This document shows, one piece after another, positions 1 through 64,000 of a DNA stretch of 64,000 nt. Position numbers and translations under genes: made by a program. How positions within the stretch are numbered: position 1 is the stretch's first letter; every line of letters starts with the position of its first letter. A model generated the notes under the pieces. That model made no database searches and was not told the DNA's origin. It was given only the letters and a program-made list of their open reading frames with translations. Source of the stretch: a virus; the IMG/VR virus record IMGVR_UViG_3300027782_000036. One strand, written 5' to 3'.

Positions 1-2301
1 GGTGTTGCTGGAAATCTATATGTAGGTGGTAATACAGTTATCACAGGCGACTTATCTGTAAATGGTAACTTATCTGTATTAGGTACGGTGACATCAGTTA
101 ATACTGTTAATCTATTAGTTCGTGATAATATTGTTACATTAGATTCGACCATACCTACAAACGTTCCAGCACCATCAATTGATTCTGGTATTGAAGTTAA
201 TCGTGGTCTCTATCAAAATACTCAGTTGGTTTGGTCTGAAGTTGCAACTGCATGGAGAATGTCTGATGGTAATACGTTTGCTTCTATTTCTTCAGCAAAC
301 TTAACTCAAGCGGCCTTCGGTCAATCTAACAATGCCTTTAACGTTGCTAATGCAGCCTTTACTCAGGCTAATAATTCATTTAATGTGGCCAATGCAATCT
401 TTACATTAGCTAATAATACCACAGGTGTTGATACAACCCAAAACACTAATATATCATCAGCACAATCTTATGCTAATGGTGCCTTTGTTACTGCTAACTC
501 AGCGGCCTCTTTTGCTAATGCAGCCTTTACACTTGCTAATAGTACCACAGGTGTTGATACAACACAGAATACAAACATTAGTTCTGCTCAGTCTTATGCT
601 AATGGTGCCTTTGTTACTGCTAACTCAGCGGCCTCTTTTGCTAACGGTGCATTTACAGCTGCTAACGTTTCTCAAGCAATCAACAATACGCAAAATACTA
701 ATATTAGTTCTGCTCAGTCTTATGCCAACTCAGCCTTCAATATTGCTAACTTGGCCTATTCACAAGCAAACATAGCCACACCAGCATTCGCTCAAGCTAA
801 CAATGCCTTTAACGTGGCTAATTTAGCTTACACCCAAGCAAATAATGCGGCTTCATTTGCTAACTCAGCCTTTACGTTAGCAAACAACACCACTGGTGTA
901 GATACTACTCAAAATACAAACATTAGTTCAGCACAATCTTATGCTAACGGTGCTTTTGTAACTGCTAACTCAGCGGCTTCATTTGCTAATGCAGCCTTTA
1001 CATTAGCTAATAATACGACAGGCGTTGATACAACACAAAATACAAACATTAGTTCTGCTCAATCATTTGCTAACGGTGCCTTCACGGCAGCTAACGTTGC
1101 ATACGGTAGAATTCAAATTACTGCTAACACAGGTGATTTACTTGCAAATGGTGTAAATACTCCAATTACAGGTAACATATTATTAGGTTTAGCAACGACT
1201 GCTGTAACGGCAGCTTCATATGCTAATGCTAATACAATTTCAGTTTATACTGTTGACACAAAAGGTCGTTTAACATATTCAGCTAACGTTCCTGTATCAA
1301 TCTCAGCCGCTCAAGTTACATCAGGTAGTTTAGCGATAGCTCAAGGTGGTACTAATCAATCTGCATTTACGACTGGTCAAAGATTATTCTATAACGGCGC
1401 TGCTTTTGTTTCATTAGCTAACTCAGCATTAACTCAAGGTCAATACGCTAACGCTAACACAATGGCTGTGTTTACGACAAATGCTTATGGTGATATTACT
1501 GCTGTAACTAATACGGCATTAGTAATTACATCATCACAAATTAGTGATCTATCAGCAACTATAACTCCACCTTTTGCACAAGCTAATAATGCTTTCAACG
1601 TAGCTAACGCTGCCTTTACTCAAGCAAATAATTCATTCAATGTAGCTAACGTAGCCTTTACAGCCGCTAACGTTGCTTATGGTAGAATACAATTAACTGC
1701 AAATACTGGTGACTTATTAGCTAACGGTATTAATACTCCTGTTACAGGTAATATATTACTTGGTTTAGCAACGACTGCTGTGACTGCGGCTACATATGGT
1801 GGTACAACAGCCATACCTGTATTCACAGTTGATACAAAAGGTCGTTTAACATATGCAGCCAACGTAGCATCACCAGCAGTAACAATCACTGATGACACAA
1901 CGACTGACGCTACCCGATATCCATTGTTTGCAGCTGCAACATCAGGTACATTATCTACTGTATATACTGGTTCTTCGGACTTACAATATAACCCATCTAC
2001 TGGTACTTTGAGTGCGGTTATATTCACTTCACTATCCGATGAAAATCAAAAAACTAATATTAAACCAATTCAAAATGCCCTAAATATAGTGAAGAATATT
2101 AAAGGTGTTACATTTGACTGGAAAGAAAGTAATCTTCCTTCTGCCGGTCTATTAGCACAAGATGTTGAAAAATATCTACCAGAATTAATAGAAACATCTG
2201 ATGATAAAAAGACACTTAATTACAATGGCGTCATCGGTATTTTAGTGGAAGCAATCAAAGAACTTAACGAAAAAGTTAAACAATTAGAGAATAAAGAATA
2301 A
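1..2301 (+). CDS. Tail fibre protein with Ala/Asn heptad repeats and C-terminal intramolecular chaperone (peptidase S74-like) domain; 5'-truncated
   Basis: Frame is open from base 1 (GVAGNLYVGG...); ANxAF heptads; C-terminal SDENQKTNIKPI...GVTFDWK...GLLAQDV...LVEAIKEL motif. Confidence 0.8.
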   Translation, partial: GVAGNLYVGGNTVITGDLSVNGNLSVLGTVTSVNTVNLLVRDNIVTLDSTIPTNVPAPSIDSGIEVNRGLYQNTQLVWSEVATAWRMSDGNTFASISSANLTQAAFGQSNNAFNVANAAFTQANNSFNVANAIFTLANNTTGVDTTQNTNISSAQSYANGAFVTANSAASFANAAFTLANSTTGVDTTQNTNISSAQSYANGAFVTANSAASFANGAFTAANVSQAINNTQNTNISSAQSYANSAFNIANLAYSQANIATPAFAQANNAFNVANLAYTQANNAASFANSAFTLANNTTGVDTTQNTNISSAQSYANGAFVTANSAASFANAAFTLANNTTGVDTTQNTNISSAQSFANGAFTAANVAYGRIQITANTGDLLANGVNTPITGNILLGLATTAVTAASYANANTISVYTVDTKGRLTYSANVPVSISAAQVTSGSLAIAQGGTNQSAFTTGQRLFYNGAAFVSLANSALTQGQYANANTMAVFTTNAYGDITAVTNTALVITSSQISDLSATITPPFAQANNAFNVANAAFTQANNSFNVANVAFTAANVAYGRIQLTANTGDLLANGINTPVTGNILLGLATTAVTAATYGGTTAIPVFTVDTKGRLTYAANVASPAVTITDDTTTDATRYPLFAAATSGTLSTVYTGSSDLQYNPSTGTLSAVIFTSLSDENQKTNIKPIQNALNIVKNIKGVTFDWKESNLPSAGLLAQDVEKYLPELIETSDDKKTLNYNGVIGILVEAIKELNEKVKQLENKE
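406..1100 (+). repeat. Imperfect 126-bp (42-aa) repeats in the tail fibre (approximate bounds)
   Basis: LANNTTGVDTTQNTNISSAQSYANGAFVTANSAASFANAAFT recurs four times plus one degenerate copy. Confidence 0.85.
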
Positions 2302-4418
2302 TGCCAGCACCAGTCAAAACCGTATTTTTAACCACAATTGGACAGTATTCATATACTATACCTAGTGACTTTAAATCATTAGTATCTGTTGAGGCTATAG
2401 GTGGTGGTGGTGCTGGTGCGGTAAATGCTCAAGCTGGTGGTGGTGGAGGCGGTGGTGCTTATGCCAAATCAACCACGATGTCATTAACTGCAAATCAAAC
2501 CTGTTTTGTTAGAGTGGGTGTTGCATTGTCTTCATGGTTTAACCCAACAGCAAATGCGTCTCCAACATTAAACTTATCAAGTGGCACTTCGGGAGTATTA
2601 GCTGCAGCAGGAGGGACCGGCACCACAGGTAACTCAGGTGCTGGTGGAGCTGGCGGTACAGTTGCAAATTCTACCGGTGACCTTAGATATGCGGGCGGAA
2701 ACGGTGGAACCGGTGGACCCGGCCCCTCTTCATACGGTGGTGCAGGTGGTGGAGCTGCTGGACCTGGTGGCATTGGAGGCAATGGTGGTAACGCAGTTCT
2801 TACATCTCCAAGTAGCCGAAATGGTGGTGGAGGATCAGGTGCAACATTAACTGTCGCAGGAACAAATGGTGTTAGTGGAACAAGTGGTGTAACTGGTGCT
2901 GGTGGTGCTTCGGCAGGTCAAACATCTGGTACAGCAGGCGATCCAGGTGGCCCCGGATCAAATGGTGGTGGCGGTGGTGGTGGATTGCTTAATGGTGGTG
3001 GTAGAGGTGGTGATGGTACATATTGGACATCTTTAACGGGTGCAACAGCCGGATCTGGCGGAGGTGCGGGTGGTAGCACTGCACTTGGTGGACTTTACGG
3101 AGGCGGTGATTCCGCTACAAATACCGCAAGTTCTGGTACCCAAGGCATCATCGTATTCACATATTATGCTAGAGTTGGTTCAGGCTTCGAAAAACCCGAT
3201 GATGTATTCGGCACAATAGACTTAGACGATCAATACGTCACAGACCAGTGGTTGGTTGACAAGTATGTCGGTGGCACATTGTTTGCGTGGGGAGTTGGTA
3301 CAGGGGGTGCATTAGGACTTGGCAATATTGCATATTACTCTTCACCTATTCAAGTGGGTTCTTTAGCTTCATGGAGTTACGTAAGTGCATCGTCATTTCA
3401 AAGTGGTGGTTTTACAAATTATTCAACGGCGATAAAAAACGATGGCACATTATGGTCTTGGGGTGTAAACGGATCTGGTCAATTAGGTGTTGGTAACACA
3501 ACAAGCTATTCATCACCTGTTCAAGTGGGTGCATTAACTAACTGGAAACAAACATCTACTGGTATTTTATATTGTTTAGCTATTAAAACTGATGGCACAT
3601 TATGGGCATGGGGATCAAATTCTGCCGGTCAATTAGGTAATAACAATATAACCAGTTATTCATCACCAATTCAAATAGGTGCATTAAACAATTGGAAACA
3701 AGTGTCAGCGAATAAAGGTTCTCCGGCTGTTGAACAATCAAGTGCTGCAGTAAAATTAGATGGCACTTTATGGGTTTGGGGTAGTAATAAAAATGGAGCA
3801 TTAGGAACTGCTGGTGTTAATAATTACTATTCTTCACCAATTCAAGTTGGTGCATTAAACAATTGGAAACAAGTATCTTCAGCATTTTTTCCAGGAACAA
3901 CTTCTTCTGGATGGATGGCATCCGTTAAAACAGATGGCACTTTATGGACATGGGGATATAATGCTTTTGGACAATTAGGTAATGGTAATAGAACATATTA
4001 TTCATCACCAATTCAAATAGGTGCATTAAACAATTGGAAACAAGTATACGCTGGTGGTCAACATTGTTTAGCCATTAAAACTGATGGCACATTATGGGCA
4101 TGGGGATCAAATTCTACCGGTCAATTAGGCAATGGCACTGTAACAAGTTATTCATCACCAATTCAAATAGGTACATTAACTAATTGGAAACAAGTATCTA
4201 CCAACTATGATGGAGTTACAGCTTCAACTTTAGCCATTAAAACTGATGGCACTTTATGGGCATGGGGCGGTAATGCTCTTGGCCAATTAGGTCAAAATTA
4301 TTCTGCAACAACATCTTATTATTCTTCACCAATTCAAGTTGGTTCTTTGACTAATTGGAAGTATGTTTCATTTGGTGGAAACCATGTATTAGGAATCACC
4401 TTTACGGATTTAAACTAG
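2301..4418 (+). CDS. Gly-rich domain plus RCC1/BLIP-II-like beta-propeller protein (putative virion/receptor-binding)
   Basis: ~50-aa repeats DGTLWAWGxNxxGQLG...YSSPIQIGALNNWKQV; N-terminal VEAIGGGGAG Gly-rich module. Confidence 0.8.
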   Translation: MPAPVKTVFLTTIGQYSYTIPSDFKSLVSVEAIGGGGAGAVNAQAGGGGGGGAYAKSTTMSLTANQTCFVRVGVALSSWFNPTANASPTLNLSSGTSGVLAAAGGTGTTGNSGAGGAGGTVANSTGDLRYAGGNGGTGGPGPSSYGGAGGGAAGPGGIGGNGGNAVLTSPSSRNGGGGSGATLTVAGTNGVSGTSGVTGAGGASAGQTSGTAGDPGGPGSNGGGGGGGLLNGGGRGGDGTYWTSLTGATAGSGGGAGGSTALGGLYGGGDSATNTASSGTQGIIVFTYYARVGSGFEKPDDVFGTIDLDDQYVTDQWLVDKYVGGTLFAWGVGTGGALGLGNIAYYSSPIQVGSLASWSYVSASSFQSGGFTNYSTAIKNDGTLWSWGVNGSGQLGVGNTTSYSSPVQVGALTNWKQTSTGILYCLAIKTDGTLWAWGSNSAGQLGNNNITSYSSPIQIGALNNWKQVSANKGSPAVEQSSAAVKLDGTLWVWGSNKNGALGTAGVNNYYSSPIQVGALNNWKQVSSAFFPGTTSSGWMASVKTDGTLWTWGYNAFGQLGNGNRTYYSSPIQIGALNNWKQVYAGGQHCLAIKTDGTLWAWGSNSTGQLGNGTVTSYSSPIQIGTLTNWKQVSTNYDGVTASTLAIKTDGTLWAWGGNALGQLGQNYSATTSYYSSPIQVGSLTNWKYVSFGGNHVLGITFTDLN

Positions 4419-4449
4419 ATATATAATAAAAAAACTTAGGAAATAAAAT

Positions 4450-5091
4450 ATGAAATACTTACTCGTTCAAAACAAAACAACTGTTCTTTTAGGACCTATT
4501 GAATGGCGTCCTAGATTTATTCAGTCAGAACTTAATGATCTGTTTGATGCTGGTGAAAAAGCAACGGCTTACACTATCTCACCCACAGAAACAGGTTACA
4601 TAGACTGTAATGATGGATTTGAAATATTTCCTATCGCATCATCAGAAGGTTCTGCTCATGATCCAATCTATGAACAACTTGCTGGTCCATTCTACACATA
4701 CGATAACAATGTAGCTTCAGAAGTTTACAATGTTCTCGATAGAGACATCTCTCATGTTAAAGAATCACTCAAACAAGTGGCAAAGTTAGAAAGACAACGT
4801 AAACAACTATTAGGAACTACCCTAAATATTGGTGGAACTGATGTGACATTAGCGACTGATGCTGATGAGTTGGCAAACTTTGTTTCTTTACTTGCTTCGA
4901 TTGGTGTAGATTCAGTTAATTGGAAATTCAAAGAAGGATTTATCACGTTGACTAAAGCAAATGTTCAAAGTATCGTTGATGCAATTCGTTCACACATTCA
5001 AACTCAATTTGATTGGGAAAAAACAATTGGTGAAACAATTGAAACTGCAACAGAATTATCTTCATTAAAATCTCTTACTATTACTGAGTAA
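4450..5091 (+). CDS. DUF4376-like tail fibre-associated protein
   Basis: C-terminal VNWKF...HIQTQFDWE pattern; located between fibre genes. Confidence 0.55.
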   Translation: MKYLLVQNKTTVLLGPIEWRPRFIQSELNDLFDAGEKATAYTISPTETGYIDCNDGFEIFPIASSEGSAHDPIYEQLAGPFYTYDNNVASEVYNVLDRDISHVKESLKQVAKLERQRKQLLGTTLNIGGTDVTLATDADELANFVSLLASIGVDSVNWKFKEGFITLTKANVQSIVDAIRSHIQTQFDWEKTIGETIETATELSSLKSLTITE

Positions 5092-5094
5092 TCA

Positions 5095-7203
5095 ATGGCA
5101 CAAAAAGTCGTCTTTATAACCACAATTGGTGCCGGTACATTCACGGTACCTGTTGATTTCGCATCACTAGTATCCGTCGAGGCTATTGGTGGTGGCGGAG
5201 GTGGTGGAAGTTCTACATCAAATGGTGGTGGTGGTGGAGGTGCATATGCAAAATCTACATCAGTTACAAGTTTAGTTGCGGGTGGTACAGCATATTATTC
5301 AGTAGGAATATTCGGCGTTGGTGGTAGTACCGGTACCGCAGGAGGCGATTCATGGTTCAATGCAGCCTCTAACGCTGCACCAACATTAAATACACAAGGT
5401 TGTTTAGCCAAAGGTGGCGGTGGTGGTGGCAATTCTGGAGGTTCTGGTGGTGCGTCAGCATCATGTATACCTATTACAGGAGCATTCTCTGGAGGAACTG
5501 GAGGCAATCCTGGAGGTACTTCAGCCGGTGGTGGCGGTGGTGCTGCAGGTCCAGGTGGTATCGGCGGTAATGGTAGCGCAGCTTTTGGAACCGGTCAAGG
5601 TAAAGGTGGCGGTGGCGGTGGTGCTTCATTATTAGCTGCAGGAAATAATGCTGGAACTGCTACATCGACAAACGGAGGTTCAGGTGGTAATGGTGGCAGT
5701 GGCACCGGTGGCGGTACTGCTGGTACTAATGCAATTAATGCTACTAGTGGCACTGCGGGAACTGGCGGTGGTGGTGGTGGTGGAGGCACATTTGGTGGTG
5801 ATGGCGGCGCAGGTGGCACAGGAAGTTATTGGACACAATCTTCTAATTCAGCAACAGCAGGTTCTGGTGGAGGTGGTGGTGGAGGCAATGGTGTTGGTGG
5901 ATTGTATGGTGGTGGCGGTTCAGGCAGTGGCACTAATGGCGCTCAAGGCATCATCGTATTCACATATAATGTTTCAGCAACTGGTCAAGGCAATATACCA
6001 TACCAACCAGGAACAGGATTTAGAACGACAGACCCTAATACAAATAATACACAAGATTTAGGTTCACGATATATCACAAAGGATTATTTACTCGATGTTT
6101 ATCCTAACATAGCATCAAGCACAGGTAACAGAACGGCACCAGGATTGTGGGGTTGGGGAGTTAATGATACAGGTCAATTAGGTAATGGTAACACTACATA
6201 TTATTCATCACCTGTTCAAGTTGGTTCATTAACTAATTGGAAGCAAGTAAGCAGTAATCAAAATACAGGCCAAGTTGCAGCAATCAAGACAGATGGTACA
6301 CTATGGACATGGGGGGTTGGGTTTGCTGGTGCATTAGGACTTAGTAATACTGTCTCTTATTCATCTCCTGTTCAAGTAGGGGCATTGACAAACTGGAAAC
6401 AAGTAGAAATGGGGGTTTATACTTGCATAGCTATTAAGACTGATGGTACGTTATGGGGATGGGGACGTAATTCTGCGTTTGGGCAAGTAGGTAATAATTC
6501 TTTAATAGATATATCATCACCTGTTCAAATTGGAGCATTGACAAATTGGAAACAAGTATCCACTACTAATAGTTATGCTGTTGCAGCAATCAAGACAGAT
6601 GGTACACTATGGACCTGGGGATATAATCTCAATGGACAATTAGGTGTTGGTAATATCACAAACTATTCAAGTCCGGTACAAGTAGGAACATTAACAACAT
6701 GGAAACAAGTAGTTTGTAAATCTGCAACATACGCTATAAAAACAGATGGTACATTATGGGCGTGGGGAGATAATTCAAGTGGACAGTTAGGTATTGGAAA
6801 TAGAACATCATATTCATCACCGGTTCAAGTTGGTTCATTGACAAATTGGAAACAACTTTATCCTGGAAGTTCATCTAATAGTATACATGCTATAAAAACA
6901 GATGGTACATTATGGGCATGGGGAGATAATAGTCTCGGTATACTCGGTATAAATAATACTAGAAACTATTCATCACCTGTTCAAGTAGGGGCATTAACTA
7001 ACTGGAAAGCAGTTGCTACAGGATCAGGTTATGCAACATTAGCACTAAAGACTGATGGAACTTTATGGGGTTGGGGAAATAATTCATATGGTCAAATAGG
7101 TTTAAATAACACAGCATATTTCTCATCACCAGTTCAAGTAGGGACATTAACTACGTGGAAAGCAGTATCAGGATCAATCGCAATTCAAGACGGATACATA
7201 TAA
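5095..7203 (+). CDS. Gly-rich domain plus RCC1/BLIP-II-like beta-propeller protein, paralog 2
   Basis: Same architecture and repeats as 2301..4418. Confidence 0.8.
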   Translation: MAQKVVFITTIGAGTFTVPVDFASLVSVEAIGGGGGGGSSTSNGGGGGGAYAKSTSVTSLVAGGTAYYSVGIFGVGGSTGTAGGDSWFNAASNAAPTLNTQGCLAKGGGGGGNSGGSGGASASCIPITGAFSGGTGGNPGGTSAGGGGGAAGPGGIGGNGSAAFGTGQGKGGGGGGASLLAAGNNAGTATSTNGGSGGNGGSGTGGGTAGTNAINATSGTAGTGGGGGGGGTFGGDGGAGGTGSYWTQSSNSATAGSGGGGGGGNGVGGLYGGGGSGSGTNGAQGIIVFTYNVSATGQGNIPYQPGTGFRTTDPNTNNTQDLGSRYITKDYLLDVYPNIASSTGNRTAPGLWGWGVNDTGQLGNGNTTYYSSPVQVGSLTNWKQVSSNQNTGQVAAIKTDGTLWTWGVGFAGALGLSNTVSYSSPVQVGALTNWKQVEMGVYTCIAIKTDGTLWGWGRNSAFGQVGNNSLIDISSPVQIGALTNWKQVSTTNSYAVAAIKTDGTLWTWGYNLNGQLGVGNITNYSSPVQVGTLTTWKQVVCKSATYAIKTDGTLWAWGDNSSGQLGIGNRTSYSSPVQVGSLTNWKQLYPGSSSNSIHAIKTDGTLWAWGDNSLGILGINNTRNYSSPVQVGALTNWKAVATGSGYATLALKTDGTLWGWGNNSYGQIGLNNTAYFSSPVQVGTLTTWKAVSGSIAIQDGYI

Positions 7204-7258
7204 ACTATGGCATATTTGAGACGCTGTTGCAATAAAAACACTAGCATAAGGAAAATAA

Positions 7259-10200
7259 ATGGCAACAATTAATAGAACCGTTGCATTTACATCAGGTACT
7301 AGCAGCTGGCAAGTTCCTACGGATTTTGTAAGTTTAGTTTCTATAGAGGCTATTGGTGCTGGTGGTGGATCTTCTACCGTAAATACTGGTAATGGTGGTG
7401 CTGGTGGTGGTGCTTATGCTAAAACAATTTCAGTCACAGGCTTTACAGTTGGTGCAACTCTTAATTATCAAGTAGGTGTTGGTGGTAGTGGAGCAATTGC
7501 CGCTACTGATACATGGGCTAACATAGCTTCAGCGGCCGCTCCTACATTAACAACTCAAGGTGTTTTAGCTAAAGCTGGTGGAAATTCAACCGGAGCATCT
7601 ATTACTCCTGGCGCCGGTGGATTAGCATCTGCCTCTGTAGGTACAACCAAATTTGATGGTGGTACAGGAGGAGCTGGATTTTCAACTGCAAATAACTCTG
7701 CTGCTGGTGGCGGCGGTGGTGCAGCAGGACCTAGTGGAGCTGGTGCAACTGGTGGTGCAGGTTCAGCAGCTGGCAACAGTGCAACTGGCGGCGGTGGTGG
7801 TGGTGCAAATGGAGGTACCGCTGGTACTGCCGGTGGTAGTGGTGGCGCTGGTGGATCTCCTGGTGGTGGAGCTGGTAATGCTGGAAATAGTAGTGCTGGT
7901 ACTACATCAACCATTTATACTATAGATGGAGTTGCATATGGTCCTGGTGGTGGCGGTGGTGGTGCCGGAACTAATGTTATAGGTATAAAAGGCACTGGAG
8001 GTGCTGGTGGTTCATATGGCGGTGGCGCTGGTGGAGGATCAGCTAACGTTTCAGGTGGCGGTGGTCTTATTTTAATTACTTATGTTTCAACTGTTGATCG
8101 TTACTGGGTAGGTGGTGCTGGAACTTGGTCTAGCACTAGTAGAACTAACTGGTCAGTTTCATCTGGAGGAGCATCCGGTGCTTTAGCTCCAACTAGTGAT
8201 GATGTTGTTTATTTTAATGGAAGTTCTGGATCGGGAACAGTTACATTAACAGGTGCCTTATATTGTAAAGGTTTAGTTACTACTGGATCATCGTTTACAT
8301 TTAGCAGCACAGGTACTATAGGTATTTATGGAAACCTAACTCTTTCAGCAACTACTGTATGGAGTGCTACAGGAGCCGTAACAATTGCTGGCACAGGTAC
8401 AATTTCTACAAACAGTATTTCTATGGCATCTCCTTTAACTATTGATGGTGTTGGAATTACAGCAACATTAGGTAGTAATTTTGTCACTACAGGAGCACTT
8501 ACTTTAACTAATGGTACTTTAAATGGAAGCACATTTAATGTATCCGCAAGCACATTCGCTTCTAGTAACAGCAATACTAGAACACTTACTATGGGTTCTG
8601 GCACATGGACATTATCTGGTACAGGCACTGTATGGAATACTGGTACTACAACAGGGCTTACATTTAGTTCTGGAACCACAAATATTATTTTGTCTGATAC
8701 TTCTACTACTGCAAGAACCTTTACACCTGGCTCCGGACAAACGTTTAATGAATTAACTATAGGTGGAACTACAGGAATATCCACTACAACTATTAGCGCT
8801 GGATGCACAATTACAACATTATCAAGCACTAAAACTGTAGCACACACTATTGTTATTACTGCTGGAACTACACTTACTTGCCCAAATTTTAATATTGATG
8901 GTACTTCTGGAAACATCTTTACTTTAAAATCGTCAAGCGCTTCAATAGCAACTTTATCTTCTGCAAACTCATTTACAACAAATTACACATATGTAACAAA
9001 CATAACACTATCTTCAGCAAACGGAACAGTTTCTTATGGACAACTTATTAGTTCAACTGGATGGCTTAATAATAATACTAGTTCAGTTCTAATTGTATTG
9101 TCTTCAGGCACTAGTTATTCTATTCCATCGAATTGGAATAATTCCAACAACACTATTCATCTTTTTGGTGGTGGTGGTGGCGGTGGTGGTGGTGCTACTT
9201 CTGGCACTGGCGCTGGCGGTGGCGGTGGTGGTGGAGGGTATACAAAAATTACTAATTTTGTATCGTCACCTTCAACGAGCATCACTTATGCAATAGGAGC
9301 GGCAGGTTCCGCAGGTTCTGGTACCGGTTCTGGCACTGCGGGTGGTACTGGTGGAACAACATCATGGAACTCTGGGGCATCTACAGCAGGTGGTGGTGGC
9401 GGAGGAGCTAGGGGTGGTACTGGCACTGGAGGCACTGCAGGTGTAGGCACTACATTTAACGGTGGAGCTGGCGGTTCAGGCCGATCAGGTGGAGGATCTA
9501 ACTACGGAGGTGGCGGCGGTGGTGCTGGCGGACCTCTAGGCGCTGGTGGTTCTGGTGGTAATGGCGTTGCAAGTCCAGGTTCTGGTGGTGGTAACGGAGG
9601 CGGTACTGCTGGTGGTACAGGAGCTACTGGTGGTAATAATGCACAAGGTTCTGGCGGTGGTGCTCTTTCTAGTGGTTCTGGATCTAATGGTGGCGGTGGT
9701 GGTCCAGCTAATGCCGGCTCAGGTGGAGGTGGTACCGGTGGAGATGGTATTGATATCTTAGATTATATTGGTGGCGGTGGCGGCGGTGGAGGTGGAGGCG
9801 GAGCCGCAGGTGGTGATGGTGGATCATACGGCGGTGGAGGCGGTGGAGGACCTAATTCTATTTTAGGTGGTGCTGCTGGAGGTGCTGGTAAAAGCGGTAT
9901 TATTATTATTAATTATTTTGCATTTGGCGCTGCCGATGCGTTTTCGGTTTCACCTTCTTCAGGTGCCATTGGAACTGTGGTTACAATATCTGGATCTTCA
10001 TTTAATTCAACATCAAGTGTAACTTTTGGTGGAGTATCAGCATCTTTTATAATTGTAGATGATTTTACAATTATCGCTACTGCACCTACACACAGTCTTG
10101 GTTCAAAAACAGTAGCAGTTACAAACTCGGCAGGTTCAGGAACAACATCTTCATTTACTTATCGAACACCAGGTAATTCAGGTTACAAATTCCCTATATT

Positions 10201-11383
10201 AAACTATGATGGTTCTGTATCAGGCACACTAGTAGACTTTGATGACATGTTTGTTCGAAAAGAATTATTCTTAGATGCTGGACTGTATGCGTGGGGATAT
10301 AATGCTAATGGTATGTTAGGTAATCAAAACACTACATATTACTCATCACCAGTTCAAGTAGGTACATTGACCAATTGGAAACAAGTAGGTGTTAGCCAAA
10401 GGCATACTGCAGCAGTTAAGACTGATGGATCATTATGGACATGGGGTGAAAATACACGTGGTGCATTAGGTGATGGTACTACCGTAGCTAAATCATCACC
10501 AGTTCAAGTAGGATCATCATACGATTGGTTACAAGTAACAGGTGGAGTTGATCAGGATGGTGGATTTGTTGGTTACACTTTAGCCACTAAGACAGATGGT
10601 ACTTTATGGAGTTGGGGTCATAATGCATATGGAGAGTTGGGTCTAAACAACAGAACATATTATTCATCACCAGTTCAAGTCGGTTCTTTAACTAATTGGA
10701 AGCAAGTTGTTGCGCCAAGTAATGGAGAACACGTTGCTGGAATTAAAACAGACGGTACATTATGGATGTGGGGCAGGAATGGCAGTGGCCAACTAGGTAA
10801 CGGTAATACGACAAATTATTCGTCACCAATTCAAATTGGAGCTTTAACTAATTGGAAACAAGTTGCTTGTGGTCAAGCTTTTTCTGCTGCTATCAAAACC
10901 GACGGAACATTATGGATGTGGGGTCAAAATGATCAAGGTCAACTAGGCAATGGTAATAGAACAAACTATCCATCACCAGTTCAAGTAGGTTCTTTAACTA
11001 ATTGGAAGCAAGTTGCTTGTGGGCTTCTATCAACAGCTGCTATTAAAACAGATGGTACATTATGGACATGGGGAAGTAATTCACGTGGTGCATTAGGTAA
11101 CGGTACTACCACATCTTATTCATCACCTATTCAAATTGGAGCTTTAACTAATTGGAAACAAGTTTCTGGCGGAGTTTATTTTTTTTCTATGGTTAAAACA
11201 GATGGAACTTTATGGGCTGTAGGTAGCAACACAGGAGATGGTGGTGTTAATACTGGAGTATTAGGTCAAAATAATCTCACAAACTATTCGTCACCCATTC
11301 AAGTTGGAGCATTAACTAATTGGAAACAAACAGAAACTGGAAGTTTTTCTTGTTTTGCTATATCTTCACCAGACTTGCCATAG
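7259..11383 (+). CDS. Large protein: two Gly-rich modules, beta-rich region, IPT/TIG-like domain, RCC1-like propeller; paralog 3
   Basis: SVSPSSGAIGTVVTISGSSF...FTY is IPT/TIG-like; C-terminal RCC1 repeats. Confidence 0.75.
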   Translation: MATINRTVAFTSGTSSWQVPTDFVSLVSIEAIGAGGGSSTVNTGNGGAGGGAYAKTISVTGFTVGATLNYQVGVGGSGAIAATDTWANIASAAAPTLTTQGVLAKAGGNSTGASITPGAGGLASASVGTTKFDGGTGGAGFSTANNSAAGGGGGAAGPSGAGATGGAGSAAGNSATGGGGGGANGGTAGTAGGSGGAGGSPGGGAGNAGNSSAGTTSTIYTIDGVAYGPGGGGGGAGTNVIGIKGTGGAGGSYGGGAGGGSANVSGGGGLILITYVSTVDRYWVGGAGTWSSTSRTNWSVSSGGASGALAPTSDDVVYFNGSSGSGTVTLTGALYCKGLVTTGSSFTFSSTGTIGIYGNLTLSATTVWSATGAVTIAGTGTISTNSISMASPLTIDGVGITATLGSNFVTTGALTLTNGTLNGSTFNVSASTFASSNSNTRTLTMGSGTWTLSGTGTVWNTGTTTGLTFSSGTTNIILSDTSTTARTFTPGSGQTFNELTIGGTTGISTTTISAGCTITTLSSTKTVAHTIVITAGTTLTCPNFNIDGTSGNIFTLKSSSASIATLSSANSFTTNYTYVTNITLSSANGTVSYGQLISSTGWLNNNTSSVLIVLSSGTSYSIPSNWNNSNNTIHLFGGGGGGGGGATSGTGAGGGGGGGGYTKITNFVSSPSTSITYAIGAAGSAGSGTGSGTAGGTGGTTSWNSGASTAGGGGGGARGGTGTGGTAGVGTTFNGGAGGSGRSGGGSNYGGGGGGAGGPLGAGGSGGNGVASPGSGGGNGGGTAGGTGATGGNNAQGSGGGALSSGSGSNGGGGGPANAGSGGGGTGGDGIDILDYIGGGGGGGGGGGAAGGDGGSYGGGGGGGPNSILGGAAGGAGKSGIIIINYFAFGAADAFSVSPSSGAIGTVVTISGSSFNSTSSVTFGGVSASFIIVDDFTIIATAPTHSLGSKTVAVTNSAGSGTTSSFTYRTPGNSGYKFPILNYDGSVSGTLVDFDDMFVRKELFLDAGLYAWGYNANGMLGNQNTTYYSSPVQVGTLTNWKQVGVSQRHTAAVKTDGSLWTWGENTRGALGDGTTVAKSSPVQVGSSYDWLQVTGGVDQDGGFVGYTLATKTDGTLWSWGHNAYGELGLNNRTYYSSPVQVGSLTNWKQVVAPSNGEHVAGIKTDGTLWMWGRNGSGQLGNGNTTNYSSPIQIGALTNWKQVACGQAFSAAIKTDGTLWMWGQNDQGQLGNGNRTNYPSPVQVGSLTNWKQVACGLLSTAAIKTDGTLWTWGSNSRGALGNGTTTSYSSPIQIGALTNWKQVSGGVYFFSMVKTDGTLWAVGSNTGDGGVNTGVLGQNNLTNYSSPIQVGALTNWKQTETGSFSCFAISSPDLP

Positions 11384-11403
11384 ATCAGTTTTTCTGTTAT
11401 ACT
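11375..11403 (+). promoter_or_regulatory. Sigma70-type promoter for the glycosylation cluster
   Basis: TTGCCA-17 nt-TATACT with TGn extended -10. Confidence 0.6.
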
Positions 11404-11436
11404 ATATAATGGTCTAAATTAATTAGGAGTATTGAA

Positions 11437-12831
11437 TTGAGTCGCATTTTAGAATATGAATTTGGCAAAAATGAACCTATTGCTCAGGTTGTTGAATTCT
11501 TAGAAAAAACAAATAACGAAAAACTGGCATCACAACTTCTTGATGTGTATGTTAAGTATTCAAATCAGCTAGAACAATTCAATCTTCTCACCAAACTTTA
11601 TCATGACATTCGTGATAATGCCAAAGCAGAAAAACTTGGCTTAAAAGTTTTAGAGATGGCACCTAGCGAAGAAGCAAAATACAATGTTCGTGCTAATCTT
11701 GCCAAGATGTTTAATCTAATGAACTCACCAGAGAAAGCATTAGAACATATCTCAATCAATCGTCAATTAACACCAAACGATCCTGATACATTATTAGAAA
11801 CTGTATTCTCACTTTATCTTCTTAATCGTAAAGCTGAAGCAGAAGTCATTCTTCGTGACCTCAAAAAGAATCAACATCTATTACCTACACAAAAACTTAA
11901 AGACTTGGTAGACTTCAATCTTGGTACCTATAATATGGAACAAGGTAAGTTTCTAGAAGGTCTTGCTGGGTTTCTATTGAACACCAAGAAGTTAGAGTTA
12001 TGGTTCTCGACTAGAGAGTTACCATACAAATATTGGAACGGTGAAATTATTCCAGGTAAAACGATCATCATGTTTATGGAAGGTGGTGGTATCGGTGATG
12101 AGATGATTGCTGTTCGATTTATGGATCACATCAAAGCCAAAGGCATGAGACCAGTATTCTATACAGGCCGAAAAGATATGTATAACATATTCAACCGTTG
12201 TGGTTATGAAACAGTATTAAATACTGATGCTATGCCACAAGATTCTATGTGGATATATGCGATGCACGTGCCATTAGCATTACAACTCAATGAACAAGAT
12301 GTTAAACGAACTGATCCATATCTTTTCCCATCACAACAAGCCATCGATAAGTTTGCTGATATGAAACAATCTAAGAAGTTTAAGATTGGTGTTCGTTGGC
12401 AAGGTAATGCAAAGAACGAAAGAGATTTACATAGACAAGTTAAACTTGATGATGTGATGACTATGTTGAAAGATGTTTATGGTGATACAGTAGAATATTA
12501 TTCATTACAGATAGAAGACACTGATGGAATGGAACGTTATCCAGAACTCATAGATATATCAGATAGAATCAAATCTTATGATGATACATTTGGATTATTA
12601 CAGAATTTAGATTTGGTGGTAACATCATGCACCTCTGTGTTACATGCAGCTGCTCTAACAGGAACAGAAACACTTGGACTTATTCCAATCTCTGCTTACT
12701 TCACTTGGTTGACTCCATGTCCAAATAGAACAACAACTTGGTATGGTGATAATCTAAAACTATTCAGACAAGTGACGCCTAAAAAATGGGACGAACCAAT
12801 TTCAAAGATGAAAGAATACTTATTAAAATGA
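11437..12831 (+). CDS. TPR plus GT9/heptosyltransferase-like glycosyltransferase
   Basis: Helical N-terminus; EGGGIGDEM, KIGVRWQGN and LDLVVTSCTSVLHAAA motifs; TTG start after AGGAG. Confidence 0.7.
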   Translation: MSRILEYEFGKNEPIAQVVEFLEKTNNEKLASQLLDVYVKYSNQLEQFNLLTKLYHDIRDNAKAEKLGLKVLEMAPSEEAKYNVRANLAKMFNLMNSPEKALEHISINRQLTPNDPDTLLETVFSLYLLNRKAEAEVILRDLKKNQHLLPTQKLKDLVDFNLGTYNMEQGKFLEGLAGFLLNTKKLELWFSTRELPYKYWNGEIIPGKTIIMFMEGGGIGDEMIAVRFMDHIKAKGMRPVFYTGRKDMYNIFNRCGYETVLNTDAMPQDSMWIYAMHVPLALQLNEQDVKRTDPYLFPSQQAIDKFADMKQSKKFKIGVRWQGNAKNERDLHRQVKLDDVMTMLKDVYGDTVEYYSLQIEDTDGMERYPELIDISDRIKSYDDTFGLLQNLDLVVTSCTSVLHAAALTGTETLGLIPISAYFTWLTPCPNRTTTWYGDNLKLFRQVTPKKWDEPISKMKEYLLK

Positions 12832-13619
12832 AACTTGATGTAATTCTTAGAACATGTAAAAAATCTACTCTTGAAAATAATTTAAAAGATAAATCTCCAC
12901 AATATCATAGAATTTGTGGTGATGATAGAGAAAAGATGATATTTAGATGTATCAAATCTTTAATTAAATCAATTTCTAAGTCAGAACATGATATTAAATT
13001 AACCGTTTTAGATGATAATTCTGATGTTAATTTTCTAATAAAATTAGATAAACTATTGTCATCATGTAGTAAAAGTGTAGATTTAATTCAATTAGATGAA
13101 TCTGGATTTAATAATTCAGCGTATCAGCAATTTAAATTGGCATCTGAATGTAAAGATTTGGTTTATACCGTTGAAGATGATTATCTACATGAAGAAGATG
13201 CTATTGATAACATGATTGTAGCTTATAATTATTTTTTTAGTGTATTTAAATTAGGTACAGTTATATTTCCTTTTGATTGTCCTTTTAGATATGAATCCGG
13301 TAAAGAAGAACATACATTATTATTACATGATGGTACAAGATATTGGAGACAAGTTAAACATACTTCATATACAATATTAACACATAGTTCTATTTTTAAA
13401 AAACATTTAGATGTATTTTCTAAACTAGCTTTAGAGTATCCTAAAGTGAATGAAGAACACACAATAAATAAATTGTATAAATCTGTAATATCAAATGAAG
13501 GTGAGTTATGTGTTTTTAATCCTATTCCATCTGTAGCATATCATCTTTCTTATCAAGAACCTGTATCAATAAAAACAACACATTTAAATTGGAAAAATCT
13601 TTGGGATAATTATGAATAA
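12828..13619 (+). CDS. GT-A fold glycosyltransferase
   Basis: VLDDNS and VEDDYLH motifs; start moved to ATG 12828 (ATGA overlap with upstream stop). Confidence 0.6.
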   Translation: MKLDVILRTCKKSTLENNLKDKSPQYHRICGDDREKMIFRCIKSLIKSISKSEHDIKLTVLDDNSDVNFLIKLDKLLSSCSKSVDLIQLDESGFNNSAYQQFKLASECKDLVYTVEDDYLHEEDAIDNMIVAYNYFFSVFKLGTVIFPFDCPFRYESGKEEHTLLLHDGTRYWRQVKHTSYTILTHSSIFKKHLDVFSKLALEYPKVNEEHTINKLYKSVISNEGELCVFNPIPSVAYHLSYQEPVSIKTTHLNWKNLWDNYE

Positions 13620-14163
13620 AATTAAAAGAAAACTTAGAGAGTTGGTAGAATTGCCATCAGATATTAATCAACACTTATATAATCTTATGGGTTATGCAGA
13701 AGGTTGTGACCATATTACAGAGATGGGTGTTCGTGGTGTTGTTTCTACTTGGGCTTTTCTGGCTGCTAATCCTAAAAAGTTTGTAGGTATTGATATTCTA
13801 GATTGTCCTGTTGATGAATCTAAACAGTTTGCTGAAGAGGCTGGTATTGAATATCAGTTTATCAAAGCAGACACAATTGATCCTAATTTTGAAATAGAAG
13901 AAACAGACTTTCTATTCATCGACACTTTACATTCATACACTCAACTCAAACAAGAATTGGCAAAACATGCCAGTAAAGTAAAACAATATATTGGCTTTCA
14001 TGACACAACAACATTTGGTTTTCAAAATGAACCTGGTGTAACGACTACACCATATTCCGGTTTACGACCAGCAATCATGGAGTTTTTAGAAACACATCCG
14101 GAATGGGTATTTCAAAATACTTGGGACCACAATAACGGTGTTACAATACTGAAACGTAAATGA
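13612..14163 (+). CDS. Class I SAM-dependent methyltransferase (Methyltransf_24-like)
   Basis: ITEMGVRGVVST, FLFIDTLHSY and IGFHDT motifs. Confidence 0.7.
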   Translation: MNKIKRKLRELVELPSDINQHLYNLMGYAEGCDHITEMGVRGVVSTWAFLAANPKKFVGIDILDCPVDESKQFAEEAGIEYQFIKADTIDPNFEIEETDFLFIDTLHSYTQLKQELAKHASKVKQYIGFHDTTTFGFQNEPGVTTTPYSGLRPAIMEFLETHPEWVFQNTWDHNNGVTILKRK

Positions 14164-14891
14164 ATCTATTCTTAGTCACGTCTGCCATATCAACAAACTA
14201 TAGTCTTACATCTAAAGAAGATAGATTAAAAGAAACTATCGATACTGCTTTAAGTATTAAACAGTATGCACCTGATTCTAAAATCATTCTTGTAGAAGGT
14301 GGTAAACCTTTACCTCAAGAGATGAAAGACCAATTAAGTATCTTTGATGAAATATTTGATTTCTCTGACCACGCAGTTCCAAAGATGACACAGAGTGATG
14401 CTCAGCTAGCCGTAGATAACGTTGGTCATTCTATTAAGAGTGCTGGTGAAGCCTATTTACTTAAAGAAGCACTCGCTTTACTTGAAGATAAGTATGATCG
14501 TATATTCAAATTAAGTGGTCGTTATAGACTAACAGAACGATTTAATATTAATGACCATATGCACAAAGATAAGTTTGTGTTTCTACCAAAAGCACCTACA
14601 CAAAAAACAAAAATGGTAGATGCCAATGGTCAAGAAGTCGTAACAAAAACATCGAGTGACTTTTCTCCATGGAGATATGAAACAACATTTTATTCTTTTG
14701 ACAATGTACCAAAAGCGAAGATGACATTTGATTACATATTCAATTCATTGGTAGAAGTGTATTCGGAAAGTAATTACATAGACATAGAAACGGCAACGTA
14801 TTTGACAATCAATAAAGAAGACGTGATTGAGGTGCCGGTGATTGGCTTAACAGGAACTTTAGGTATGGATAATAGGAGTATTGATAAATGA
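14160..14891 (+). CDS. Hypothetical protein, possible glycosyltransferase; paralog of 14888..15619
   Basis: FLVTSAI, LVEGG, IFKLSGRY and YIDIE are shared with the next gene. Confidence 0.5.
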   Translation: MNLFLVTSAISTNYSLTSKEDRLKETIDTALSIKQYAPDSKIILVEGGKPLPQEMKDQLSIFDEIFDFSDHAVPKMTQSDAQLAVDNVGHSIKSAGEAYLLKEALALLEDKYDRIFKLSGRYRLTERFNINDHMHKDKFVFLPKAPTQKTKMVDANGQEVVTKTSSDFSPWRYETTFYSFDNVPKAKMTFDYIFNSLVEVYSESNYIDIETATYLTINKEDVIEVPVIGLTGTLGMDNRSIDK

Positions 14892-15619
14892 GTAATATCT
14901 TTTTAGTGACATCAGCCATTCATGGACCTGGTGGTATGAGTGGACAATTGTCTAGTGATCAACGTATTATGCAAACAGTGAATACGGCTATCAGTATTCG
15001 TAAACATATACCAGACGCTAAAATCTATTTACTTGAAGGTGGTATTATGCCACTTAACATACAGATTAGGCAGATGTTTCTGATGCACTATGATGATATA
15101 TTAGATTACTCTATGTCTGAATTTATTCAATTTGCTCATCGCCAAAGAGATGTTAATAGACAAGAGATTACTGTCATTAAAGGTCCTTGTGAGTCTTATA
15201 TGTTAAGAGAAACTTGTAAGATTTTAACCACAACATTACAAGATAGAATCTTTAAGATTTCTGGTCGATATGAATTGTCTGATGAGTTCAATCTACAAGC
15301 ACATAATGTTCCGGGTAAGTATGTCTTTAAAACCAAAGATGAATGTCTACCATGGTATAAAGATGAAACTAAACCAAACTATTCACCATATCAATATAAG
15401 ACAAGGTTATATTCATTTTGTGGTTCATTAAAAGATATGGCTATCGTTAATTATGATAAGACAATGAATGGTATTTTAGACCTATATGCTAAGAATGATT
15501 ATATTGATATTGAACATATGACTTATCTGACTATAAATCCATCACTTATTCAAGAGATTTCACCTGTTGGATTGACTGGTTCTTTTGCAGAAGTGCCAGA
15601 TTCTATAATCAAAGAATAA
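14888..15619 (+). CDS. Hypothetical protein, possible glycosyltransferase; paralog of 14160..14891
   Basis: FLVTSAI, LLEGG, IFKISGRY, YIDIE. Confidence 0.5.
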   Translation: MSNIFLVTSAIHGPGGMSGQLSSDQRIMQTVNTAISIRKHIPDAKIYLLEGGIMPLNIQIRQMFLMHYDDILDYSMSEFIQFAHRQRDVNRQEITVIKGPCESYMLRETCKILTTTLQDRIFKISGRYELSDEFNLQAHNVPGKYVFKTKDECLPWYKDETKPNYSPYQYKTRLYSFCGSLKDMAIVNYDKTMNGILDLYAKNDYIDIEHMTYLTINPSLIQEISPVGLTGSFAEVPDSIIKE

Positions 15620-15626
15620 AAACTAG

Positions 15627-15634
15627 CATAAATA
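15627..15634 (+). promoter_or_regulatory. T4-type late promoter (CATAAATA)
   Basis: Variant of TATAAATA directly upstream of gp13. Confidence 0.7.
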
Positions 15635-15664
15635 GATCATAATAACCGACTTAAATGGATAATT

Positions 15665-16444
15665 ATGGCTACCGTAAACAACAGACAAACATTTAAAGAT
15701 TACTGCCTACGTAGATTAGGTTTCCCTGTAATCGAAATCAATGTGGACAATGATCAAGTTGAAGATCGTATAGACGATGCTCTTCAATATTGGACTGATT
15801 ATCACTATGATAGTCTTCAAAAATTCTATTACGCTAAACGATTAGATGCTACTGATATGACTAATCGTTATATCAATTTAGATCCTAGTGTTGTGGTCGA
15901 TAAAAGTAACAATTCACTTCAAGTTGTTGGTGTCACCAGAGTTTTTCCAATTCAAGATTCTCAATCAACAGTTAATATGTTTGACTTGAGATACCAATTA
16001 CGTCTTAATGAATTATATGATTTTACTTCAGCATCATATATCAACTATACAATGACACAACAACATTTACGTTCACTAGAATTATTATTTACTGGTGAAA
16101 TTCCTATTAGATATCAACGTCACATGAATAGACTTTATATTGATTGGAATTGGGGAACTGCAGGAGTTAGTGAAGGTTCAGTTATGGTTATGGAATGTTA
16201 TGCAGCTCTTAATCCGGATGTTTATTCGGCTATGTGGAATGACCGTTGGTTAAAAGAATACGCTACAGCACTTATTAAACGTGCTTGGGGAAATAATCTG
16301 AAAAAGTTTAGTGGTATGCAATTACCAGGTGGCGTATTAATGAATGGTGATAAAATCTATGAAGAAGCAGAAACAGAAATTAAAACATTAGAAAAAGAAA
16401 TGTTAGATAATTTTGGCGGCGTGCTAGAATTCTACCTCAACTAA
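15665..16444 (+). CDS. gp13: Neck protein gp13
   Basis: YCLRRLGFPVIEINV and QLPGGVLMNG motifs; T4-like gene order. Confidence 0.92.
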   Translation: MATVNNRQTFKDYCLRRLGFPVIEINVDNDQVEDRIDDALQYWTDYHYDSLQKFYYAKRLDATDMTNRYINLDPSVVVDKSNNSLQVVGVTRVFPIQDSQSTVNMFDLRYQLRLNELYDFTSASYINYTMTQQHLRSLELLFTGEIPIRYQRHMNRLYIDWNWGTAGVSEGSVMVMECYAALNPDVYSAMWNDRWLKEYATALIKRAWGNNLKKFSGMQLPGGVLMNGDKIYEEAETEIKTLEKEMLDNFGGVLEFYLN

Positions 16445-16456
16445 AGGGTAAGTTAA

Positions 16457-17341
16457 GTGCCAACCAGCGTATATTTTAATAACTACAACTCAAAGGCTGA
16501 ACAACGCCTTTATGAAGATGTGCTTGTCGAATCTATTAAAATTATGGGATTTGATGCTTACTATCTACCTAATGATAATGATCAAGCTCGTGATCTTCTT
16601 TTTGGTGAAGATCCTGTTAAGAAATTTGAATCATCATTTCCTTGTGAAATGTATCTATCTTCCGCACTTGAATATGCAGGTGATAAAGAATTCTTTTCAA
16701 AATTTGGTCTTGAAATTCGTAACAATGTTTCAGTTATTGTCTCTAAACGTTCATTCAATTTAAGAGTTCCACAAAATAGATTTACTAGACCACGTGAAGG
16801 TGATCTTATTTGGATACCATTTTTATATGGAACCGGTGAACTTTATGAAATTAAATTTGTAGATTCTACTAAAGATTTCTTTGCATTAGGTCGTGCTAAT
16901 CCATATTTCTATGAAATGCAACTTGAGAAATTTAAATATTCAAATGAAATTATTGATACTGGTATTTACAATATTGATCAAGTTTCTATAGAAGATTCAT
17001 ACACAATTAATCTATTAGTAGATGATGTAGAGGCTAATGCAATTAATTGGTTACTAAGAGAACTTGTATATCAAGGAACTAGTTATGAAACTGCTACTGT
17101 TGTTGGAACTGTTTCTAATTGGGATGCAGCTAATAATATATTACACGTAACAAATATTGCTGGTGAATTTAGAGCTAATGCTAATGTTATTGGTCAAACA
17201 TCAAATACAAGTATTAAACTATTATCATTTGATCCATTAGATGTCACATTAGCACGTGAAACTTACGATAATAAACTTATTAGAACCGAAGCAGATCAAA
17301 TTATTGACTTCTCAGAACAAAATCCATTTGGACCAATATAA
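16457..17341 (+). CDS. gp14: Neck protein gp14
   Basis: FFSKFGLEIR, RPREGDLIW, FSEQNPFG. Confidence 0.92.
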   Translation: MPTSVYFNNYNSKAEQRLYEDVLVESIKIMGFDAYYLPNDNDQARDLLFGEDPVKKFESSFPCEMYLSSALEYAGDKEFFSKFGLEIRNNVSVIVSKRSFNLRVPQNRFTRPREGDLIWIPFLYGTGELYEIKFVDSTKDFFALGRANPYFYEMQLEKFKYSNEIIDTGIYNIDQVSIEDSYTINLLVDDVEANAINWLLRELVYQGTSYETATVVGTVSNWDAANNILHVTNIAGEFRANANVIGQTSNTSIKLLSFDPLDVTLARETYDNKLIRTEADQIIDFSEQNPFGPI

Positions 17342-18339
17342 TGTCAACACCAACATATAATAGAGTTATAAGAAAAATGGTTGTAGCTTTTGGTAATGTT
17401 TTCAATAACATTACTTTAGTAAGATACAATCCAGATACTTCTGAAGCTGAGCGAATGAAAGTGCCTATTGCTTATGCAGGCAAAGAACGTTATGTGATGC
17501 GTTTACAAGATGATCCATATTTGGATAAAAAAGTTCAAACAACTTTACCTCGAATGTCGTTTGAAATGACTGGTATTCAATATGATTCATCAAGAAAACA
17601 ATTAACTAATATTAAAAACTTTGCCAAAGCATCTAATGCTGATACAGTATTATCTCAATACAATCCTGTTCCATATGACTTTGATTTTTCATTATTCATA
17701 TATGTAAGAAACGTTGAAGATGGTACTCAAATTATTGAACACATTTTACCATTTTTTACACCAGATTATACACTTAAAGTTAATTTAATTCCAGAAATGG
17801 GAGTTATAAAAAACATTCCTGTTTTATTAAAAAACACAGAATATGAAGTTAAATATGAAGGTGATCGTGAACAAGAAACTCGAACAGTTATTTGGACTTT
17901 AAATTTTACTGTTAAAGGTTTCATTTATGGTGCTATATCTGAACCTAAAATTATTAAAGCATCTTTCACAAATATTTTTGATGATTCATTATTAGGTCAA
18001 TCTCAAATTGAACTTAACATGGCAACAGGTGGTCTTGGTTCATATCAAGAAGGAGAGTTTGTTTATCAAGGATATTCTTTTGATACTGCAACTGCATCTG
18101 CAAGAGTTGTTACATGGAATAATGATACATTTAAATTAGTAATTGATAACTTAAATGGCAATTTTGTATCTTCAAAACCTTTATATGCAGCAAAAACAGG
18201 TGCAACTTATACAATACAATCAGCAATGTTACGTCCTGAACAATTAGTTAAAATTGTAGTAACTCCAAATCCACCCACTGCTAATGCTAGTGATAATTAT
18301 ACATATACGACAGTTATAACTGAATTCCCGGATATTTAA
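17341..18339 (+). CDS. gp15: Tail sheath stabiliser/terminator gp15
   Basis: KVPIAY, LPRMSFE, QIIEHILPFFTP. Confidence 0.92.
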   Translation: MSTPTYNRVIRKMVVAFGNVFNNITLVRYNPDTSEAERMKVPIAYAGKERYVMRLQDDPYLDKKVQTTLPRMSFEMTGIQYDSSRKQLTNIKNFAKASNADTVLSQYNPVPYDFDFSLFIYVRNVEDGTQIIEHILPFFTPDYTLKVNLIPEMGVIKNIPVLLKNTEYEVKYEGDREQETRTVIWTLNFTVKGFIYGAISEPKIIKASFTNIFDDSLLGQSQIELNMATGGLGSYQEGEFVYQGYSFDTATASARVVTWNNDTFKLVIDNLNGNFVSSKPLYAAKTGATYTIQSAMLRPEQLVKIVVTPNPPTANASDNYTYTTVITEFPDI

Positions 18340-18344
18340 AAATC

Positions 18345-18797
18345 ATGTCTAAATTTGATGAAAATATGAGTGAAATATTTGATACTGATCCTATCAATAA
18401 ACAGATAGAACAATTACCAATAGTTCAAGAAGAACCTCAACTACTTGATGCTAAAGGTGTTGATAAGATTCTACAAGATGATCTAATGAAAGATTATGAA
18501 GCTTCTCGTAGAGCACTTCGAGATATTGTAAGCAAAGGTAATAATGCTATTGATGATATACTAGAGATTGCTAGAGAATCAGAACATCCAAGAGCTTTTG
18601 AAGTAGCAGCTACCATGATTAAAAACGTGGCAGAAGTCAATGAGAAATTAATCAATCTACAAAAACAAATGAAAGACATTACTGGTGCTAAAAATCAAGC
18701 ACAATTGAATGTGGGTAAGGCTGCAATATTTGTAGGTTCAACTGCTGAACTTTCTAAAATGATTAAGAATGAAATTAAAACTATAGATAATGAGTGA
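18345..18797 (+). CDS. gp16: Terminase small subunit gp16
   Basis: SEHPRAFEVA, IFVGSTAEL. Confidence 0.92.
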   Translation: MSKFDENMSEIFDTDPINKQIEQLPIVQEEPQLLDAKGVDKILQDDLMKDYEASRRALRDIVSKGNNAIDDILEIARESEHPRAFEVAATMIKNVAEVNEKLINLQKQMKDITGAKNQAQLNVGKAAIFVGSTAELSKMIKNEIKTIDNE

Positions 18798-20466
18798 TAA
18801 AGAAACCTATCGGGACAACCCTCTACTCAAACGAGTAGGTATTAAGTATAACTTTTCACAAGAAGAAATTGCTGAGTATATTAAATGTTCACAAGATGCC
18901 GTTTACTTTGTTGAAAAATATATAAAGATTGTAAACGTTGATGAAGGTCTTATCCCATTTAAAATGTGGGACTTTCAAAGAAAGATGATAGCAACGTTTA
19001 GAGATAATCGTTTTGTTATCATGAAGATGCCTCGTCAGGTTGGTAAAACTACCACAACAGTAGGTTATCTTCTTTGGCATACACTATTTCAAGATTCACA
19101 GAACGTTGCTATTCTAGCCAATAAAGGTTCTTTAGCACGTGACATTCTTGCCAAGTATCAACTAGCTTATGAAAACTTACCTATCTGGTTGCAACAAGGT
19201 ATCGTAACATGGAATAAAGGTAATGTAGAATTAGAAAATGGTTCTAAGATTATATCTGCTTCGACATCATCAAGTGCGATTCGAGGAGGTTCTTTCAATC
19301 TAGTATTCTTAGATGAGTTTGCTTTCGTACCAACTAATATGGCGACCGAGTTTTTTAACTCAGTTTATCCTGTAATTTCTTCTGGTAAATCTACCAAGAT
19401 TTTTATCGTTTCTACACCAAACGGTATGAATTTGTTCTACAAGATGTGGAAAGATGCTGAAGAAAAGAAGAGTAGTTATGTACCACTTAATATTCATTGG
19501 TCGGATGTTCCAGGTCGTGATCAAAAATGGCGTGAAGAAACTATTCGTAATACCAGTGAAGACCAATTCAGACAAGAGTTTGAAACAGAGTTTTTAGGGT
19601 CTTCTAATACACTTATCTCTGGTCCTAAATTACAGTCTATGAGATATACAAATGCTTTAGGTAAGCACCAGGATATGGATATCTATGAACATCCGGTTAA
19701 AGAAAATGAAGATGGTTCCGTAAAAGACCATTTATATGCTATCTGTGTAGATGTGGCTGAGGGTAAACAACTAGATTCTTCAGCATTTACCGTGATAGAT
19801 GTATCGACCACACCATATAAATTTGTGGCCAAGTATAAGAGTGCGGCTATTTCACCTATACTTTTTCCTACCATTATTCATAATGCGGCTAGATATTATA
19901 ATAATGCTTACATTTTGGTTGAGATAAATAATAATCCACAGGTAGCAGAGATTCTACATTCTGACCTAGAGTATGAAAACTTAGTGAAGATTATGACGGG
20001 TAATAAGAAAGCTCAGCAGATTTCAGCTGGCTTTGGTAGAGGAGTGCAATTAGGTGTTCGTATGACACCTCTTGTTAAACGTGCCGGATGTTCTAATTTA
20101 AAAACATTAATAGAGTCCGACAAGTTATTAATTGAAGATTTTGATACTATATCTGAACTTTCAACTTTTGTAGCTGGTAGAAGTTCATATGAAGCAGAAG
20201 AAGGTGCTAATGACGATCTTGTTATGACCCTTGTTCTATTCGCTTGGATGACCACCCAAAAGTATTTTAAAGATATTGTATCTCATGACATACGAAAACA
20301 ATTACAATTACAGCATTTTTCACAAGTAGATGAAGAAATATTACCAGTTGGTGAACTAAATGATGGTTTGGATGTGCCTTTTGTAGTAGAAGATGGTGAT
20401 GTTTGGGTATCCGGTTCAGGTGAACCTTATGCTGAATATTTCAAAGATATAACAAAGGGTCTATAA
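18790..20466 (+). CDS. gp17: Terminase large subunit gp17
   Basis: PRQVGKT Walker A, FLDEFAF Walker B, DDLVM nuclease motif. Confidence 0.97.
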   Translation: MSDKETYRDNPLLKRVGIKYNFSQEEIAEYIKCSQDAVYFVEKYIKIVNVDEGLIPFKMWDFQRKMIATFRDNRFVIMKMPRQVGKTTTTVGYLLWHTLFQDSQNVAILANKGSLARDILAKYQLAYENLPIWLQQGIVTWNKGNVELENGSKIISASTSSSAIRGGSFNLVFLDEFAFVPTNMATEFFNSVYPVISSGKSTKIFIVSTPNGMNLFYKMWKDAEEKKSSYVPLNIHWSDVPGRDQKWREETIRNTSEDQFRQEFETEFLGSSNTLISGPKLQSMRYTNALGKHQDMDIYEHPVKENEDGSVKDHLYAICVDVAEGKQLDSSAFTVIDVSTTPYKFVAKYKSAAISPILFPTIIHNAARYYNNAYILVEINNNPQVAEILHSDLEYENLVKIMTGNKKAQQISAGFGRGVQLGVRMTPLVKRAGCSNLKTLIESDKLLIEDFDTISELSTFVAGRSSYEAEEGANDDLVMTLVLFAWMTTQKYFKDIVSHDIRKQLQLQHFSQVDEEILPVGELNDGLDVPFVVEDGDVWVSGSGEPYAEYFKDITKGL

Positions 20467-20477
20467 AAGTTGCGATT

Positions 20478-20485
20478 CATAAATA
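20478..20485 (+). promoter_or_regulatory. T4-type late promoter (CATAAATA)
   Basis: Upstream of gp18. Confidence 0.7.
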
Positions 20486-20539
20486 CATGTATAGCAAAGT
20501 CTATATTCCCACATATTATAAAATTATAAGGAGAAAAAA

Positions 20540-22279
20540 ATGGGGTTTCAATTATCTCCAGGCGTAAATGTTTCTGAAATTGACTTAACCACGGTCATAC
20601 CTTCAGTTTCAACTACAGCCGGTGCCATTGTTGGTGAATTCGTTTGGGGTCCAGTAAACAAAAGAATTCTTGTTGATAGCGAAATAACACTCGTAAATCG
20701 TTTTGGTAAGCCTAATAGTAATACATACGTATCATTCCTAACCGCTGCTAACTTTTTAGCATATGGTAATAATCTTCGAGTTGTTCGTGTTGTTGATGAA
20801 GTTTTAGGTTCTTCAGCAAATAACGCAACATCACAAGGTGTTGGTAATTTAATTCAAAATGAAGATGATTACGAAAATAACTGGACAGCAAATACGTCTG
20901 CTTCTTTTGGTTCATTCTATGCAAGATATCCTGGTGATTTAGGTAATAATCTTGATGTTGTTGCTTGTGCTAACAGCGCAGCAACAGGTTTTTCTAGTTG
21001 GACATACACAAATGTTAATGGTGTTGTTGTTGATCTTTCTACATATTTTGACAGTGCTCCAGGTACTTCAATCTATGCTTCATCGGTTGGCGGTTCAAAT
21101 GACGAATTACATATTGCAGTTATCGATAGGACAGGTAAAATTTCAGGTGAAGTTGGTACAGTTTTAGAAACTTTTGCTCACGTATCAAAAGCATCAGATG
21201 CTAAAAATGATGATGGTTCACCAAACTATTATGTAACTAAAATCTTTAATAATTCACAATACATCTACATAGCTGCACATTGGGCAACAGGTTGGGGTGT
21301 ATCTGCTGTAGGTACAAACTTTGGTACTACTACACCTAATATAGAAAATTCACTAAGTGGTGGCCTTGATGGTAGCACAGGAACAGCTATTTCAGATGAA
21401 TATACATCAGGTTGGGATTTATTTGGTAGTGCTGAAGAAGTAGACGTATCACTTCTTCTTGGAGGTAATGCTTCTGAAGTGTCAGCCGCTTTACAAAATT
21501 ACATTGCTGATTTAGCTACAACACGTAAAGATTGTGTTGCTTTCTTATCACCAACTAGAGCTACTGTAGTTGACAATCCTGTTAATACTGCTGACGAACT
21601 TGTTACATATAGAAATAACACATTAACAATCAACAGTTCATATGCATTTATGGATTCTGGTTGGAAATACCAATTTGACAAATACAATAACGTTTATCGT
21701 TATGTACCACTCAATGGTGATACTGCTGGTCTATGTGTATATACAGATAACGTAAGAGATCCATGGTGGTCACCTGCTGGTTTCAATCGTGGTATTATTA
21801 AAAACGTTGTTAAACTAGCATGGAATCCAAATAAAACAGACAGAGATACAATCTATCCAGCTGGTATTAATCCTGTAGTTGCTTTCCCTGGTCAAGGTGT
21901 AGTCTTATTTGGTGACAAAACACTTCAAGCTAAACCATCTGCATTTGATCGTATCAATGTTCGTAGATTGTTTATTGTGCTTGAAAAAGCAATTGCTGTG
22001 GCTGCTAAATTTTCTCTCTTTGAATTCAATGATGAGTTTACACGTGCATCTTTCATTGCATTAGTAGAACCATTCTTGAGAGATGTTAAAGGTCGCCGTG
22101 GTATCTATGACTATAGAGTTGTTTGTGATACAACAAATAATACTCCACAAGTTATTGATTCTAATCAGTTTGTTGGTGACATCTATATCAAACCAGCACG
22201 TTCAATCAACTTTATCCAGTTGAACTTCATTGCTGTAAGAACAGGTGTTGAGTTTAGTGAAATCGTTGGGAAATTCTAA
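20540..22279 (+). CDS. gp18: Tail sheath protein gp18
   Basis: LSPGVNVSEID, FDRINVRRLF, IKPARSINFI. Confidence 0.97.
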   Translation: MGFQLSPGVNVSEIDLTTVIPSVSTTAGAIVGEFVWGPVNKRILVDSEITLVNRFGKPNSNTYVSFLTAANFLAYGNNLRVVRVVDEVLGSSANNATSQGVGNLIQNEDDYENNWTANTSASFGSFYARYPGDLGNNLDVVACANSAATGFSSWTYTNVNGVVVDLSTYFDSAPGTSIYASSVGGSNDELHIAVIDRTGKISGEVGTVLETFAHVSKASDAKNDDGSPNYYVTKIFNNSQYIYIAAHWATGWGVSAVGTNFGTTTPNIENSLSGGLDGSTGTAISDEYTSGWDLFGSAEEVDVSLLLGGNASEVSAALQNYIADLATTRKDCVAFLSPTRATVVDNPVNTADELVTYRNNTLTINSSYAFMDSGWKYQFDKYNNVYRYVPLNGDTAGLCVYTDNVRDPWWSPAGFNRGIIKNVVKLAWNPNKTDRDTIYPAGINPVVAFPGQGVVLFGDKTLQAKPSAFDRINVRRLFIVLEKAIAVAAKFSLFEFNDEFTRASFIALVEPFLRDVKGRRGIYDYRVVCDTTNNTPQVIDSNQFVGDIYIKPARSINFIQLNFIAVRTGVEFSEIVGKF

Positions 22280-22285
22280 TAAATA
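22278..22285 (+). promoter_or_regulatory. T4-type late promoter (AATAAATA)
   Basis: Overlaps the gp18 stop, upstream of gp19. Confidence 0.55.
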
Positions 22286-22304
22286 GAATAATAGGAGAAA
22301 AAAC

Positions 22305-22844
22305 ATGGCATTTAATGTAACAGAATTTAGAGCAAATCTTTTAGGAGATGGTGCTCGTCCAAATCTGTTCCAGGTTTCGTTAACCTTCCCAGCAGTTGCT
22401 AATTCACCCGTAGCAGGTCAAAGACTTTCTTTCCTTGCTAAGACAGCACAGTTGCCAGGTTCAACAGTTGGAACAGCACCATTGTATTACTTTGGTCGTG
22501 AACTTAAATTTGCAGGCAATAGATCCTTCCCGGATTGGTCTATTACAATTATTAACGATGAAGATTTCAATGTGCGTAATGCATTTGAATCATGGATGGA
22601 TGCTTTAAACAGCCATTCTCTCAACGTTAGAAATCCAGCTGCATTTAATCAGTTGTTATATACAGCTGATGCTAAGGTTACACAGTTTAGTAAAACTGGT
22701 GCACCATTAAAAACTTATAACTTTGTAGGTTTATTCCCAACAGATGTATCACCAATCGAACTTGATTGGGGAACAAATGATAGTATTGAAGAGTTTAGTG
22801 TTACACTAGCTTATCAATTCTGGGAATCTGATACTACTAGTTAA
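22305..22844 (+). CDS. gp19: Tail tube protein gp19
   Basis: GARPNLF, GRELKFAG, IEEFSVTL. Confidence 0.95.
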   Translation: MAFNVTEFRANLLGDGARPNLFQVSLTFPAVANSPVAGQRLSFLAKTAQLPGSTVGTAPLYYFGRELKFAGNRSFPDWSITIINDEDFNVRNAFESWMDALNSHSLNVRNPAAFNQLLYTADAKVTQFSKTGAPLKTYNFVGLFPTDVSPIELDWGTNDSIEEFSVTLAYQFWESDTTS

Positions 22845-22865
22845 TATTATGTTATATTACGTATT

Positions 22866-22892
22866 AGGGGAAGACTTAGGTCTTTCCCCTTT
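22866..22892 (+). terminator. Hairpin/intrinsic terminator after gp19
   Basis: AGGGGAAGAC-ttag-GTCTTTCCCCT with short T tail. Confidence 0.6.
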
Positions 22893-22922
22893 ATACATTT
22901 TGACACTTGAAGGAGTATAATT

Positions 22923-24587
22923 TTGGCATTTTCACTTTTTGGTTTTCAAATTTCACGTCAAGAAGACGATGAAAATAAAGCTTCTCAACAGTCTTTTGTA
23001 CCGCCACCTAATGATGACGGTGCTCTTACCATTTCTCAAGCCGCATACTACGGCACATATGTTGATTTAGACGGTACCGCTAAGAATGAGGTTGAACTCA
23101 TCGGTCGTTATCGTGAAATGGCCATGCAACCAGAAGTTGAATCAGCTATTGAAGACATTGTAAATGAAGCCATTGTTCAAGATGATGATGGAACTTCTAC
23201 TAAAATTGTTTTAGATAAATTAGAACAATCAGATAAGATTAAAAAAGCAATTGAGAATGAGTTTAATACTATTTTAAAACTTCTCAATTATAACAATATG
23301 TCACAAGACATATTCAAACGATACTATATTGATGGTCGTCTATTTTATCAAATTATGGTAGATAAAGATAATCCAATAACTGGTATTAAAGAATTAAGAT
23401 ATATTGACCCACGAAAGATTCGTAAGATTCGTGAAGTTAAAAAAGATAAAGACCCACGTAGTGGTGTTGAATTGATGAATGTAGTTAATGAATACTACAT
23501 CTTTAATGACAAATCAATTAATGGTTCACAAAGTAATTATGGACCAGTAGGAGCTAGAATTGCAAAAGATGCTATTATTAATGTCAATTCTGGTCTTATG
23601 GATTCTCGTAGAGCATCAGTTTTATCCTACTTACATAAAGCTATTAAACCTCTCAATCAATTAAGAATGATTGAAGATGCGGTTGTTATTTACCGTATCT
23701 CTAGAGCCCCAGAAAGACGTATATTCTACATCGATGTAGGTAATCTACCTAAGATGAAGGCGGAACAATACCTCCGTGACATTATGGTCAAGTATAAAAA
23801 CAAACTTGTCTATGATGCTAACACAGGTGAAGTTCGTGACGACCGTAAGTTCCTTTCAATGATGGAAGACTTTTGGTTACCACGTAGAGAAGGTGGTAAA
23901 GGTACAGAAATTCAAACATTACCAGGTGGTCAAAACCTTGGTGAGTTGGAAGATGTAAAATACTTTGAGAAGAAACTTTATAAGTGTCTCAATGTGCCTA
24001 TCTCAAGACTAGAACAAAGCACTGCTTTTTCTATTGGTCGTGCCACTGAAATTACTAGAGATGAATTAAAGTTTTCTAAATTTGTATCTAAATTAAGAAA
24101 CAAGTTTACCGAATTATTTGATCATGCTTTAAGAGTTCAATGTGTTCTTAAAGGTATTTGTACCGATGAAGAATGGACTGAATTTAAAGAACAAATCTAT
24201 TATGATTTTATTAAAGATAATAACTTTGCTGAACTTAAAGATGCAGAATTATTAAGAGAAAGATTAACTTTATTATCATCAATTGATGCTTATACTGGCC
24301 GTTACTATTCTATGGATTGGATCCGCCGTAACGTATTAAGATTCAATGATGATGATATTCAAAAGATTGATGCTGAAATTAAAAAAGAACGTAAAGATGG
24401 TATTCCTATGCCGGCTGATATGCCATATATTGGTGTAGAAATCGAAGGAAATGGTAAAGCTGCACAGTCACCAACCATGACACAAGCTATGCCTGAAGCA
24501 CCACCTGGACAACCACAGGACACTGGCGGTGGAGATTTAAATCTTAAAGAAGAAAATAAAATCTCTAGACTTACCAAAGTAATATAA
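22923..24587 (+). CDS. gp20: Portal protein gp20
   Basis: RAPERRIFYIDVGN, EDFWLPRREGGKGTEI; TTG start after AAGGAG. Confidence 0.97.
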   Translation: MAFSLFGFQISRQEDDENKASQQSFVPPPNDDGALTISQAAYYGTYVDLDGTAKNEVELIGRYREMAMQPEVESAIEDIVNEAIVQDDDGTSTKIVLDKLEQSDKIKKAIENEFNTILKLLNYNNMSQDIFKRYYIDGRLFYQIMVDKDNPITGIKELRYIDPRKIRKIREVKKDKDPRSGVELMNVVNEYYIFNDKSINGSQSNYGPVGARIAKDAIINVNSGLMDSRRASVLSYLHKAIKPLNQLRMIEDAVVIYRISRAPERRIFYIDVGNLPKMKAEQYLRDIMVKYKNKLVYDANTGEVRDDRKFLSMMEDFWLPRREGGKGTEIQTLPGGQNLGELEDVKYFEKKLYKCLNVPISRLEQSTAFSIGRATEITRDELKFSKFVSKLRNKFTELFDHALRVQCVLKGICTDEEWTEFKEQIYYDFIKDNNFAELKDAELLRERLTLLSSIDAYTGRYYSMDWIRRNVLRFNDDDIQKIDAEIKKERKDGIPMPADMPYIGVEIEGNGKAAQSPTMTQAMPEAPPGQPQDTGGGDLNLKEENKISRLTKVI

Positions 24588-24590
24588 ATA
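24583..24590 (+). promoter_or_regulatory. T4 late promoter (TATAAATA)
   Basis: Exact consensus at the gp20 stop. Confidence 0.75.
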
Positions 24591-24618
24591 ACTTAATAAT
24601 CAATCGGAGATTAATAAA

Positions 24619-25173
24619 ATGACAGACCCAAGACAAATTATCGATTACGCAGCTGACGGAGACGCAGTAGGAGTTCGTGAGACAATGTATTCAGCACTCT
24701 ATGACCGTGTAACAGCAGCTATTGAAGCTAAAAAACAAGAAGTTGGCGCTACATTAGTTGGTGGTATGCCACTTGCTACAGAAGAAACACAACTTGATGA
24801 TGATGTTTCGGACATTCTTGATGAAGCTGAAAAATGCGATAGTGAAGAAGATCATGAAGACGCAGCACAAGATAAAAAAATGATGACTGGTGTTGCTACA
24901 AAAGTGGCTAAAAAAGAAGTAAAAGGCCATGAAACACGTATGCATAAAGAAGACGAAGACCTAGAAGAAGGTATTGTTAAAAAAGTAGGAGACACTTTAG
25001 AAAAAGGTGCTGATGCTCTTGGTGATGCAGGTAACGCAATTGGTTCATTAGCTGGTAAAGCTTTAGGTGGCATTTCTAAAACTGTTGGTGTAATTAGACA
25101 AACTCCAGCAGCTGTAGGCATGGCATATAATAAAGGCCGTGTAGGCGCACAAAAATCTATTGCCGGAAAATAA
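24619..25173 (+). CDS. Prohead core protein (gp67-like position)
   Basis: Acidic; between gp20 and gp21; L-x-E protease-type sites. Confidence 0.55.
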   Translation: MTDPRQIIDYAADGDAVGVRETMYSALYDRVTAAIEAKKQEVGATLVGGMPLATEETQLDDDVSDILDEAEKCDSEEDHEDAAQDKKMMTGVATKVAKKEVKGHETRMHKEDEDLEEGIVKKVGDTLEKGADALGDAGNAIGSLAGKALGGISKTVGVIRQTPAAVGMAYNKGRVGAQKSIAGK

Positions 25174-25649
25174 TGAAATTACTAAGTGACTTTGTTGTAT
25201 CAGACACAATTGCAGAAGAGATCGAAGAGTTAGAAGAAGTAAAATCTAAATCTAGACCACAAGATCCTCCTGCAATTTTGGTCATGCGTAGGAAGTCTGT
25301 TAGACAATTTCCTAATGGACAAAGGGTTGCTTTGTATTTTGTAGATAAGTTAAAAAAGTTTGTAACTATACCTTATGATGATGAAAGTGTGAGTATTTCA
25401 CCTAATATGTCAATGGTTAAAGAAGATGTAATGAATCATTTAAATGATATTGTTACTTCTGGTACAGGTAAAAGAATTAGTTTTAAAGATGGTTCATCTG
25501 TTAAAGTAGACCGACAAACTGCTCATGCAGTGTTAAAAGTTCACGGTGCTTTAAATGATGAAAATAAAGAGAAAGTTAAAGACATGGCACATAAGAGTAA
25601 ACAACATTTTATGAAAGTTGTTGACTTTGCCTGGAAGCATACAAAATAG
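25173..25649 (+). CDS. Putative prohead core/internal head protein
   Basis: Position in head module; LEE/VKE cleavage-like sites. Confidence 0.45.
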   Translation: MKLLSDFVVSDTIAEEIEELEEVKSKSRPQDPPAILVMRRKSVRQFPNGQRVALYFVDKLKKFVTIPYDDESVSISPNMSMVKEDVMNHLNDIVTSGTGKRISFKDGSSVKVDRQTAHAVLKVHGALNDENKEKVKDMAHKSKQHFMKVVDFAWKHTK

Positions 25650-25659
25650 AGGATAAAAA

Positions 25660-26202
25660 ATGGCAAATCAATTTACATATCAAGTAATAAAAGATACGAA
25701 TACTCATTCTGTAATTAAACTTACAGGATTTTTTGATGGTTCATCTGGTGATGAATCAAATACAAAACGAATTGTAGCTAATTCACTTTTTGGAGCTTTA
25801 GATAGTTCAAAGGCAAATCTTTTATCTTCAACATCAAATACCGGCGCTAATAATTACTACGGTTTATCTGTAAGTAAAGTTTGGTATAATTGTGCCGCTT
25901 CTGGTACTGGACATGTCCGTTTATATTGGACTGCTGATACTAAACAAACTATTTTAGGTTTTGGTAACGGTTCAGGTGTATATAACGATAATGGTAATAT
26001 GATTACAATTCCAAATTCATCACGTGGCACATCAAATGCAAATGGTAATATTGGTATTGAAACGTATGGTATTGGTTCTGTAGCTAACTCAATATACAAT
26101 GTTATTATTGAATTACGTAAAGATAACTATGAGTATAGCCGTGGTCAGGACAGAGATCCTGGCGCATTTAACTATGGTCCTGACTATACTATTAGACCAT
26201 AA
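25660..26202 (+). CDS. Hypothetical virion protein
   Basis: Clear RBS (GAGGA); within head module. Confidence 0.5.
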   Translation: MANQFTYQVIKDTNTHSVIKLTGFFDGSSGDESNTKRIVANSLFGALDSSKANLLSSTSNTGANNYYGLSVSKVWYNCAASGTGHVRLYWTADTKQTILGFGNGSGVYNDNGNMITIPNSSRGTSNANGNIGIETYGIGSVANSIYNVIIELRKDNYEYSRGQDRDPGAFNYGPDYTIRP

Positions 26203-26213
26203 GAGAGACAACT

Positions 26214-26858
26214 ATGAAACTAATTAAAGAAGTATTCGACAAGGTTGACTTTATTACCGAAGAAAAAGACGGTAAGAAACAACTTTATATTCAAGGTCCT
26301 TTTCTCCAATGTGAGAAAAAGAATAGAAACGGCCGTGTATATCTTAAAGAAACCATGCGTAAAGAGGTTGAAAGATATACTGAAGAATATATTAACAAAA
26401 ATCGTGCCTTTGGAGAATTAGGTCATCCTGATACTCCTTCAATCAATCTAGACCGTGTATCTCACATGATTGTGGGTTTACATGAAGAAGGTAATGATTG
26501 GATTGGCAAAGCAAAAATTCTTGATACACCTTTTGGTACTATCGTCAAGAATCTTATCGATGGTGGTGCTCAATTAGGAGTTTCATCAAGAGGTATGGGT
26601 TCATTGAAGACGCAAAATGGTGTCAATGTAGTTCAAGATGATTTCTATCTAGCCACAGCGGCGGATATTGTCGCAGATCCATCTGCGCCGGATGCGTTTG
26701 TTCAAGGCATCATGGAAAATAAAGAATGGATGTTAGTAGATGGTGTGTGGACCGAGATGCATCAAGAGCAAGCAAAAACGTTGATTAAACGTGCTACTCA
26801 AAGAGATATCGAAGAAGTATCAATGCACATATTTAAGAACTTCATTAAAAAGTTATAA
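26214..26858 (+). CDS. gp21: Prohead protease gp21
   Basis: GELGHP, GVSSRGMGS, DIVADPSAPDAFV. Confidence 0.97.
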   Translation: MKLIKEVFDKVDFITEEKDGKKQLYIQGPFLQCEKKNRNGRVYLKETMRKEVERYTEEYINKNRAFGELGHPDTPSINLDRVSHMIVGLHEEGNDWIGKAKILDTPFGTIVKNLIDGGAQLGVSSRGMGSLKTQNGVNVVQDDFYLATAADIVADPSAPDAFVQGIMENKEWMLVDGVWTEMHQEQAKTLIKRATQRDIEEVSMHIFKNFIKKL

Positions 26859-26861
26859 TAA

Positions 26862-26869
26862 CATAAATA
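26862..26869 (+). promoter_or_regulatory. T4-type late promoter (CATAAATA)
   Basis: Upstream of gp22. Confidence 0.7.
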
Positions 26870-26902
26870 AACAATATACAAAAAGTCCAAGGAGATTTTC
26901 AA

Positions 26903-28078
26903 ATGACTAAAAAACTTAAACTTTCGGAAGCCGCTGCTGACATCTTAGGTGGTAATGTTGCCGCTAAAAGATCAGGCCAGGATTCGTTCGGATTAGGTAA
27001 ATCACTTAACCCAGCTGGTGTTCAAGCAGGTCAAATAGATTTAGGTGCAGCTCATACTAAAACTACTGATGCTAACCCAGAATATACAAAAGGCGTTCCA
27101 TCTGCTACTGCTCCAGGTAAATCTGGTTTAGGTAAACAAACAGACGGTGTTGGTGCTACTAAATTATCAGGTCCTGCAGATTCAGAAGGTCAAGCAGTTG
27201 TAGATGGTGAGCAAGATGCTGATTCTTTAGAAACAATCGCTAATCGTAAACCAGGTAAAAAACCAACTCAAACAATGCAAGCAAATCCAGGTGCTCTTAC
27301 TACTGCTGAAGAATATGAATCAGATGAAGATACACTTGTTGAATTTGACATCACAGAAGACGTTGATGCACTTTTAGCAGGCGAAAATCTTTCAGAAGAA
27401 TTCAAAACAAAAGCTGCAGTAATTTTTGAAGCTGCTGTTAATGCTCGTGTTCAATCAATCTCAGAACAAGTTCAAGAAAAACTAGTTCAACAATTTGATG
27501 AAGAGTTTGATACATACAAACAAGAACTTGCAGAACGTGTTGACGATTATCTTAACTACGTTGTAGAGCAATTCATGGAAGAAAACAAATTAGCAGTTGA
27601 ACAAGGCTTACGTGCTGAAATCACAGAAAGCTTTATCAACGGTATGAAGAATTTATTCGAAGATCATTACATTGATATTCCTGAAGAAAAAGTTGACTTA
27701 GTTACAGAACTAGCAGACAAAGTAACTTCATTAGAAGATCAATTAAATGAACAGATCAATAAGTCTGTTGATTTGAATAAAGAGCTCAATGAGCATAAAA
27801 AAATGGAAGCTATTCACGCAGTATGTGAAGGCTTGACTCAAACCCAAGTAGAAAAAGTCGTGTCACTTGCAGAAGGTGTTGATTTTACTACTCAAGAAGA
27901 GTTTGTCGAGAAGTTGGAAATGATTAAAGAATCATATTTCCCTTCTAACGTAAAAGTGGCAGACAAATCTGAATTTTTAGATGAACAAGCATACACATCA
28001 GCACCGGAAGAAACTACAAAGTATGTAGATCCTGAAGTTGCTATGATTGCTAAATCAATTACAAAATTCACAAAATAA
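26903..28078 (+). CDS. gp22: Prohead scaffold gp22
   Basis: LSEEFKTKAAVIFEAAV, VDDYLNYVV. Confidence 0.93.
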   Translation: MTKKLKLSEAAADILGGNVAAKRSGQDSFGLGKSLNPAGVQAGQIDLGAAHTKTTDANPEYTKGVPSATAPGKSGLGKQTDGVGATKLSGPADSEGQAVVDGEQDADSLETIANRKPGKKPTQTMQANPGALTTAEEYESDEDTLVEFDITEDVDALLAGENLSEEFKTKAAVIFEAAVNARVQSISEQVQEKLVQQFDEEFDTYKQELAERVDDYLNYVVEQFMEENKLAVEQGLRAEITESFINGMKNLFEDHYIDIPEEKVDLVTELADKVTSLEDQLNEQINKSVDLNKELNEHKKMEAIHAVCEGLTQTQVEKVVSLAEGVDFTTQEEFVEKLEMIKESYFPSNVKVADKSEFLDEQAYTSAPEETTKYVDPEVAMIAKSITKFTK

Positions 28079-28109
28079 CAATAACAACTTTAACAAAAAA
28101 GGAAACAAA

Positions 28110-29459
28110 ATGTATCTTTCAGAAGACATTCAAAAAAAATGGGAGCCAGTTCTAGAACATCCAGAATTGGAGTCAATTAAAGACCCATACAAGAAAGCTG
28201 TTACTGCGATGATTCTTGAGAATCAATCACGTGCAATGCAAAACGACCGTGAACAACTCAATGAAACATTGACAGACAACGGTCCAACAAACCTTACTGG
28301 TGGTGTTAAGAACTACGACCCAATTTTAATTTCATTGGTTCGCCGTGCTTTACCTAACTTAATCGCTTATGATGTTGCTGGTGTTCAACCAATGACAGGT
28401 CCTACAGGTCTTATTTTCGCAATGAGAGCTAAATATAACGATCAAGCTGGTACAGAAGCATTCTTTAACGAAGCTAATACCATTTTCTCTGGTAACAATT
28501 CTATCAACAACCAATTTGGTTTTGGTGGTACTAACTCAACTGACGCTAATACAAACCCAGCTGCTTATGGTAACATTAACCAAACAACTAACGGTTCTAA
28601 CAACTTCACATCTGGTATCGGTATTTCAACAGCTCAAGCTGAAGTTTTAGGTTCTGAAGTTGGTGGTGTATTCAATCAAATGGCATTCTCAATTGAGAAA
28701 GTTTCTGTAACTGCTCAATCACGTGCTCTTAAAGCTGAATACTCATTAGAATTAGCACAAGACTTAAAAGCAATTCATGGTCTTGACGCTGAAACAGAGT
28801 TAAGTAACATTCTTTCAACAGAAATTCTTGCTGAAATCAACCGTGAAGTAATCAGAACGATCTACACAGTTGCTAAAGCAGGTGCTCAATACGGTACTCA
28901 AACTGCTGGTATTTTCAATCTTGACACAGACTCAAACGGTCGTTGGTCAGTTGAACGTTTCAAAGGTTTGATTTTCCAAATCGAAAGAGATGCTAACGTT
29001 ATTGCTAAGACAACTCGTAGAGGTAAAGGTAATGTTCTTATCGTTTCTTCTGATGTTGCTTCAGCTTTAGCAATGGCTGGTGTATTACAATATACTCCTG
29101 CTCTTTCTGCTGATCTTCAAGTTGACGATACTGGTAACACTTTTGCTGGTCTATTACATGGCCGCATCAAAGTGTATATCGATCCATACTTCGGTGGTTA
29201 TCAATCAAACAACGAGTTAGTAACAGTTGGCTATAAAGGTTCTTCACCTTATGATGCTGGTTTGTTCTATTGCCCATACGTTCCATTACAAATGGTTCGT
29301 GCAGTTGATCAATTCACATTCCAACCAAAAATCGGCTTCAAGACACGATATGGTATGGTAGCTAACCCATTTGCTGAAGGTACAGATGTAGGCAATGGTC
29401 GTTTAGTAACACGTTCTAACAACTACTATAGAATTTTCCAAGTTGCAAACTTAATGTAA
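28110..29459 (+). CDS. gp23: Major capsid protein gp23
   Basis: GVQPMTGPTGLIFAMR, FQPKIGFKTRYG; start moved to ATG 28110 after AAGGA. Confidence 0.98.
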   Translation: MYLSEDIQKKWEPVLEHPELESIKDPYKKAVTAMILENQSRAMQNDREQLNETLTDNGPTNLTGGVKNYDPILISLVRRALPNLIAYDVAGVQPMTGPTGLIFAMRAKYNDQAGTEAFFNEANTIFSGNNSINNQFGFGGTNSTDANTNPAAYGNINQTTNGSNNFTSGIGISTAQAEVLGSEVGGVFNQMAFSIEKVSVTAQSRALKAEYSLELAQDLKAIHGLDAETELSNILSTEILAEINREVIRTIYTVAKAGAQYGTQTAGIFNLDTDSNGRWSVERFKGLIFQIERDANVIAKTTRRGKGNVLIVSSDVASALAMAGVLQYTPALSADLQVDDTGNTFAGLLHGRIKVYIDPYFGGYQSNNELVTVGYKGSSPYDAGLFYCPYVPLQMVRAVDQFTFQPKIGFKTRYGMVANPFAEGTDVGNGRLVTRSNNYYRIFQVANLM

Positions 29460-29487
29460 TATTGGAAGTTTTAGTAATAGTCCTAAG

Positions 29488-29515
29488 AAAGGGAGAAGAA
29501 ATTCTCCCTTTTTTT
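29488..29515 (+). terminator. Intrinsic terminator after gp23
   Basis: AAAGGGAGAA-gaaa-TTCTCCCTTT followed by T run. Confidence 0.88.
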
Positions 29516-29546
29516 ACGCCTAAATAATAGATACAAGGAGAAACAA

Positions 29547-30128
29547 ATGGCTGGACATAACGGCGCTTTAACAAGACAACCTGAAAATACAAATTTATTA
29601 CAAGTCACTAAGTATATAATGACATTACCACGTGTAAATAATGTTCAATATTTTTGTCAAGAAGCCAATTTACCTGGTGTTTCTATTTCTCAGATTGCAA
29701 GACAAACACCCATAGTTGATCTATGGTCACCTGGTAGTAAATTATCATATAATGAATTTGATGTAACATTTGTTATTGATGAAGATTTACGTGCTTGGAC
29801 AGATATCCATGATTGGATGAGAGGTCTTTCTGGTGGTGTTGATGATAATGAATGGTCTAATATGATGAGAAAATCAGCAGTATCACAAGATGCATCTGTT
29901 GAACAAAATAAAAATCCTAATGCCAGACCTTTTCCACAATACTCTGATGGTGTTTTAACACTATTGACTGGATTAAATAATCCAAAAATTCGTATTAAGT
30001 TTGCTCAAATGTTTCCAACTGATTTATCTGATATACAATTTGACTCAAAACTTTCTTCTGATACAATCCTTACGGCTACTGCCAAATTTAGATTTGACTA
30101 TTTTAATATAGAACGCTTGACAGGTTAA
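29547..30128 (+). CDS. gp3: Tail tube terminator/completion protein gp3
   Basis: YFCQEANLPG, FPTDLS; preceded by CCTAAATA late-like promoter at 29519-29526. Confidence 0.85.
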   Translation: MAGHNGALTRQPENTNLLQVTKYIMTLPRVNNVQYFCQEANLPGVSISQIARQTPIVDLWSPGSKLSYNEFDVTFVIDEDLRAWTDIHDWMRGLSGGVDDNEWSNMMRKSAVSQDASVEQNKNPNARPFPQYSDGVLTLLTGLNNPKIRIKFAQMFPTDLSDIQFDSKLSSDTILTATAKFRFDYFNIERLTG

Positions 30129-30145
30129 CATTTTTTTGTTATAAT
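30117..30145 (+). promoter_or_regulatory. Sigma70-type early promoter (uvsY)
   Basis: TTGACA-17 nt-TATAAT with TGn extended -10. Confidence 0.85.
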
Positions 30146-30175
30146 ATAAGCATTTAGCTTAATTGAGAGTTTATT

Positions 30176-30631
30176 ATGAGTGAAATATTACCACAATCAG
30201 AAATTGATTATGTTTTAGACCTTTGGAAAAAAGATTCTGAAATTGACCTTACCGAACCTAGTAGAGAAATCCTAAAGATTCCTAATCTACATAGTCGTTA
30301 TCTTACCATACTTACCAAAAACAAAGTAGCCTCTAAAAAGAAACTATTTGAATATAGTAAACTCAAGAAAATTAAATGGGAATACTACACAGGTAAAATG
30401 TCACAAGAAGATTTAGACAAGTATAATTGGGAACCATTCCGTTTTACTCTTAAATCTGATATCACTACTTACTTAGAATCAGATTCCCATTTAATTAAAC
30501 TCATGCAAGATAAAATGATTCACGATGAAATATGTGAAGCTTGCACTGCCATACTTAAAGAACTTAATAATAGAACTTGGCAACTTCGTGAGTATATGAC
30601 ACAAGAAAGATTTATAGCTGGTGCCAGATAA
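30176..30631 (+). CDS. uvsY: Recombination mediator UvsY
   Basis: IPNLHSRY, KWEYYTGK; gene order gp3-uvsY-uvsW. Confidence 0.88.
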   Translation: MSEILPQSEIDYVLDLWKKDSEIDLTEPSREILKIPNLHSRYLTILTKNKVASKKKLFEYSKLKKIKWEYYTGKMSQEDLDKYNWEPFRFTLKSDITTYLESDSHLIKLMQDKMIHDEICEACTAILKELNNRTWQLREYMTQERFIAGAR

Positions 30632-31094
30632 AAAATCTAATCAAGCTAAAGGTAGAACTAGTTATGACGCTAACGTTGATAACAGTTTAGTCACGTTTTT
30701 TAATCGTAATGTATCTCCATATCCTACAGAAGTTGGTAGTCCTAAGTTTGATTTAATACCAATTGAAAAACAAAAAGATGTAATGGTTAATGTTGCTCGT
30801 TTACATGCTAAACAAGAATACAACAGAATTATGGACGTGGTTAAAGTATTACAAAGTCAAGCCTCTGAAATTAAAAAAAGATTAGACTTGACAGACATGG
30901 TTCATGGTGCTGTTTATGATTTTCAAATCTCTCATGGCCAAACTTATTGGTTATTATATGACAGTAGAATATTAAAAACTAGATTGTGTTTACAAGGTCC
31001 TGATGATTGGACAACCGGCAAACCAGAGAGTTATGAATATATCTGTCAGGTAAAATGGTTAGGTGATTACACTTGGATTGAAATAGATGACTGA
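30621..31094 (+). CDS. Hypothetical protein (DUF2452-like)
   Basis: PYPTEVGSPKF, GQTYWL and GPDDW pattern. Confidence 0.5.
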   Translation: MPDKKSNQAKGRTSYDANVDNSLVTFFNRNVSPYPTEVGSPKFDLIPIEKQKDVMVNVARLHAKQEYNRIMDVVKVLQSQASEIKKRLDLTDMVHGAVYDFQISHGQTYWLLYDSRILKTRLCLQGPDDWTTGKPESYEYICQVKWLGDYTWIEIDD

Positions 31095-32589
31095 TAAATT
31101 AATCATTTCTAAAAAAGATGAAGTCTATGCTAAGGTAACTTGTGAGAAACATCACGCACAAGAGTTATCAGAGTTCTTTACATTCTTTGTTCCTGGACAC
31201 CAGTTCACACCAGCATTTAGAAATCGACTGTGGGACGGAAAAATAAGATTGTTCGATTTAAGATCGAATAGTTTGTATCTTGGTTTAATCCCTTATCTAC
31301 GTAATTTTTGTGAAGAAAGACAATACGATCTTGAATTTGACGAAACTGGTGCCGATCTTACTGATGATTATCCTGTTTATCATGGTGAAAAATTTGTTGC
31401 TGATTTAAAACTACAATCAGCTGGTAAAAATATTCAAGTTAGAGATTACCAACTTGATGCTTTCATTCAAGGTATGCGTCATAGACGCCAATTACTTTTA
31501 TCACCCACGGCATCTGGTAAATCATTAATCATTTATCTATTTGTTCGTCAATTCATTCAATATCAAAATCTTCGTGGTTTAATTATTGTTCCTACCACAT
31601 CACTTGTTGAACAACTCTATTCAGATTTTGATGACTATTCAAATGCTAATGGTTGGAATGTAGAAGATAATGTTCATCGAGTATATCAAGGTCGAGATAA
31701 ACAATCAGATAAAAATGTAGTCATATCTACTTGGCAATCTCTTTACACGTTACCAAAAGAATACTTTGAACAATATGATTATATAATTGGTGATGAAGCA
31801 CACCAATTTAAAGCATTATCACTCACCAAAATAATGACATCGTTATCCAAAACCAAATATCGTATTGGTTTAACTGGTACATTAGATGGTACCAAAACAC
31901 ACAAACTTGTATTAGAAGGTTTATTTGGACCTGTCCGTAAGGTCACATCAACAAAAGAATTGATTGATAAAGGTCAATTATCTGAATTTGAGATTAAATG
32001 TCTTATATTAAAACATGATGATGACATCTGTAAATTAATGAAAGACAAGAAATATCCTGAAGAACTTGAGTATCTAATTTTCAATACGGCAAGAAACAAG
32101 TTCATTCGGAATCTCGCACTATCATTGAAAGGCAACTCGTTGATACTCTATCAATTTGTTGACAAACATGGTTTAATCCTTTATAATATGATATCTGAAG
32201 CTGAGAAATTAGGCAATAGAAAAGTGTTCTTTATTCATGGTGGAGTTGAAACTGATGAACGAGAACAAATTAGAAAAATAACGGAGAATGAAAATGACGC
32301 TATTATTGTGGCTTCTTATGGGACTTTTAGCACTGGTATTAATATCAGGAATTTGCATAATATTATATTTGCGTCACCGAGCAAGAGTCGCATTAGAAAC
32401 TTACAATCGATTGGTCGAGGGTTGCGGGTTAGCGAAACCAAACAGCGAGCAGTTCTCTACGATATCTCTGACGACCTCAGAACAGGCAAACACGTCAACT
32501 TCACTCTAAGGCACTTTATGGACCGAATAAAGATATATAATGAGGAGAGGTTCTCTTATAAAATTTACAAGATTGCATTGAAACGATAA
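31087..32589 (+). CDS. uvsW: SF2 helicase UvsW
   Basis: SPTASGKS, GDEAH, QSIGRGLR. Confidence 0.95.
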   Translation: MTDKLIISKKDEVYAKVTCEKHHAQELSEFFTFFVPGHQFTPAFRNRLWDGKIRLFDLRSNSLYLGLIPYLRNFCEERQYDLEFDETGADLTDDYPVYHGEKFVADLKLQSAGKNIQVRDYQLDAFIQGMRHRRQLLLSPTASGKSLIIYLFVRQFIQYQNLRGLIIVPTTSLVEQLYSDFDDYSNANGWNVEDNVHRVYQGRDKQSDKNVVISTWQSLYTLPKEYFEQYDYIIGDEAHQFKALSLTKIMTSLSKTKYRIGLTGTLDGTKTHKLVLEGLFGPVRKVTSTKELIDKGQLSEFEIKCLILKHDDDICKLMKDKKYPEELEYLIFNTARNKFIRNLALSLKGNSLILYQFVDKHGLILYNMISEAEKLGNRKVFFIHGGVETDEREQIRKITENENDAIIVASYGTFSTGINIRNLHNIIFASPSKSRIRNLQSIGRGLRVSETKQRAVLYDISDDLRTGKHVNFTLRHFMDRIKIYNEERFSYKIYKIALKR

Positions 32590-32963
32590 TGGAAACTATA
32601 AAAATATTAAGAATGAAATCTGGTTATGATCTTATTGGTTTTGTGTCTGAAGATTTAACTCATCAGGTACATATAAAGAAACCTATGAAAATTAGTATTA
32701 CGGTTGATCCAAGAGATCAACAACAATTCTTTGTTATACAGAATTGGTTACCTCACCAGTATTTTGCTAAAGATGAAGTGGATATTTGGTTAGATGATAT
32801 ATTGTTTATTGTGGAAGCCACAGAATCTTTTAAAGATTATTATGTTGAAATGATTCATAAACTAGATAAGTTAATAACAGCAGTTAAGATAATGGATAAC
32901 TACGAAGATCATGAAGAAATGCTTAATGCTATGGATGAAGCTTATGACCAACCAATTCATTAG
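32589..32963 (+). CDS. Hypothetical protein (Sm-like fold probable)
   Basis: IKILRMKSGYDLIG N-terminus; position downstream of uvsW. Confidence 0.5.
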   Translation: METIKILRMKSGYDLIGFVSEDLTHQVHIKKPMKISITVDPRDQQQFFVIQNWLPHQYFAKDEVDIWLDDILFIVEATESFKDYYVEMIHKLDKLITAVKIMDNYEDHEEMLNAMDEAYDQPIH

Positions 32964-32992
32964 AAACATTAACATGATAGGGGACATAGTGA

Positions 32993-33021
32993 ATAATACT
33001 CTTTGTCAAGCGATTTGTCAA
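32993..33021 (-). promoter_or_regulatory. Antisense sigma70-type promoter with duplicated GCTTGACAAA
   Basis: Minus-strand TTGACA-17 nt-TATTAT; TTTGTCAAGC occurs twice on the + strand. Confidence 0.5.
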
Positions 33022-33048
33022 GCATAATTATGGGAAATTTATAATAAA

Positions 33049-34011
33049 ATGATTTTAATCACTGGTGGTGCAGGTTTCATAGGTGGTAATTATTTACACT
33101 ATTTGTATAAAGAGAACGTTCACAGAAAAGTGGTATGTGTGGATAAACTCACTTATGCTTCCAATTTGGAATACATTCAACCACTCATTGATAAAAAGTT
33201 TGTCATATTTCATGAAGAAGATATTGGTAACAAACAAGGTATTACAGAATTATTTAAATTTTATAAACCACATTTCATTGTAAACTTTGCAGCCGAATCA
33301 CATGTAGATAATTCTATTGACAACTTTAAACCTTTTGTTGATACAAATATATCAGGCACTATTAATTTATTAGAGTGTTCTAGATCACTAAAGAGCCTTA
33401 AAAAGTTTATACATGTTTCGACAGATGAAGTGTATGGTAGTTTAAATTTAGATTCAAAGAATAAATTTACAGAAGAAACACATTATGAACCTAATAGTCC
33501 ATATTCAGCAAGTAAAGCTGCAAGTGATCATTTTGTAAATGCATGGAGAGCAACTTATGGTGTTCCAACAATTATTACCAACTGTTCTAATAATTATGGA
33601 CCATCTCAACATATTGAGAAGTTTATACCAAAAGTAATTGCACATGCGTTAGAAAATGTTGCCATACCCGTATATGGTACCGGTGACAATGTAAGAGATT
33701 GGTTATATGTAGAAGATCATTGTCATGCTATTAATCTTGTATTAAAGAATGGCAAAGTTGGACACAAATACAATATTGGTGGTGGGGTTGAACTATCTAA
33801 TTTAGAATTAGTCAAAAAGATTCTAAAGATGATGGGTAAACCTGAAACGTTAATTAAGTTTGTTGATGATCGTCTTGGTCATGATAAACGGTATGCTATT
33901 GATTATGCTAAAATTGAGAAAGAATTAAACTATAAACCTTTATTTTCGATTGAAGAAGGTTTACTTAAAACAATAGAATGGATAAAAAATGGCAACAACA
34001 AACAAACCTAA
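33049..34011 (+). CDS. rmlB: dTDP-glucose 4,6-dehydratase
   Basis: TGGAGFIG, FAAESHVD, STDEVYG, YSASK, NCSNNYGP. Confidence 0.93.
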   Translation: MILITGGAGFIGGNYLHYLYKENVHRKVVCVDKLTYASNLEYIQPLIDKKFVIFHEEDIGNKQGITELFKFYKPHFIVNFAAESHVDNSIDNFKPFVDTNISGTINLLECSRSLKSLKKFIHVSTDEVYGSLNLDSKNKFTEETHYEPNSPYSASKAASDHFVNAWRATYGVPTIITNCSNNYGPSQHIEKFIPKVIAHALENVAIPVYGTGDNVRDWLYVEDHCHAINLVLKNGKVGHKYNIGGGVELSNLELVKKILKMMGKPETLIKFVDDRLGHDKRYAIDYAKIEKELNYKPLFSIEEGLLKTIEWIKNGNNKQT

Positions 34012-34525
34012 AAAGAATTACATCAATAATTCTGACTTCTTAAAAGCTTTGGTTGATTTTAAAGAAAGAAAAATAAACAATCCAAATGAACCAATACCAA
34101 ATTATATTGGTGAATGTTTCATGAAGATTGCTGAAGGTCTTTCTCACAAACCAAACTTTATCAACTATACCTACCGAGATGAAATGATTGGTGATGGTAT
34201 TGAGAACTGTCTTATGTATTTTGACAACTTCAATCCAGAAAAATCAAAGAACCCTTTTGCGTATTTCACACAAATCATCTACTTTGCATTTCTTCGTAGA
34301 ATTCAAAAAGAGAAAAAACAAACATATATCAAATATAAAGCCACAGAACAATTTGGTATTTTAGATGAAATGGAAATGTTAGAGAATGAAGATGGCACTA
34401 ATCGTCAATTTGAACTATATGAGAACCTATCAGAGTTTATAGAACAATTTGAACTCACTCAAAAAGCCAAGAAAAAGAAAACGGCAAATAGTAAAAAGGG
34501 GCTTGAACTCTTCATCGAAGAGTGA
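33989..34525 (+). CDS. gp55: Late sigma factor gp55
   Basis: PNFINYTYRDEMIGDGIENC, NPFAYFTQI. Confidence 0.95.
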   Translation: MATTNKPKKNYINNSDFLKALVDFKERKINNPNEPIPNYIGECFMKIAEGLSHKPNFINYTYRDEMIGDGIENCLMYFDNFNPEKSKNPFAYFTQIIYFAFLRRIQKEKKQTYIKYKATEQFGILDEMEMLENEDGTNRQFELYENLSEFIEQFELTQKAKKKKTANSKKGLELFIEE

Positions 34526-34531
34526 TATAAT
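34503..34531 (+). promoter_or_regulatory. Sigma70-type promoter at the 3' end of gp55
   Basis: TTGAAC-17 nt-TATAAT, TGn extended -10; overlapping inverted repeat ACTCTTC-atc-GAAGAGT. Confidence 0.55.
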
Positions 34532-34556
34532 TCAGTTAATTGTAAATGGAGATTTT

Positions 34557-34991
34557 ATGAAAGTAGGATTCAATTGTTCTACCTTTGATTTGTTTCATGC
34601 AGGCCACGTCACAATGCTTAAAGAAGAAAAACGGCATTGTGATTATCTCATTGTGGCTATTCAATATGATCCAACACTCGACAGGCCAGATACCAAAAAC
34701 AAACCAATTCAGTCAATCTATGAACGATATTGCCAAGTATCGGCATGTAAATATATTGATGAAATATTAGTTTATGCTTCAGAAGAAGACTTATTAAACA
34801 TTCTCAAGACACAACATATCGACATTCGTTTTTTAGGTGATGAATACAAAACTAAAGACTTTACCGGTAAACAATGGTGTCTAGACCATGGTATTGAATT
34901 ATTTTACCATGATAGACAACATCCATATAGCAGCTCTAATTTAAGAAAAAGAGTTGCTGATGCTGAAAAAAACAATAAAGCGAACAAATAA
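34557..34991 (+). CDS. Cytidylyltransferase (TagD/glycerol-3-phosphate CTase-like)
   Basis: FDLFHAGH (HxGH) and YSSS motifs; start moved to ATG 34557 after GGAG. Confidence 0.82.
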   Translation: MKVGFNCSTFDLFHAGHVTMLKEEKRHCDYLIVAIQYDPTLDRPDTKNKPIQSIYERYCQVSACKYIDEILVYASEEDLLNILKTQHIDIRFLGDEYKTKDFTGKQWCLDHGIELFYHDRQHPYSSSNLRKRVADAEKNNKANK

Positions 34992-36067
34992 TGAAAGTAG
35001 CAATTATAACGGACCAGCACTTTGGTGCTAGAAATGATTCACCCAATTTCTTAGATTTCTACCAGAAGTTTTATGATAATGTATTCTTTCCTAAGCTAGA
35101 AGAAATTGGCATCAAAGAATTACTAATCTTAGGTGATACATTTGACAGACGTAAGTATGTTAATTTCTATTCTTTACAACGAACAAAACAAATGTTTTTT
35201 GATAAACTTAAAGAAAAGAATATTAAGATTTACATGTTGGCTGGTAATCATGACACATATTTTAAGAATACAAACGATGTAAATTCACCAGATTTGTTAT
35301 TAAAAGAATATGATAACATCCAAATTATAGATGAACCTACATTAATTACAGTTGGTGAAACACCTATTTGTATGATGCCTTGGATTTGTCCTGAAAATTA
35401 TAATCAAAGTATGGAGTTTATAAAAGATGTTAAGTCTGAAATCTGCATGGGTCATTTTGAAATTGAAGGCTTTGCAATGTATCGTGGCATGCAATCTCAT
35501 GAAGGTCTTCCTGCTAATATTTTTAATAAGTTCGATCTTGTATTTTCCGGCCATTATCACCATAAATCTAGTAATGGCAACATACATTATTTGGGGAACC
35601 CATACGAATTAACATGGTCGGACTATAATGACCAACGTGGCTTTCACATATTTGATCTTGACAATAGAGAATTAGATTTTGTCAAAAACCCATATTCAAT
35701 CTTTCATAAGATTACGTATGATGACAAAATTGAAGATAGTATTAAAGAAATATCAGGTAAAGATTTAACACCATATAAAGACACATATGTTAAAGTTGTT
35801 GTGATGAATAAGACAAATCCTTATTTGTTTGATATGTTTATGAACAACTTATATAAAGCTTCACCGCTTGACGTTTCTATTATTGATGATAATCTAGAAC
35901 ATATGAACAGTGAATTGACGGAAGACATCATATCTGAAGCTGAAGATACATTAACTATTCTAAACAAATATGTTGATGGTTTAACAACTTCTGATATTGA
36001 TTCTGGTAAACTAAAGAATATTCTTAAAGAACTTTACATCGAAGCACTAAATTTAGAGAACTCATGA
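34991..36067 (+). CDS. gp47: Recombination endonuclease subunit gp47 (Mre11-like)
   Basis: TDQHFG, GDTFD, GNHD, GHYH. Confidence 0.95.
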   Translation: MKVAIITDQHFGARNDSPNFLDFYQKFYDNVFFPKLEEIGIKELLILGDTFDRRKYVNFYSLQRTKQMFFDKLKEKNIKIYMLAGNHDTYFKNTNDVNSPDLLLKEYDNIQIIDEPTLITVGETPICMMPWICPENYNQSMEFIKDVKSEICMGHFEIEGFAMYRGMQSHEGLPANIFNKFDLVFSGHYHHKSSNGNIHYLGNPYELTWSDYNDQRGFHIFDLDNRELDFVKNPYSIFHKITYDDKIEDSIKEISGKDLTPYKDTYVKVVVMNKTNPYLFDMFMNNLYKASPLDVSIIDDNLEHMNSELTEDIISEAEDTLTILNKYVDGLTTSDIDSGKLKNILKELYIEALNLENS

Positions 36068-37779
36068 TACTATTTAAAACCATTCGCTGGAAAAATATAT
36101 TAAGTACCGGTAATTTCTTTACAGAGATTCACCTAAACAAATCACCAAATACATTGGTTATTGGCACCAATGGTGCTGGCAAGTCAACTATACTTGATGC
36201 TTTATGCTTTGGTTTATTTGGTAGACCTTTTAGAAAGATTAAGAAAGACCTATTACTCAATTCAATCAATAATAAAGATGCTGTTGTTGAACTTGAGTTT
36301 GAAATTGGTGACCGTGACTATAAGATCATTCGTGGTATCAAACCAAATGTATTTGAAATCTATTGTAATGGCAATTTGGTTGACCAAGATGCTAAGTGTA
36401 AAGATTATCAAGAACATTTAGAAAACCTCATTCTACGATTGAATTATAAGACATTCACTCAAGTGGTTGTTTTAGGTTCAGCTTCATTCACTCCATTTAT
36501 GCAGTTGTCACCTACTGATCGTAGAACCATTATTGAAGATTTACTTGATATTGAAATTTTCTCTACCATGAATACATTGGTTAAATTGAAGTTATCTGAA
36601 CTTAAAGAATTAACACAACAAAATAAATTTGATACAGATTTGGTGATTGAAAAGATCAATCTACAGAAACAAAATATTGAAGAGCACAAAAAACATAACG
36701 AAGAAGAAGTAAAGAATAAACAAGATGAGATTAATACAAACAATGAACAGATTACAAAGTTACAGTCCGACATTGGTTTAGTTCAGAAACATATTGAACA
36801 ACTACAATCTAAAGTATCTGATAAAGAAACAGTATCAGCTAAATCTAAAAAGTTAGTTCAAGTTGAAGCCAAATTAGAAGGCAATAAAAATAAGATTAAA
36901 AAAGACATTCAGTTCTATGAGGTAAACGATCATTGTCCTACATGTAAACAAAATTTAGATACAGACTTTAAGACAGAACAAGTTAAAGAACGTAATACTA
37001 AACTTGCAGAGATTGAAGATGGTATTATAAAACTAGAAGAAGCACTTGCTGAAGTGAATACCCGCATCACAGAAATTAATAATACCGCAATTAAAATATC
37101 AGAACATCATTCTGAAATTATTAAGATGAATTCGTCTATACAATCTATCAATAAGTATATTGTTAAACTTAATACAGAAATCAATCTTCTTGTTACCAAA
37201 AAAGACAACATGGAAGTTGACAATGAAAAGTTAAAAGAACTTCGTGATAACTTAACACTATTAACTGAATCACAAAAAGAAGTATCAACAGAAAAACATT
37301 ATTATGATTTTGCTAGTTCATTATTAAAAGATACAGGTATCAAAACAAAGATTATCAAACAATATCTACCTGTAATGAATAAGTTGATTAATAAGTATTT
37401 GGCTTCAATGAATTTCTTTGTTGATTTTAATATTAATGAATCATTTGAAGAAACGATTAAGTCGAGATATAGAGATGAGTTTAGTTATTATAACTTTTCA
37501 GAAGGTGAGAAGTTTAGAATTGACTTAGCTTTATTATTTACATGGCGACAGATAGCAAGACTAAAGAATTCAGCTAATACAAATTTACTAATACTAGATG
37601 AAGTATTTGATTCTAGTCTAGATACAGGTGGTACCGATGAGTTCATGAAATTAATACATGAATTAGGACACGATAGTAATGTATTTGTTATTAGTCATAA
37701 GGGTGATCAATTGTTTGACAAATTTAGATCAGTAATTAAATTTCAGAAACGTAATAACTTTAGTGAGGTCGTAAGATGA
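36064..37779 (+). CDS. gp46: Recombination endonuclease subunit gp46 (Rad50-like)
   Basis: GTNGAGKS, CPTC hook, FSEGEK, ILDEVFD. Confidence 0.96.
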   Translation: MILFKTIRWKNILSTGNFFTEIHLNKSPNTLVIGTNGAGKSTILDALCFGLFGRPFRKIKKDLLLNSINNKDAVVELEFEIGDRDYKIIRGIKPNVFEIYCNGNLVDQDAKCKDYQEHLENLILRLNYKTFTQVVVLGSASFTPFMQLSPTDRRTIIEDLLDIEIFSTMNTLVKLKLSELKELTQQNKFDTDLVIEKINLQKQNIEEHKKHNEEEVKNKQDEINTNNEQITKLQSDIGLVQKHIEQLQSKVSDKETVSAKSKKLVQVEAKLEGNKNKIKKDIQFYEVNDHCPTCKQNLDTDFKTEQVKERNTKLAEIEDGIIKLEEALAEVNTRITEINNTAIKISEHHSEIIKMNSSIQSINKYIVKLNTEINLLVTKKDNMEVDNEKLKELRDNLTLLTESQKEVSTEKHYYDFASSLLKDTGIKTKIIKQYLPVMNKLINKYLASMNFFVDFNINESFEETIKSRYRDEFSYYNFSEGEKFRIDLALLFTWRQIARLKNSANTNLLILDEVFDSSLDTGGTDEFMKLIHELGHDSNVFVISHKGDQLFDKFRSVIKFQKRNNFSEVVR

Positions 37780-38396
37780 GTGACGATATTATAAGCATAG
37801 ACACGGGTGAATTGGCCAAGGTTAAACCAACGGCAACCAAAGTTGAAGTTCCATTATTTAAATTGGTATCAGAAGATAATCCTATTTTACGACAACCAAT
37901 TGAAAAATTTGATTTTGAAAATCCACCAGTTAATCCAAATGCGTTTGCTAGTTCGTTAGTTGAAACATGTAAAGCAAATAAAGGTTTAGGTTTATCTGCT
38001 AATCAATGTGGTTTTAAATATAGAGTATTCGTAGTTGGTTATGCTGAAAATTATGTTGCATATTTTAATCCAAAGATTACATGGGTATCTGATGTGTTAT
38101 CACATGCTGATGAAGGATGTTTATCATTCCCAAATTTATTCATAAAGATTACCAGACCAGAGTCAGTTGAAGTTGAGTATCAAGACTTTACAGGTGAAAC
38201 TAAAACAGCAAGATTTGGCGGTCTAACTGCCAGATGTATACTTCATGAGTTTGATCATATGAATGGTGTGGTATTTACCACTCAAGCTAAACCATTAGCA
38301 TTAAAAACTGGTCTTGACAAACGTATGAAACTTGTGAGAAAATATGAAAAGTATTCAAAACTATTACAAAAACAAGTGAAGAAATTAGGTAAATAA
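37776..38396 (+). CDS. def: Peptide deformylase
   Basis: GLGLSANQ, EGCLS and HEFDH motifs. Confidence 0.93.
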   Translation: MSDDIISIDTGELAKVKPTATKVEVPLFKLVSEDNPILRQPIEKFDFENPPVNPNAFASSLVETCKANKGLGLSANQCGFKYRVFVVGYAENYVAYFNPKITWVSDVLSHADEGCLSFPNLFIKITRPESVEVEYQDFTGETKTARFGGLTARCILHEFDHMNGVVFTTQAKPLALKTGLDKRMKLVRKYEKYSKLLQKQVKKLGK

Positions 38397-39661
38397 TGGC
38401 AACACCAATAGAATATGTAGATAAACAGTGGGAAGATTGGCAGAAGAATAATGATCCTGCCACGTTCAACCACATCGATGAAGAAGAACTTAAAGTCATT
38501 TTAACAAAAGATTTGACTTATGCTTCTCAAATGGATGTGCGTGAATACACACTCTATCAAAAGTGGTGTGAAATTCAAGAGAGATATCCCACTCAAGAAG
38601 TATCTACATTGTTTGGTACAGAACGTCAAATGGTTTATCCAGACCAAGAAAAACTAATTAAAAAAGTTAAATCAAACTTTTGGAATCCAGAGAATCCAGA
38701 TGATTTCGATAAGTTAGATATTGAATTGGTATTGTCAAATGGTGAAGGTGCTGAAGAATGGAATGCTATTCGAACATTCACTTCTACCATGAAGAACAAT
38801 TCAAACATTGGTAGAAATCTATTTTACATTATTAAAGATAAAGCTACTGGTAAGTATCTTGGTGTAATCTGTATTTCATCAGACTTCCTTGATTTGACAC
38901 CTAGAGATAATGCCATCGGTTGGCCAAGAGATATTAAGACACAAGGTAACATGATTAACCATACAGCAATCGGTTCTACTATTGTGCCTCTCCAGCCGCT
39001 TGGATACAATTATATGGGCGGTAAACTGTTAGCTTTGTTATGTCTATCTGATACTGTTCAACAAGATTGGCAAAACAAATATGGTGATGTTCTAGTTGGT
39101 GTCACCACAACATCACTTTATGGTAAAACTAAAGCGGGTGGACTATCACAATATGATGGTCTTGAACATTGGAATGCCATGGGTTTTACTTCTGGTTCAG
39201 TTGCTTTTGATCCATCTAAGAAGACTATGAAAATGGTATTTGAATGGATTAAAGAAAATCATACTAAGAAATACTTTGAATGGTGGGAAGCAAAGAACAC
39301 ACAAGGCTTACCATTAAAACGAGACCATAAGAATAGATCATTACATTTTGCTTATGCCAAACTTAAAATACCAAAAAATCTAATTCGATGTGAACATGCA
39401 CGTGGTATCTATTTTTCACCATTATATAATAATTCTTTTGAATTTTTAAGAAAAGAAATTGGTAAAGATGTTCTTGTTAAGAGTTTTGATACTAGTGTAA
39501 AAGGATTGACTGATATATGGAAAACAAAATATGCTAAAGGTCGTATATCAATGTTGAAGAAGAAGAATACCGTTTCTAAAGAATCACTTTTCTATGATGA
39601 TTTAATTTATCTCACATGGGAAGAAACAAAAGCCAAATATTTACCACAAGTTGGTAGATAA
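38396..39661 (+). CDS. DUF4338-like protein, paralog A
   Basis: QPLGYNYMGGKLLALLC, TTSLYG, SQYDGL; shared with 62608..63720. Confidence 0.65.
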   Translation: MATPIEYVDKQWEDWQKNNDPATFNHIDEEELKVILTKDLTYASQMDVREYTLYQKWCEIQERYPTQEVSTLFGTERQMVYPDQEKLIKKVKSNFWNPENPDDFDKLDIELVLSNGEGAEEWNAIRTFTSTMKNNSNIGRNLFYIIKDKATGKYLGVICISSDFLDLTPRDNAIGWPRDIKTQGNMINHTAIGSTIVPLQPLGYNYMGGKLLALLCLSDTVQQDWQNKYGDVLVGVTTTSLYGKTKAGGLSQYDGLEHWNAMGFTSGSVAFDPSKKTMKMVFEWIKENHTKKYFEWWEAKNTQGLPLKRDHKNRSLHFAYAKLKIPKNLIRCEHARGIYFSPLYNNSFEFLRKEIGKDVLVKSFDTSVKGLTDIWKTKYAKGRISMLKKKNTVSKESLFYDDLIYLTWEETKAKYLPQVGR

Positions 39662-39666
39662 TACGC

Positions 39667-39695
39667 TTGACATATCAACTAGATAGTGATATGAT
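39667..39695 (+). promoter_or_regulatory. Sigma70-type early promoter
   Basis: TTGACA-17 nt-TATGAT with TGn extended -10. Confidence 0.75.
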
Positions 39696-39749
39696 TATAA
39701 AACTAATCAATACGATTAGGAATTTTGTTATTTTATAGGAGTTTTACAA

Positions 39750-40025
39750 ATGGTTAAATTGAGTGCGAAACAACGTATGTTGAATTATCTCATGAAAAAA
39801 TCTGGTTACAATACTTTCACAACAGCACAAGCTAGACGCTTATTTGGTGTGCAAAATATTGCAGCTCGTATTTCTGAACTTCGTCAAGAAGGTTATGCAG
39901 TATATCTCAATACTTACAAGCGTGGCGACGGCAGTCGTGTAAATGGTTATCGTTTAGGTACACCATCTAAAGCGTTTCGTAAGTATTTCAAAGAGATTGG
40001 CGTCAGAGCTAAGTCCGTAGCTTAA
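39750..40025 (+). CDS. Small winged-HTH DNA-binding protein
   Basis: TTAQARRLFGVQNIAARISELRQEGY. Confidence 0.7.
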   Translation: MVKLSAKQRMLNYLMKKSGYNTFTTAQARRLFGVQNIAARISELRQEGYAVYLNTYKRGDGSRVNGYRLGTPSKAFRKYFKEIGVRAKSVA

Positions 40026-40040
40026 TCGTCAATGCTGTGG

Positions 40041-40068
40041 TGAGGGGTCGCAAAGGCCCCTCATTTTT
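40041..40068 (+). terminator. Intrinsic terminator
   Basis: TGAGGGGTC-gcaaa-GGCCCCTCA followed by TTTTT. Confidence 0.85.
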
Positions 40069-40088
40069 ATTATTATTAGGAATATATT

Positions 40089-40886
40089 ATGGAAATCAAA
40101 ATCTCGAAAGAAGATTTACAAACAAAAAGTCTATTCATTGCAACACCAATGTATGGCGGTATGAATCATGGTCTTTACATGAAAGCATGTCTTGATTTAC
40201 AAGCTACGATGATGCAATATGGTGTATCTACAAAGTTTTCATTTCTATTCAATGAATCATTAATTACACGAGCAAGAAATTATCTTGTCGATGAATTCTT
40301 AAATCGTTCAGATGCAACACATCTACTCTTCTTAGATTCTGATATCCATTTCAATCCACAAGATGTGGTTGCTATGTTGGCATTAGATAAAGATGTTATC
40401 GGCGCTCCTTATCCAAAGAAAGCCATTAAATGGCGTAATATTTTAACTGCTATTAAAAAGAATCCAGATATCGAACTTGGAACTTTAGAAAAATTAGCAG
40501 GCGATTTCGTATTCAATCCAGTAAAAGGCACGTCACAATTTTCTGTGACAGAACCTTTAGAAGTATTAGAGATTGGTACAGGTTTTATGATGGTTAAACG
40601 TGAAGTATTCCCTAAATTTGAAATGGCATATCCTGATTTGAAATACAAACCAGATCATGTTGGTCAAGCTCACTTCGATGGTTCACGATACATCCATGCT
40701 TATTATGATACAGTAATCGATCCAAAATCAGAACGATACTTATCAGAAGATTATATGTTCTGTCAATATTGGCGTAACATTGGTGGTAAAATCTGGTTAT
40801 GTCCATGGATGAGAACATCACACATTGGTACATATCATTTCCAAGGTGACATGCCAGCAATTGCTAACTATGTTGGTGAAATGTAA
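40089..40886 (+). CDS. GT-A fold glycosyltransferase-like protein
   Basis: IATPMYGG, ESLITRARN, FLDSD (DxD), SEDYMFC. Confidence 0.65.
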   Translation: MEIKISKEDLQTKSLFIATPMYGGMNHGLYMKACLDLQATMMQYGVSTKFSFLFNESLITRARNYLVDEFLNRSDATHLLFLDSDIHFNPQDVVAMLALDKDVIGAPYPKKAIKWRNILTAIKKNPDIELGTLEKLAGDFVFNPVKGTSQFSVTEPLEVLEIGTGFMMVKREVFPKFEMAYPDLKYKPDHVGQAHFDGSRYIHAYYDTVIDPKSERYLSEDYMFCQYWRNIGGKIWLCPWMRTSHIGTYHFQGDMPAIANYVGEM

Positions 40887-41215
40887 TGAATAAAGACATC
40901 GTTAAAGCATCTCAAACGGCTAAAAGCGGTGGTCGTAAGTTTGATGGTGGTAAACTACAATATGGTTTACTGCCACCACTTGCATTAAAAGAGGTTGTAG
41001 AAATACTAACTTTTGGTGCAGAGAAGTATGAACCCGATAACTGGATTCATGTTCCAGATTCTAAACGTAGATATTTCGATGCAGCGCAAAGACATATTTG
41101 GGCTTGGAAACAAGGTGAACAGAATGATCCAGAAACAGGTAAGAATCATATAGCTCACGCTTTATGTTGTTTAATGTTCTTATACGAACATGATGTTAAG
41201 TATTCAAAAGATTAA
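40886..41215 (+). CDS. DUF5664-like (dATP/dGTP diphosphohydrolase N-terminal) protein
   Basis: KFDGGK, LTFGAEKY..NW, AAQRH, DPETGKNHIAHA. Confidence 0.8.
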   Translation: MNKDIVKASQTAKSGGRKFDGGKLQYGLLPPLALKEVVEILTFGAEKYEPDNWIHVPDSKRRYFDAAQRHIWAWKQGEQNDPETGKNHIAHALCCLMFLYEHDVKYSKD

Positions 41216-41240
41216 ATTTTATATTATGAAGGAGTTTTAA

Positions 41241-41906
41241 ATGAAGTTATCAAATCAAACGTTAAATGTTTTGAAGAATTATGCAAGTATCAATCAAGGC
41301 ATCGTCTTTAAAAAAGGCAATACTATTTCAACCATGTCTGCTCAAAAAAACATCTTGAGTGAGGCAACAATTCCAGATGAGATTCCACAAAGTTTTGGTA
41401 TCTATGATCTGAACAATTTTCTATCAGTTGTATCTTTAAACAAAGATCCTGAAATTGAATTTGATGAGAAAAATGCAATCATTAAATCTTTAAATGGTCG
41501 TTCTAAAATCAAATATCGTTTCACTGAAGCGTCAATGATTGTTACACCACCAGAAAAGAAGATTACACTTCCATCAGTAGATGCAACGTTCACTCTTACA
41601 GAAGAAGACTTTGCATGGATTCAAAAGACATCAGCAGTATTAGGTTCACCTCATATTGCGGCTGTAAGTGATGGCTCAGAAGTTAATCTAGTGGCATTTG
41701 ATGCTACAAATGATTCTGCTCACACAACTTCAATTAAAATTGAAGCACAAACAACTGGTTCATATAAGATGATTTTCAAAACAGAAAATCTTAAAATGAT
41801 TCCTGGTTCATATATTGTTGAAATTTCTTCTAAAGGTATCGCAAGTTTCAAAAATACAAAAGAAGATATTCAATATTGGATCGCAACAGAAGCAACAGGA
41901 GCTTAA
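41241..41906 (+). CDS. gp45: Sliding clamp gp45
   Basis: MKLSNQTLNVLKNYASINQ, FGIYDLNNFL, YWIA. Confidence 0.95.
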   Translation: MKLSNQTLNVLKNYASINQGIVFKKGNTISTMSAQKNILSEATIPDEIPQSFGIYDLNNFLSVVSLNKDPEIEFDEKNAIIKSLNGRSKIKYRFTEASMIVTPPEKKITLPSVDATFTLTEEDFAWIQKTSAVLGSPHIAAVSDGSEVNLVAFDATNDSAHTTSIKIEAQTTGSYKMIFKTENLKMIPGSYIVEISSKGIASFKNTKEDIQYWIATEATGA

Positions 41907-41907
41907 T

Positions 41908-42183
41908 ATGGCATCAGTATCAACAATTTTTGGTAATTTCAACGAAGAACAATTGAAGGCATTAAAAGATGCTCTTAATGAAATGGGTCAATGTATGCAG
42001 AAAATGGATACTGAAAAACTCATCATTAATGACATTATTGGTGCTACACATGACAACTTAAAGATTCCTAAAAAGATTCTTAAACGTATGGCTGTTGTTC
42101 ATTATAAAAATACATTCAGTCAACAAGTGGTCGAAGATAAAGAATTTGAAGCACTATACGTTGGCGTTTCGGAGGTTAAGTAA
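41908..42183 (+). CDS. T4 DsbA-like double-stranded DNA-binding protein
   Basis: Helical, with LKIPKKILKRMAVVHYK..F...FEALY pattern; start moved to ATG 41908 after AGGAG. Confidence 0.55.
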   Translation: MASVSTIFGNFNEEQLKALKDALNEMGQCMQKMDTEKLIINDIIGATHDNLKIPKKILKRMAVVHYKNTFSQQVVEDKEFEALYVGVSEVK

Positions 42184-42184
42184 A

Positions 42185-42406
42185 ATGGCTTTAAAAATCT
42201 TTGTAAATAATTTTGATGGTAATGCTAGTGATTCTATTGCTATTAATAGTGATCAAGTGATTTCAGTATATGAAACTGAAGTTGAAGAAGGTACTGGTAA
42301 GAAAAAGACAACTAGAAAGATAACAAATATCTATTGTCAAGGTAATGCTACATTCCAAGTTAAAGAAAAGTATCTAGATGTTGTTGCACGGTTTAATGAA
42401 GTTTAA
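42185..42406 (+). CDS. Small hypothetical protein, FlbD-like pattern
   Basis: IAINSDQVISVYE...FQVKEKYLDVVARF; start moved to ATG 42185 after GGAGG. Confidence 0.45.
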   Translation: MALKIFVNNFDGNASDSIAINSDQVISVYETEVEEGTGKKKTTRKITNIYCQGNATFQVKEKYLDVVARFNEV

Positions 42407-42435
42407 TTTATTATATTATATTATGAGGTGTGTGA

Positions 42436-43374
42436 ATGAGCGAACAATTACTGTGGACGGAAAAGTATCGTCCTAAAACTGTAGAAGATTGTATTCTTCC
42501 AGATGCAATCAAAACTACTTTTCAAGAGTATGTCAAATCTGGAAATATTCCAAATTTATTATTATCTGGTTCGGCCGGCGTAGGGAAAACTACAATTGCC
42601 AAAGCCTTGTGTAATGAAGTTGGTTGTGATTTCATCATAATCAATGGTTCAGATGAGAGTGGTATTGATGTCTTACGAAATAAGATTAAGAACTATGCTT
42701 CTTCTGTATCATTATCAGGTGGTCGTAAAGTCATCATCATTGACGAAGCGGATTATCTAAATCCAAATTCAACACAACCAGCTCTTCGTGGCGCAATTGA
42801 AGAGTTTGCAGGTAACTGTTCATTTATCTTCACATGTAATCAAAAAAATCGAATCATTGAACCAATTCATTCACGGTGTGCCGTTATTGAATTCAAAATT
42901 CAAAATGGTCAAAAGGCCAAGATGGCTTCAGCATTTTTCAAACGTGTTGAATGGATTCTAGGTGAAGAAAAGATTACATATGATAGAGAAGTTATTGCAG
43001 CTTTAATCACTAAACATTTTCCAGATAATCGTAGAATTCTGAATGAGTTACAAAGATATTCTGTATCGGGAACAATTGACAATGGTATTCTTTCTAATAT
43101 TGTAGACATCAATCTTACAGAATTAATTAAGACAATTAAAGATAAAGATTTTGGTTCAATGCGTAAATGGGTCACTCAAAATTTAGATAACGATCCAGTT
43201 AGAATTTATCGTAAGATTTATGATTCACTATATGATAATCTTAAACCGAATTCAATTCCAAATGCAGTTATGATTTTGGCCAAATATCAATACCAAGCAG
43301 CTTTTGTGGCTGACCAAGAAATTAATCTTGTAGCTTGTTTAACTGAATTTATGGTAGAATTGGAGTTAAAATGA
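42436..43374 (+). CDS. gp44: Clamp loader large subunit gp44
   Basis: WTEKYRP, GSAGVGKT, IIDEAD, HSRC. Confidence 0.96.
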   Translation: MSEQLLWTEKYRPKTVEDCILPDAIKTTFQEYVKSGNIPNLLLSGSAGVGKTTIAKALCNEVGCDFIIINGSDESGIDVLRNKIKNYASSVSLSGGRKVIIIDEADYLNPNSTQPALRGAIEEFAGNCSFIFTCNQKNRIIEPIHSRCAVIEFKIQNGQKAKMASAFFKRVEWILGEEKITYDREVIAALITKHFPDNRRILNELQRYSVSGTIDNGILSNIVDINLTELIKTIKDKDFGSMRKWVTQNLDNDPVRIYRKIYDSLYDNLKPNSIPNAVMILAKYQYQAAFVADQEINLVACLTEFMVELELK

Positions 43375-43829
43375 AATTAGATCATACTGCTAAAATGGAT
43401 ATATTAGGTCGTATGGGTGAAAAGGTTGTATCTAATTATTTTGCCAAACGTGGTGTTATGGTAGAACAAGCTGTGAATCATTTTGATCATACTAAAGATT
43501 TAACTGCTGATGGTAAAACTATTGAAGTTAAAACACAAGTTCCTTTTATTCTAGAAAAAGCTTTTACATTTAAAGAAAATCAATTAACAAAATGTAGAAA
43601 TGTTGACGAATTATATTTCGTGGCTATACCAGCACCTAGACATCACTTTGAACATGAAGGATGGTTATTTCGTGTTGACCCTAAGAAATTTAAAACTAGA
43701 ACAAGAATGACAAAAGACGGTAGAAAAATGGTACTTATTGACATCTATCAAGAAGCAGTTAAACCTGTTGAAAAAATGGCTGATGAAGTCATCAAAGATA
43801 TGATGAAATATACTGTATCGGATTATTAA
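43371..43829 (+). CDS. Putative PD-(D/E)XK nuclease
   Basis: GRMGE...KDL...IEVKTQ motif. Confidence 0.5.
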   Translation: MKLDHTAKMDILGRMGEKVVSNYFAKRGVMVEQAVNHFDHTKDLTADGKTIEVKTQVPFILEKAFTFKENQLTKCRNVDELYFVAIPAPRHHFEHEGWLFRVDPKKFKTRTRMTKDGRKMVLIDIYQEAVKPVEKMADEVIKDMMKYTVSDY

Positions 43830-43830
43830 A

Positions 43831-44226
43831 ATGGCAGATTTATTTAAAGAGATTATTCCATCAATTTTACAGACCAAAAAAGATTATTTGGTTGATGAAC
43901 ATGATGAGAAAGCATATGCCAGAGATGCGTTCCTAGTAAACAGGGCACTATCTTATCATATGGATTGTGTGTTGTATGCAAACCAGATGAACATGAATCC
44001 ACACTTGGATGCCAAATTACAATATCAGTATTACATAAATACTATTAGATCAATGAAACGGAAATTTCAACCGTGGCAAAAGGTCAATAAAAATAGTGAT
44101 TTGAATGCTGTTAAAGAATATTTTGGTTTCAATAATGAAAAAGCCAAACAAGCCCTTCGCATTTTAAATAATGATCAAATCACTTCAATAAAAGAAAAAA
44201 CAAACAAAGGTGGAGTGACCAAATGA
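43831..44226 (+). CDS. gp62: Clamp loader small subunit gp62
   Basis: FLVNRALSYHMD, VKEYFGFNNEKAKQAL. Confidence 0.92.
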   Translation: MADLFKEIIPSILQTKKDYLVDEHDEKAYARDAFLVNRALSYHMDCVLYANQMNMNPHLDAKLQYQYYINTIRSMKRKFQPWQKVNKNSDLNAVKEYFGFNNEKAKQALRILNNDQITSIKEKTNKGGVTK

Positions 44227-44639
44227 TTCGTATCGAAGACCTGGTTGAGGTTCTATTAGAAGAAAAAGATGACTTTCTGAAAGTCAGAGAAACCTTAACT
44301 CGTATAGGACTTGCATCCAAGAAAGATAATACACTATATCAATCTTGCCATATTTTACACAAACAAGGTAAATATTACATAGTCCATTTCAAAGAACTCT
44401 TTGCTTTGGATGGTAAAGAAACTGACCTCACCGAAAACGATATTGCACGTAGAAATACCATTGTCAATTTATTGGCTGAATGGGAATTGGTAAAGATTGT
44501 TAATAAAGACCAGACAAAGGATCCAATCGTTTCTATGTCACAAGTTAAGATTATTCCATACAAAGAAAAAGATGAATGGAATTTGGTAACAAAATATAGT
44601 ATTGGTAAGAAACTTAATACAAGTAATTACGCAGACTAA
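44223..44639 (+). CDS. regA: Translational repressor RegA
   Basis: FLKVRETLTRIG, LYQSCHILHKQGKYYIVHFKELF. Confidence 0.97.
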   Translation: MIRIEDLVEVLLEEKDDFLKVRETLTRIGLASKKDNTLYQSCHILHKQGKYYIVHFKELFALDGKETDLTENDIARRNTIVNLLAEWELVKIVNKDQTKDPIVSMSQVKIIPYKEKDEWNLVTKYSIGKKLNTSNYAD

Positions 44640-44666
44640 TCTAATGATTATCTGTAGGGTGGTTGG

Positions 44667-44695
44667 TTGACTTACTGAATAAGTAAGTATATAAT
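44667..44695 (+). promoter_or_regulatory. Sigma70-type promoter of pqqA with overlapping inverted repeat
   Basis: TTGACT-17 nt-TATAAT; ACTTACT-N5-AGTAAGT at 44670-44688. Confidence 0.75.
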
Positions 44696-44815
44696 AGTAG
44701 TTATAGTAGTAAATCAAATTACTATTATGTAATATAGGCCTCAAGTTAGACCTTTGACGAAAGTCATCTCTAACGATCTGAGTTTATAAATTTTTATAAA
44801 CAAAGGAGAAATACT

Positions 44816-44887
44816 ATGTGGACAAAACCAGCAGCTACTGAAATGCGCTTTGGCTTCGAAGTTACGATGTATGTAATGAACAAGTAA
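44816..44887 (+). CDS. pqqA: PQQ precursor peptide PqqA (23 aa, MWTKPAATEMRFGFEVTMYVMNK); absent from the ORF track
   Basis: Manual translation; W-x-K-P...R-x-G-F-E-V-T-x-Y with the E-x3-Y core; AAGGAG RBS; own promoter and terminator. Confidence 0.95.
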   Translation: MWTKPAATEMRFGFEVTMYVMNK

Positions 44888-44908
44888 TTCAAAACGTATC
44901 AGAAACAC

Positions 44909-44932
44909 ACCCGCCTATATGGCGGGTTTTTT
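44909..44932 (+). terminator. Intrinsic terminator after pqqA
   Basis: ACCCGCC-tatat-GGCGGGT followed by T run. Confidence 0.88.
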
Positions 44933-44946
44933 ATTTTGGAGATATT

Positions 44947-45741
44947 ATGATCACGTTAATTGGCCACGGTTATGTGGGTAAGTATATCAAAAAAGAACTT
45001 GAAAAACAAGTTATCAAACATGAGTGGATTGACCATGAAACTCAACCATCAGCATCAACAAAAGTAATCATCAATGCAGGTGGATTTACTGGTGTTCCAA
45101 ACGTGGATGCCTGTGAATCTCAAAAAGACAAAACTATTGATGGTAATGTTCTTTTCCCATTAAGACTATCAAGATGGGCTGAATTACGTAATATATCTAT
45201 TGTTCATATCTCTAGCGGATGTGTCTATACAGGATACAAGGAAGGCGGCTGGACAGAAGAGGATGCGCCTAATTTTACGTTTGATAATGCATCATTCTAT
45301 AGTGCCACAAAAGCATTAAATCAAGAGATACTTGAACCATATCTAAAACAGTCATATCTATTGAGAATTCGTATGCCTTTTGGACCAGATAATGACGATA
45401 AGAATCTGTTGACAAAACTATCAAAATATAATAAGTTGGTAAACTTTGAGAATAGTGTATCTAACGTGGAAGAGGTGGCTGAATGTGCAGTCTGGTTTGC
45501 TGAAAACTTACCACAACCTGGTATCTACAATGCTGTCAATCCTGGTGGCGTAAAAACGCACCAAATAGCACAAATGATGGGTTTAGTGAAGTCTTACTTT
45601 ACAGATGAAGAATTCAAGGCAGCCGTTATTGCACCTAGAAGTAATTGTGTTTTAAATACTGATAAAATGCAAAAGGTATTTCAATTCAAAAATGCCACAG
45701 AATCTTTAATAGATTCTATTAATAAAATAAAACCATTATAA
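44947..45741 (+). CDS. NDP-4-keto-6-deoxyglucose reductase/epimerase (RmlD or UER1-like)
   Basis: GHGYVG, PNVDACE, SSGCVY, FYSATK, LRIRMP. Confidence 0.75.
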   Translation: MITLIGHGYVGKYIKKELEKQVIKHEWIDHETQPSASTKVIINAGGFTGVPNVDACESQKDKTIDGNVLFPLRLSRWAELRNISIVHISSGCVYTGYKEGGWTEEDAPNFTFDNASFYSATKALNQEILEPYLKQSYLLRIRMPFGPDNDDKNLLTKLSKYNKLVNFENSVSNVEEVAECAVWFAENLPQPGIYNAVNPGGVKTHQIAQMMGLVKSYFTDEEFKAAVIAPRSNCVLNTDKMQKVFQFKNATESLIDSINKIKPL

Positions 45742-45744
45742 ATA
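45737..45744 (+). promoter_or_regulatory. T4 late promoter (TATAAATA) upstream of hsp20
   Basis: Exact consensus. Confidence 0.7.
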
Positions 45745-45748
45745 AACG

Positions 45749-45797
45749 TGATACGCCTTCGGGGTATCAATTTTATTAACTCGCTTAATTTAAGGAG
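45749..45797 (+). promoter_or_regulatory. ROSE-like RNA thermometer in the hsp20 leader
   Basis: 5' C(UUCG)G hairpin, then CUC-G-CUUA pairing with UAAGGAG (SD), leaving a bulged G. Confidence 0.65.
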
Positions 45798-45806
45798 AAC
45801 TTAAAC

Positions 45807-46292
45807 ATGGTATCACCATATCGCTCATTATTACCTTCAACCGTTGGATTTGATAGACTCTTTTCAACACTTGACGAATTCGATACATTATTTTTAGAAG
45901 GTAAAAAAACTCAAACTTATCCACCTTACAATATCGTCAAACTTGATGACACCGATTATGCAATAGAAATCGCTGTTGCTGGTTTTGGTATGTCAGATTT
46001 AGATATAACAACAGAAGGTAATAAACTAACTATTACTGGATCAACTAAAGAAACAGATGGTAAAGAATATTTACATCGAGGTATTGGTACAAGAGATTTT
46101 ACCCATACATTCACTTTAGCGGACACTGTTATTGTTAAATCCGCTAATATTGTAAATGGACTTCTAGTAATTATTTTAGAAAATGTTATTCCAGAAGAAA
46201 AGAAACCACGAAAGATTCAAATTGGTGAAAGTATAACACCATTGACTGGTATTGATCTTGTCAGACAATTGTATTCTGAACGTAGTGACTAA
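45807..46292 (+). CDS. Small heat-shock protein (Hsp20/IbpA-like)
   Basis: VGFDRLF, YPPYNI, YLHRGI, NGLL, PEEKKPRKI. Confidence 0.95.
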   Translation: MVSPYRSLLPSTVGFDRLFSTLDEFDTLFLEGKKTQTYPPYNIVKLDDTDYAIEIAVAGFGMSDLDITTEGNKLTITGSTKETDGKEYLHRGIGTRDFTHTFTLADTVIVKSANIVNGLLVIILENVIPEEKKPRKIQIGESITPLTGIDLVRQLYSERSD

Positions 46293-46313
46293 TGGTAATT
46301 AATTAGTAAACGC

Positions 46314-46355
46314 TTGACATTTCTTGGTTGTTTGTGTATAATAGTATCATAAATA
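46314..46355 (+). promoter_or_regulatory. Tandem sigma70 and late promoters upstream of bS21
   Basis: TTGACA(46314)-17 nt-TATAAT(46337), then CATAAATA(46348). Confidence 0.75.
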
Positions 46356-46387
46356 AATCTTTTGACGCAACAACCAAGGAATTTAAC

Positions 46388-46654
46388 ATAGCTAAGCCAG
46401 ATAAATTTGTAAAGAAACCTAGTAGGAACGATATATCAGGATCACTGACACCCGTGCCTGATGGTCCATATGGTTTTGATAACGCATTTAGAAAGTTTAG
46501 AAAAAAGATTGATGAATCTGGTTTATTACGTGAAATTCAAGAACGTATGCATTATGAAAAGCCAACCACTGTTCGTAAACAAAAGAAAAGTGCAGCTAAG
46601 AAACGTTGGCAAAGAGAATTAGCTAAAACAAAAATACCTAAAAAGATGTATTAA
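46388..46654 (+). CDS. rpsU: Ribosomal protein bS21 homolog (start uncertain; AUA at 46388 proposed)
   Basis: AFRKFRKK...GLLREIQERMHYEKPT...RK.KK.AAKKR signature. Confidence 0.85.
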   Translation: MAKPDKFVKKPSRNDISGSLTPVPDGPYGFDNAFRKFRKKIDESGLLREIQERMHYEKPTTVRKQKKSAAKKRWQRELAKTKIPKKMY

Positions 46655-46658
46655 ACGC

Positions 46659-46687
46659 TTGACAAACAGAATGATTTATTGTATAAT
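46659..46687 (+). promoter_or_regulatory. Sigma70-type early promoter
   Basis: Perfect TTGACA-17 nt-TATAAT. Confidence 0.85.
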
Positions 46688-46712
46688 GTTTTATATGAAT
46701 GAGAGATTAAAC

Positions 46713-46778
46713 ATGGGTAACCGAGACAAGAAAAAAGAATCTAAAGGTAGACCAAAGAAAGATAAACTACCTAAGTAA
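46713..46778 (+). CDS. Putative 21-aa basic peptide MGNRDKKKESKGRPKKDKLPK
   Basis: First ORF after a strong promoter; weak GAGAG RBS. Confidence 0.4.
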   Translation: MGNRDKKKESKGRPKKDKLPK

Positions 46779-46786
46779 CCAGTTAT

Positions 46787-46854
46787 GCGGTGGGTTGTAG
46801 AACAGTATAGGTGTCCAACTTATACCTTTGGTGCGAATCCAAATCACCGCTCCA
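46787..46854 (+). tRNA. Atypical 68-nt tRNA-like RNA with Gly identity (possible UCC anticodon) and reduced D arm
   Basis: GCGGTGG/TCACCGC acceptor stem, T73, encoded CCA; T arm TTTGG-TGCGAAT-CCAAA; 7-bp stem closing loop TGTCCAA. Confidence 0.65.
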
Positions 46855-46871
46855 ATTTTTGAAAGTAAACA

Positions 46872-47120
46872 ATGAATATCAAACCATTGCGTGATAACAT
46901 TATCATCGTTAAAGAAGAAAAAAATCTAACGACCGCTTCCGGTATTATTCTCAAATCAACAGACGATGCGGACAAAGCAAGAGTTGTTGCTATAGGTCCA
47001 GAAGTCGAAGACGTTCAAATTGACAATGTAGTTATAGTTAATTGGAACAAAGCTCAAATGATTGGTGATGATCAATATAGAGTTAATATTTCAGACGTAA
47101 TTGGTGTATTAGAAGACTAA
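46872..47120 (+). CDS. groES: Co-chaperonin GroES-like protein
   Basis: IKPLRDNIII, TTASGIIL, VVAIGP, DVIGV. Confidence 0.9.
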   Translation: MNIKPLRDNIIIVKEEKNLTTASGIILKSTDDADKARVVAIGPEVEDVQIDNVVIVNWNKAQMIGDDQYRVNISDVIGVLED

Positions 47121-47155
47121 CTTCTTATAAATGATTATGTGTATCATATTAGTTT

Positions 47156-48796
47156 CTATGATATTGTAGTATAACCCCAATAAACAGTTTGAGATGAACC
47201 GCTAGTGTTGTTAATTCCAAAATCAAATCTATTGGTAGTCGAACTTGCAGACACACTGCTACGAACTATGGTGTTTGCAGTGCCTATAAACTGATTAGGT
47301 ATACTAGTAAAGTCAATGGGAGTTCCACCACCATTGTAGACCCAAGCATAATGTTGACCCACAACAGGTACATTGCTATTGGTAACTGTGGCAATGGCAT
47401 TGTATGCTATAATTCCATTAGGTATATTACCACTAACCCATAGTTCATAGGTACCACTTCCTGGAACTGTAAAGCTATAAGTACCTGATCCTATAGTAAC
47501 AGTCCATGTGCCTGTAGTTTTTGTAACTGCTGATGCAGACGTTGGGCCTGTGGCACCTGTTAATCCAGTAGAACCTGAAGCGCCTTGAGTTCCTGTAGCT
47601 CCATTAGTACCTGCAACTCCAGTAGATCCACTTGCACCTTGGAAACCTGAAGCTCCTCGAATACCTGTAGAACCATTTACTCCGCTAGCCCCATTAACAC
47701 CAGTTGCTCCATTGGTTCCAGTTGTACCTGTAGCTCCGTTGTTTCCAGCAACACCACTAGCTCCTTGTATTCCACTTGCTCCGTTAATACCGGTAGCTCC
47801 ATTACTTCCAGAAGTACCAATTGCGCCTGATGCACCTTGAATACCAGTTGCACCGTTTACACCCGTAGCACCATTTGTTCCGTTATTTCCTGGCGATCCA
47901 GTTGCACCATTGACACCTATTATTCCACTAGCACCAGCAACACCGGACGCACCTTGTTGACCTTGAGTTCCACTAGCACCTATAACTCCAGTGGCACCAG
48001 CATCTCCTCCACCTGGACCGGTTGCTCCAGCAGGACCAGTAGCACCATTACCTCCACCACCTTGTGCATTTTTTGGTGTCCATTTACCTAGTGTTGAATC
48101 AAATGTTAATACTTGATCGTTTGATGGACTTTTAACACTACTATAATCTGTATCACCTAAATCATATAGCCAATAGGAACCACTACCTGGTCCTGCAATT
48201 GATACTTTACCCAACCACTGTTCAAGATATTTTAATTTGTCTTGAATTGCTTTAATATTAGGTTCAGTCTTTTTAGCAATTGGATCGGTGAAAGTATTTG
48301 TATAACTTTCTTGTTTGGTAATTTTTTCAGAAGTTACTTCGACAATATCTTTAGGTTTAGAAGGTTCAACAACAACTTCTTCTTTGACAACAGGAACTTC
48401 AATAAATTCTTCTTGTTTTTGTTCGATGATTTCAATTTTATCATCAAGTTGTTTTTTAGCTTGTGAAAGTTCTTTGAAGAAATCGCCTAATGTAACAGGT
48501 GGTTCTGATTCTTCTTTGATTTCTGGAATATAACCTTCAACAGGTATTTCTTCTATTTCTTTTTTGAGGTTAGCTAATTCAGATAAAAAGCTTGTTGTGC
48601 TTTTAGCATTTTCTTGAAGATCAACTCCAATATTCTCTAAAAACTCTTTGTTCTTTTTATCTTCTTCTTCTAATTTGACCTTTTTGCCTTCTTTTACTAC
48701 ATTGGCAAATTCAGCCATCAAAGATGCTAAATCATTTTGAGGTTGCACGATATGTTCCATCCCAATTATCTGGTTTTCCTTCTTCAAGTCTTTCAA
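47156..48796 (-). CDS. Acidic N-terminal region plus collagen-like G-X-Y repeat protein with C-terminal beta domain (start may be 48760 or 48718)
   Basis: Long GAT/GAS G-X-Y run. Confidence 0.75.
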   Translation of the reverse strand: MKDLKKENQIIGMEHIVQPQNDLASLMAEFANVVKEGKKVKLEEEDKKNKEFLENIGVDLQENAKSTTSFLSELANLKKEIEEIPVEGYIPEIKEESEPPVTLGDFFKELSQAKKQLDDKIEIIEQKQEEFIEVPVVKEEVVVEPSKPKDIVEVTSEKITKQESYTNTFTDPIAKKTEPNIKAIQDKLKYLEQWLGKVSIAGPGSGSYWLYDLGDTDYSSVKSPSNDQVLTFDSTLGKWTPKNAQGGGGNGATGPAGATGPGGGDAGATGVIGASGTQGQQGASGVAGASGIIGVNGATGSPGNNGTNGATGVNGATGIQGASGAIGTSGSNGATGINGASGIQGASGVAGNNGATGTTGTNGATGVNGASGVNGSTGIRGASGFQGASGSTGVAGTNGATGTQGASGSTGLTGATGPTSASAVTKTTGTWTVTIGSGTYSFTVPGSGTYELWVSGNIPNGIIAYNAIATVTNSNVPVVGQHYAWVYNGGGTPIDFTSIPNQFIGTANTIVRSSVSASSTTNRFDFGINNTSGSSQTVYWGYTTIS

Positions 48797-50741
48797 TCAT
48801 TTTTTCATAATATTCATGGATGGTAACTTCTGGATCATTCAATAATGTTTGTGCAACAAATATTGCTTTCTTCCAATCACCATTATAATATAAATTTAAA
48901 AATTCTTTATGACCAATTATTCTTGTTTTGCCTATAGTATATATCTTGACGCCAATTGTCTTACCTTTAACCGCTATATTGTCTAATTCAATAACATTAT
49001 AGTTATCTTTAACTAATTCGGCAGTTTTTTCACCTAATACTATTTTAACACCGTATGGTTTAGATTGACCTTCTAACCTACTTGCCAAATTGACAGAATC
49101 ACCGAGGCAAGTATAGTCGAAACGTTGTCTAGAACCCATGTTACCAACAACAACACTGCCAGTATTAATACCAAGTCCCATACCAAACGGAGGGATACCT
49201 TCTTTAGAAATTTCTTTATTAAATCCATCTAAATCTCCTAACATTTCTAGACCAGTTTTTACTGCATTGAGAGCGTGATCTTTATCATCTAATGGTGCAT
49301 TCCAAAAAGCCATCTGTGCGTCACCAATATATTTATCGAGTGTTCCATTATTATCTAAAATCTTGGAAGTCATGGCAGTCATATATCGATTCATGATTTG
49401 TGTTAAACCTTGAACATCTTTACCATAGTGTTCTGATATGGTTGTAAAACCACGAACATCTGTAAACATAATACTCAATTCTTTTGTTTCACCACCAAGT
49501 CTCAATAACTCTGGATTCTTTTGTAACTTTTCAACAAGTGCTGGTGAAAGATATGTTCCAAATTGTTTTTTGATTTGTAATTTTTGGTTTAGTTCACTTA
49601 TAAACTTAACAGTATATGCATGAGCATACACAACAGCCAAACTGAAAATAGGAAACACACAATCCACAAGATAGCTGAAATGAGTAAAGGTATAATAAGA
49701 ACAATAATATAAACCACTAATAAGAAAAACAATAGGGACAATAGCATATTTCCACCTCGATAAGAAGATAATTAAAATTGATAATAATACTACTACAAGA
49801 ATTTCTGCACCATCTAACCAATCAGGTCGAGATATACTTGTACCACTCGTTAAAGTATCTAGGACTACAGCTTGTAAATAGTGTGGATACTGTTCACCTC
49901 TAGCTGTTGCAATTGGGTTATTGAGACCACGAGCCGTAAGTCCAACGATAACGATACCACCATCAAATGATTTAGGCATCTCCACAAGTGAATGTTCAAT
50001 TGGTTTACTTGACCAGTCGACCCAAATTCTACCAATTGTATCTGTTGATATTTTGGCAAATTTAGGTATTCTAACTGCTTCGATTCCTACATCAGTAGAT
50101 TTAACTTGAAAACTTGGGTCTCCAACTGCAACACGTAAAGTTTCAAGAGATATACTTGGGTAGAGTAGGTCGTTACTTGATACAACCATAGGTATACGGC
50201 GAACAACACCATCAATTTCAGGTAAGACATTTACGACTCCAACACCAGCTGCCTTATCATTTAGTAGTTGGATGTTAGGTTGAATACCTGGATAATCAAT
50301 GGTAAAATTATGTGCAGGTGTTCCAATTTCCGAAACTCCTGGTCTAAATGCTAAAGTTTTTTGTTTCTCTGGTGCGGCTATCTGAGGTAAGATGACAGGG
50401 TGTCTAGCAAGACTATCAGCCAAGTTGGCATCACGTCCAAAGCGATCATTGTCAGGCATAAAGATGTTAAAAACAACAAGACCAGCATTACGTTGGTAAA
50501 GGTCCTCGATAATGTTTGCATATTGGCTCCTAGGAAATGGAAATTGACCAAGTCTTTCGATTGATTTATCATCAATGTTTACCACATGAACCTGCTTGGA
50601 AATAGTTTGTGGTTTACTTGTTATGAGTGTATCAAAATATCGTAGTCTAACAGATTGAACAAATGATGGATCGAATGTTCTAACACCAATTAATAATGCT
50701 AATGTAAGTAATGCAAACCATGGACTAAGTAACCTCTTCAT
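48732..50741 (-). CDS. CHASE2-domain class III adenylate cyclase
   Basis: VVNIDDKSIERLGQFPFPR and DGVVRRIP (CHASE2); TM helices; FTDVRGFT, DKYIGDAQM, DYTCLGDSVNLASRLE. Confidence 0.93.
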   Translation of the reverse strand: MKRLLSPWFALLTLALLIGVRTFDPSFVQSVRLRYFDTLITSKPQTISKQVHVVNIDDKSIERLGQFPFPRSQYANIIEDLYQRNAGLVVFNIFMPDNDRFGRDANLADSLARHPVILPQIAAPEKQKTLAFRPGVSEIGTPAHNFTIDYPGIQPNIQLLNDKAAGVGVVNVLPEIDGVVRRIPMVVSSNDLLYPSISLETLRVAVGDPSFQVKSTDVGIEAVRIPKFAKISTDTIGRIWVDWSSKPIEHSLVEMPKSFDGGIVIVGLTARGLNNPIATARGEQYPHYLQAVVLDTLTSGTSISRPDWLDGAEILVVVLLSILIIFLSRWKYAIVPIVFLISGLYYCSYYTFTHFSYLVDCVFPIFSLAVVYAHAYTVKFISELNQKLQIKKQFGTYLSPALVEKLQKNPELLRLGGETKELSIMFTDVRGFTTISEHYGKDVQGLTQIMNRYMTAMTSKILDNNGTLDKYIGDAQMAFWNAPLDDKDHALNAVKTGLEMLGDLDGFNKEISKEGIPPFGMGLGINTGSVVVGNMGSRQRFDYTCLGDSVNLASRLEGQSKPYGVKIVLGEKTAELVKDNYNVIELDNIAVKGKTIGVKIYTIGKTRIIGHKEFLNLYYNGDWKKAIFVAQTLLNDPEVTIHEYYEKMIERLEEGKPDNWDGTYRATSK

Positions 50742-50869
50742 TGTATAATTTGGGTCTTCTTGTGTTGTAGGCTTTTCTTTAGTGCCTTAAACCAAAGTTT
50801 CTTTTGTTTCTTTGCTTGGTGTCTAACGCAAGCTAGGTACATCTTACGAATTAATTTTTTAACTTTCAT
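50738..50869 (-). CDS. 43-aa basic protein; absent from the ORF track
   Basis: MKVKKLIRKMYLACVRHQAKKQKKLWFKALKKSLQHKKTQIIQ; ATGA overlaps with both neighbours. Confidence 0.7.
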   Translation of the reverse strand: MKVKKLIRKMYLACVRHQAKKQKKLWFKALKKSLQHKKTQIIQ

Positions 50870-51612
50870 TTTATCTTCTTCCAATAAATTATCTTCCATT
50901 CACCTTCATGCGTCTCAACTAAAGCTGAACATGATTCAACCCAATCTCCATCATTCATGTATATGATGTCTTTAATTACTTTTATTTCTGGAGTATGTAT
51001 ATGACCACATATAACCCCATCGTATCCTTTTTTTGCACAATAGTCTGTTATTGTCTCTTCAAACTTAAACACAAATCCTACAGCTTTCTTGACTTTATGT
51101 TTTAAAAATTGGCTGAGACTCCAATAACCAAACCCCAACTTATGTCGTATATAATTAAACTTTGTGTTTATCCATAATACTGTATCATATGCATGATCAC
51201 CCAATACAGATATCCATTTTGCCATACGAGTGATACCATCAAACATATCGCCATGAGTTATAAGAAACCTACGGCCATTGATATCAGTATATTCTGACTG
51301 ATTACATAACAATATGTTTTTACCAAGACTAAAGTAGTTTACAAATGGTCTAAGAAACTCATCATGATTACCCGTGACATAAACAACTTTTGTTCCACGT
51401 TTACTGAAACCTAATATTCTACGAATAACATTTGTGTGACTTTGTTTCCACTTCCATTTGTTTAAATGTATCTTCCAACCATCTATAATATCACCTATTA
51501 AAAATAAGTTATCACAATCATTATGCTTGAGAAAATTATTAAGTAAATCAGCCTTAGCTTCACCAGCTCCTAAATGTGTATCAGATATACAAATAGTTTT
51601 ATACTTTTTCAT
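50866..51612 (-). CDS. Calcineurin-like metallophosphoesterase (LpxH/LpxH2-like)
   Basis: SDTHLG, GDIIDGW, GNHDE, HGD, GHIH, NDGDWVES. Confidence 0.85.
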   Translation of the reverse strand: MKKYKTICISDTHLGAGEAKADLLNNFLKHNDCDNLFLIGDIIDGWKIHLNKWKWKQSHTNVIRRILGFSKRGTKVVYVTGNHDEFLRPFVNYFSLGKNILLCNQSEYTDINGRRFLITHGDMFDGITRMAKWISVLGDHAYDTVLWINTKFNYIRHKLGFGYWSLSQFLKHKVKKAVGFVFKFEETITDYCAKKGYDGVICGHIHTPEIKVIKDIIYMNDGDWVESCSALVETHEGEWKIIYWKKIK

Positions 51613-52679
51613 TAATTACCTTTTTGATTAATTGTAATTACATTTGTGGTACTATCTTGTGTTTGTATTGATGTAGAAGAACCACTTTGGTTTATATTTA
51701 TCTGATATCCTAAATCTTTATTAATTAGAATTGTGGTGTTTTGATTATTCTTTGGACGTTGAATTATCCAATAAGACTGTTTATCAAACACATAGGTTCC
51801 AGTCAATGAGTTATATCCTACTTGAAATGCGGTCAACAATTGATTATCAAAAGCATTTGTAAGATACTGTGCATCTAATAAATTAACATCCAACTCTACA
51901 AAATCTTTATACGGATCTTTATAGACCTTCGTATCTAAAGCGTTTTGATCCAATCCATTAAAATCTAATGCTGATCCAGATTTATCTTTAATATCAGATT
52001 GTATTCTTTCTAATATCTCCTTAGGAGGTTTTACAATAAGCATGTTATCAATAGCTGATTCGGACAAAAGCAAAAGCACGGGTTTCATAGGCTTTATTTC
52101 AGTTGAAGATGTAACTGTTGCTTGAAATGCTTGATTGAGTATAACTGTACCAACTTCTGTTGTTACTTCAATTGATCCAACTGTACCATCTGCGTTTGGC
52201 AACAATATAATAAGACTTTTTCCTATTTCATCGACTGTCATAGTAAATGCTGTACCACGAACGGCTACTGAAGCAGTTGGTGTATTAATAGATACGTTTT
52301 TATTATTTTCGTGTGCGATATTACCAGAAGCATAACGAACAGTTCCCATGGTAACTTTGAGTGCTAATTTACCTGCACCTTTTTTATTCGGATCATAGAC
52401 AAAATCATCTATGACTAGTTTTGAATTTTCTGTGACACGAACTTGAGTGTTATCTTCAAACGTGATGCCAACTACACCGGCACCAGTTTGAACTAAGTCA
52501 TTTGAATCTATCGGAGATTTGGGTTTAGCATCCATCGCCTGCTTATTATGCGTGATGGATGCTGACCCTTTTTGTTCAGTTACAGAACCAATTGCTGACC
52601 AACTAGTGTTGGGTGACAGAGATAGCAGAGTTAGAACCAGTGAGGTTAATAACTGCGCTATTCGAAATTGTGTTGCCAT
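51612..52679 (-). CDS. Secreted FecR-domain protein
   Basis: Signal-peptide-like N-terminus; DLVQTGAG..ITFEDNTQV...INTPTASVAVRGTAF. Confidence 0.85.
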   Translation of the reverse strand: MATQFRIAQLLTSLVLTLLSLSPNTSWSAIGSVTEQKGSASITHNKQAMDAKPKSPIDSNDLVQTGAGVVGITFEDNTQVRVTENSKLVIDDFVYDPNKKGAGKLALKVTMGTVRYASGNIAHENNKNVSINTPTASVAVRGTAFTMTVDEIGKSLIILLPNADGTVGSIEVTTEVGTVILNQAFQATVTSSTEIKPMKPVLLLLSESAIDNMLIVKPPKEILERIQSDIKDKSGSALDFNGLDQNALDTKVYKDPYKDFVELDVNLLDAQYLTNAFDNQLLTAFQVGYNSLTGTYVFDKQSYWIIQRPKNNQNTTILINKDLGYQININQSGSSTSIQTQDSTTNVITINQKGN

Positions 52680-53301
52680 CTTGAATCACTGATATTGTAT
52701 TACTGTCACCGATAACATTAGCTGAAATATTATGACCACCACCTGATAATGTACCAAAACCAGTTTGTGTAGTTGTCAATGTATTGCTATCACCTGCAAG
52801 AGTAAAATTGTTAATAGTGTAAGCACTGTTGATTGTGCTTGTGATGCTATTACTATCACCAGTCACATCTAAATTATAAAGATAATTACTAGAATTACGT
52901 AATGTACCAATGTTTAAGATAGAGTTGTTGTTAGAACCATTAAGTGAAATACCTAATGTGCCTGAACTTGTGCCAAAGTTACCATAGTTCAATAATGTAG
53001 AGTTGCTGTTACCAAGTTGACTAATTGTTGCGTCAGAGTTTCCACCAATAAAGTTACCTAAGATACTATTGTTCATACCATCTTGTGTAATAGTCAAGAA
53101 CATACTGTTACCATCAATCGTAAATGGATTACCAGTCGTTGTATTTGTATCACCAACGTTGTTGTTAGATCCAGTTTGTGTAATAGTTACAGCTGATTGA
53201 TCAGCGTTTGTCTGATCGATATAGACTGAGTTACCTCCGTCTGCCCAAACACTAACTGCTAATAACAAACCCATCACAAAAGTGATAAGTTTACTTTTCA
53301 T
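52603..53301 (-). CDS. Secreted curlin-like (CsgA/CsgB-like) repeat protein
   Basis: Signal peptide ending VWA; repeated [IT]xQxGxxN / GDSN units; start moved to ATG 53301 after AAGGAG. Confidence 0.72.
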   Translation of the reverse strand: MKSKLITFVMGLLLAVSVWADGGNSVYIDQTNADQSAVTITQTGSNNNVGDTNTTTGNPFTIDGNSMFLTITQDGMNNSILGNFIGGNSDATISQLGNSNSTLLNYGNFGTSSGTLGISLNGSNNNSILNIGTLRNSSNYLYNLDVTGDSNSITSTINSAYTINNFTLAGDSNTLTTTQTGFGTLSGGGHNISANVIGDSNTISVIQDGNTISNSAVINLTGSNSAISVTQH

Positions 53302-54085
53302 TACTTTTCTCCTTAAATTGCCACATTCCTTTTTTTTCACCTTGAATAATCAATTGTTCAACGGCCAAGTCTGTGGCTAACTTGATACAGTGAATACTTG
53401 CTTCAGTTTGTGATAACCCAATTTCTGATTCAAAGTTTTTAGTGCCGTTATCATAAAATTTAAATATTGCCACAGCAGCAGTATAACTAAGTAACGTTTT
53501 TTGAGTATTCACAGTTAATAATACTTCACCAGTTTGCACACTAATTGCTCTTATACTAACTGTTACGACATCTTCTTGATATTGTGTATCTGGTCCTATT
53601 CCTAACCATCGAACACCAATACCACCAGTTCTTATATTACTGTCATAAGAAACTATGCCACCTTCAATTAACATACCTGCATAGAGTATAGGACTTATAT
53701 TCTTCTTATCATTCACTTCTTCTCTTGCAGATCGAATGAGTTGTCTTTCTTTAAGTAAGTTATCAAGACCAACTCGTTCTACAATTCTAAACCATTTACC
53801 ATCACCGGCTTCTTGTAATGATTTAATTAATACTGTTTCACCACCTTGAGTAACAGCAGTTGAGAACTTAGCTATATTACCAGAATCTTTTCTTTGGCCA
53901 GTTTTATCACCAAAATTATAAACAGCAACTACGACCTTACCTTGTTTAGGTTCAGGTAATTGAACCTTCTTTGGTTTTACGGTTGATTGTGTTTCTAATA
54001 CTTCAGGATCTTTTTTAACAACATTCATAGGTCCACCACACGCAGACAAAAGAACACATATTAATATTATGAATATATTCTTCAT
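53291..54085 (-). CDS. csgG: Curli secretion channel lipoprotein CsgG
   Basis: Lipobox LSAC; AVYNFGDKTGQRK, FSTAVTQG, VERVGLDNLLKERQLIR, EGGIVSYDSN. Confidence 0.93.
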   Translation of the reverse strand: MKNIFIILICVLLSACGGPMNVVKKDPEVLETQSTVKPKKVQLPEPKQGKVVVAVYNFGDKTGQRKDSGNIAKFSTAVTQGGETVLIKSLQEAGDGKWFRIVERVGLDNLLKERQLIRSAREEVNDKKNISPILYAGMLIEGGIVSYDSNIRTGGIGVRWLGIGPDTQYQEDVVTVSIRAISVQTGEVLLTVNTQKTLLSYTAAVAIFKFYDNGTKNFESEIGLSQTEASIHCIKLATDLAVEQLIIQGEKKGMWQFKEKSNEK

Positions 54086-54525
54086 TAGAATTTTAATGTT
54101 CCAATTGGTATTTCAACTTGAGTGATTGTACCATCAGCAGCTGTAACTGTTAATGATATTGAATCGGCTGTCTTTGTATATTGAATAGTATTACCTTCAA
54201 TAGTAACAGTTCCACTATTCTGTGGATTCTCACCGAACAAGTTGTTGATTAATTGTGTAGATAGTTGAGCATAAACTCTGCTCTCAAAGTTGTTTAAGAA
54301 CTTTTGTAAGTTCGTATTTTTAGCAGCTGCCGCTGCATCTTTTGCTGCTTGGAGTTTAGCCTCTTCAATTGCTTTCTTACGACTACTCTCTGTATTCTCT
54401 ATCGTTTGAACGTGAGAACTATATCCTATACCAGAAAAAGAAGGAGATTTAAATTGGAATACTTGCTCAGCATAGACGTTACTTGTTAGTATCGTCAGTA
54501 TTAGAATTCTTATTATTTTTATCAT
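54085..54525 (-). CDS. csgF: Curli assembly factor CsgF
   Basis: Signal peptide followed by FQFKSPSFSG; FESRVYAQLS; adjacent to csgG. Confidence 0.85.
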   Translation of the reverse strand: MIKIIRILILTILTSNVYAEQVFQFKSPSFSGIGYSSHVQTIENTESSRKKAIEEAKLQAAKDAAAAAKNTNLQKFLNNFESRVYAQLSTQLINNLFGENPQNSGTVTIEGNTIQYTKTADSISLTVTAADGTITQVEIPIGTLKF

Positions 54526-54757
54526 CTTTGATTTCTCGCATCATTAATACAACGTTAAGTTTTTGATTTAATCTAATCAAATCATTATCTAACATTCTAA
54601 TACGATCTATCAAAGCAATTAATACTGAATTTACTTCACTTAAAACTGGTTTAACTTCTTTTGTAGCCCACACCCAAACATAATATACAAAATAGCCACC
54701 ACCACAAGCAGCTACAATTGGGAAACCATATTTGTTTATTAAACTTACTAAATCCAT
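54479..54757 (-). CDS. Small membrane protein (YvrJ-like GFPI motif), paralog B
   Basis: KYGFPIVAACGGGYFV TM segment plus coiled coil. Confidence 0.65.
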   Translation of the reverse strand: MDLVSLINKYGFPIVAACGGGYFVYYVWVWATKEVKPVLSEVNSVLIALIDRIRMLDNDLIRLNQKLNVVLMMREIKDDKNNKNSNTDDTNK

Positions 54758-55069
54758 TTAAATATTATTTTCGTTTTTATTGTTTAAAAAATAATTAGCG
54801 GGAAATATACTATGATCACCTTTTTCCCATTGGATATAAATTGAATCTCCTTCACCATTGAAGCAAGCTTCCATTATTTCACCATCTTTACGAACAGCTT
54901 TAGCTGACCATGGGAATTTGTCTTTATATTTTTTTAATTCACATGGTTGATTTGAAATCCAAATTGTAACATTATCGTTGAAATTAAAATGTAACATCTT
55001 TACCGGTTCTTCAGCATAAGATATTAATGTTATGAATATTAAAAATAAACTAATCTTTGCGAGCATCAT
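54758..55069 (-). CDS. Small secreted protein with two Cys
   Basis: Signal peptide ending SYA; start moved to ATG 55069 (or 55066). Confidence 0.6.
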   Translation of the reverse strand: MMLAKISLFLIFITLISYAEEPVKMLHFNFNDNVTIWISNQPCELKKYKDKFPWSAKAVRKDGEIMEACFNGEGDSIYIQWEKGDHSIFPANYFLNNKNENNI

Positions 55070-55328
55070 TTTTCCCATCTGCACGAGCAATACGGTCAAT
55101 GTCTGGTTTAACACCTAATGCGCTACTCATAAGTGTATCGATACGAATAATATCATGATTCATGGTCTTGACACGATTATCCAAAGCTGATATAATTGCA
55201 CTTAATGATTTAATTGAGCTCATAACACCAGCTAAAATAAATTTAAGAGTAAGAAAAACAAAATAACCGCCAGCACAGGCGGATGCAATGGGAAAACCCA
55301 CTTCAGCAATTAGTTTGAAGATGTCCAT
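55050..55328 (-). CDS. Small membrane protein (YvrJ-like GFPI motif), paralog A
   Basis: EVGFPIASACAGGYFV TM segment plus coiled coil. Confidence 0.65.
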   Translation of the reverse strand: MDIFKLIAEVGFPIASACAGGYFVFLTLKFILAGVMSSIKSLSAIISALDNRVKTMNHDIIRIDTLMSSALGVKPDIDRIARADGKNDARKD

Positions 55329-55360
55329 ATTGATGTCCGTAGCTTAATGAATTACTAAAG

Positions 55361-55368
55361 TATTTATG
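55361..55368 (-). promoter_or_regulatory. T4-type late promoter (CATAAATA) for the curli/cyclase operon
   Basis: TATTTATG on +, reading CATAAATA on -, about 33 nt upstream of the first ATG. Confidence 0.7.
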
Positions 55369-55369
55369 C

Positions 55370-55398
55370 TTGACATGCATCAAAGGATGATATATAAT
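55370..55398 (+). promoter_or_regulatory. Sigma70-type promoter for the gp43 region
   Basis: TTGACA-17 nt-TATAAT. Confidence 0.82.
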
Positions 55399-55444
55399 AG
55401 TCAATTAGTGAGAAATCAATCTAAATTCGTTATAAGGACAAAAA

Positions 55445-55753
55445 ATGAATATTATCGCATTAAAATTAATTACCGGTGAAGATGTTCTTGGTGAACTTGA
55501 AACAGAATCCGAAACCCAAATTGTCATTGAAACTCCAGTTGGTATTACAGTTGTTCGTGGCAAAGATGGCAACCCTAGTATTGGTTTTTCACCATTCCCA
55601 CTGCATGCTGAACCGAAGACTGGTAATAAATTCACATTCAGCAAAAAACATGTAGTTTACAGTTATACTCCAGCTGAAGACTTTATAAACAATTATAAAC
55701 AAATCTTTGGTGCTGGTATTATTACTCCCACTAAACAATTAATTACAGGGTAA
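55445..55753 (+). CDS. Hypothetical protein (Sm-like fold probable) upstream of gp43
   Basis: LKLITGEDVLG...NNYKQIFGAGII. Confidence 0.6.
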   Translation: MNIIALKLITGEDVLGELETESETQIVIETPVGITVVRGKDGNPSIGFSPFPLHAEPKTGNKFTFSKKHVVYSYTPAEDFINNYKQIFGAGIITPTKQLITG

Positions 55754-55755
55754 TT

Positions 55756-58287
55756 TTGAAGACTTTCTATACTAATGTTCAATCGATGGGTAATTATATA
55801 CTTTATCGTGGTGTCAAAGATGGTAAAAGGTTTAAAACAAGAATCGAATACCAACCAACGATGTATGTTCCATCTCGTAAAGTTGCCAATTTCACATCTT
55901 TAAATGGTGACTATCTTGAACCATTTAAGGCAGGTGGTATTCGTGATACTAGAGATTTCATTAAAAAATATGAAGATGTTGAAGGTTTCAAAATCTATGG
56001 TCAAAATAGATTCGAATATGCTTTTATTGCTGAACAACATCCAGATATGGTTGAATGGGATCAAGATAAAGTATCCATAGCAATTATCGATATTGAGGTT
56101 GGTTCTGAAAATGGTTTTCCTGATCCATATAAAGCAGACGAACCTATTACAGCAATTGCAATTAAATATATTAATGGTGATATGATTGTCTTTGGCTGTG
56201 GTGATTATGAAGTTAAAGGTGAAGAGAAATATATTAAATGCCAAAACGAACATTCATTGTGTCACAAGTTTATGGAATTATGGACTAAAAGATGTCCAGA
56301 TATTATCACAGGATGGAATACTAAATTCTTTGATATTCCATATATCATTAATCGCTTTCGTAAAATACTCGGTGAAGATGAAACTAAAAAGTTATCTCCA
56401 TGGACTTATATTGGTGAGCGTAAAACTGTCATCAATGGTCGAGAGTTTATTGCCTATGATATGTCTGGTGTTTGTTCTTTAGATTACATCGAATTATACA
56501 AATGGTACGCACCTGGCGGTAAATCACAAGAGTCCTATCGATTAGACTATATTGCTGAAGTTGAATTAGGTAAAAACAAATTATCTTATGATGAATACGA
56601 TAATCTACATGAACTTTTCAGACTAAACTATCAAAAGTTTATTGAGTATAATATTGTTGACGTTGAACTCATTCAAGAACTTGAAGATAAGTTAAAGTTA
56701 ATTGAATTGGCTATGACTTTGGCTTATGATACGAAATCAAATTATGATGATGTATTTGCTCAAACTCGTATGTGGGATTCTTTAACATATAGTTATCTAC
56801 TCAAACAAAATATTATTGTTCCACCAAGAGAAGTGAAATCTAAAGATTCAGCTTTTGAAGGTGCTTATGTTAAAGATCCACAAGTTGGCAAACATGATTG
56901 GGTGGCATCATTTGACTTGAATTCATTGTATCCACATCTTATCATGCAGTATAATATTTCACCAGAAACATTGATTGAACCAAAAGATTATACAGATGTT
57001 ATGAAAGATATCATTTCAAAAGGTGTCAATGTTGATAAGTTATTGAATAAAGAAATTGATACATCAAAATTAGAAGGTGCAACTATTACACCTAATGGAC
57101 AATTCTTTAGAACTGATATGCATGGTTTCTTACCAAAGATGATGCTTGAGATGTATGAAGATCGTAAGAAGTTTAAAAAATTAATGTTAAAGGCAAAACA
57201 AGACTATGAAAACGAACAAGACGAAAGTAAGAAATACGAAATCTCAAAGAGAATCGCAAGATACGATAATCTACAACTCGCTAAAAAGGTCTCTCTTAAT
57301 TCTGCTTATGGTGCTCTTGGCTCTCAATATTTTAGGTTCTACGACTTACGGCAGGCACTTGCCGTTACGCTGGCTGGTCAATTAAGTATTCGTTGGATCG
57401 AAGGCAAACTTAATGGATACATGAATAAATTATTAAAAACAGAGGATGATTATGTTATTGCGTCTGACACGGATTCTATCTACCTCAAACTTGCGCCGTT
57501 GGTGGATGCAATCTATAAAGAAGAGAAGTCAACTACTAAAGTTATCTCCTTCATGGACAAGGTTTGTGAAACTAAAATTCAACCGTTTATCGATGATAGT
57601 TATAAGGAACTTGCGGATTATGTCCATGCTTTTGAACAAAAGATGGAAATGAAACGAGAAGGTTTATCTGACAAAGGCATTTGGACTGCCAAGAAACGAT
57701 ATATTCTAAATGTTCATAATAACGAAGGTATTCAATATAAAGAACCTAAACTAAAGGTCATGGGTCTTGAGATGATTAAATCATCAACACCATCTGCTGT
57801 TCGTGTTAAGATGAAAGAATCCATTAAAGTGATGTTGAATGGAACTGAAACAGATGTCCAAAAGTTTATTGCTGACTTTAAAGAAGAATTTCAACACCTT
57901 CCAGTAGAAGACATATCTTTTCCAAGAGGAGTCAATGGAATTAAAGAATATGCGGATTCAGCAAGTATATATAAGAAGAGCACACCAATACATGCAAAAG
58001 GTGCATTGATATATAATCACTTCTTAAAAAGCTTTAAATTAGATAAGAAGTATCCATTGATTCAAGACGGTGAAAAGATTAAATTTGTTTATCTTAAAAC
58101 ACCTAATACGTTTAATCAATCTGTAATTTCATTTCCCAATAGAATTCCTAAGGAATTTGATATTGAGAAGTTTGTAGATTATGATTTACAGTTTGAGAAA
58201 ACATTCTTGGATCCTATTAAGATTATTCTTGATTGCCTGCATTGGAGTACCGAAAAACAAAGTTCATTAGAGGATTTCTGGACATGA
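55756..58287 (+). CDS. gp43: Family B DNA polymerase gp43
   Basis: DIEV exonuclease motif, SFDLNSLYP, KVSLNSAYG, SDTDS. Confidence 0.98.
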   Translation: MKTFYTNVQSMGNYILYRGVKDGKRFKTRIEYQPTMYVPSRKVANFTSLNGDYLEPFKAGGIRDTRDFIKKYEDVEGFKIYGQNRFEYAFIAEQHPDMVEWDQDKVSIAIIDIEVGSENGFPDPYKADEPITAIAIKYINGDMIVFGCGDYEVKGEEKYIKCQNEHSLCHKFMELWTKRCPDIITGWNTKFFDIPYIINRFRKILGEDETKKLSPWTYIGERKTVINGREFIAYDMSGVCSLDYIELYKWYAPGGKSQESYRLDYIAEVELGKNKLSYDEYDNLHELFRLNYQKFIEYNIVDVELIQELEDKLKLIELAMTLAYDTKSNYDDVFAQTRMWDSLTYSYLLKQNIIVPPREVKSKDSAFEGAYVKDPQVGKHDWVASFDLNSLYPHLIMQYNISPETLIEPKDYTDVMKDIISKGVNVDKLLNKEIDTSKLEGATITPNGQFFRTDMHGFLPKMMLEMYEDRKKFKKLMLKAKQDYENEQDESKKYEISKRIARYDNLQLAKKVSLNSAYGALGSQYFRFYDLRQALAVTLAGQLSIRWIEGKLNGYMNKLLKTEDDYVIASDTDSIYLKLAPLVDAIYKEEKSTTKVISFMDKVCETKIQPFIDDSYKELADYVHAFEQKMEMKREGLSDKGIWTAKKRYILNVHNNEGIQYKEPKLKVMGLEMIKSSTPSAVRVKMKESIKVMLNGTETDVQKFIADFKEEFQHLPVEDISFPRGVNGIKEYADSASIYKKSTPIHAKGALIYNHFLKSFKLDKKYPLIQDGEKIKFVYLKTPNTFNQSVISFPNRIPKEFDIEKFVDYDLQFEKTFLDPIKIILDCLHWSTEKQSSLEDFWT

Positions 58288-59291
58288 TATACTTAACGTT
58301 TCTATCAGCATTTCTATTATCAGGTATTGCTGGATACTATTCAATTGTTGGATTAGCACTTATATTTCCTGGTGCTTTTTGGCCTGTCGTTGTTATGGGA
58401 AGTGCATTAGAGTTTTCTAAACTTGTAACCGCTTCTTGGTTATACAGACATTGGAAAGTAGCACCATTTTTACTTAAAACATATTTAACAACTGCTGTCT
58501 GTATTCTTATGTTAATTACCTCTATGGGTATTTTTGGTTTCTTATCAAAAGCACATATTGAACATTCTGTTGAAATGGGACCTATTGCCGATAAAGTTGC
58601 TATCTATGAAGATAGAGTGTCATCACTCAAACAAAGAATTGAAGAAAACAAAAGAACAATAAAAACAATGGACAATTCTGTTGATCAAGTTTTGTCAAGA
58701 TCAACATCAGAAGAATCAGCTACTAAATCTGTAAACATTAGAAAATCACAACAAAAAGAAAGAACAAGATTATCTAATGAAAATTCACAATTACAAAAAG
58801 AAATAGCGCAAATACAAGAAGAAAAAGCACCAATTATGGCTTCATTAAGAAAGACTGAAGCTGATGTTGGTCCTATTAAATATGTTGCTGAATTGATTTA
58901 TGGTAGTTCTGATTCTGGTATTATTGATAAGGCAGTAAGACTGGTAATAATGATAATTATGGTTGTGTTCGACCCGCTAGCTGTGTTATTATTAATATCT
59001 GCGAATTTAACTTTAGGTCTTGGTAAAAAAGAAGAAATAAAACCAGAGCAAAAATTTAATTTGCCAGAAGATGATAAGCCTACTGATATCATAAGCCGAA
59101 ACGGTAATGATGGCGAACATTATGGTGAAGAACCAAAAAATACAGTAGAAGTTGAAAAAGAAAACATAACTAATGTAGAAGACATTAATGAGTATGAAAG
59201 TCCCGCTAGAAAAAAAGTAGAAACACACCACGAAGATGGAATATATTCAGAGGAACACGTACCTTTTGACCATGTTAAGTATGATGAATAA
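58284..59291 (+). CDS. Membrane-anchored coiled-coil protein
   Basis: Three N-terminal TM helices (ITSMGIFGFLSKAH), coiled coil, VFDPLAVLLL TM; start moved to ATG 58284. Confidence 0.7.
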   Translation: MIYLTFLSAFLLSGIAGYYSIVGLALIFPGAFWPVVVMGSALEFSKLVTASWLYRHWKVAPFLLKTYLTTAVCILMLITSMGIFGFLSKAHIEHSVEMGPIADKVAIYEDRVSSLKQRIEENKRTIKTMDNSVDQVLSRSTSEESATKSVNIRKSQQKERTRLSNENSQLQKEIAQIQEEKAPIMASLRKTEADVGPIKYVAELIYGSSDSGIIDKAVRLVIMIIMVVFDPLAVLLLISANLTLGLGKKEEIKPEQKFNLPEDDKPTDIISRNGNDGEHYGEEPKNTVEVEKENITNVEDINEYESPARKKVETHHEDGIYSEEHVPFDHVKYDE

Positions 59292-59310
59292 TTTATGAAA
59301 AGGAAATGAT

Positions 59311-60384
59311 ATGAGCATTTTAGATAAGATTAAAAAGAACACCAGTATTAAAGACGCAGCTATTCTATCACATTCTAAATTCTTTACCGAAAAGGATATG
59401 ATACAAACACAGATACCAATTATTAATGTTGCGTTATCTGGCAAATTAGATGGTGGTTTAACACCAGGTTTAACAATGTGGGCTGGCCCATCTAAACACT
59501 TTAAGACTGCCTTTTCATTATTGATGGCTAAATCTTATCTTGACAAATATCCTGATTCTGCTTTATTATTCTATGACAGTGAGTTCGGCACTCCACAATC
59601 ATACTTTGATTCTTTTGGTATTGATACTAAACGTGTATTACATACTCCAATTACTGACATCGAACAATTAAAGTTTGACATCATGCAACAACTTCAAGGA
59701 CTTGAACGTGATGATAGAGTTATTATCGTTGTAGATTCTATTGGTAATTTGGCATCAAAGAAAGAAGTTGAAGATGCTCTTGATCAGAAATCAGTTGCTG
59801 ATATGTCAAGAGCTAAACAAGTTAAATCATTATTCAGAATGGTAACACCACATCTTAATCTTAAAAACATTCCAATGATTGTAGTTAATCACACTTACAT
59901 GGAAATTGGTATGTTCCCTAAAGCAATCGTAGGTGGTGGCACAGGTTCATATTATTCTGCTGATAACATCTTTATTATTGGTCGTCAACAAGAAAAAGAA
60001 GGTCAAGATATCATTGGTTATAACTTTATTATTAATGTGGAGAAATCAAGATATGTTAAAGAGAAAGCTAAAATCCCTGTTACTGTTTCCTTTGAAGGCG
60101 GTATTTCTCGTTTTTCAGGTTTACTTGATGTTGCTATTGAAGGCAACTTCGTTGTTAAACCATCTAATGGCTGGTATTCAAAAGTTGATACTGAAACAGG
60201 TGAAGTTCAAGAGAAGAAATATCGTATCAAAGAAACTGACACCGAAGATTTCTGGAAAGATATCTTAGCAAGTAAGAAGTTCCAAGAATATATTAAAAAC
60301 AAATATACAGTAGCATCTGCTGACATCATGAATTATTCACAACCTGAAATTGAAATTGAGGTTGAGGAGGAAGAAGATGCGTGA
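59311..60384 (+). CDS. uvsX: RecA-like recombinase UvsX
   Basis: GPSKHFKT, YDSEFG, DSIGNLASKKE. Confidence 0.96.
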   Translation: MSILDKIKKNTSIKDAAILSHSKFFTEKDMIQTQIPIINVALSGKLDGGLTPGLTMWAGPSKHFKTAFSLLMAKSYLDKYPDSALLFYDSEFGTPQSYFDSFGIDTKRVLHTPITDIEQLKFDIMQQLQGLERDDRVIIVVDSIGNLASKKEVEDALDQKSVADMSRAKQVKSLFRMVTPHLNLKNIPMIVVNHTYMEIGMFPKAIVGGGTGSYYSADNIFIIGRQQEKEGQDIIGYNFIINVEKSRYVKEKAKIPVTVSFEGGISRFSGLLDVAIEGNFVVKPSNGWYSKVDTETGEVQEKKYRIKETDTEDFWKDILASKKFQEYIKNKYTVASADIMNYSQPEIEIEVEEEEDA

Positions 60385-60697
60385 AGCAGTTGATTATGAA
60401 TATGTAATAGATGAGAAAGATAAAAATTCGGTACATATTAAATTACTTACCGGTGAATATAAAGATACCCTATTCAAATATGGTAAAGTCGGTGTCAAAG
60501 AAGAAGATGATAAAGCCTATTTACAATTTAACTTTGATGTGATACAATCACCGATTAAGAATTTAGAAAAAAAATTAGAATTCAGAAATTATATTGGTGA
60601 TCTATTATCGATTATTATTACAAAACAAGTAGACGTGGAAGAAACATATTATGATGAGAACCGAACTGACGATATTAAAGAATCTGGTATTCAATGA
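60377..60697 (+). CDS. Hypothetical protein at the T4 gp40 position
   Basis: Between uvsX and gp41; start moved to ATG 60377 after GAGGAGG. Confidence 0.5.
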   Translation: MREAVDYEYVIDEKDKNSVHIKLLTGEYKDTLFKYGKVGVKEEDDKAYLQFNFDVIQSPIKNLEKKLEFRNYIGDLLSIIITKQVDVEETYYDENRTDDIKESGIQ

Positions 60698-62015
60698 TGA
60701 ATATTCAAAGAAAGTCTTACCTTTCATAAAAAGTGAATATTTTTCAGATAGAACAGACAAACTAATTCATGAACAAATTAATGATTATATACTCAAGTAT
60801 AATTCATTACCATCTTATGAAGCTTTAGTATTATCCCTTAAAGAGAAAAATGGACTTACTGCCGAAGAGGTGAATAAGTCCACCGAACTCTTACAAGAAA
60901 TAAATCAAACAAAAAATGAAGAATCCAAACTAGATTGGCTTCTTGACGTTACCGAAAAGTTCTGTCAAGAGAAGGCTATCTATAATGCGGTATTGGATTC
61001 TATTCATATTCTCGATAACAAGTCTAAGAACGATAAAGGGGCCATTCCTGGCATACTTTCCGATGCTCTGGCAGTGTCTTTTGATAGCCATATAGGTCAT
61101 GATTACTTGGGTAACTCGGATGAACGATATGACTTCTACCATAGAAAAGAAGAAAGAATACCATTTGATCTAGAGTATTTCAATAAGATCACCAAAGGTG
61201 GTTTACCACAAAAGACTTTGAATATTGCTTTGGCTGGTACCGGTGTCGGTAAGTCATTGTTTATGTGTCATGTGGCCGCAGGTGCAATGGTTCAAGGACG
61301 CAATGTTCTTTATATTACGATGGAAATGGCAGAAGAAAGAATTGCCGAACGTATTGATGCAAACCTACTGAATGTTAGACTGGACGACCTTACAGACTTA
61401 CCAAAAGACGTTTATGACAAGAAAATTGGTAAAGTTCGTGAAATGACTACAGGAAAGCTAATTATTAAAGAGTATCCGACTGCGGCGGCCAGTGCTGTCC
61501 ATTTTCGAACACTTCTTAACGAATTGAATTTAAAGAAGAATTTCGTACCTGATATTATATTCATAGATTACCTAAATATTTGTTGTTCCTCTAGAGTTAA
61601 ACCAGGGGCTTCGGTCAATTCTTATACTTACATTAAAGCGATTGCCGAAGAGTTGAGAGGTTTGGCTGTAGAGTTTTCAGTACCAATCGTGAGTGCCACA
61701 CAGACTACAAGAAGTGGTTTCACCAATTCTGACCCAGGTCTTGAAGACACATCAGAATCTTTTGGTCTACCAGCAACAGCTGACTTCATGTTTGCCTTAA
61801 TTTCATCAGAAGAGATGGAAGAATTAGGTCAAATCATGGTGAAACAGTTAAAGAACAGATATAATGATCCTACACATTATAAGAGATTTGTATTGGGTGT
61901 AGATCGAGCTAAGATGAAGTTGTATGATGTAGAACAAGTTGCACAGGTTGACTTGGTAGATTCAGGTCAAAATCAAAAAACTTTTAAAAAGAATTTCGAC
62001 GGATTTAAGATATGA
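60651..62015 (+). CDS. gp41: Replicative helicase gp41
   Basis: AGTGVGKS, IDYLNI, SATQTTR, SESFGLP. Confidence 0.96.
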   Translation: MMRTELTILKNLVFNDEYSKKVLPFIKSEYFSDRTDKLIHEQINDYILKYNSLPSYEALVLSLKEKNGLTAEEVNKSTELLQEINQTKNEESKLDWLLDVTEKFCQEKAIYNAVLDSIHILDNKSKNDKGAIPGILSDALAVSFDSHIGHDYLGNSDERYDFYHRKEERIPFDLEYFNKITKGGLPQKTLNIALAGTGVGKSLFMCHVAAGAMVQGRNVLYITMEMAEERIAERIDANLLNVRLDDLTDLPKDVYDKKIGKVREMTTGKLIIKEYPTAAASAVHFRTLLNELNLKKNFVPDIIFIDYLNICCSSRVKPGASVNSYTYIKAIAEELRGLAVEFSVPIVSATQTTRSGFTNSDPGLEDTSESFGLPATADFMFALISSEEMEELGQIMVKQLKNRYNDPTHYKRFVLGVDRAKMKLYDVEQVAQVDLVDSGQNQKTFKKNFDGFKI

Positions 62016-62620
62016 ACATAGTCAGAAAACTTAACAGGACAGTAGATACATTAAAACTACAAGGCCTGAAAGTTTCTGATATAGTTCAAAAGTTACAAAA
62101 CAAATTCAGACAATACTTTATTACTATTGAACATCATAAAACAAAAACAACAGGGTTTTCAATCACAGCATATCACCATTGTGAAAAACAAAAAAGTAGT
62201 TTGTTTATTTGTTGTAAGTCAGATTGGCGATTAAAGAAAAAAGAATACGAAGAATTCAAATTTGAAATTGTATCAACCATATTACATGAACAGGTACACA
62301 ATAGACAATTTGAAAAAAGATTAGCAATACTTCATGAATATGAATGTGGTTTTCATAGAAATGATGTGAACAAAACGGAAGACCAGAATTATTATGGCAA
62401 TCCAGACGAGATAGAAGCATATGCAAATGATATAATTCTAGAATTGTCAAAAGCTGGAAAAGTTGAAGAAGGATTGAGAAAGCCAAAGAAAGTTGGAATA
62501 AATCATTCTAATTATCTTTATACATATTATAGAGCATTTAAATCATTTCGTCATCCTGATATGAAGCGTTTACTTAAAGAATGTTATAAAATTAAAGACA
62601 AGGTGAAATGGGAAACTTAA
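62012..62620 (+). CDS. HExxH-motif protein (putative zinc metallopeptidase)
   Basis: ILHEQVH...YYGNPDEIEAYA. Confidence 0.55.
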   Translation: MNIVRKLNRTVDTLKLQGLKVSDIVQKLQNKFRQYFITIEHHKTKTTGFSITAYHHCEKQKSSLFICCKSDWRLKKKEYEEFKFEIVSTILHEQVHNRQFEKRLAILHEYECGFHRNDVNKTEDQNYYGNPDEIEAYANDIILELSKAGKVEEGLRKPKKVGINHSNYLYTYYRAFKSFRHPDMKRLLKECYKIKDKVKWET

Positions 62621-63720
62621 ATACAGAACAAGCATTATACATCTCGAAGACATTTAAAGATTACTTTGATCAATATAGTAATATAGAATCATATATGAGG
62701 GAAGAAAAACTCAAATCTATTGAGTATCTTTCTAATCCTTTATTCCCTATTGAAGATGATTTATTCTCAGACTTTACTATGCATCCAAAAGATATGGACA
62801 TAGAATTGTGTGAGATCAATCGAACTCAATGGGAAGATTTAATGAATATTACTTCATCTCACATCAATAAAGCTCCCGTTGGTCGTAACATTGAATTGGC
62901 CGCCAGAGAAAAGAATACAGGCAAAATTCTAGGATTCATTCGTCTCGGTTCACCAATGATCTATATGAAACCACGTAATGTCTTGTTAGGTCAAGTCTTC
63001 TCACAACAACCAGAATGGTCTAAACGTTTCAATAAAGCAACCATTATGGGTTTTGTGATTGTGCCATCACAACCTTTCGGTTTTAATTATCTTGGTGGTA
63101 AATTATTGGCTTTAATGTGTGCTTCACATGAAGTTAGAGAAATATGCAATAAGAAATATGGTATGGACTTATGTTTTTTTGAGACCACTAGTTTATATGG
63201 TTCAACTAAAGGTATGTCACAATATGATGGTTTAAGTCCATATATAAAATATCGTGGTACAACTGATTCTGATATGATTCCTATGTTACATGGTAAAGAT
63301 TGGGAAAACATGAGAGATTATGTTGAAAATATTGTAGGTGATATACTAGAAGGTGATGTATCAACAACTTCACGTAAACTAAGATCATTTATTAAAATTA
63401 TTGCGATGGCTAAAGCTGCATTGAAAAACACATCTGAAGGTGAGAAGTTTAATAGTATTATTAATGGAGCTAAAACATTAACCGAGAAGAAAAGATATTA
63501 TACAAGTAATTATGGTTTCTCAAACTATATTGATTATGTAAATTGTAAAACTGATAAGTTAATTCCTGGTGAAAACTATGAGAAACATAATTTAGCAAAT
63601 ATGATTGAATGGTGGAGAAACAAAGCTAGTAATAGATATGATACACTCAAGGCGGAAGGTCGATTAAAGATGGATCTTGAAGTGTGGAATACAAATAAGA
63701 ACATACAAATCATAAGATAA
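62608..63720 (+). CDS. DUF4338-like protein, paralog B
   Basis: QPFGFNYLGGKLLALMC, TTSLYG, SQYDGL. Confidence 0.65.
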   Translation: MGNLNTEQALYISKTFKDYFDQYSNIESYMREEKLKSIEYLSNPLFPIEDDLFSDFTMHPKDMDIELCEINRTQWEDLMNITSSHINKAPVGRNIELAAREKNTGKILGFIRLGSPMIYMKPRNVLLGQVFSQQPEWSKRFNKATIMGFVIVPSQPFGFNYLGGKLLALMCASHEVREICNKKYGMDLCFFETTSLYGSTKGMSQYDGLSPYIKYRGTTDSDMIPMLHGKDWENMRDYVENIVGDILEGDVSTTSRKLRSFIKIIAMAKAALKNTSEGEKFNSIINGAKTLTEKKRYYTSNYGFSNYIDYVNCKTDKLIPGENYEKHNLANMIEWWRNKASNRYDTLKAEGRLKMDLEVWNTNKNIQIIR

Positions 63721-63730
63721 ATAGAAAACT

Positions 63731-64000
63731 ATGGCTGATAAAGATAAACCTAAAATAAACACCAGACAACAAGAACTTGGATCAAAGTGGATTTTTGAAC
63801 GAGTGTTGATTGATAATATAAAATATAATTCTGTTCAAGACATTACTAATGATAAAAAATATTTAGAATTACAATTAATTTTTGATCCAACTTTTAATCC
63901 TAAAAAAAGTAAAGAAGATCCCGTGCCGATGGATTGGTTAATTTCTTATTTTTCACAACAAAAAGCTCTTTTAACTAAGTTTCAACCAAATAAATTTAAA
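63731..64000 (+). CDS. Hypothetical protein, 3'-truncated
   Basis: Open from ATG 63731 (MADKDKPKINTRQQELGS...) to the window end; late-like GATAAATA at 63716. Confidence 0.6.
   Translation, partial: MADKDKPKINTRQQELGSKWIFERVLIDNIKYNSVQDITNDKKYLELQLIFDPTFNPKKSKEDPVPMDWLISYFSQQKALLTKFQPNKFK

Follow-up and report, generated by a model that had tools for sequence, protein, structure and literature searches.

The window, by which we mean the whole stretch of viral DNA analysed here (64,000 nucleotides), contains a single PqqA-like open reading frame, which is equipped with expression signals of its own (Table 1). The deduced peptide covers the Pfam profile PF08042 from end to end (positions 1-19 of 19) with 42.4 bits against a cut-off of 21.1 (E 6.4e-11), and it covers TIGR02107 in the same manner (1-21 of 21) with 40.4 bits against a cut-off of 20 (E 1.8e-10). 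Since both scores are about twice the curated cut-offs, the match is not one that arises by chance. Glu15 and Tyr19, within E-V-T-M-Y, have the Glu-x3-Tyr arrangement of the cross-linked pair of PqqA, the pair from which PQQ is made (PMC10906245), and both residues are unchanged in every phage and host copy of PqqA that we collected. The N-terminal W-x-K-P part, putatively the part to which PqqD binds, is the same as in the host copies. We conclude that this reading frame almost certainly encodes a real pqqA.

The ribosome-binding site, as AAGGAG or AAGGA, is invariant in our leader alignment (A1) and is present in five of the six deposited phage copies that were inspected, the copy from Manatee Spring having AAGGAC. 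Within a 1.5-kb scan (44000-45500), the TTGACT-17-TATAAT element was the top-scoring sigma-70-like site; in a T4-like phage a promoter of this kind would be of the early type, read by the unmodified host RNA polymerase. The preliminary description, made from the letters alone, had proposed a stand-alone pqqA with ribosome-binding site, promoter and terminator, and all of these parts were recovered, as the AAGGAG element, a sigma-70 site with 11 of 12 consensus matches, a terminator hairpin and matches to both curated models. It had also noted that other pqq genes are missing from the window, in agreement with tblastn searches using PqqB, PqqC, PqqD, PqqE and XoxF from an OM43-type genome, which found neither pqqB-E nor xoxF in the 64 kb (best E 0.35). 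The linkage of pqqA to pqqBCDE is therefore not seen in the phage window. This is not disqualifying, because a host genome (G002) has pqqBCDE without an adjacent pqqA and most host copies of the same peptide type, ending in …YVMNK, are orphans.

Table 1. Coordinates of pqqA, its expression signals and its leader elements in the window, and of the corresponding features in host genomes and deposited phages.
Feature	Location	Strand	Remarks
Sigma-70-type promoter, TTGACT-17-TATAAT	44667-44695	+	11/12 consensus matches; about 120 nt upstream
5' leader, about 114 nt	44702-44815	+	transcription start inferred from the -10 box
pqqA-leader RNA motif	44736-44782	+	CUCAA, 6-bp helix, variable inner hairpin, GAUCUG
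Second hairpin, sequence-variable	44782-44801	+	abuts the Shine-Dalgarno site
Shine-Dalgarno site, AAGGAG	44803-44808	+	7 nt upstream of the pqqA ATG
pqqA coding sequence	44816-44887	+	23-residue translation MWTKPAATEMRFGFEVTMYVMNK, then stop
Intrinsic terminator	44909-44937	+	hairpin 44909-44927, 7 pairs (6 G-C), then T run TTTTTATTTT
Host leader motif, G002	C13:7006-7053		covariance model
Host leader motif, G004	C6:69878-69931		covariance model
Host leader motif, G005	C82:7075-7129		covariance model
pqqA in Melnitz (EXVC044M)	MZ577097 76134-76208	+	wrong-strand hypothetical CDS overlaps
pqqA in Venkman	MT375522 9974-10045	complement	unannotated
pqqA in P19250A	KX815270 28082-28153	complement	unannotated
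pqqA in MEP301	MW452941 3313-3384	complement	unannotated
pqqA in MEP402	OP830907 43047-43118	complement	unannotated
pqqA in Manatee Spring podophage	MW202481 2119-2190	+	wrong-strand hypothetical CDS overlaps

Scans with PHROG and Pfam profiles identified genes for the large terminase, tail sheath, portal, scaffold and major head protein in the window, together with a UvsW-like helicase and a gp46-like nuclease (PHROG E-values of 2e-203 for the portal and 6e-159 for the major head protein); the structural genes lie at 18-30 kb, and the GC content of the window is about 33%. Immediately upstream of pqqA we found gp45, gp44, gp62 and RegA, which form the T4 replication cluster, and downstream an RmlD-like reductase, Hsp20 (sHsp), bS21 and the published 'viral curli' block. 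The gene is thus enclosed by viral genes on both sides, as an auxiliary gene of a true viral genome should be. No match to deposited phages was obtained by megablast with 20 kb of the window, so that no near-identical phage has been deposited, and the nearest virus record (G001) is a 26-kb fragment, with the pqqA region outside it. By tblastn with the major capsid protein, the best cultured relatives are the OM43 myophage Melnitz (64.0%), which is the closest, and the SAR11 myophages Mosig (63.8%) and HTVC008M (62.7%). The T4-type core genes and these relatives place the phage in the Melnitz/pelagimyophage group, a placement that is loose because cyanophages are nearly as close by the same protein. 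Public runs that contain the stretch are labelled as freshwater or lake metagenomes and come from several studies, two of them with small shares only. The RmlD/epimerase-like reductase just downstream of pqqA (44947-45741; Pfam RmlD_sub_bind, 2.4e-15) is an insertion private to this phage: none of the syntenic viral contigs has a counterpart, and deposited phages gave two weak matches only.

Contigs of a lake metatranscriptome align to regA (44273-44448) with no differences and to bS21 (46314-46516) with one gap. These near-exact matches indicate that the sample contained the phage or one nearly identical to it, which may have been active there, DNA carry-over being another possible source. 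The sole metatranscriptome contig over pqqA is 90% identical, its flanks differ from those of the window, and so it belongs to another genome; the depths in this data set are contig depths and rank nothing. In DNA runs, the summed depth spikes only over the pqqA coding sequence (140 against about 5 in run X2), with loose ends at its borders, indicating that the coding sequence also occurs, with an identity of at least 90%, in many other lake genomes; the spike says nothing about copy number.

The leader is a structured RNA with host-like parts. The unit from 44700 to 44935 folds at -55.4 kcal/mol (z = -3.3 relative to shuffled sequences). Nucleotide similarity of the host type starts at about 44740 in the leader, as seen with an OM43-type locus (L144/L253) and several viral contigs, and similarity to the pqqA loci of Methylophilus and Methylotenera extends through the terminator to about 44935. 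The leader motif consists of an unpaired CUCAA (44740-44744), a helix (44745-44750 with 44769-44774) and an unpaired GAUCUG (44775-44780). In the ten distinct sequences that carry the motif, CUCAA and GA..UG are invariant and all 60 helix cells are paired, with double compensatory changes at four of the six pairs (UA/GC/CG and AU/GC). Covariation of the helix reached 0.70, a value attained by 0 of 500 shuffles, as against 0.17 or less when the partners were slid, and RNAalifold predicts the same six-base-pair helix. The loci with the motif are the window, L012, L013, L024, L026, L027, L034, L050, L062, L079 and L095.

A covariance model of the motif gave one match per genome in three OM43-type genomes, about 35-40 nt before the start of pqqA; two of these matches were not in the seed, and one lies among glyA, ribD and a phosphomutase gene and is therefore chromosomal. 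Over 873 kb, comprising the window and the viral loci, every match was located 5' of pqqA, and the window was matched once, with 48.1 bits. The model found no match in two Methylopumilus-labelled genomes, and an Rfam scan of positions 44500-45000 with E-values up to 1 returned sub-threshold chance matches only and no family for the leader motif. The motif, which was seen nowhere but immediately 5' of pqqA, in Methylophilaceae of the OM43 type and in their phages, is a candidate new cis-regulatory RNA. At the place of the second hairpin, relatives have a hairpin of different sequence (for example GATTAG/CTAATC in L027 and L034); this covariation was judged by eye and is uncounted.

The transcriptional signals differ between viral and bacterial pqqA units. 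An exact TATAAT is present 30-150 nt upstream in 44% of the viral units (24% in shuffled sequences) as against 1% of the bacterial ones. Terminators follow 42% of the viral and 82% of the bacterial units, with 0-2% in shuffles. An ATGA-N4-TCAT palindrome, for example TAATGAAAATCATTA, is found 115-140 nt upstream in 65 of 127 bacterial units, in none of the shuffles and in 3 of 116 viral units. This palindrome is probably the site of a host regulator that most of the phage copies have lost. In the window, a degenerate half-site of the palindrome is seen at about 44641-44650. We read the pattern as indicating that the phage keeps the RNA-level parts of the host unit and may have put a strong promoter, of the phage-early type, in place of the transcriptional control used by the host.

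The gene recurs in many viruses. A strict pattern for the Methylophilaceae type of pqqA was found in at least 120 IMG/VR contigs, as against only 26 in all of IMG/VR with a looser pattern of the DLR type, which we take to be typical of Pseudomonas, Acinetobacter and enterics. The 26 contigs (L346-L371; 29-54% GC) carry a stand-alone PqqA (…DLRFGFEVT.Y or …DLRLGLEVTLY) with no pqqB-E nearby, so that the precursor gene is also present in phages of other PQQ-producing hosts. Among 127 viral units we counted 87 distinct pairs of flanking protein families. Single-linkage clustering of the flanking proteins had chained 122 of the 127 loci into one component and was replaced by families of the nearest flanks. 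The order regA-pqqA-sHsp is common to about a dozen IMG/VR contigs, and pqqA is present in 2 of 73 contigs picked only by their close RegA; it is thus an accessory gene of a subset of these phages, not a core gene. Neither pqqB-E nor xoxF was found near any viral pqqA locus.

Copies found without the motif pattern, that is, those of the window, six deposited phages and two of the contigs selected by RegA, have a pN/pS of 0.155 (pS 0.62, pN 0.095), which indicates purifying selection. In the set found by the pattern, the eight unconstrained codons gave a pN/pS of 0.34, and arginine codons interchange between CGY and AGA. Viral pqqA thus combines a homolog in the host with purifying selection, as is expected of an auxiliary gene.

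Intact PqqA reading frames of 23-24 residues, preceded by a Shine-Dalgarno site and 77-96% identical to that of the window, were found in Melnitz, Venkman, P19250A, MEP301 and MEP401/402. Venkman, MEP301 and Melnitz represent three groups (PMC10580990), and MEP401/402 and P19250A are two further lineages, so that pqqA occurs in five of five published isolate lineages of OM43/LD28 phages, a statement that does not take in MEP431-434, HIM624-A and Venkman EXVC038S. The isolates belong to differing families (Kyanoviridae, Zobellviridae and, for the rest, unclassified Caudoviricetes). The position of the gene differs as well: in the window phage it follows regA, and in Melnitz it is flanked by hypothetical genes and tRNA-Leu, ahead of gp5. 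As the preliminary description had anticipated, gene callers miss pqqA: the six records inspected have either no feature or a wrong-strand hypothetical gene over the reading frame (Table 1). In the searchable literature, the pqqA of Methylophilales isolates is neither annotated nor discussed. PQQ is present at 1 nM in the OM43 media for these phages, and this could have hidden a phenotype.

Three independent lines point to the host. For the first, one genome per prokaryote species was scanned with the back-translated pattern WxKPxxxEMRFGFEVTMY, which gave at least 120 bacterial loci; their taxonomy rests on the 80 loci L121-L200, the titles of L201-L240 lying outside. Nearly all of the 80 titled loci are from Methylophilus, Methylotenera, Methylovorus, Methylobacillus, Ca. 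Methylopumilus or unnamed beta-proteobacterial MAGs, in line with the earlier suggestion that the wording TEMRFGFEVTMY is typical of Methylophilaceae. The few outliers (Pseudohongiella, a Pseudomonadales MAG, Rhodocyclaceae and high-GC Burkholderiales) have the core motif in common and differ at the free positions and in the tails. The identical 23-mer occurs in genomes of Methylophilus, Methylotenera and Ca. Methylopumilus; among the matches listed it accounts for 53 bacterial copies and 35 of 120 viral loci, and the exact peptide is recorded on 387 contigs. Two contigs (L153 and L162) of a MAG labelled Acidovorax caeni also have an exact Methylophilaceae-type pqqA; because of their GC content of 48-50%, they look like mis-binned Methylophilaceae DNA.

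The second line comes from deposited phages. Only 12 of 50,697 phage records matched the 23-mer by tblastn, and nine of these are cultured phages with Methylophilales or Methylophilaceae as the stated host (Melnitz, four times, Venkman, P19250A, MEP301, MEP401 and MEP402). The other three are a Florida spring podophage with an identical peptide and two weak matches to an Acinetobacter phage. The SAR11 phages HTVC008M and Mosig are absent from the 12, though by capsid (about 63%) they are as near to the window phage as Melnitz is. Best matches outside methylotrophs, which the preliminary description had named as evidence against its host call, were not obtained: in all nine records with a stated host, that host belongs to the Methylophilales or Methylophilaceae. 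As the third line, 400 genomes were sampled evenly from the class; 60 of them have a PqqA match (also counted as 60 of 401), and outside a Methylopumilus-type genome the identity was at most 85%, mostly 55-75%. This sample serves for identity ranks only and included the unpublished genomes G302, G045, G314 and G147, with weak matches only, on which none of our conclusions depends. Together, these lines argue for a member of the Methylophilaceae as the host, an assignment that we make at the family level and with considerable confidence. The coding sequence of the phage is 78-93% identical in nucleotides to the host copies overall and identical to none; it is 89-93% identical to the copies of OM43-type, Methylopumilus and Methylotenera genomes alike, values by which the genus is not separable. 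The bS21 of the phage was also tried as a host signal and was uninformative, its identity to Methylophilaceae (42-45%) being mid-range for the 400 class genomes (38-53%).

The candidate hosts have the pathway that the precursor would feed. PqqE scored above 500 bits in all five streamlined candidate hosts (1.0-1.6 Mb), and in G002 PqqB, PqqC, PqqD and PqqE are all above cut-off, with DAHP synthase, not pqqA, upstream of pqqB. A XoxF-type dehydrogenase was searched for in two candidate hosts and matched in both, above cut-off only in G002. Each candidate host has 2-7 copies of pqqA, scattered over several contigs, in agreement with the 3-12 copies reported for Methylophilaceae against a single pqqBCDE (PMC4109929). 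Four contigs of G003 (C46, C44, C132 and C101) stop within a pqqA copy or at one: the multiple copies of pqqA break up MAG assemblies, so that copy numbers counted in draft genomes of Methylophilaceae are minimum values. Among the matches listed, 51 of 57 bacterial copies of the …YVMNK type, which is the type of the phage, do not adjoin pqqB and are thus orphans; copies of the …YIANR type are mostly linked to the operon. In a methylotroph with five copies, a stand-alone pqqA is among the most expressed and tracks PQQ synthesis, and PqqB, PqqC and PqqD are described as 'reusable' (PMC9851590). Multiple stand-alone copies of pqqA and reusable enzymes suggest that the precursor is a dosage-sensitive, consumed input, for which the host uses extra stand-alone copies and to which the phage contributes a further copy of the gene. 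The PQQ precursor is probably limiting in these hosts.

Taken together, the observed identity of the gene, its viral context, the host family, the host pathway, purifying selection and recurrence in unrelated phages make it probable that the window carries a functional pqqA auxiliary metabolic gene of a freshwater T4-like myophage of Methylophilaceae. From these observations we infer that the gene is expressed in infected cells, that its product is processed to PQQ and that the phage gains in fitness. The phage would have obtained a small monocistronic cassette from the orphan pqqA paralogs of its host, as suggested by the host-like coding sequence, terminator and part of the structured leader, with a consensus sigma-70 promoter in place of the palindrome-bearing upstream region of the host. 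After infection, host RNA polymerase would transcribe the gene. Host PqqD would bind the 23-residue peptide and host PqqE would cross-link its Glu15 to its Tyr19, after which PqqB, PqqC and a protease of the host would turn the product into PQQ. Because one peptide is used per PQQ and the enzymes are reused, extra precursor would keep XoxF/Mxa methanol dehydrogenase loaded, and the flow of energy could be kept up after host transcription fades. That the phage gene raises or sustains the supply of PQQ during infection seems to us a reasonably likely outcome. Some points count against it. Catalysis does not consume PQQ, so that a need for more of it within one infection is unexplained, and the phage brings no methanol dehydrogenase in the 64 kb seen, nor was one found in five long pqqA-bearing viral contigs, one of which is rated complete.

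The first of these points would fit a peptide that acts as a decoy or regulator, for example titrating PqqD or PqqE or serving as a signal instead of raising PQQ as a substrate, and the structured leader could likewise suggest regulated rather than maximal expression. The phage peptide is, however, identical to host orphan copies, so that host enzymes cannot tell them apart, and in a decoy one would look for divergence at Glu15 or Tyr19, yet both are invariant in all copies seen; we regard such a role as very unlikely. Possibly, pqqA is instead a neutral passenger, a tiny host gene gained by illegitimate recombination with no benefit to the phage. It is small and self-contained, it resides in highly variable neighbourhoods, as many morons do, and the adjoining RmlD-like gene is also a private insertion. 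Yet a passenger would hardly show strong purifying selection with saturated synonymous change, nor intact reading frames with Shine-Dalgarno sites in five unrelated cultured lineages, and the spread of the gene over at least 120 viral contigs and the exchange of the host promoter for a consensus -10 box in 44% of the viral units also make this explanation quite unlikely.

It would also be conceivable that pqqA is not used as a gene, and that the phage keeps it as an att-like stretch of homology through which it could recombine with, or integrate into, the multi-copy loci of the host. The nucleotide identity of the coding sequence to many host copies (78-93%), the spikes of summed depth over it in lake metagenomes and the proximity of pqqA to recombination genes in small phages all agree with this. 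Against it, T4-like phages are lytic, the reading frame, Shine-Dalgarno site, promoter and terminator are all kept, and change is concentrated at synonymous sites, as expected of protein-coding constraint. The partial pqqA copies of G003 were considered as integration scars, a reading ruled out by their position exactly at contig ends, where they reflect assembly breaks. We find the homology patch hardly credible. A different question is whether the phage infects some PQQ user from outside the Methylophilaceae, in which the gene would serve glucose or alcohol dehydrogenases and not methylotrophy. PqqA does occur in 60 of the 401 class genomes sampled, a few MAGs outside the family have the EMRFGFEVTMY core, and 26 viral contigs have other types of PqqA. 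Nevertheless, the exact 23-mer (33 of the 80 titled loci) was seen only in records labelled Methylophilaceae or as generic beta-proteobacteria, plus the two 'Acidovorax caeni' contigs; every phage with this type of PqqA and a stated host infects Methylophilales, and the only other genomes in which the leader motif was found are of the OM43 type. A host of this other kind is therefore unlikely.

Supply of a consumed precursor to the PQQ pathway of a Methylophilaceae host thus remains the reading that we prefer, and several of its parts are apparently new, in that we did not find them in the searchable literature: pqqA in every published isolate lineage, always unannotated in the records inspected; a phage peptide that matches the orphan paralog of the host; and a covarying leader RNA only 5' of pqqA. 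The inspected genomes of every published isolate lineage thus share a systematic annotation gap. A gene of 72 bases would serve as a host marker, at the level of sequence, for the Methylophilaceae (OM43, LD28 and others), an ecologically important group with a major part in methanol oxidation in coastal seas and lakes, and it would assign hosts to more than 100 uncultured viral contigs. The leader RNA is a candidate for a new regulatory element of PQQ synthesis. Culturable pairs (Melnitz and Venkman on OM43 H5P1, P19250A on IMCC19250) make the hypothesis of a precursor top-up directly testable. It is possible, though we advance it only tentatively, that pqqA is a convergently acquired, near-universal hallmark of Methylophilaceae viruses, that precursor supply is the bottleneck and that the leader represents a new class of cis-regulatory RNA that would sense the state of PQQ or of methanol oxidation.

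A close counterpart of the phage unit is the orphan pqqA of the Methylophilaceae themselves, which encodes an identical peptide of the …YVMNK type and forms a monocistronic unit with a terminator to itself; in OM43-type genomes it also shares the leader motif. The host orphan units mostly have the ATGA-N4-TCAT palindrome and almost never a consensus TATAAT, whereas for the phage units the reverse mostly holds. Among phages, T4-like viruses of Lake Baikal with about 35% GC were predicted to infect Methylophilaceae and to encode PqqA and methanol dehydrogenase, and enhanced methanol oxidation was proposed for them (Coutinho et al. 2020; PMC7678222). The idea of a boost is thus not new. Baikal VP_266 resembles the window phage in being a freshwater T4-like phage of about 35% GC with a PQQ precursor peptide and a predicted Methylophilaceae host, and the two are possibly members of the same phage group. 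The Baikal genomes, compared here by description and not by sequence, also have methanol dehydrogenase (and, in VP_139, radical SAM genes), none of which is present in the 64-kb window. The psbA-type genes of cyanophages follow the same logic, in which the phage supplies a consumable, short-lived part of the energy machinery of its host and the host supplies the rest. The product of phage pqqA, known here from its sequence, differs from that of psbA in that it is not a protein subunit: it is a ribosomal peptide of 23 residues that would be chemically converted to the cofactor.

Follow-up and report, generated by a model that had tools for sequence, protein, structure and literature searches.

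The locus and the small RNA

The window is the whole 64-kb stretch of viral DNA that we analysed. On its plus strand, an Hsp20 small heat-shock protein gene (45807-46292; Pfam HSP20, 1.2e-16) precedes the gene for a phage ribosomal protein bS21 (46328-46654; Pfam Ribosomal_S21, 2.3e-13), the upstream neighbour of the element studied here. Next comes a predicted sigma-70-type early promoter (46659-46687, plus strand). It consists of TTGACA and TATAAT with a 17-nt spacer and matches the consensus at 12 of 12 positions. A possible 21-codon lysine-rich ORF (46714-46778, plus strand) lies between this promoter and the element, and it is kept in two near-identical contigs with one synonymous change. 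The element itself occupies 46787-46854 on the plus strand and reads as a mini tRNA-Gly(UCC) of 68 nt. It is followed on the same strand by a GroES-like co-chaperonin gene (46872-47120; Pfam Cpn10, 1.4e-7; phrog_3188, 3.5e-13). This gene is probably co-transcribed, since its start lies 17 nt past the CCA end. Judging from the sequence, transcripts from the promoter would cover the small ORF, the mini tRNA, and the GroES-like gene.

All parts of the mini tRNA are on the plus strand. The acceptor stem has 7 bp (GCGGTGG at 46787-46793 with TCACCGC at 46844-46850), including a G7-U66 wobble. The D region comprises 11 nt, GTTGTAGAACA; it consists of a 3-bp hairpin, GUU-GUAG-AAC (46794-46803), and then A46804. 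The anticodon stem pairs GTATAGG (46805-46811) with CTTATAC (46819-46825) over 7 bp. Its loop is UGUCCAA (46812-46818), with UCC at 46814-46816 and G33 at 46813. The variable region is a single nucleotide, C46826. The T stem (TTTGG at 46827-46831, CCAAA at 46839-46843) closes the loop UGCGAAU (46832-46838), which presents G55. The discriminator U73 lies at 46851 and the encoded CCA at 46852-46854. The preliminary description had parsed the D region, stems, loops, G33, U73, and CCA of 46787-46854 in this same way, and the sequence agrees with it exactly. It had also called the D arm reduced. This is right for the 11 nt, to which we add that the region is also a 3-bp covarying hairpin.

The window copy conserves several canonical parts: the 7-bp acceptor, the 5-bp T stem, the 7-nt T loop, and the discriminator with CCA. 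The missing invariants are U8 with the 8-9 linker, G18G19 (the D loop is GUAG), U33, and U55. Likewise, the anticodon stem has 7 bp instead of the canonical 5, and the variable region 1 nt instead of 4-5.

As had been predicted, ARAGORN in its standard mode misses the element and reports zero tRNA across the 64-kb window. In Rfam, the mini tRNA has no match at the gathering score or at E <= 10. The mitochondrial mode of ARAGORN returns an mtRNA-Gly(tcc) with identical coordinates. The DNA is AT-rich, and this mode makes 16 calls in the 64-kb window, most of them surely false. The fold that it proposes has a D stem of 4 bp with a 3-nt loop and an anticodon stem of 5 bp. We rejected it because the covariation fits another one, in which the D hairpin has 3 bp, the anticodon stem 7-8 bp, and the variable region 1 nt. 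The folding energy of the window mini tRNA is -21.6 kcal/mol, with z = -2.4 against shuffles (RNAfold). We also considered the tRNA-like domain of a tmRNA. Such domains have the G3-U70 alanine identity, a split or extended body, and a tag reading frame. This candidate was rejected, since the element carries G3-C70 in a closed molecule of 68 nt, and ARAGORN finds no tmRNA in the window.

A family of shrunken glycine tRNAs

On the comparative sequence evidence, the window element is genuine and conserved. It belongs to a family of shrunken glycine tRNAs that is widespread but has gone unannotated. Related phage loci were fetched using the window Hsp20 gene. The family comprises at least about 70 distinct relatives on at least about 106 IMG/VR phage loci. 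Their carriers are aquatic T4-like phages, relatives of pelagimyophages, and the RNAs measure 64-71 nt. The parts found family-wide are the 7-bp acceptor, the 5-bp T stem, a UGCRAAU T loop, the 3-bp D hairpin, the 7-8 bp anticodon stem, and the encoded CCA. The tertiary core (8-9 linker, G18, variable loop, position 26) is lost throughout. The T-stem pairs 50-64 and 51-63 are mainly A-U or U-A. The window copy scores 80.5 bits with the family model R2.

The D-hairpin stem covaries, with GUU/AAC, GGU/ACC, GCU/AGC, GUG/CAC, and AGU/ACU all present. Over 70 distinct rows, pairing is kept in 95% of cells and 20 of the 23 pairs show double (compensatory) changes. The covariation score is 0.713, versus 0.176 in shuffles (0 of 500 reach 0.713) and at most 0.097 with the partners slid. 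RNAalifold, run independently, recovers the structure and gives 17 compensatory pairs out of 23. Compensatory changes are present in all four helices among the at least about 70 distinct relatives.

Scans with looser patterns agree with this result. When the pattern was anchored solely on the D motif and the anticodon loop, 83 distinct matches were listed. The complete GCG...UGCRAAU...CGC-U-CCA architecture, which the pattern did not require, appears in 51 of these 83, far above chance. An identity-agnostic architecture scan yields Gly in 50 of 56 listed matches, and other isotypes never recur. Among the matches listed from scans leaving the loop unconstrained, every loop has the anticodon UCC or CCC.

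The rejection of the window element by the standard finders and Rfam could point to a decaying tRNA-Gly pseudogene or a chance cloverleaf, and the over-calling of the ARAGORN mitochondrial mode in an AT-rich window goes in the same direction. Nevertheless, every helix carries compensatory changes among the at least about 70 distinct relatives, and the identity elements and the T loop are invariant. We reject this explanation as hardly credible. The element had been described as maintained rather than decayed, and a homolog search and covariation had been suggested to verify it. Both are positive, and the compensatory changes strongly support that view. A recent deletion of an ordinary tRNA, also contemplated at first, does not fit, because the compact form is common to divergent lineages and intact canonical tRNA-Gly genes lie alongside. 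The near-identical contigs L001 and L002 carry the window mini tRNA without variation, so this pair is uninformative. The virus record nearest to the window does not extend over this region.

In bacterial genomes, minis are essentially absent among the matches listed. A blastn search of the window, type-C, and commonest copies against 50,697 deposited phage genomes, which is a weak search at 68-70 nt, returned no relative. The models R1 and R2 have no match in HTVC008M, Melnitz, S-SSM6b, S-SSM4, DSL-LC03, ACG-2014d, S-CAM9, S-PRM1, and the E. coli jumbo phage 121Q. Their match in S-SSM7 is an ordinary tRNA-Gly(UCC) and was rejected. The type-C relatives reach 24-27 bits with the Rfam tRNA model, below its 29-bit cut-off. 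An earlier description of phage mini tRNAs like these did not turn up in a literature search that was not exhaustive. Because a whole tRNA-derived family escapes ARAGORN and Rfam, and hence the published annotations, the tRNA inventories of phages are incomplete.

Glycine identity and decoding features

The identity elements of E. coli glycyl-tRNA synthetase (GlyRS) are G1-C72, C2-G71, G3-C70, U73, C35, and C36. The window copy has this full bacterial set, as the preliminary description claimed. The set is invariant or nearly so in the family, though the searches did not impose it. We infer that the host GlyRS would glycylate the mini tRNA. The family is a natural experiment on how much of a tRNA can go while the features read by the synthetase stay. 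It could be useful for work on tRNA structure and function and for engineering orthogonal carriers.

The mini tRNA might be a compact tRNA-Gly isoacceptor that decodes GGA/GGG on the ribosome. In a variant of this reading, the mini tRNA might be kept because its altered anticodon loop and body evade host tRNA-targeting nucleases or a dependence on modification; such escape has been proposed for other phage tRNAs. The anticodon is always that of glycine, and the tandem mini pairs, which carry differing anticodons (CCC and UCC), resemble an isoacceptor set. The 3-bp D stem and the 7-bp anticodon stem together give 10 stacked layers, as in a normal tRNA, which preserves the distance from anticodon to CCA. 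U54-A58 and C56 of the T loop, together with the conserved AG of the D loop, could still make an elbow. In addition, many Patescibacteria have a tRNA-Gly(GCC) that combines G55 with an AG-type D loop. It is probably the species that translates, and G55 by itself is therefore not proof. Members also sit within tRNA arrays, and at locus L210 the canonical Gly(GCC) is present while the canonical UCC is absent from the fetched 10 kb.

Other observations argue against decoding. G33 takes the place of the near-universal U33 in the window copy, as it does in 30 of 56 members. The CCC types are marked by a pyrimidine, C37, and the 32-38 pair is always Watson-Crick and covaries. The tertiary core is absent, and we know of no bacterial translation system that uses such a body. 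G33, the Watson-Crick 32-38 pair, the missing core, and G55 would make the mini tRNA a poor decoding substrate. Contigs with 15-24 tRNAs encode canonical tRNA-Gly(UCC) and (GCC) plus a mini, and the minis often lie only 5-7 nt from the canonical tRNA-Gly(UCC). Going by this gene content, the minis do not replace a decoder, since canonical tRNA-Gly genes coexist with them. Finally, GGA and GGG make up just 22% of the Gly codons of the window and the fibre genes use mostly GGT. The earlier idea of a supply for the Gly-rich fibre genes is disfavoured by these values. Overall, we judge a role in decoding to be unlikely.

Predicted expression of the family members

About half of the family members have a promoter similar to the one at the window mini tRNA, and its end usually lies about 8 nt ahead of G1. 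Two loci, L052 and L114, are stand-alone promoter-RNA-terminator units. Both observations speak for the minis as genes in their own right. In the window, the mini tRNA would be transcribed from the early promoter at 46659-46687 and released by RNase P and 3' trimming.

These steps could also be the function itself. As a processing or stability signal, the element would let RNase P and 3' trimming set the ends and the half-life of the downstream mRNA (GroES in the window) or of tRNA arrays. The position of the minis is consistent with it: they often begin about 8 nt past the -10 box and head transcripts into tRNAs or coding genes, the window copy lies just ahead of the GroES-like gene (17 nt), and a related type-B element forms the 5' leader of gp45 or S21 mRNAs. 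However, the stand-alone L052 and L114, with their own terminators, are left unexplained. So are the invariant G1-C72, C2-G71, G3-C70, U73, and NCC loop, because RNase P needs shape and not glycine identity. A signal of this kind seems to us quite improbable.

A DUF4338 GNAT gene as candidate partner

The window encodes a DUF4338/DruA-like GNAT protein of 421 aa (38396-39661, plus strand; Pfam PF14236, 2.9e-20). The gene is on the same strand as the mini tRNA and 7.1 kb upstream of it, and in window-like loci this distance is 7-9 kb. In at least about 30 loci (kinship among them ignored), the DUF4338 gene ends 28-76 nt upstream of the mini on the same strand. This adjacency may partly reflect the conserved T4-like gene order in one clade. 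DUF4338 is encoded elsewhere on all five large mini-bearing contigs tested. Mosig and HTVC008M, which have a type-B tRNA-Gly-like gene, carry it too. Five complete related genomes without any such RNA also lack DUF4338. The DUF4338-bearing loci L013, L017, and L018 show no mini within the fetched flanks. For 121Q there is no PF14236 match, and the same family search gave none in the control genomes either. A short DUF4338-like paralog between cyanophage gp44 and gp62 was rejected as a partner; it is not accompanied by minis.

The AF2 model of the window DUF4338 protein has a pLDDT of 85.8 and contains a GNAT core. Among PDB structures, Mu Mom (8bv8_B) matches it best, with Z 11.4 and rmsd 3.9 over 168 aligned residues. 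Other GNATs follow at Z <= 10.2 with about 140-148 aligned, a lead for Mom of about one Z unit. Foldseek relates the model to Mom with a probability of 1.00 and E = 4.4e-3. Sequence and profile searches of DUF4338 against the PDB gave nothing meaningful, with no sequence-level similarity to Mom. DUF4338 has been called a GNAT domain (PMC10853773). By its Pfam name, it is the DruA component of the Druantia defence system.

Phage Mu Mom takes its glycine from Gly-tRNA(Gly) and transfers it to adenine in DNA (Silva et al. 2026, PMC13219725). It appears to read chiefly the 3' acceptor end and the amino acid (PMC13219725). The proposed window system would share with it a phage GNAT, and the co-substrate of Mom, Gly-tRNA(Gly), fits the glycine identity set of the mini tRNA. 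Mom differs in being about 230 aa and in using the host tRNA-Gly, and DUF4338 has extra N- and C-terminal parts. For Mom, whose catalytic residues are R111 and S124, we know of neither a dedicated tRNA nor a coupling with a tRNA gene.

Proposed role

The analogy with Mom leads us to propose, tentatively and at somewhat short of an even chance, that the mini tRNA is a dedicated non-ribosomal glycyl carrier for a phage Mom-like DUF4338 enzyme. A glycyl donor is the best-supported of the three functions offered in the preliminary description, and it now gains a candidate partner enzyme. In this reading, the element is a small RNA gene that functions, and it is a paralog of phage tRNA-Gly with a minimised structure. 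Once charged, it would supply a private pool of activated glycine to the DUF4338 GNAT (38396-39661). Following the example of Mu Mom, this enzyme would take glycine off the 3' end of Gly-tRNA(Gly) and move it to a target. The likeliest target would be the adenine N6 in phage DNA, where the modification might evade restriction. A two-part system acting on DNA or another macromolecule, with a Mom-like DUF4338 and a core-less mini tRNA-Gly that is charged by the host and unused in translation, is possible, although we would sooner bet against it.

Since ordinary host tRNA-Gly suffices for Mom, such an enzyme can do without a dedicated carrier. Moreover, if the acceptor end alone mattered, three features would be hard to explain. 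These are the tightly conserved anticodon arm, the kept length of the D and anticodon stems (3+7 versus 4+1+5 layers), and the tandem CCC and UCC pairs.

Another reading is a decoy or sponge. Here the RNA would resemble tRNA-Gly, accept glycine, and absorb a host factor directed against tRNA-Gly, or it would titrate GlyRS. The candidate targets are AtaT2/TacT-type GNAT toxins, which acetylate Gly-tRNA(Gly), or an anticodon nuclease. The acceptor end, U73, and the NCC loop are conserved while the decoding features are not, and the tandem minis would mimic two isoacceptors. Early promoters suit counter-defence, and the DruA relationship of DUF4338 gives the neighbourhood a flavour of conflict. 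Nevertheless, the data point to no specific target, and we know of no defence in the likely hosts that targets tRNA-Gly. A pair of enzyme and co-substrate accounts more simply for the tight linkage with a phage GNAT. We consider a decoy improbable.

If the glycyl carrier and its Mom-like DUF4338 partner are confirmed, tRNA-dependent DNA hypermodification would reach beyond Mu into phages that abound in marine water and freshwater, cultured pelagiphages among them. The DruA-type domains of Druantia would acquire a testable biochemical activity. With the two-part system, a tRNA encoded by a virus would for the first time be dedicated to a non-ribosomal reaction, and no natural four-helix tRNA body that a bacterial-type synthetase uses would be smaller.

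Comparison with known tRNAs

In Staphylococcus, non-proteinogenic tRNA-Gly species are the glycyl donors for pentaglycine synthesis by FemXAB. A phage carrier would parallel these species, which evade EF-Tu and are kept for FemXAB. The proposed logic is the same, a glycyl carrier outside translation for a GNAT-fold transferase. Our genome scan gave Staphylococcus tRNA-Gly genes that we take to be the non-proteinogenic species. They share with the minis the glycine identity set, the UCC anticodon, and the coexistence with an ordinary tRNA-Gly. They also share the UGCAAAU T loop (with G55), a D loop without G18G19, and the string UAGAAC. Some minis have exactly the Staphylococcus anticodon loop CUUCCCG, with C37 and the C32-G38 pair. 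The window copy shows the Staphylococcus-type replacement of T-Psi-C by UGY, with T loop UGCGAAU and D loop GUAG. The earlier comparison with the staphylococcal GUGC tRNA-Gly was apt, given the T loop, D loop, and UAGAAC in common. On the other hand, the Staphylococcus species have the full tRNA size of 75 nt; their D stem counts 4 bp, their anticodon stem 5 bp, and their variable loop 5 nt. The minis, unlike them, measure 64-71 nt, are core-less and phage-encoded, and in the window copy present G33. The hosts of these phages are probably Gram-negative marine or freshwater bacteria, which do not have glycine cross-bridges. In the part of the window ORFs that was scanned, none was seen to be a Fem gene.

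The canonical tRNA-Gly(UCC) neighbours of the minis (L053, L062, L068, L015) score 40-46 bits with R2, a clear sign of paralogy. Both have the same acceptor identity, an encoded CCA, and a D stem of the type GUU(C)/(G)AAC. Compared with them, the minis are 8 nt shorter and lack U8, G18, U33, U55, and the variable loop. Their anticodon stem has 7-8 bp, and their Rfam tRNA score is sub-threshold or absent.

Metazoan mitochondrial tRNAs, for example tRNA-Ser(AGY), also present a shrunken D arm, a longer anticodon stem, and lost D/T contacts. The minis differ from them in belonging to an unrelated lineage and setting and in their 7-nt T loop with the T-loop motif, G+C-rich acceptor, and covarying D hairpin.

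The type-B tRNA-Gly(ACC)-like genes of pelagimyophages (7779-7852 in the Mosig record; 91140-91210 in HTVC008M) share with the minis the phage group, the co-occurrence with DUF4338, the GCGG...CCGC-U-CCA acceptor, and an early promoter directly ahead. They also have an xCC loop, pairable positions 32-38 and 33-37, and GC at T-loop positions 55-56. In contrast, their length is 74 nt, their D arm is larger, their anticodon stem has 5 bp, and their variable loop has 4 nt. Their anticodon is ACC and their T loop GGCAGUA or AGCGUUA. The Mosig type-B copy scores 35 bits with R2.

Sequence and detection of the element

The element occupies positions 46787-46854 (+), and its 68 bases were read from the sequence. 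The acceptor stem is GCGGUGG/UCACCGC, with a D region of 11 nt. An anticodon stem of 7 bp (GUAUAGG/CUUAUAC) carries the loop UGUCCAA, which holds G33 and the anticodon UCC. The variable region is 1 nt, the T stem is UUUGG/CCAAA with the loop UGCGAAU, and U73 is followed by a CCA encoded in the DNA. This agrees exactly, part by part, with the parse in the preliminary description. The fold (-21.6 kcal/mol) is somewhat better than in shuffled sequences (z = -2.4).

Standard ARAGORN returned zero tRNAs in the entire window, a miss that had been expected. Its mitochondrial mode calls mtRNA-Gly(tcc) at the element, which means little by itself because the same mode makes 16 calls in the window. An Rfam search of a 401-nt slice holding the element gave no match, even at E ≤ 10. 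Among the relatives of the element, type-C members score 24-27 bits against the Rfam tRNA model, under the 29-bit cut-off, and type-A members obtain no score. Therefore, annotation pipelines would miss this family.

A family of shortened tRNA-Gly-like RNAs

An identical copy of the element in two IMG/VR contigs is uninformative. The covariance model R1, built from the element, recovered canonical tRNA-Gly(UCC) genes and an unannotated tRNA-Gly-like element in phage Mosig. Four pattern scans of IMG/VR and a second covariance model (R2) gathered at least about 70 different sequences, 64-71 nt long, from at least about 106 loci. We call these RNAs minis. No account of phage mini tRNAs of this kind appeared in the literature searched, Rfam or the deposited phage genomes.

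Twenty sequences were aligned with plain MAFFT and folded with RNAalifold. The structure has a 7-bp acceptor stem, a D hairpin of 3 bp whose loop is 4-5 nt long, an 8-bp anticodon helix including the 32-38 pair, a variable region of 1-2 nt and a 5-bp T stem. Compensatory changes occur in 17 of its 23 pairs. With 70 distinct rows, fitted to the model and including some canonical tRNA-Gly, 95% of cells are paired and double changes are seen in 20/23 pairs. Covariation in this alignment scores 0.713; shuffles give 0.176, with none of 500 attaining 0.713, and sliding the partners gives at most 0.097.

Glycine identity is retained throughout. An anchored scan fixed only TAGAAC plus GGTGTCCAA, leaving the acceptor, T loop, U73 and CCA free. 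Among the matches listed were 51 true members, all with GCG...CGC-U-CCA and a UGCRAAU T loop. Scans with the anticodon unconstrained gave UCC or CCC only, among the matches listed. Likewise, in an identity-agnostic search for the architecture across all DNA collected, 50 of 56 matches were glycine and no other isotype recurred; these loci were gathered by glycine-like patterns, yet they hold hundreds of other tRNAs. The preliminary description had proposed a search for homologs and covariation, and both were found. Its view that the element is maintained rather than decayed is borne out by the compensatory changes across relatives and the invariant identity set. The element is almost certainly a real, selected RNA gene derived from tRNA-Gly.

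Gene neighbourhood in the window

The window belongs to a T4-like myophage of the pelagimyophage/cyanomyophage group. Its closest cultured relatives are the Pelagibacter phages Mosig and HTVC008M and the Methylophilales phage Melnitz. The genes identified are gp46, a DUF4338 protein, gp45, gp44, gp62 and RegA. Next come an epimerase, Hsp20, ribosomal protein bS21, the element and a GroES-like gene that begins 17 nt past the CCA. The opposite strand holds a collagen-like fibre gene and a CHASE2-adenylate/guanylate cyclase (48732-50741), the latter common to Melnitz and HTVC008M. The gp43 polymerase and a DnaB-like helicase lie farther along.

A promoter matching the TTGACA-17-TATAAT consensus perfectly (46659-46687) lies upstream of the element, with a possible 21-codon ORF between them. 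A second perfect match at 46314-46342 overlaps the annotated TTG start of bS21 (46328), so the true start is probably farther downstream. In the contig behind locus L012 the mini and the GroES-like gene are identical to those of the window, but Hsp20 is just 77% identical, which points to mosaic exchange on a scale of a few hundred bases.

Four very Gly-rich genes (16-24% Gly) lie in 2301-11383 and 47156-48796; one is collagen-repeat and tail-fibre-like. The idea that the element supplies such fibre genes is argued against by their codons, mostly GGT, and by the share of GGA+GGG in the window (22% of Gly codons).

Architecture of the minis and decoding

G1-C72, C2-G71, G3-C70, U73, C35 and C36 are invariant in the family, and they are all that bacterial GlyRS is known to read. 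A decoy role, which the preliminary description also considered, seems improbable. U8, position 9, G18, position 26 and the variable loop, all parts of the tertiary core, are gone. The D and anticodon limb has 3+7 stacked pairs where a normal tRNA has 4+1+5, an arrangement that would preserve the length of the limb. An altered elbow is plausible, since U54, C56 and A58 persist in the T loop, as does AG in the D loop.

The anticodon loops break decoder rules. Of 56 members, 30 have UGUCCAA, with G33, nine have CUCCCCG or AUCCCCU (C37), six have AUUCCAU and two have CUUCCCG. Positions 32 and 38 are Watson-Crick partners in every case and covary (UA, AU, CG). Moreover, in contigs that have 15-24 tRNAs, a mini is found alongside both canonical Gly(UCC) and canonical Gly(GCC), so the mini does not substitute for an absent decoder. 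On the other side, the conserved anticodon limb and the CCC/UCC pairs suggest that the anticodon end still matters, for GlyRS or the ribosome. We regard a decoding tRNA as unlikely.

Minis occur in four contexts. Some have a canonical tRNA-Gly(UCC) or (GCC) 5-7 nt away and often stand first in a tRNA array, directly behind a promoter. Others are tandem minis with different anticodons (CCC + UCC) and no canonical tRNA nearby, or stand-alone promoter-RNA-terminator units (L052 and L114). In the fourth context, as in the window, the mini precedes a coding gene. A role as processing signal appears slightly less probable than that of a decoy.

A DUF4338 GNAT as candidate partner

At the tandem loci, the RNA genes lie between a ~426-aa DUF4338/DruA gene (PF14236) and a ~800-aa gene of phrog_459, annotated 'peptidase' and CobT-like. 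A tblastn search of all 107 mini loci placed DUF4338 at 43 of them, on the same strand in every case; these linkage counts ignore shared ancestry. At ~30 loci the DUF4338 gene ends 28-76 nt ahead of the first mini; in the window and in loci of the L197 type, it is 7-9 kb upstream of the mini. For five large contigs the fetched locus is free of DUF4338, and all five have a full-length copy at another site (72-78% identity). Mosig and HTVC008M each carry DUF4338 and a related tRNA-Gly(ACC)-like gene. Neither RNA nor DUF4338 was found in five complete relatives, four cyanophages and Melnitz.

A short DUF4338-like paralog (~370-380 aa) lies between gp44 and gp62 in cyanophages S-SSM7, S-CAM9 and S-PRM1, and also occurs in large mini-bearing contigs (second matches, G002-G006). 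Cyanophages in which it is the only DUF4338-like gene have no mini. Just past the HTVC008M DUF4338 gene, where relatives have a mini, GTAGAACATAGG (L485:1765-1800) resembles the D hairpin of the minis and the first part of their anticodon stem. It may be a remnant of a mini.

DUF4338 has been described as a GNAT domain (PMC10853773). The window gene (38396-39661) encodes a DruA-like GNAT whose best model match is Mom of phage Mu. Its AlphaFold model (28 homologs; pLDDT 85.8, pTM 0.82) has an N-terminal helix-turn-helix with a beta wing, assigned from secondary structure only, and then the GNAT core. Foldseek ranked Mom (8bv8_B) second (probability 1.00, E = 4.4e-3). VIA-align ranked it first (Z 11.4, rmsd 3.9, 168 residues aligned), against Z ≤ 10.2 and about 140-148 residues for generic GNATs. 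Minis are genomically coupled with a gene for a GNAT that has Mom as its nearest relative of solved structure. Beginning no more than 10 nt past the window gene, the stretch 39669-40025 holds a strong promoter-like element and an ORF of 91 codons whose product looks like a small winged-helix protein; a terminator-like hairpin (~40036-40066) comes next. Close relatives (L013, L017, L018) share this layout.

Mom moves glycine from Gly-tRNA(Gly) onto adenine N6 of dsDNA (Silva et al. 2026, PMC13219725). It uses all three E. coli tRNA-Gly isoacceptors, not Gly-tRNA(Ala), and probably recognises the 3' acceptor end and the amino acid; that paper makes no mention of a phage-encoded tRNA.

The best-supported mechanism, which we hold tentatively, is that the mini feeds glycine to the Mom-like DUF4338 enzyme of the phage. 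The mini would be expressed early and processed, the host GlyRS would charge it, and exclusion from the ribosome would keep it from use in translation. The charged RNA would then supply glycine for the putative activity of the enzyme on its presumed target. The non-ribosomal glycyl donor of the preliminary description thereby gains a genomically coupled candidate partner, but the structural margin of Mom over generic GNATs is small. Also against this reading, the linkage is uncorrected for common ancestry, the two genes are 7 kb apart in the window, and a private tRNA is unnecessary for Mom. The conserved anticodon limb and the tandem CCC + UCC minis count against it as well.

The type-B tRNA-Gly-like family

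A second family, type B, consists of 74-nt genes with anticodon ACC, T loop GGCAGUA or AGCGUUA, and acceptor GCGG...CCGC-U-CCA. Six pairs show compensatory changes. The Mosig gene (L009:4228-4301; MT647606.1 7779-7852, minus strand) is annotated as hypothetical protein Mosig_000011. The HTVC008M gene is at L485:5641-5714 (91140-91210 of the genome), and about 30 IMG/VR loci (L050-L095) hold further copies. Type-B genes start directly behind a TTGACA-17-TATATT promoter and end 10-25 nt ahead of gp45 (S21 in HTVC008M). Their anticodon matches GGT, the dominant Gly codon of the window.

Other tRNAs with G55

A scan of genomes for the T-arm and acceptor pattern gave at least 120 loci. Most matches listed are full-length tRNA-Gly genes (74-76 nt) with G55, from Staphylococcus, Deinococcus, Intestinimonas, Agromyces and many Patescibacteria; among them, minis are essentially absent from bacterial genomes. 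The Staphylococcus genes share the oddities of the minis: their anticodon loop is CUUCCCG, their T loop is UGCAAAU, and their D arm includes UAGAAC and lacks GG. These features extend the staphylococcal parallel drawn earlier from the T loop. We take the genes recovered to encode the non-proteinogenic tRNAs on which FemXAB draws. In the Patescibacteria genes, G55 goes with normal UUGCCAA anticodon loops. These are probably translating tRNA-Gly(GCC), so a non-ribosomal role does not follow from G55 alone.

The UGCAAAU T loop, with G55, is also present in full-size tRNA-Cys(GCA) genes of phages and in some genes of Met/Ile type (CAU anticodon), whose D loops likewise lack GG. These genes occur at many viral loci (e.g. 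L099, L101, L107, L132, L137), and their sequences suggest a wider class of phage tRNAs with a rewired elbow. Two 88-nt stretches in Deinococcus (L334, L335) combine a tRNA-Gly-type acceptor and G55 with a long internal insertion. Bacillota MAGs (L340, L397) hold 70-nt tRNA-Gly-like genes with a 5-nt CCCAA loop.

Follow-up and report, generated by a model that had tools for sequence, protein, structure and literature searches.

Gene content assigns a minus-strand block of an aquatic T4-like phage to the published curli-FecR-adenylate cyclase module

Closest Described Systems

Genes for FecR and an adenylate cyclase have been described previously as part of a viral T8SS (curli) region (PMC7029224, PMC9599517). 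The region was treated by Zaragoza-Solas et al. in 2020 (PMC7029224), and the FecR and cyclase genes were linked to the phage curli genes by Wittmers et al. in 2022 (PMC9599517). The novelty implied for a curli-FecR-cyclase linkage in the original prediction is therefore lost. Podophage versions of the module are often without the cyclase (PMC9599517). Annotations of Pelagibacter phage HTVC008M (gp011-019) and of Methylophilales phage Melnitz (gp97-104; PMC9004378) show the matching gene order.

In bacteria, a CHASE2 membrane sensor beside an exported FecR-domain protein is found for CyaD1, CyaD2, and CyaK of S. meliloti and in Burkholderia operons that contain FecR and a CHASE2-kinase (PMC5498481, PMC5192318). 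The FecR-domain neighbour of S. meliloti CyaD1 (SMc02177) is dispensable for signal perception and acts like a cAMP-regulated target (PMC5498481). Unlike the phage module, these systems have no curlin secretion pore. In LapA/LapEBC of Pseudomonas fluorescens and MpIBP of Marinomonas primoryensis, an N-terminal beta domain is kept in the periplasm below an outer-membrane channel. The periplasmic anchoring domain of MpIBP blocks the TolC pore as a plug (PMC5550230; LapA preprint 10.1101/198937).

Gene Content and Co-inheritance of the Block

The window is a stretch of 64,000 nucleotides from an aquatic T4-like phage (IMGVR_UViG_3300027782_000036). The surroundings of the block are those of a phage, with genes for terminase, sheath, portal, major head protein, and DNA polymerase. 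As originally predicted, an ORF check of the window returned eleven closely packed minus-strand ORFs between 47156 and 55328, which are listed in Table 1. This is the sole inverted block, as no other non-nested minus-strand ORF of at least 100 aa occurs within the 64 kb, and the GC skew flips sign across it. The predicted gene names were confirmed by the Pfam families Collagen, CHASE2 with Guanylate_cyc, Metallophos, FecR, Curlin_rpt, CsgG, and CsgF. Overlaps of the TAATG or ATGA type join csgF to csgG, FecR to the metallophosphoesterase (MPE), the MPE to the 43-aa peptide, and the peptide to the cyclase.

Table 1. Features of the minus-strand block, in the direction of transcription
Feature	Coordinates	Strand	Evidence
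Late-type promoter motif CATAAATA	55361..55368	-	33 nt 5' of first gene
memA, 92-aa small membrane protein, core	55050..55328	-	phrog_18771, E 1.5e-33
Secreted protein of ~100 aa (118-aa ORF), accessory	54758..55114	-	signal peptide
memB, 92-aa small membrane protein, core	54479..54757	-	phrog_18771, E 1.4e-33
CsgF homologue	54085..54525	-	Pfam CsgF 8.8e-17, full profile; signal peptide
CsgG lipoprotein, predicted outer-membrane channel	53291..54085	-	Pfam CsgG 4.5e-51; lipobox LSAC
Curlin-repeat secreted protein	52603..53340	-	Pfam Curlin_rpt 5.8e-9; signal peptide from Met14
FecR-fold protein, predicted periplasmic	51612..52679	-	Pfam FecR 1e-8; signal peptide
LpxH-like metallophosphoesterase (MPE), accessory	50866..51612	-	Pfam Metallophos 5e-13
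43-aa very basic peptide, accessory, clade-specific	50738..50869	-	both ends ATGA-coupled
Receptor-type class III adenylate cyclase	48732..50741	-	Pfam CHASE2 3e-39, Guanylate_cyc 3e-21
Collagen-like fibre protein	47156..48796	-	Pfam Collagen 6e-22; tail-fibre PHROGs

In 47 of 56 related loci, the motif NATAAATA occurs no more than 120 nt upstream of the memA homologue, and the late-type motif also precedes the sheath, portal-region, and scaffold genes of the same window. The block is thus predicted to be transcribed from a late-type promoter.

Judged by gene content and order, the block belongs to the phage T8SS (curli)-FecR-adenylate cyclase module published earlier (PMC9599517). The csgF, csgG, and curlin-repeat genes stand in this order; small genes come before csgF, the curlin gene is followed by a FecR-domain gene, and the cyclase gene lies downstream. 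The two small proteins, the variable slot between FecR and cyclase, the T4-like phage type, and the absence of CsgE, CsgC, and CsgD are likewise shared with the pelagiphage region. Identity to the proteins of the isolates HTVC008M and Melnitz is no higher than 39-65%. The slot differs in that it holds an LpxH-like phosphoesterase and the 43-aa peptide rather than a second curlin-repeat gene, and an additional secreted protein is encoded between the two small membrane genes. In the pelagiphage papers the small proteins are labelled histidine kinases, FecR is labelled an iron regulator, and CHASE2 goes unmentioned; none of this fits the block described here.

Seven of the genes make up the conserved core: memA, memB, csgF, csgG, the curlin-repeat gene, the gene for the FecR-fold protein, and that for the CHASE2 class III cyclase. 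Co-occurrence was counted from two directions in sampled myophage contigs. Among cyclase-anchored loci, 50 extend at least 6 kb upstream, and 47 of these carry five or six of the other core genes; the three apparent exceptions are rearranged or cut contigs. Among CsgG-anchored loci, all 25 that reach 5.5 kb or more downstream have both FecR and the cyclase, and the small membrane genes are present in 71 of 72. The curli genes, the FecR gene, and the CHASE2 cyclase are thus linked in both sampling directions, as the original prediction would have it; independent assortment of the cyclase and FecR genes relative to csgG and csgF was not seen. In 19 of 56 loci, the stop codon of the FecR gene and the start codon of the cyclase gene share an ATGA. 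By these linkage counts, the seven core genes are shown to form one co-inherited unit with intact motifs and predicted export signals.

The remaining four genes, which had been included in an eleven-gene module, are not conserved with the core and are lineage-specific additions or passengers. The 118-aa ORF, whose true start is probably the ATG near 55075, lies between memA and memB; its homologues occur in only 3 of 80 loci, and it matched no Pfam or PHROGs family. The slot between FecR and the cyclase holds about ten unrelated cargo types, of which the MPE is one. The MPE occurs in 9 of the 80 loci, in two of them away from its usual position, and has homologues in phages without the module. 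Its score against the NCBIfam LpxH model (47 bits) is below the equivalog cut-off of 134. LpxH (UDP-2,3-diacylglucosamine diphosphatase) is the first fold match (E 5e-11) and accounts for all of the top 25, whereas Rv0805, a class III cyclic-nucleotide phosphodiesterase of the CpdA/Rv0805 type, appears only at rank 39-40 with an E of ~7e-6, five orders of magnitude weaker than LpxH. The MPE, an LpxH-like and exchangeable cargo, is therefore probably not the dedicated signal-off enzyme that had been proposed.

The 43-aa peptide matched no Pfam or PHROGs family and has homologues only in the closest clade. The overlap of its ATG with the stop codon of the MPE gene upholds its predicted length. 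The collagen-like gene probably starts at the ATG near 48721, and its product has no signal peptide. No homologue of this gene was found in the 80 related loci, and it resembles a tail-fibre gene; it appears to be a neighbour that lies outside the module to which it had been assigned.

Envelope Proteins, the Cyclase, and Their Bacterial Relatives

The phage CsgG aligns over its full length with E. coli CsgG (E 3e-50); in the constriction loop, Phe is kept and Lys replaces Asn. The probable start of the curlin-repeat gene is the ATG at 53301. The CsgG lipoprotein, CsgF, and curlin-repeat subunit are shared with canonical curli systems (csgBAC-csgDEFG), and the csgF-csgG-curlin order is that of alphaproteobacterial curli loci. 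The block differs from the canonical system by its added FecR, cyclase, and small membrane genes, and a Pfam search of the eleven ORFs returned no CsgE, CsgC, or CsgD family (E up to 5 for unassigned ORFs).

The products memA and memB, which are the membrane proteins A and B of the original prediction, are paralogues. They are homologous to HTVC008M gp011/012 and Melnitz gp97/98 (47-65% identity) and have weakly hydrophobic, Gly/Ala-rich N-termini. Homologues of memA are restricted to phages that carry the module, the clusters closest to it in the ESM Atlas are without exception viral, and it belongs to no Pfam family (best YvrJ, E 0.16). The published histidine kinase label for the small proteins was rejected, as no kinase domain is detectable with Pfam or the ESM Atlas. 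Pairwise identities of memB follow those of the cyclase more closely than those of the adjoining csgF, and the cyclase and small membrane proteins form a separate slow-evolving unit.

The FecR-fold protein (355 aa) carries a Sec signal peptide that is followed directly by a beta domain, with no anti-sigma domain or transmembrane helix. In the AF2 model (pLDDT 79), a beta domain (residues 31-200) is joined by a low-confidence linker (205-285) to a small beta domain (288-352). The model matches the periplasmic (C-terminal) signalling domain of PupR with a Z of 15.5. In FecR/PupR anti-sigma regulators this domain touches the periplasmic face of an outer-membrane protein. The phage protein has the same periplasmic fold and differs from these regulators in lacking their cytoplasmic anti-sigma domain and transmembrane helix. 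Against the MpIBP anchoring domain (5ix9), a middling Z of 7.2 was obtained (rmsd 2.1 over 73 residues, 29% identity); identities to this domain range from 29 to 36%, with a Foldseek TM of 0.73, and a profile search by sequence gave no match. The published label of iron regulator was set aside, as nothing ties the phage protein to iron; the block contains no TonB-dependent transducer or ECF sigma factor.

The cyclase is predicted to consist of a transmembrane segment, a periplasmic CHASE2 domain, three transmembrane segments, a catalytic domain, and a conserved C-terminal tail. Pfam places CHASE2 at residues 13-323, with hydrophobic segments at 4-22 and across 309-373. Among solved structures, its best relatives are CyaB and adenylate cyclases from cyanobacteria. 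In an alignment with CyaB and 13 phage homologues, D428, K470, D474, T544, N551, and R555 are present; D428, K470, D474, and R555 are invariant and N551 nearly so. The class III catalytic residues (metal-binding Asp pair, substrate Lys and Thr/Asp, and transition-state Asn and Arg) are thus all retained. Five near-complete genomes of module-carrying phages encode no cNMP-binding protein. From export signals and topology, the predicted locations of the module proteins comprise the outer membrane, periplasm, and inner membrane, in agreement with the span of envelope layers first proposed.

The contribution made here is that the nearest bacterial cyclases adjoin type I secretion genes and FecR-headed giant adhesins. 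Full flanks around the closest cyclase homologues are available for 44 alphaproteobacterial loci. Of these, 31 contain a FecR-domain protein, of at least 1000 aa in 26 of them, which bears out the bacterial association of CHASE2 cyclases with FecR-domain proteins noted in the original prediction. An adjacent ABC and HlyD pair is present in 16 of the 44. The head of one bacterial giant matches 5ix9 by sequence (E 6.7e-5). CsgG, CsgF, curlin, and memA/B are missing from all 79 bacterial cyclase loci, and FecR and the cyclase from all seven alphaproteobacterial curli loci. The module looks like a chimera of an alphaproteobacterial csgF-csgG-curlin locus and a pair made up of a FecR-headed exported protein and a CHASE2 cyclase, a pairing that in bacteria goes with type I secretion.

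Candidate Functions of the Module

The best explanation of the block, held tentatively, joins its identity with the published module to a relay from the pore to the cyclase. Of the relay as originally proposed, the co-inheritance of the parts and their span of the envelope have stood; the phosphoesterase role, the collagen-like gene, and the claim to novelty have not.

In the published view (PMC7029224, PMC9599517), the pore and curlin make amyloid-like fibres that clump hosts ("sibling capture") or block superinfection, and FecR and the cyclase act as regulators that are associated only loosely and are physically unconnected to the pore. CsgF, CsgG, and a curlin-repeat protein, which together make up a complete minimal set, are all encoded in the block, and podophage versions often dispense with the cyclase (PMC9599517). 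FecR pairwise identities also co-vary much more with those of CsgF, CsgG, and curlin (rho 0.67-0.72; 0.71 for CsgG) than with CHASE2 (0.41), and near-identical cyclases are paired with FecR variants at 47% and at 88% identity. These patterns do not point to a tight and specific contact between FecR and CHASE2. Loose association is at odds with the ATGA overlap of FecR and cyclase and with the co-occurrence in the sampled myophage contigs. The FecR-fold protein lacks the anti-sigma or transmembrane part needed for transcription control, and since one late promoter is common to all genes, the cyclase could hardly control operon transcription through cAMP. Fibre production without a relay is accordingly given an appreciable but minor probability.

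Alternatively, the cyclase could sense a periplasmic cue unrelated to fibres in a cAMP-based take-over of the host, with the FecR-fold protein gating or capping CsgG in place of CsgE. The absence of CsgE, the tracking of CsgG by FecR, and the separate evolution of the cyclase with the small membrane proteins would all be accommodated. However, a FecR-domain partner accompanies the nearest bacterial cyclases even where the genome has no CsgG, so the FecR-cyclase pairing is older than the curli pore and independent of it, and this alternative is unlikely.

A role in lysis timing has been put forward in print (PMC9004378): the CsgG channel would permeabilise the envelope at the end of infection in the manner of a pinholin or secretin, with the small membrane proteins as holin-like partners. 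The late-type promoter and the N-termini of the small proteins are compatible with such a role. CsgG is nevertheless located in the outer rather than the inner membrane, and pelagimyophage Mosig, which must also lyse its host, has neither the module nor the small membrane genes. The curlin protein, FecR, and sensor cyclase would be left unexplained, and lysis timing is considered very unlikely. That the products are virion components is highly improbable despite the late-type promoter and the adjoining collagen-like fibre gene, as Sec signal peptides, the lipobox, and a four-helix membrane topology direct them to the host envelope and conservation of the block does not extend to the collagen-like gene.

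For the pore-to-cyclase relay, the LapA and MpIBP systems provide the parallel. Like these adhesins, the phage protein has a folded beta domain followed by a flexible stretch, and the FecR-fold domain may correspond to the MpIBP anchoring domain, which it matches with a middling Z; the closest bacterial kin of the phage cyclase adjoin such FecR-headed giants and type I secretion genes. The phage channel is CsgG rather than TolC with an ABC pump, and no ABC, HlyD, or TolC gene is present in the block. The 355-aa protein has a Sec signal peptide instead of type I export by a C-terminal RTX signal, and the second messenger would be cAMP from the CHASE2 cyclase, not c-di-GMP acting through LapD/LapG. 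Because FecR-headed adhesins lie beside the nearest cyclases, and both their head and the phage protein resemble the plug of retained adhesins, a pore-to-cyclase relay in the phage module is plausible by analogy. Weighing against it are the dispensability of the FecR-domain neighbour of CyaD1 for signal perception in S. meliloti, the low co-variation of FecR with CHASE2, the middling Z to the plug domain, the lack of a cNMP-binding protein in the five phage genomes, and the podophage versions without a cyclase.

In such a relay, the CsgG-CsgF channel would be placed by the phage in the host outer membrane late in infection and would send the curlin-repeat protein to the cell surface. The FecR-fold protein would remain in the periplasm beneath the channel, as in the FecR/PupR regulators and the plug of retained adhesins. 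There it may signal the condition of the pore or fibre to CHASE2, the periplasmic domain through which the cyclase would then set the cAMP of the infected cell.

Gene content and expression signals of the inverted block

The window is a portion of a T4-like myophage genome in which PHROG profiles identified the large terminase, tail sheath, portal, scaffold, major head protein, helicases, and DNA polymerase. This polymerase shares no more than 53% identity with those of cyanophages. Eleven minus-strand ORFs form a block (see table) that contains the sole real minus-strand genes in the 64 kb, as the original prediction had stated. The predicted gene names match the Pfam families Collagen, CHASE2 with Guanylate_cyc, Metallophos, FecR, Curlin_rpt, CsgG, and CsgF, and the length of 43 aa for the small peptide was also correct. 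The gene junctions are TAATG or ATGA overlaps. A lipobox is present in CsgG, signal peptides are predicted for CsgF, curlin, the secreted 118-aa protein, and the FecR-fold protein, and the cyclase consists of one TM segment, CHASE2, and three TM segments. The export signals of these six proteins agree with their expected locations.

Coordinates of the features described in the text
Feature	Coordinates	Strand	Remark
Block of eleven ORFs	47156-55328	-	GC skew inverted across the block
LpxH-like metallophosphoesterase	50866-51612	-	
Conserved cyclase tail	48732-48920	-	cyclase residues ~610-669
Sigma-70 consensus promoter	55168-55196	+	perfect 12/12: TTGACA, 17 nt, TATAAT
Sigma-70 consensus promoter	55370-55398	+	perfect 12/12: TTGACA, 17 nt, TATAAT
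Sigma-70 consensus promoter	46659-46687	+	perfect 12/12: TTGACA, 17 nt, TATAAT
High-G+C stretch	2000-10000		G+C 0.42-0.45 versus 0.30-0.36 elsewhere in the window
23-codon ORF	44816-44887	+	
Region of Thalassospira locus L144	7016-9948		bacterial locus, own numbering

The motif CATAAATA lies 33 nt 5' of memA, which is the first gene of the block and encodes one of two small membrane proteins of 92 aa (memA and memB). Among 56 loci, NATAAATA is found no more than 120 nt upstream of memA in 47, and CTAAATA is present in several of the others. The block probably belongs to the late programme, because the motif upstream of memA also precedes structural genes in the window. One of the three sigma-70 consensus promoters is located inside memA and antisense to it, and another is back to back with the late promoter of the block and directed at the polymerase region. 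Outside the block, the high-G+C stretch contains four very large plus-strand ORFs (705, 213, 702, and 1374 aa). The translated product of the 23-codon ORF has the Glu-x-x-x-Tyr core and flanking residues of the type seen in PqqA, the PQQ precursor peptide.

Two annotated phages, HTVC008M of Pelagibacter (gp011-019) and Melnitz of Methylophilales (gp97-104), have the identical gene order. The curli operon of pelagimyophages was described by Zaragoza-Solas et al. (PMC7029224). Buchholz et al. modelled the CsgGF of Melnitz and proposed a role in lysis timing, with the FecR and cyclase genes unmentioned (PMC9004378). A cluster of "histidine kinase", CsgF, CsgG, CsgA/B, FecR, a second CsgA/B, and adenylate cyclase was reported by Wittmers et al. 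in podo- and myophages of SAR11, together with an inferred alphaproteobacterial origin, expression at sea, and podophage versions that lack the cyclase (PMC9599517). The linkage of curli, FecR, and cyclase genes, on which the original prediction centred, had therefore already been published. The observation itself is confirmed, its interpretation is partly supported, and the block is a member of this published module.

Core and passenger genes of the module

IMG/VR was scanned with the cyclase, which returned at least 596 related contigs, and the best 80 loci were compared by tblastn with all eleven proteins. Seven genes travel together in these loci: memA, memB, CsgF, CsgG, curlin, FecR, and the cyclase. 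Of the 50 loci that extend 6 kb or more upstream, 47 carry at least five of the six cyclase partners. The three remaining loci, and all of the apparent exceptions to co-occurrence (L016, L023, L054, and L068), are accounted for by an inverted layout or by the end of a contig. CsgG served as the anchor of a second scan, for which HTVC008M was the centre. Among its 80 best matches, FecR and the cyclase occur together in 25/25 loci with at least 5.5 kb downstream, and the small membrane genes and csgF in 71/72. Independent assortment, which the original prediction had named as evidence against its signalling system, is seen with neither anchor, each sample being the 80 best matches. A complete phage module that includes a second curlin, with a cyclase of 54% identity, was also found in the one hit with a bacterial label, a contig listed under a Bacteroidetes MAG (RGCF01000015.1, L084), which is probably phage DNA assigned to that MAG during binning.

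The pairwise identities of CsgF, CsgG, curlin, and FecR co-vary (rho 0.67-0.76). Those of memA and memB track the cyclase (rho 0.34-0.44) and not the adjacent csgF (0.09-0.19). The module therefore consists of two evolutionary units, one fast and exposed (CsgF, CsgG, curlin, and FecR) and the other slow and in the inner membrane (memA, memB, and the cyclase). The small membrane proteins are paralogues from the single phage family phrog_18771, are found only in module-bearing phages, and are the most conserved parts of the module, with mean pairwise identities of 0.76 and 0.63. Their genes are relocated beside the cyclase in several loci. No kinase or other domain was detected in either protein by Pfam (best match YvrJ, E 0.16), and their matches in the ESM Atlas are viral unnamed clusters only; the "histidine kinase" label is unsupported. 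A sequence search of CsgF against solved structures gave no match.

The remaining genes are passengers. A homologue of the 118-aa protein is present in 3/80 loci and the collagen-like gene in 0/80; the collagen-like protein lacks a signal peptide and matches tail-fibre families. The FecR-cyclase junction is a 4-nt ATGA overlap in 19/56 loci and otherwise a variable slot, and it appears as an insertion hot spot across L005-L082 of the compared loci. Depending on the phage, the slot contains a second curlin-repeat gene, the phosphoesterase, DUF4337, a HAD-like phosphatase, a RimK ATP-grasp ligase, a GT4 glycosyltransferase, a non-specific endonuclease, an Asp/Asn beta-hydroxylase, Gcw_chp, or others.

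The phosphoesterase, suggested originally as an enzyme that switches the cAMP signal off, is found in 9/80 loci, in two of them at a position other than the slot. By sequence it is closest to LpxH enzymes (NCBIfam 47 bits, below the cut-off; PDB E 5e-4). When its AF2 model (pLDDT 74) was compared with solved structures, 25 LpxH structures ranked first (E ~1e-10), ahead of the cAMP phosphodiesterase Rv0805 (E ~7e-6). Homologues occur in Mosig and Synechococcus phage S-SRM01, which are phages without the module. The off-switch role is not favoured on these grounds, and the protein is best read as envelope-lipid cargo.

The cyclase, the FecR-fold protein, and their bacterial counterparts

The cyclase can be aligned with class III cyclases of cyanobacteria and with CyaB, and it retains both metal-binding Asp residues, the substrate Lys and Thr, and the catalytic Asn and Arg. 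Across 13 phage homologues, these residues and many CHASE2 positions vary little or not at all. Adenylate cyclase activity and a periplasmic sensor domain are probable for this protein. The Melnitz cyclase (L001) has Ser at the otherwise conserved transition-state Asn (N551 column) and Asp at the second substrate position, and its activity may differ from that of the others. A conserved tail past the catalytic domain, ending in GTYRATSK and without a family assignment, is common to phage and alphaproteobacterial homologues and is missing in HTVC008M.

In the AF2 model of the FecR-fold protein (34 sequences, pLDDT 79), the signal peptide is followed by two confidently predicted beta domains, one at 31-200 and a small one at 288-352, which are separated by about 80 low-confidence residues with conserved Leu/Asn positions. 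Matches were obtained between residues 58-216 and the periplasmic signalling domain of PupR, an anti-sigma regulator (Z 15.5), and between residues 27-122 and 5ix9, the "cell surface anchoring domain" of the MpIBP adhesin (Z 7.2, 29% identity); for 5ix9, Foldseek gave a TM of 0.73 and 36% identity. The 5ix9 domain is the periplasmic plug that holds type I secreted giant adhesins in the TolC pore (PMC5550230; LapA preprint 10.1101/198937). A curlin-like motif appears in 39/55 FecR tails, versus 0.08 per 50 aa in the background, and hhalign of the tail against curlin gave P 0.0036 and a probability of 9%. A Pfam search of the tail detected no curlin repeat, the tail HMM misses curlin proteins, and the curlin HMM misses FecR proteins. 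The likeness of the tail to curlin is weak.

When 185,579 species genomes were searched with a profile of the cyclase, full-length homologues of 34-39% identity were found in Alphaproteobacteria. CsgG, CsgF, curlin, and memA/B are each absent from all 79 of these cyclase-anchored loci. Many encode a giant protein of 1000-3000 aa that has a FecR domain at the N-terminus, cadherin/Big_9/laminin-G domains, and a C-terminus of the RTX or serralysin type, adjoining a type I secretion ABC transporter and HlyD adaptor. Among the 44 loci with full flanks, a FecR-domain protein is encoded in 31 (giant in 26), an adjacent ABC-HlyD pair in 16, and one or both in 38. The head of a Bradyrhizobium giant protein matches 5ix9 by sequence (E 6.7e-5) and has core motifs in common with the phage FecR domain. 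FecR-headed proteins paired with CHASE2 cyclases accompany type I secretion in bacteria; a literature search for CHASE2 together with type I secretion returned no paper from the library covered. In Thalassospira locus L144, the CHASE2 cyclase is directly preceded by a TPR protein and a FecR-domain protein of 486 aa, which are of the same kinds as the S. meliloti CyaD1-cascade proteins SMb20495 (TPR) and SMc02177 (FecR domain).

Among 401 alphaproteobacterial genomes sampled, the seven best CsgG loci contain csgF-csgG-curlin, with neither FecR nor cyclase within 10 kb, and four cyclase-holding genomes lack CsgG throughout. No bacterial ancestor with the whole module was found in the 79 cyclase loci, the four whole genomes, or the 7 curli loci. 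Because the sampled alphaproteobacterial cyclase loci lack CsgG and the sampled curli loci lack FecR and the cyclase, the phage module reads as a chimera of a curli secretion unit with the pairing of a FecR-headed exported protein and a CHASE2 cyclase.

Candidate mechanism and significance

Judged from its sequences, the module encodes a co-inherited, intact, envelope-spanning protein set with a probably active cyclase. In the relay favoured here, the CsgG-CsgF pore would export the curlin protein, the FecR-fold protein would be located beneath the pore, and CHASE2 would read the state of the FecR-fold protein. We hold this relay tentatively, at somewhat under an even chance. Several results count against its strict form: the FecR-domain neighbour of CyaD1 in S. 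meliloti is not required for signal perception (PMC5498481), FecR divergence tracks the T8SS (curli) genes and not CHASE2, the similarity to the 5ix9 plug is moderate, and no cNMP_binding domain was detected in five module-bearing phage genomes of 96-100% completeness. A phage-encoded cAMP receptor was set aside on the last result. Readings in which the block serves only to make a fibre, to take over cAMP, or to time lysis stand behind the relay. An arrangement in which the FecR-fold protein acts as a tether, with its head beneath CsgG and its tail reaching or joining the surface fibre, so that fibre load or contact would pass through CHASE2 to cAMP, is unlikely.

The window contributes a new lineage of the viral curli block, which is abundant in sampled viral contigs (>590 matching contigs in each of two scans), and allows a clear division of core from passenger genes. 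Labels are corrected: the small proteins have no kinase domain, the FecR protein has no iron-regulator features, and the cyclase has a CHASE2 sensor. A concrete, testable model follows from the likeness to retained type I secretion adhesins. If the relay is real, phage-built surface structures would be linked to host second-messenger control, and a ligand for CHASE2 domains would be indicated. Were the tether true, the same logic would explain the alphaproteobacterial loci of FecR-headed adhesin, type I pump, and CHASE2 cyclase; it would provide the first candidate input for the orphan CHASE2 domain, and phages would have reconstructed a contact sensor of bacteria around another pore.
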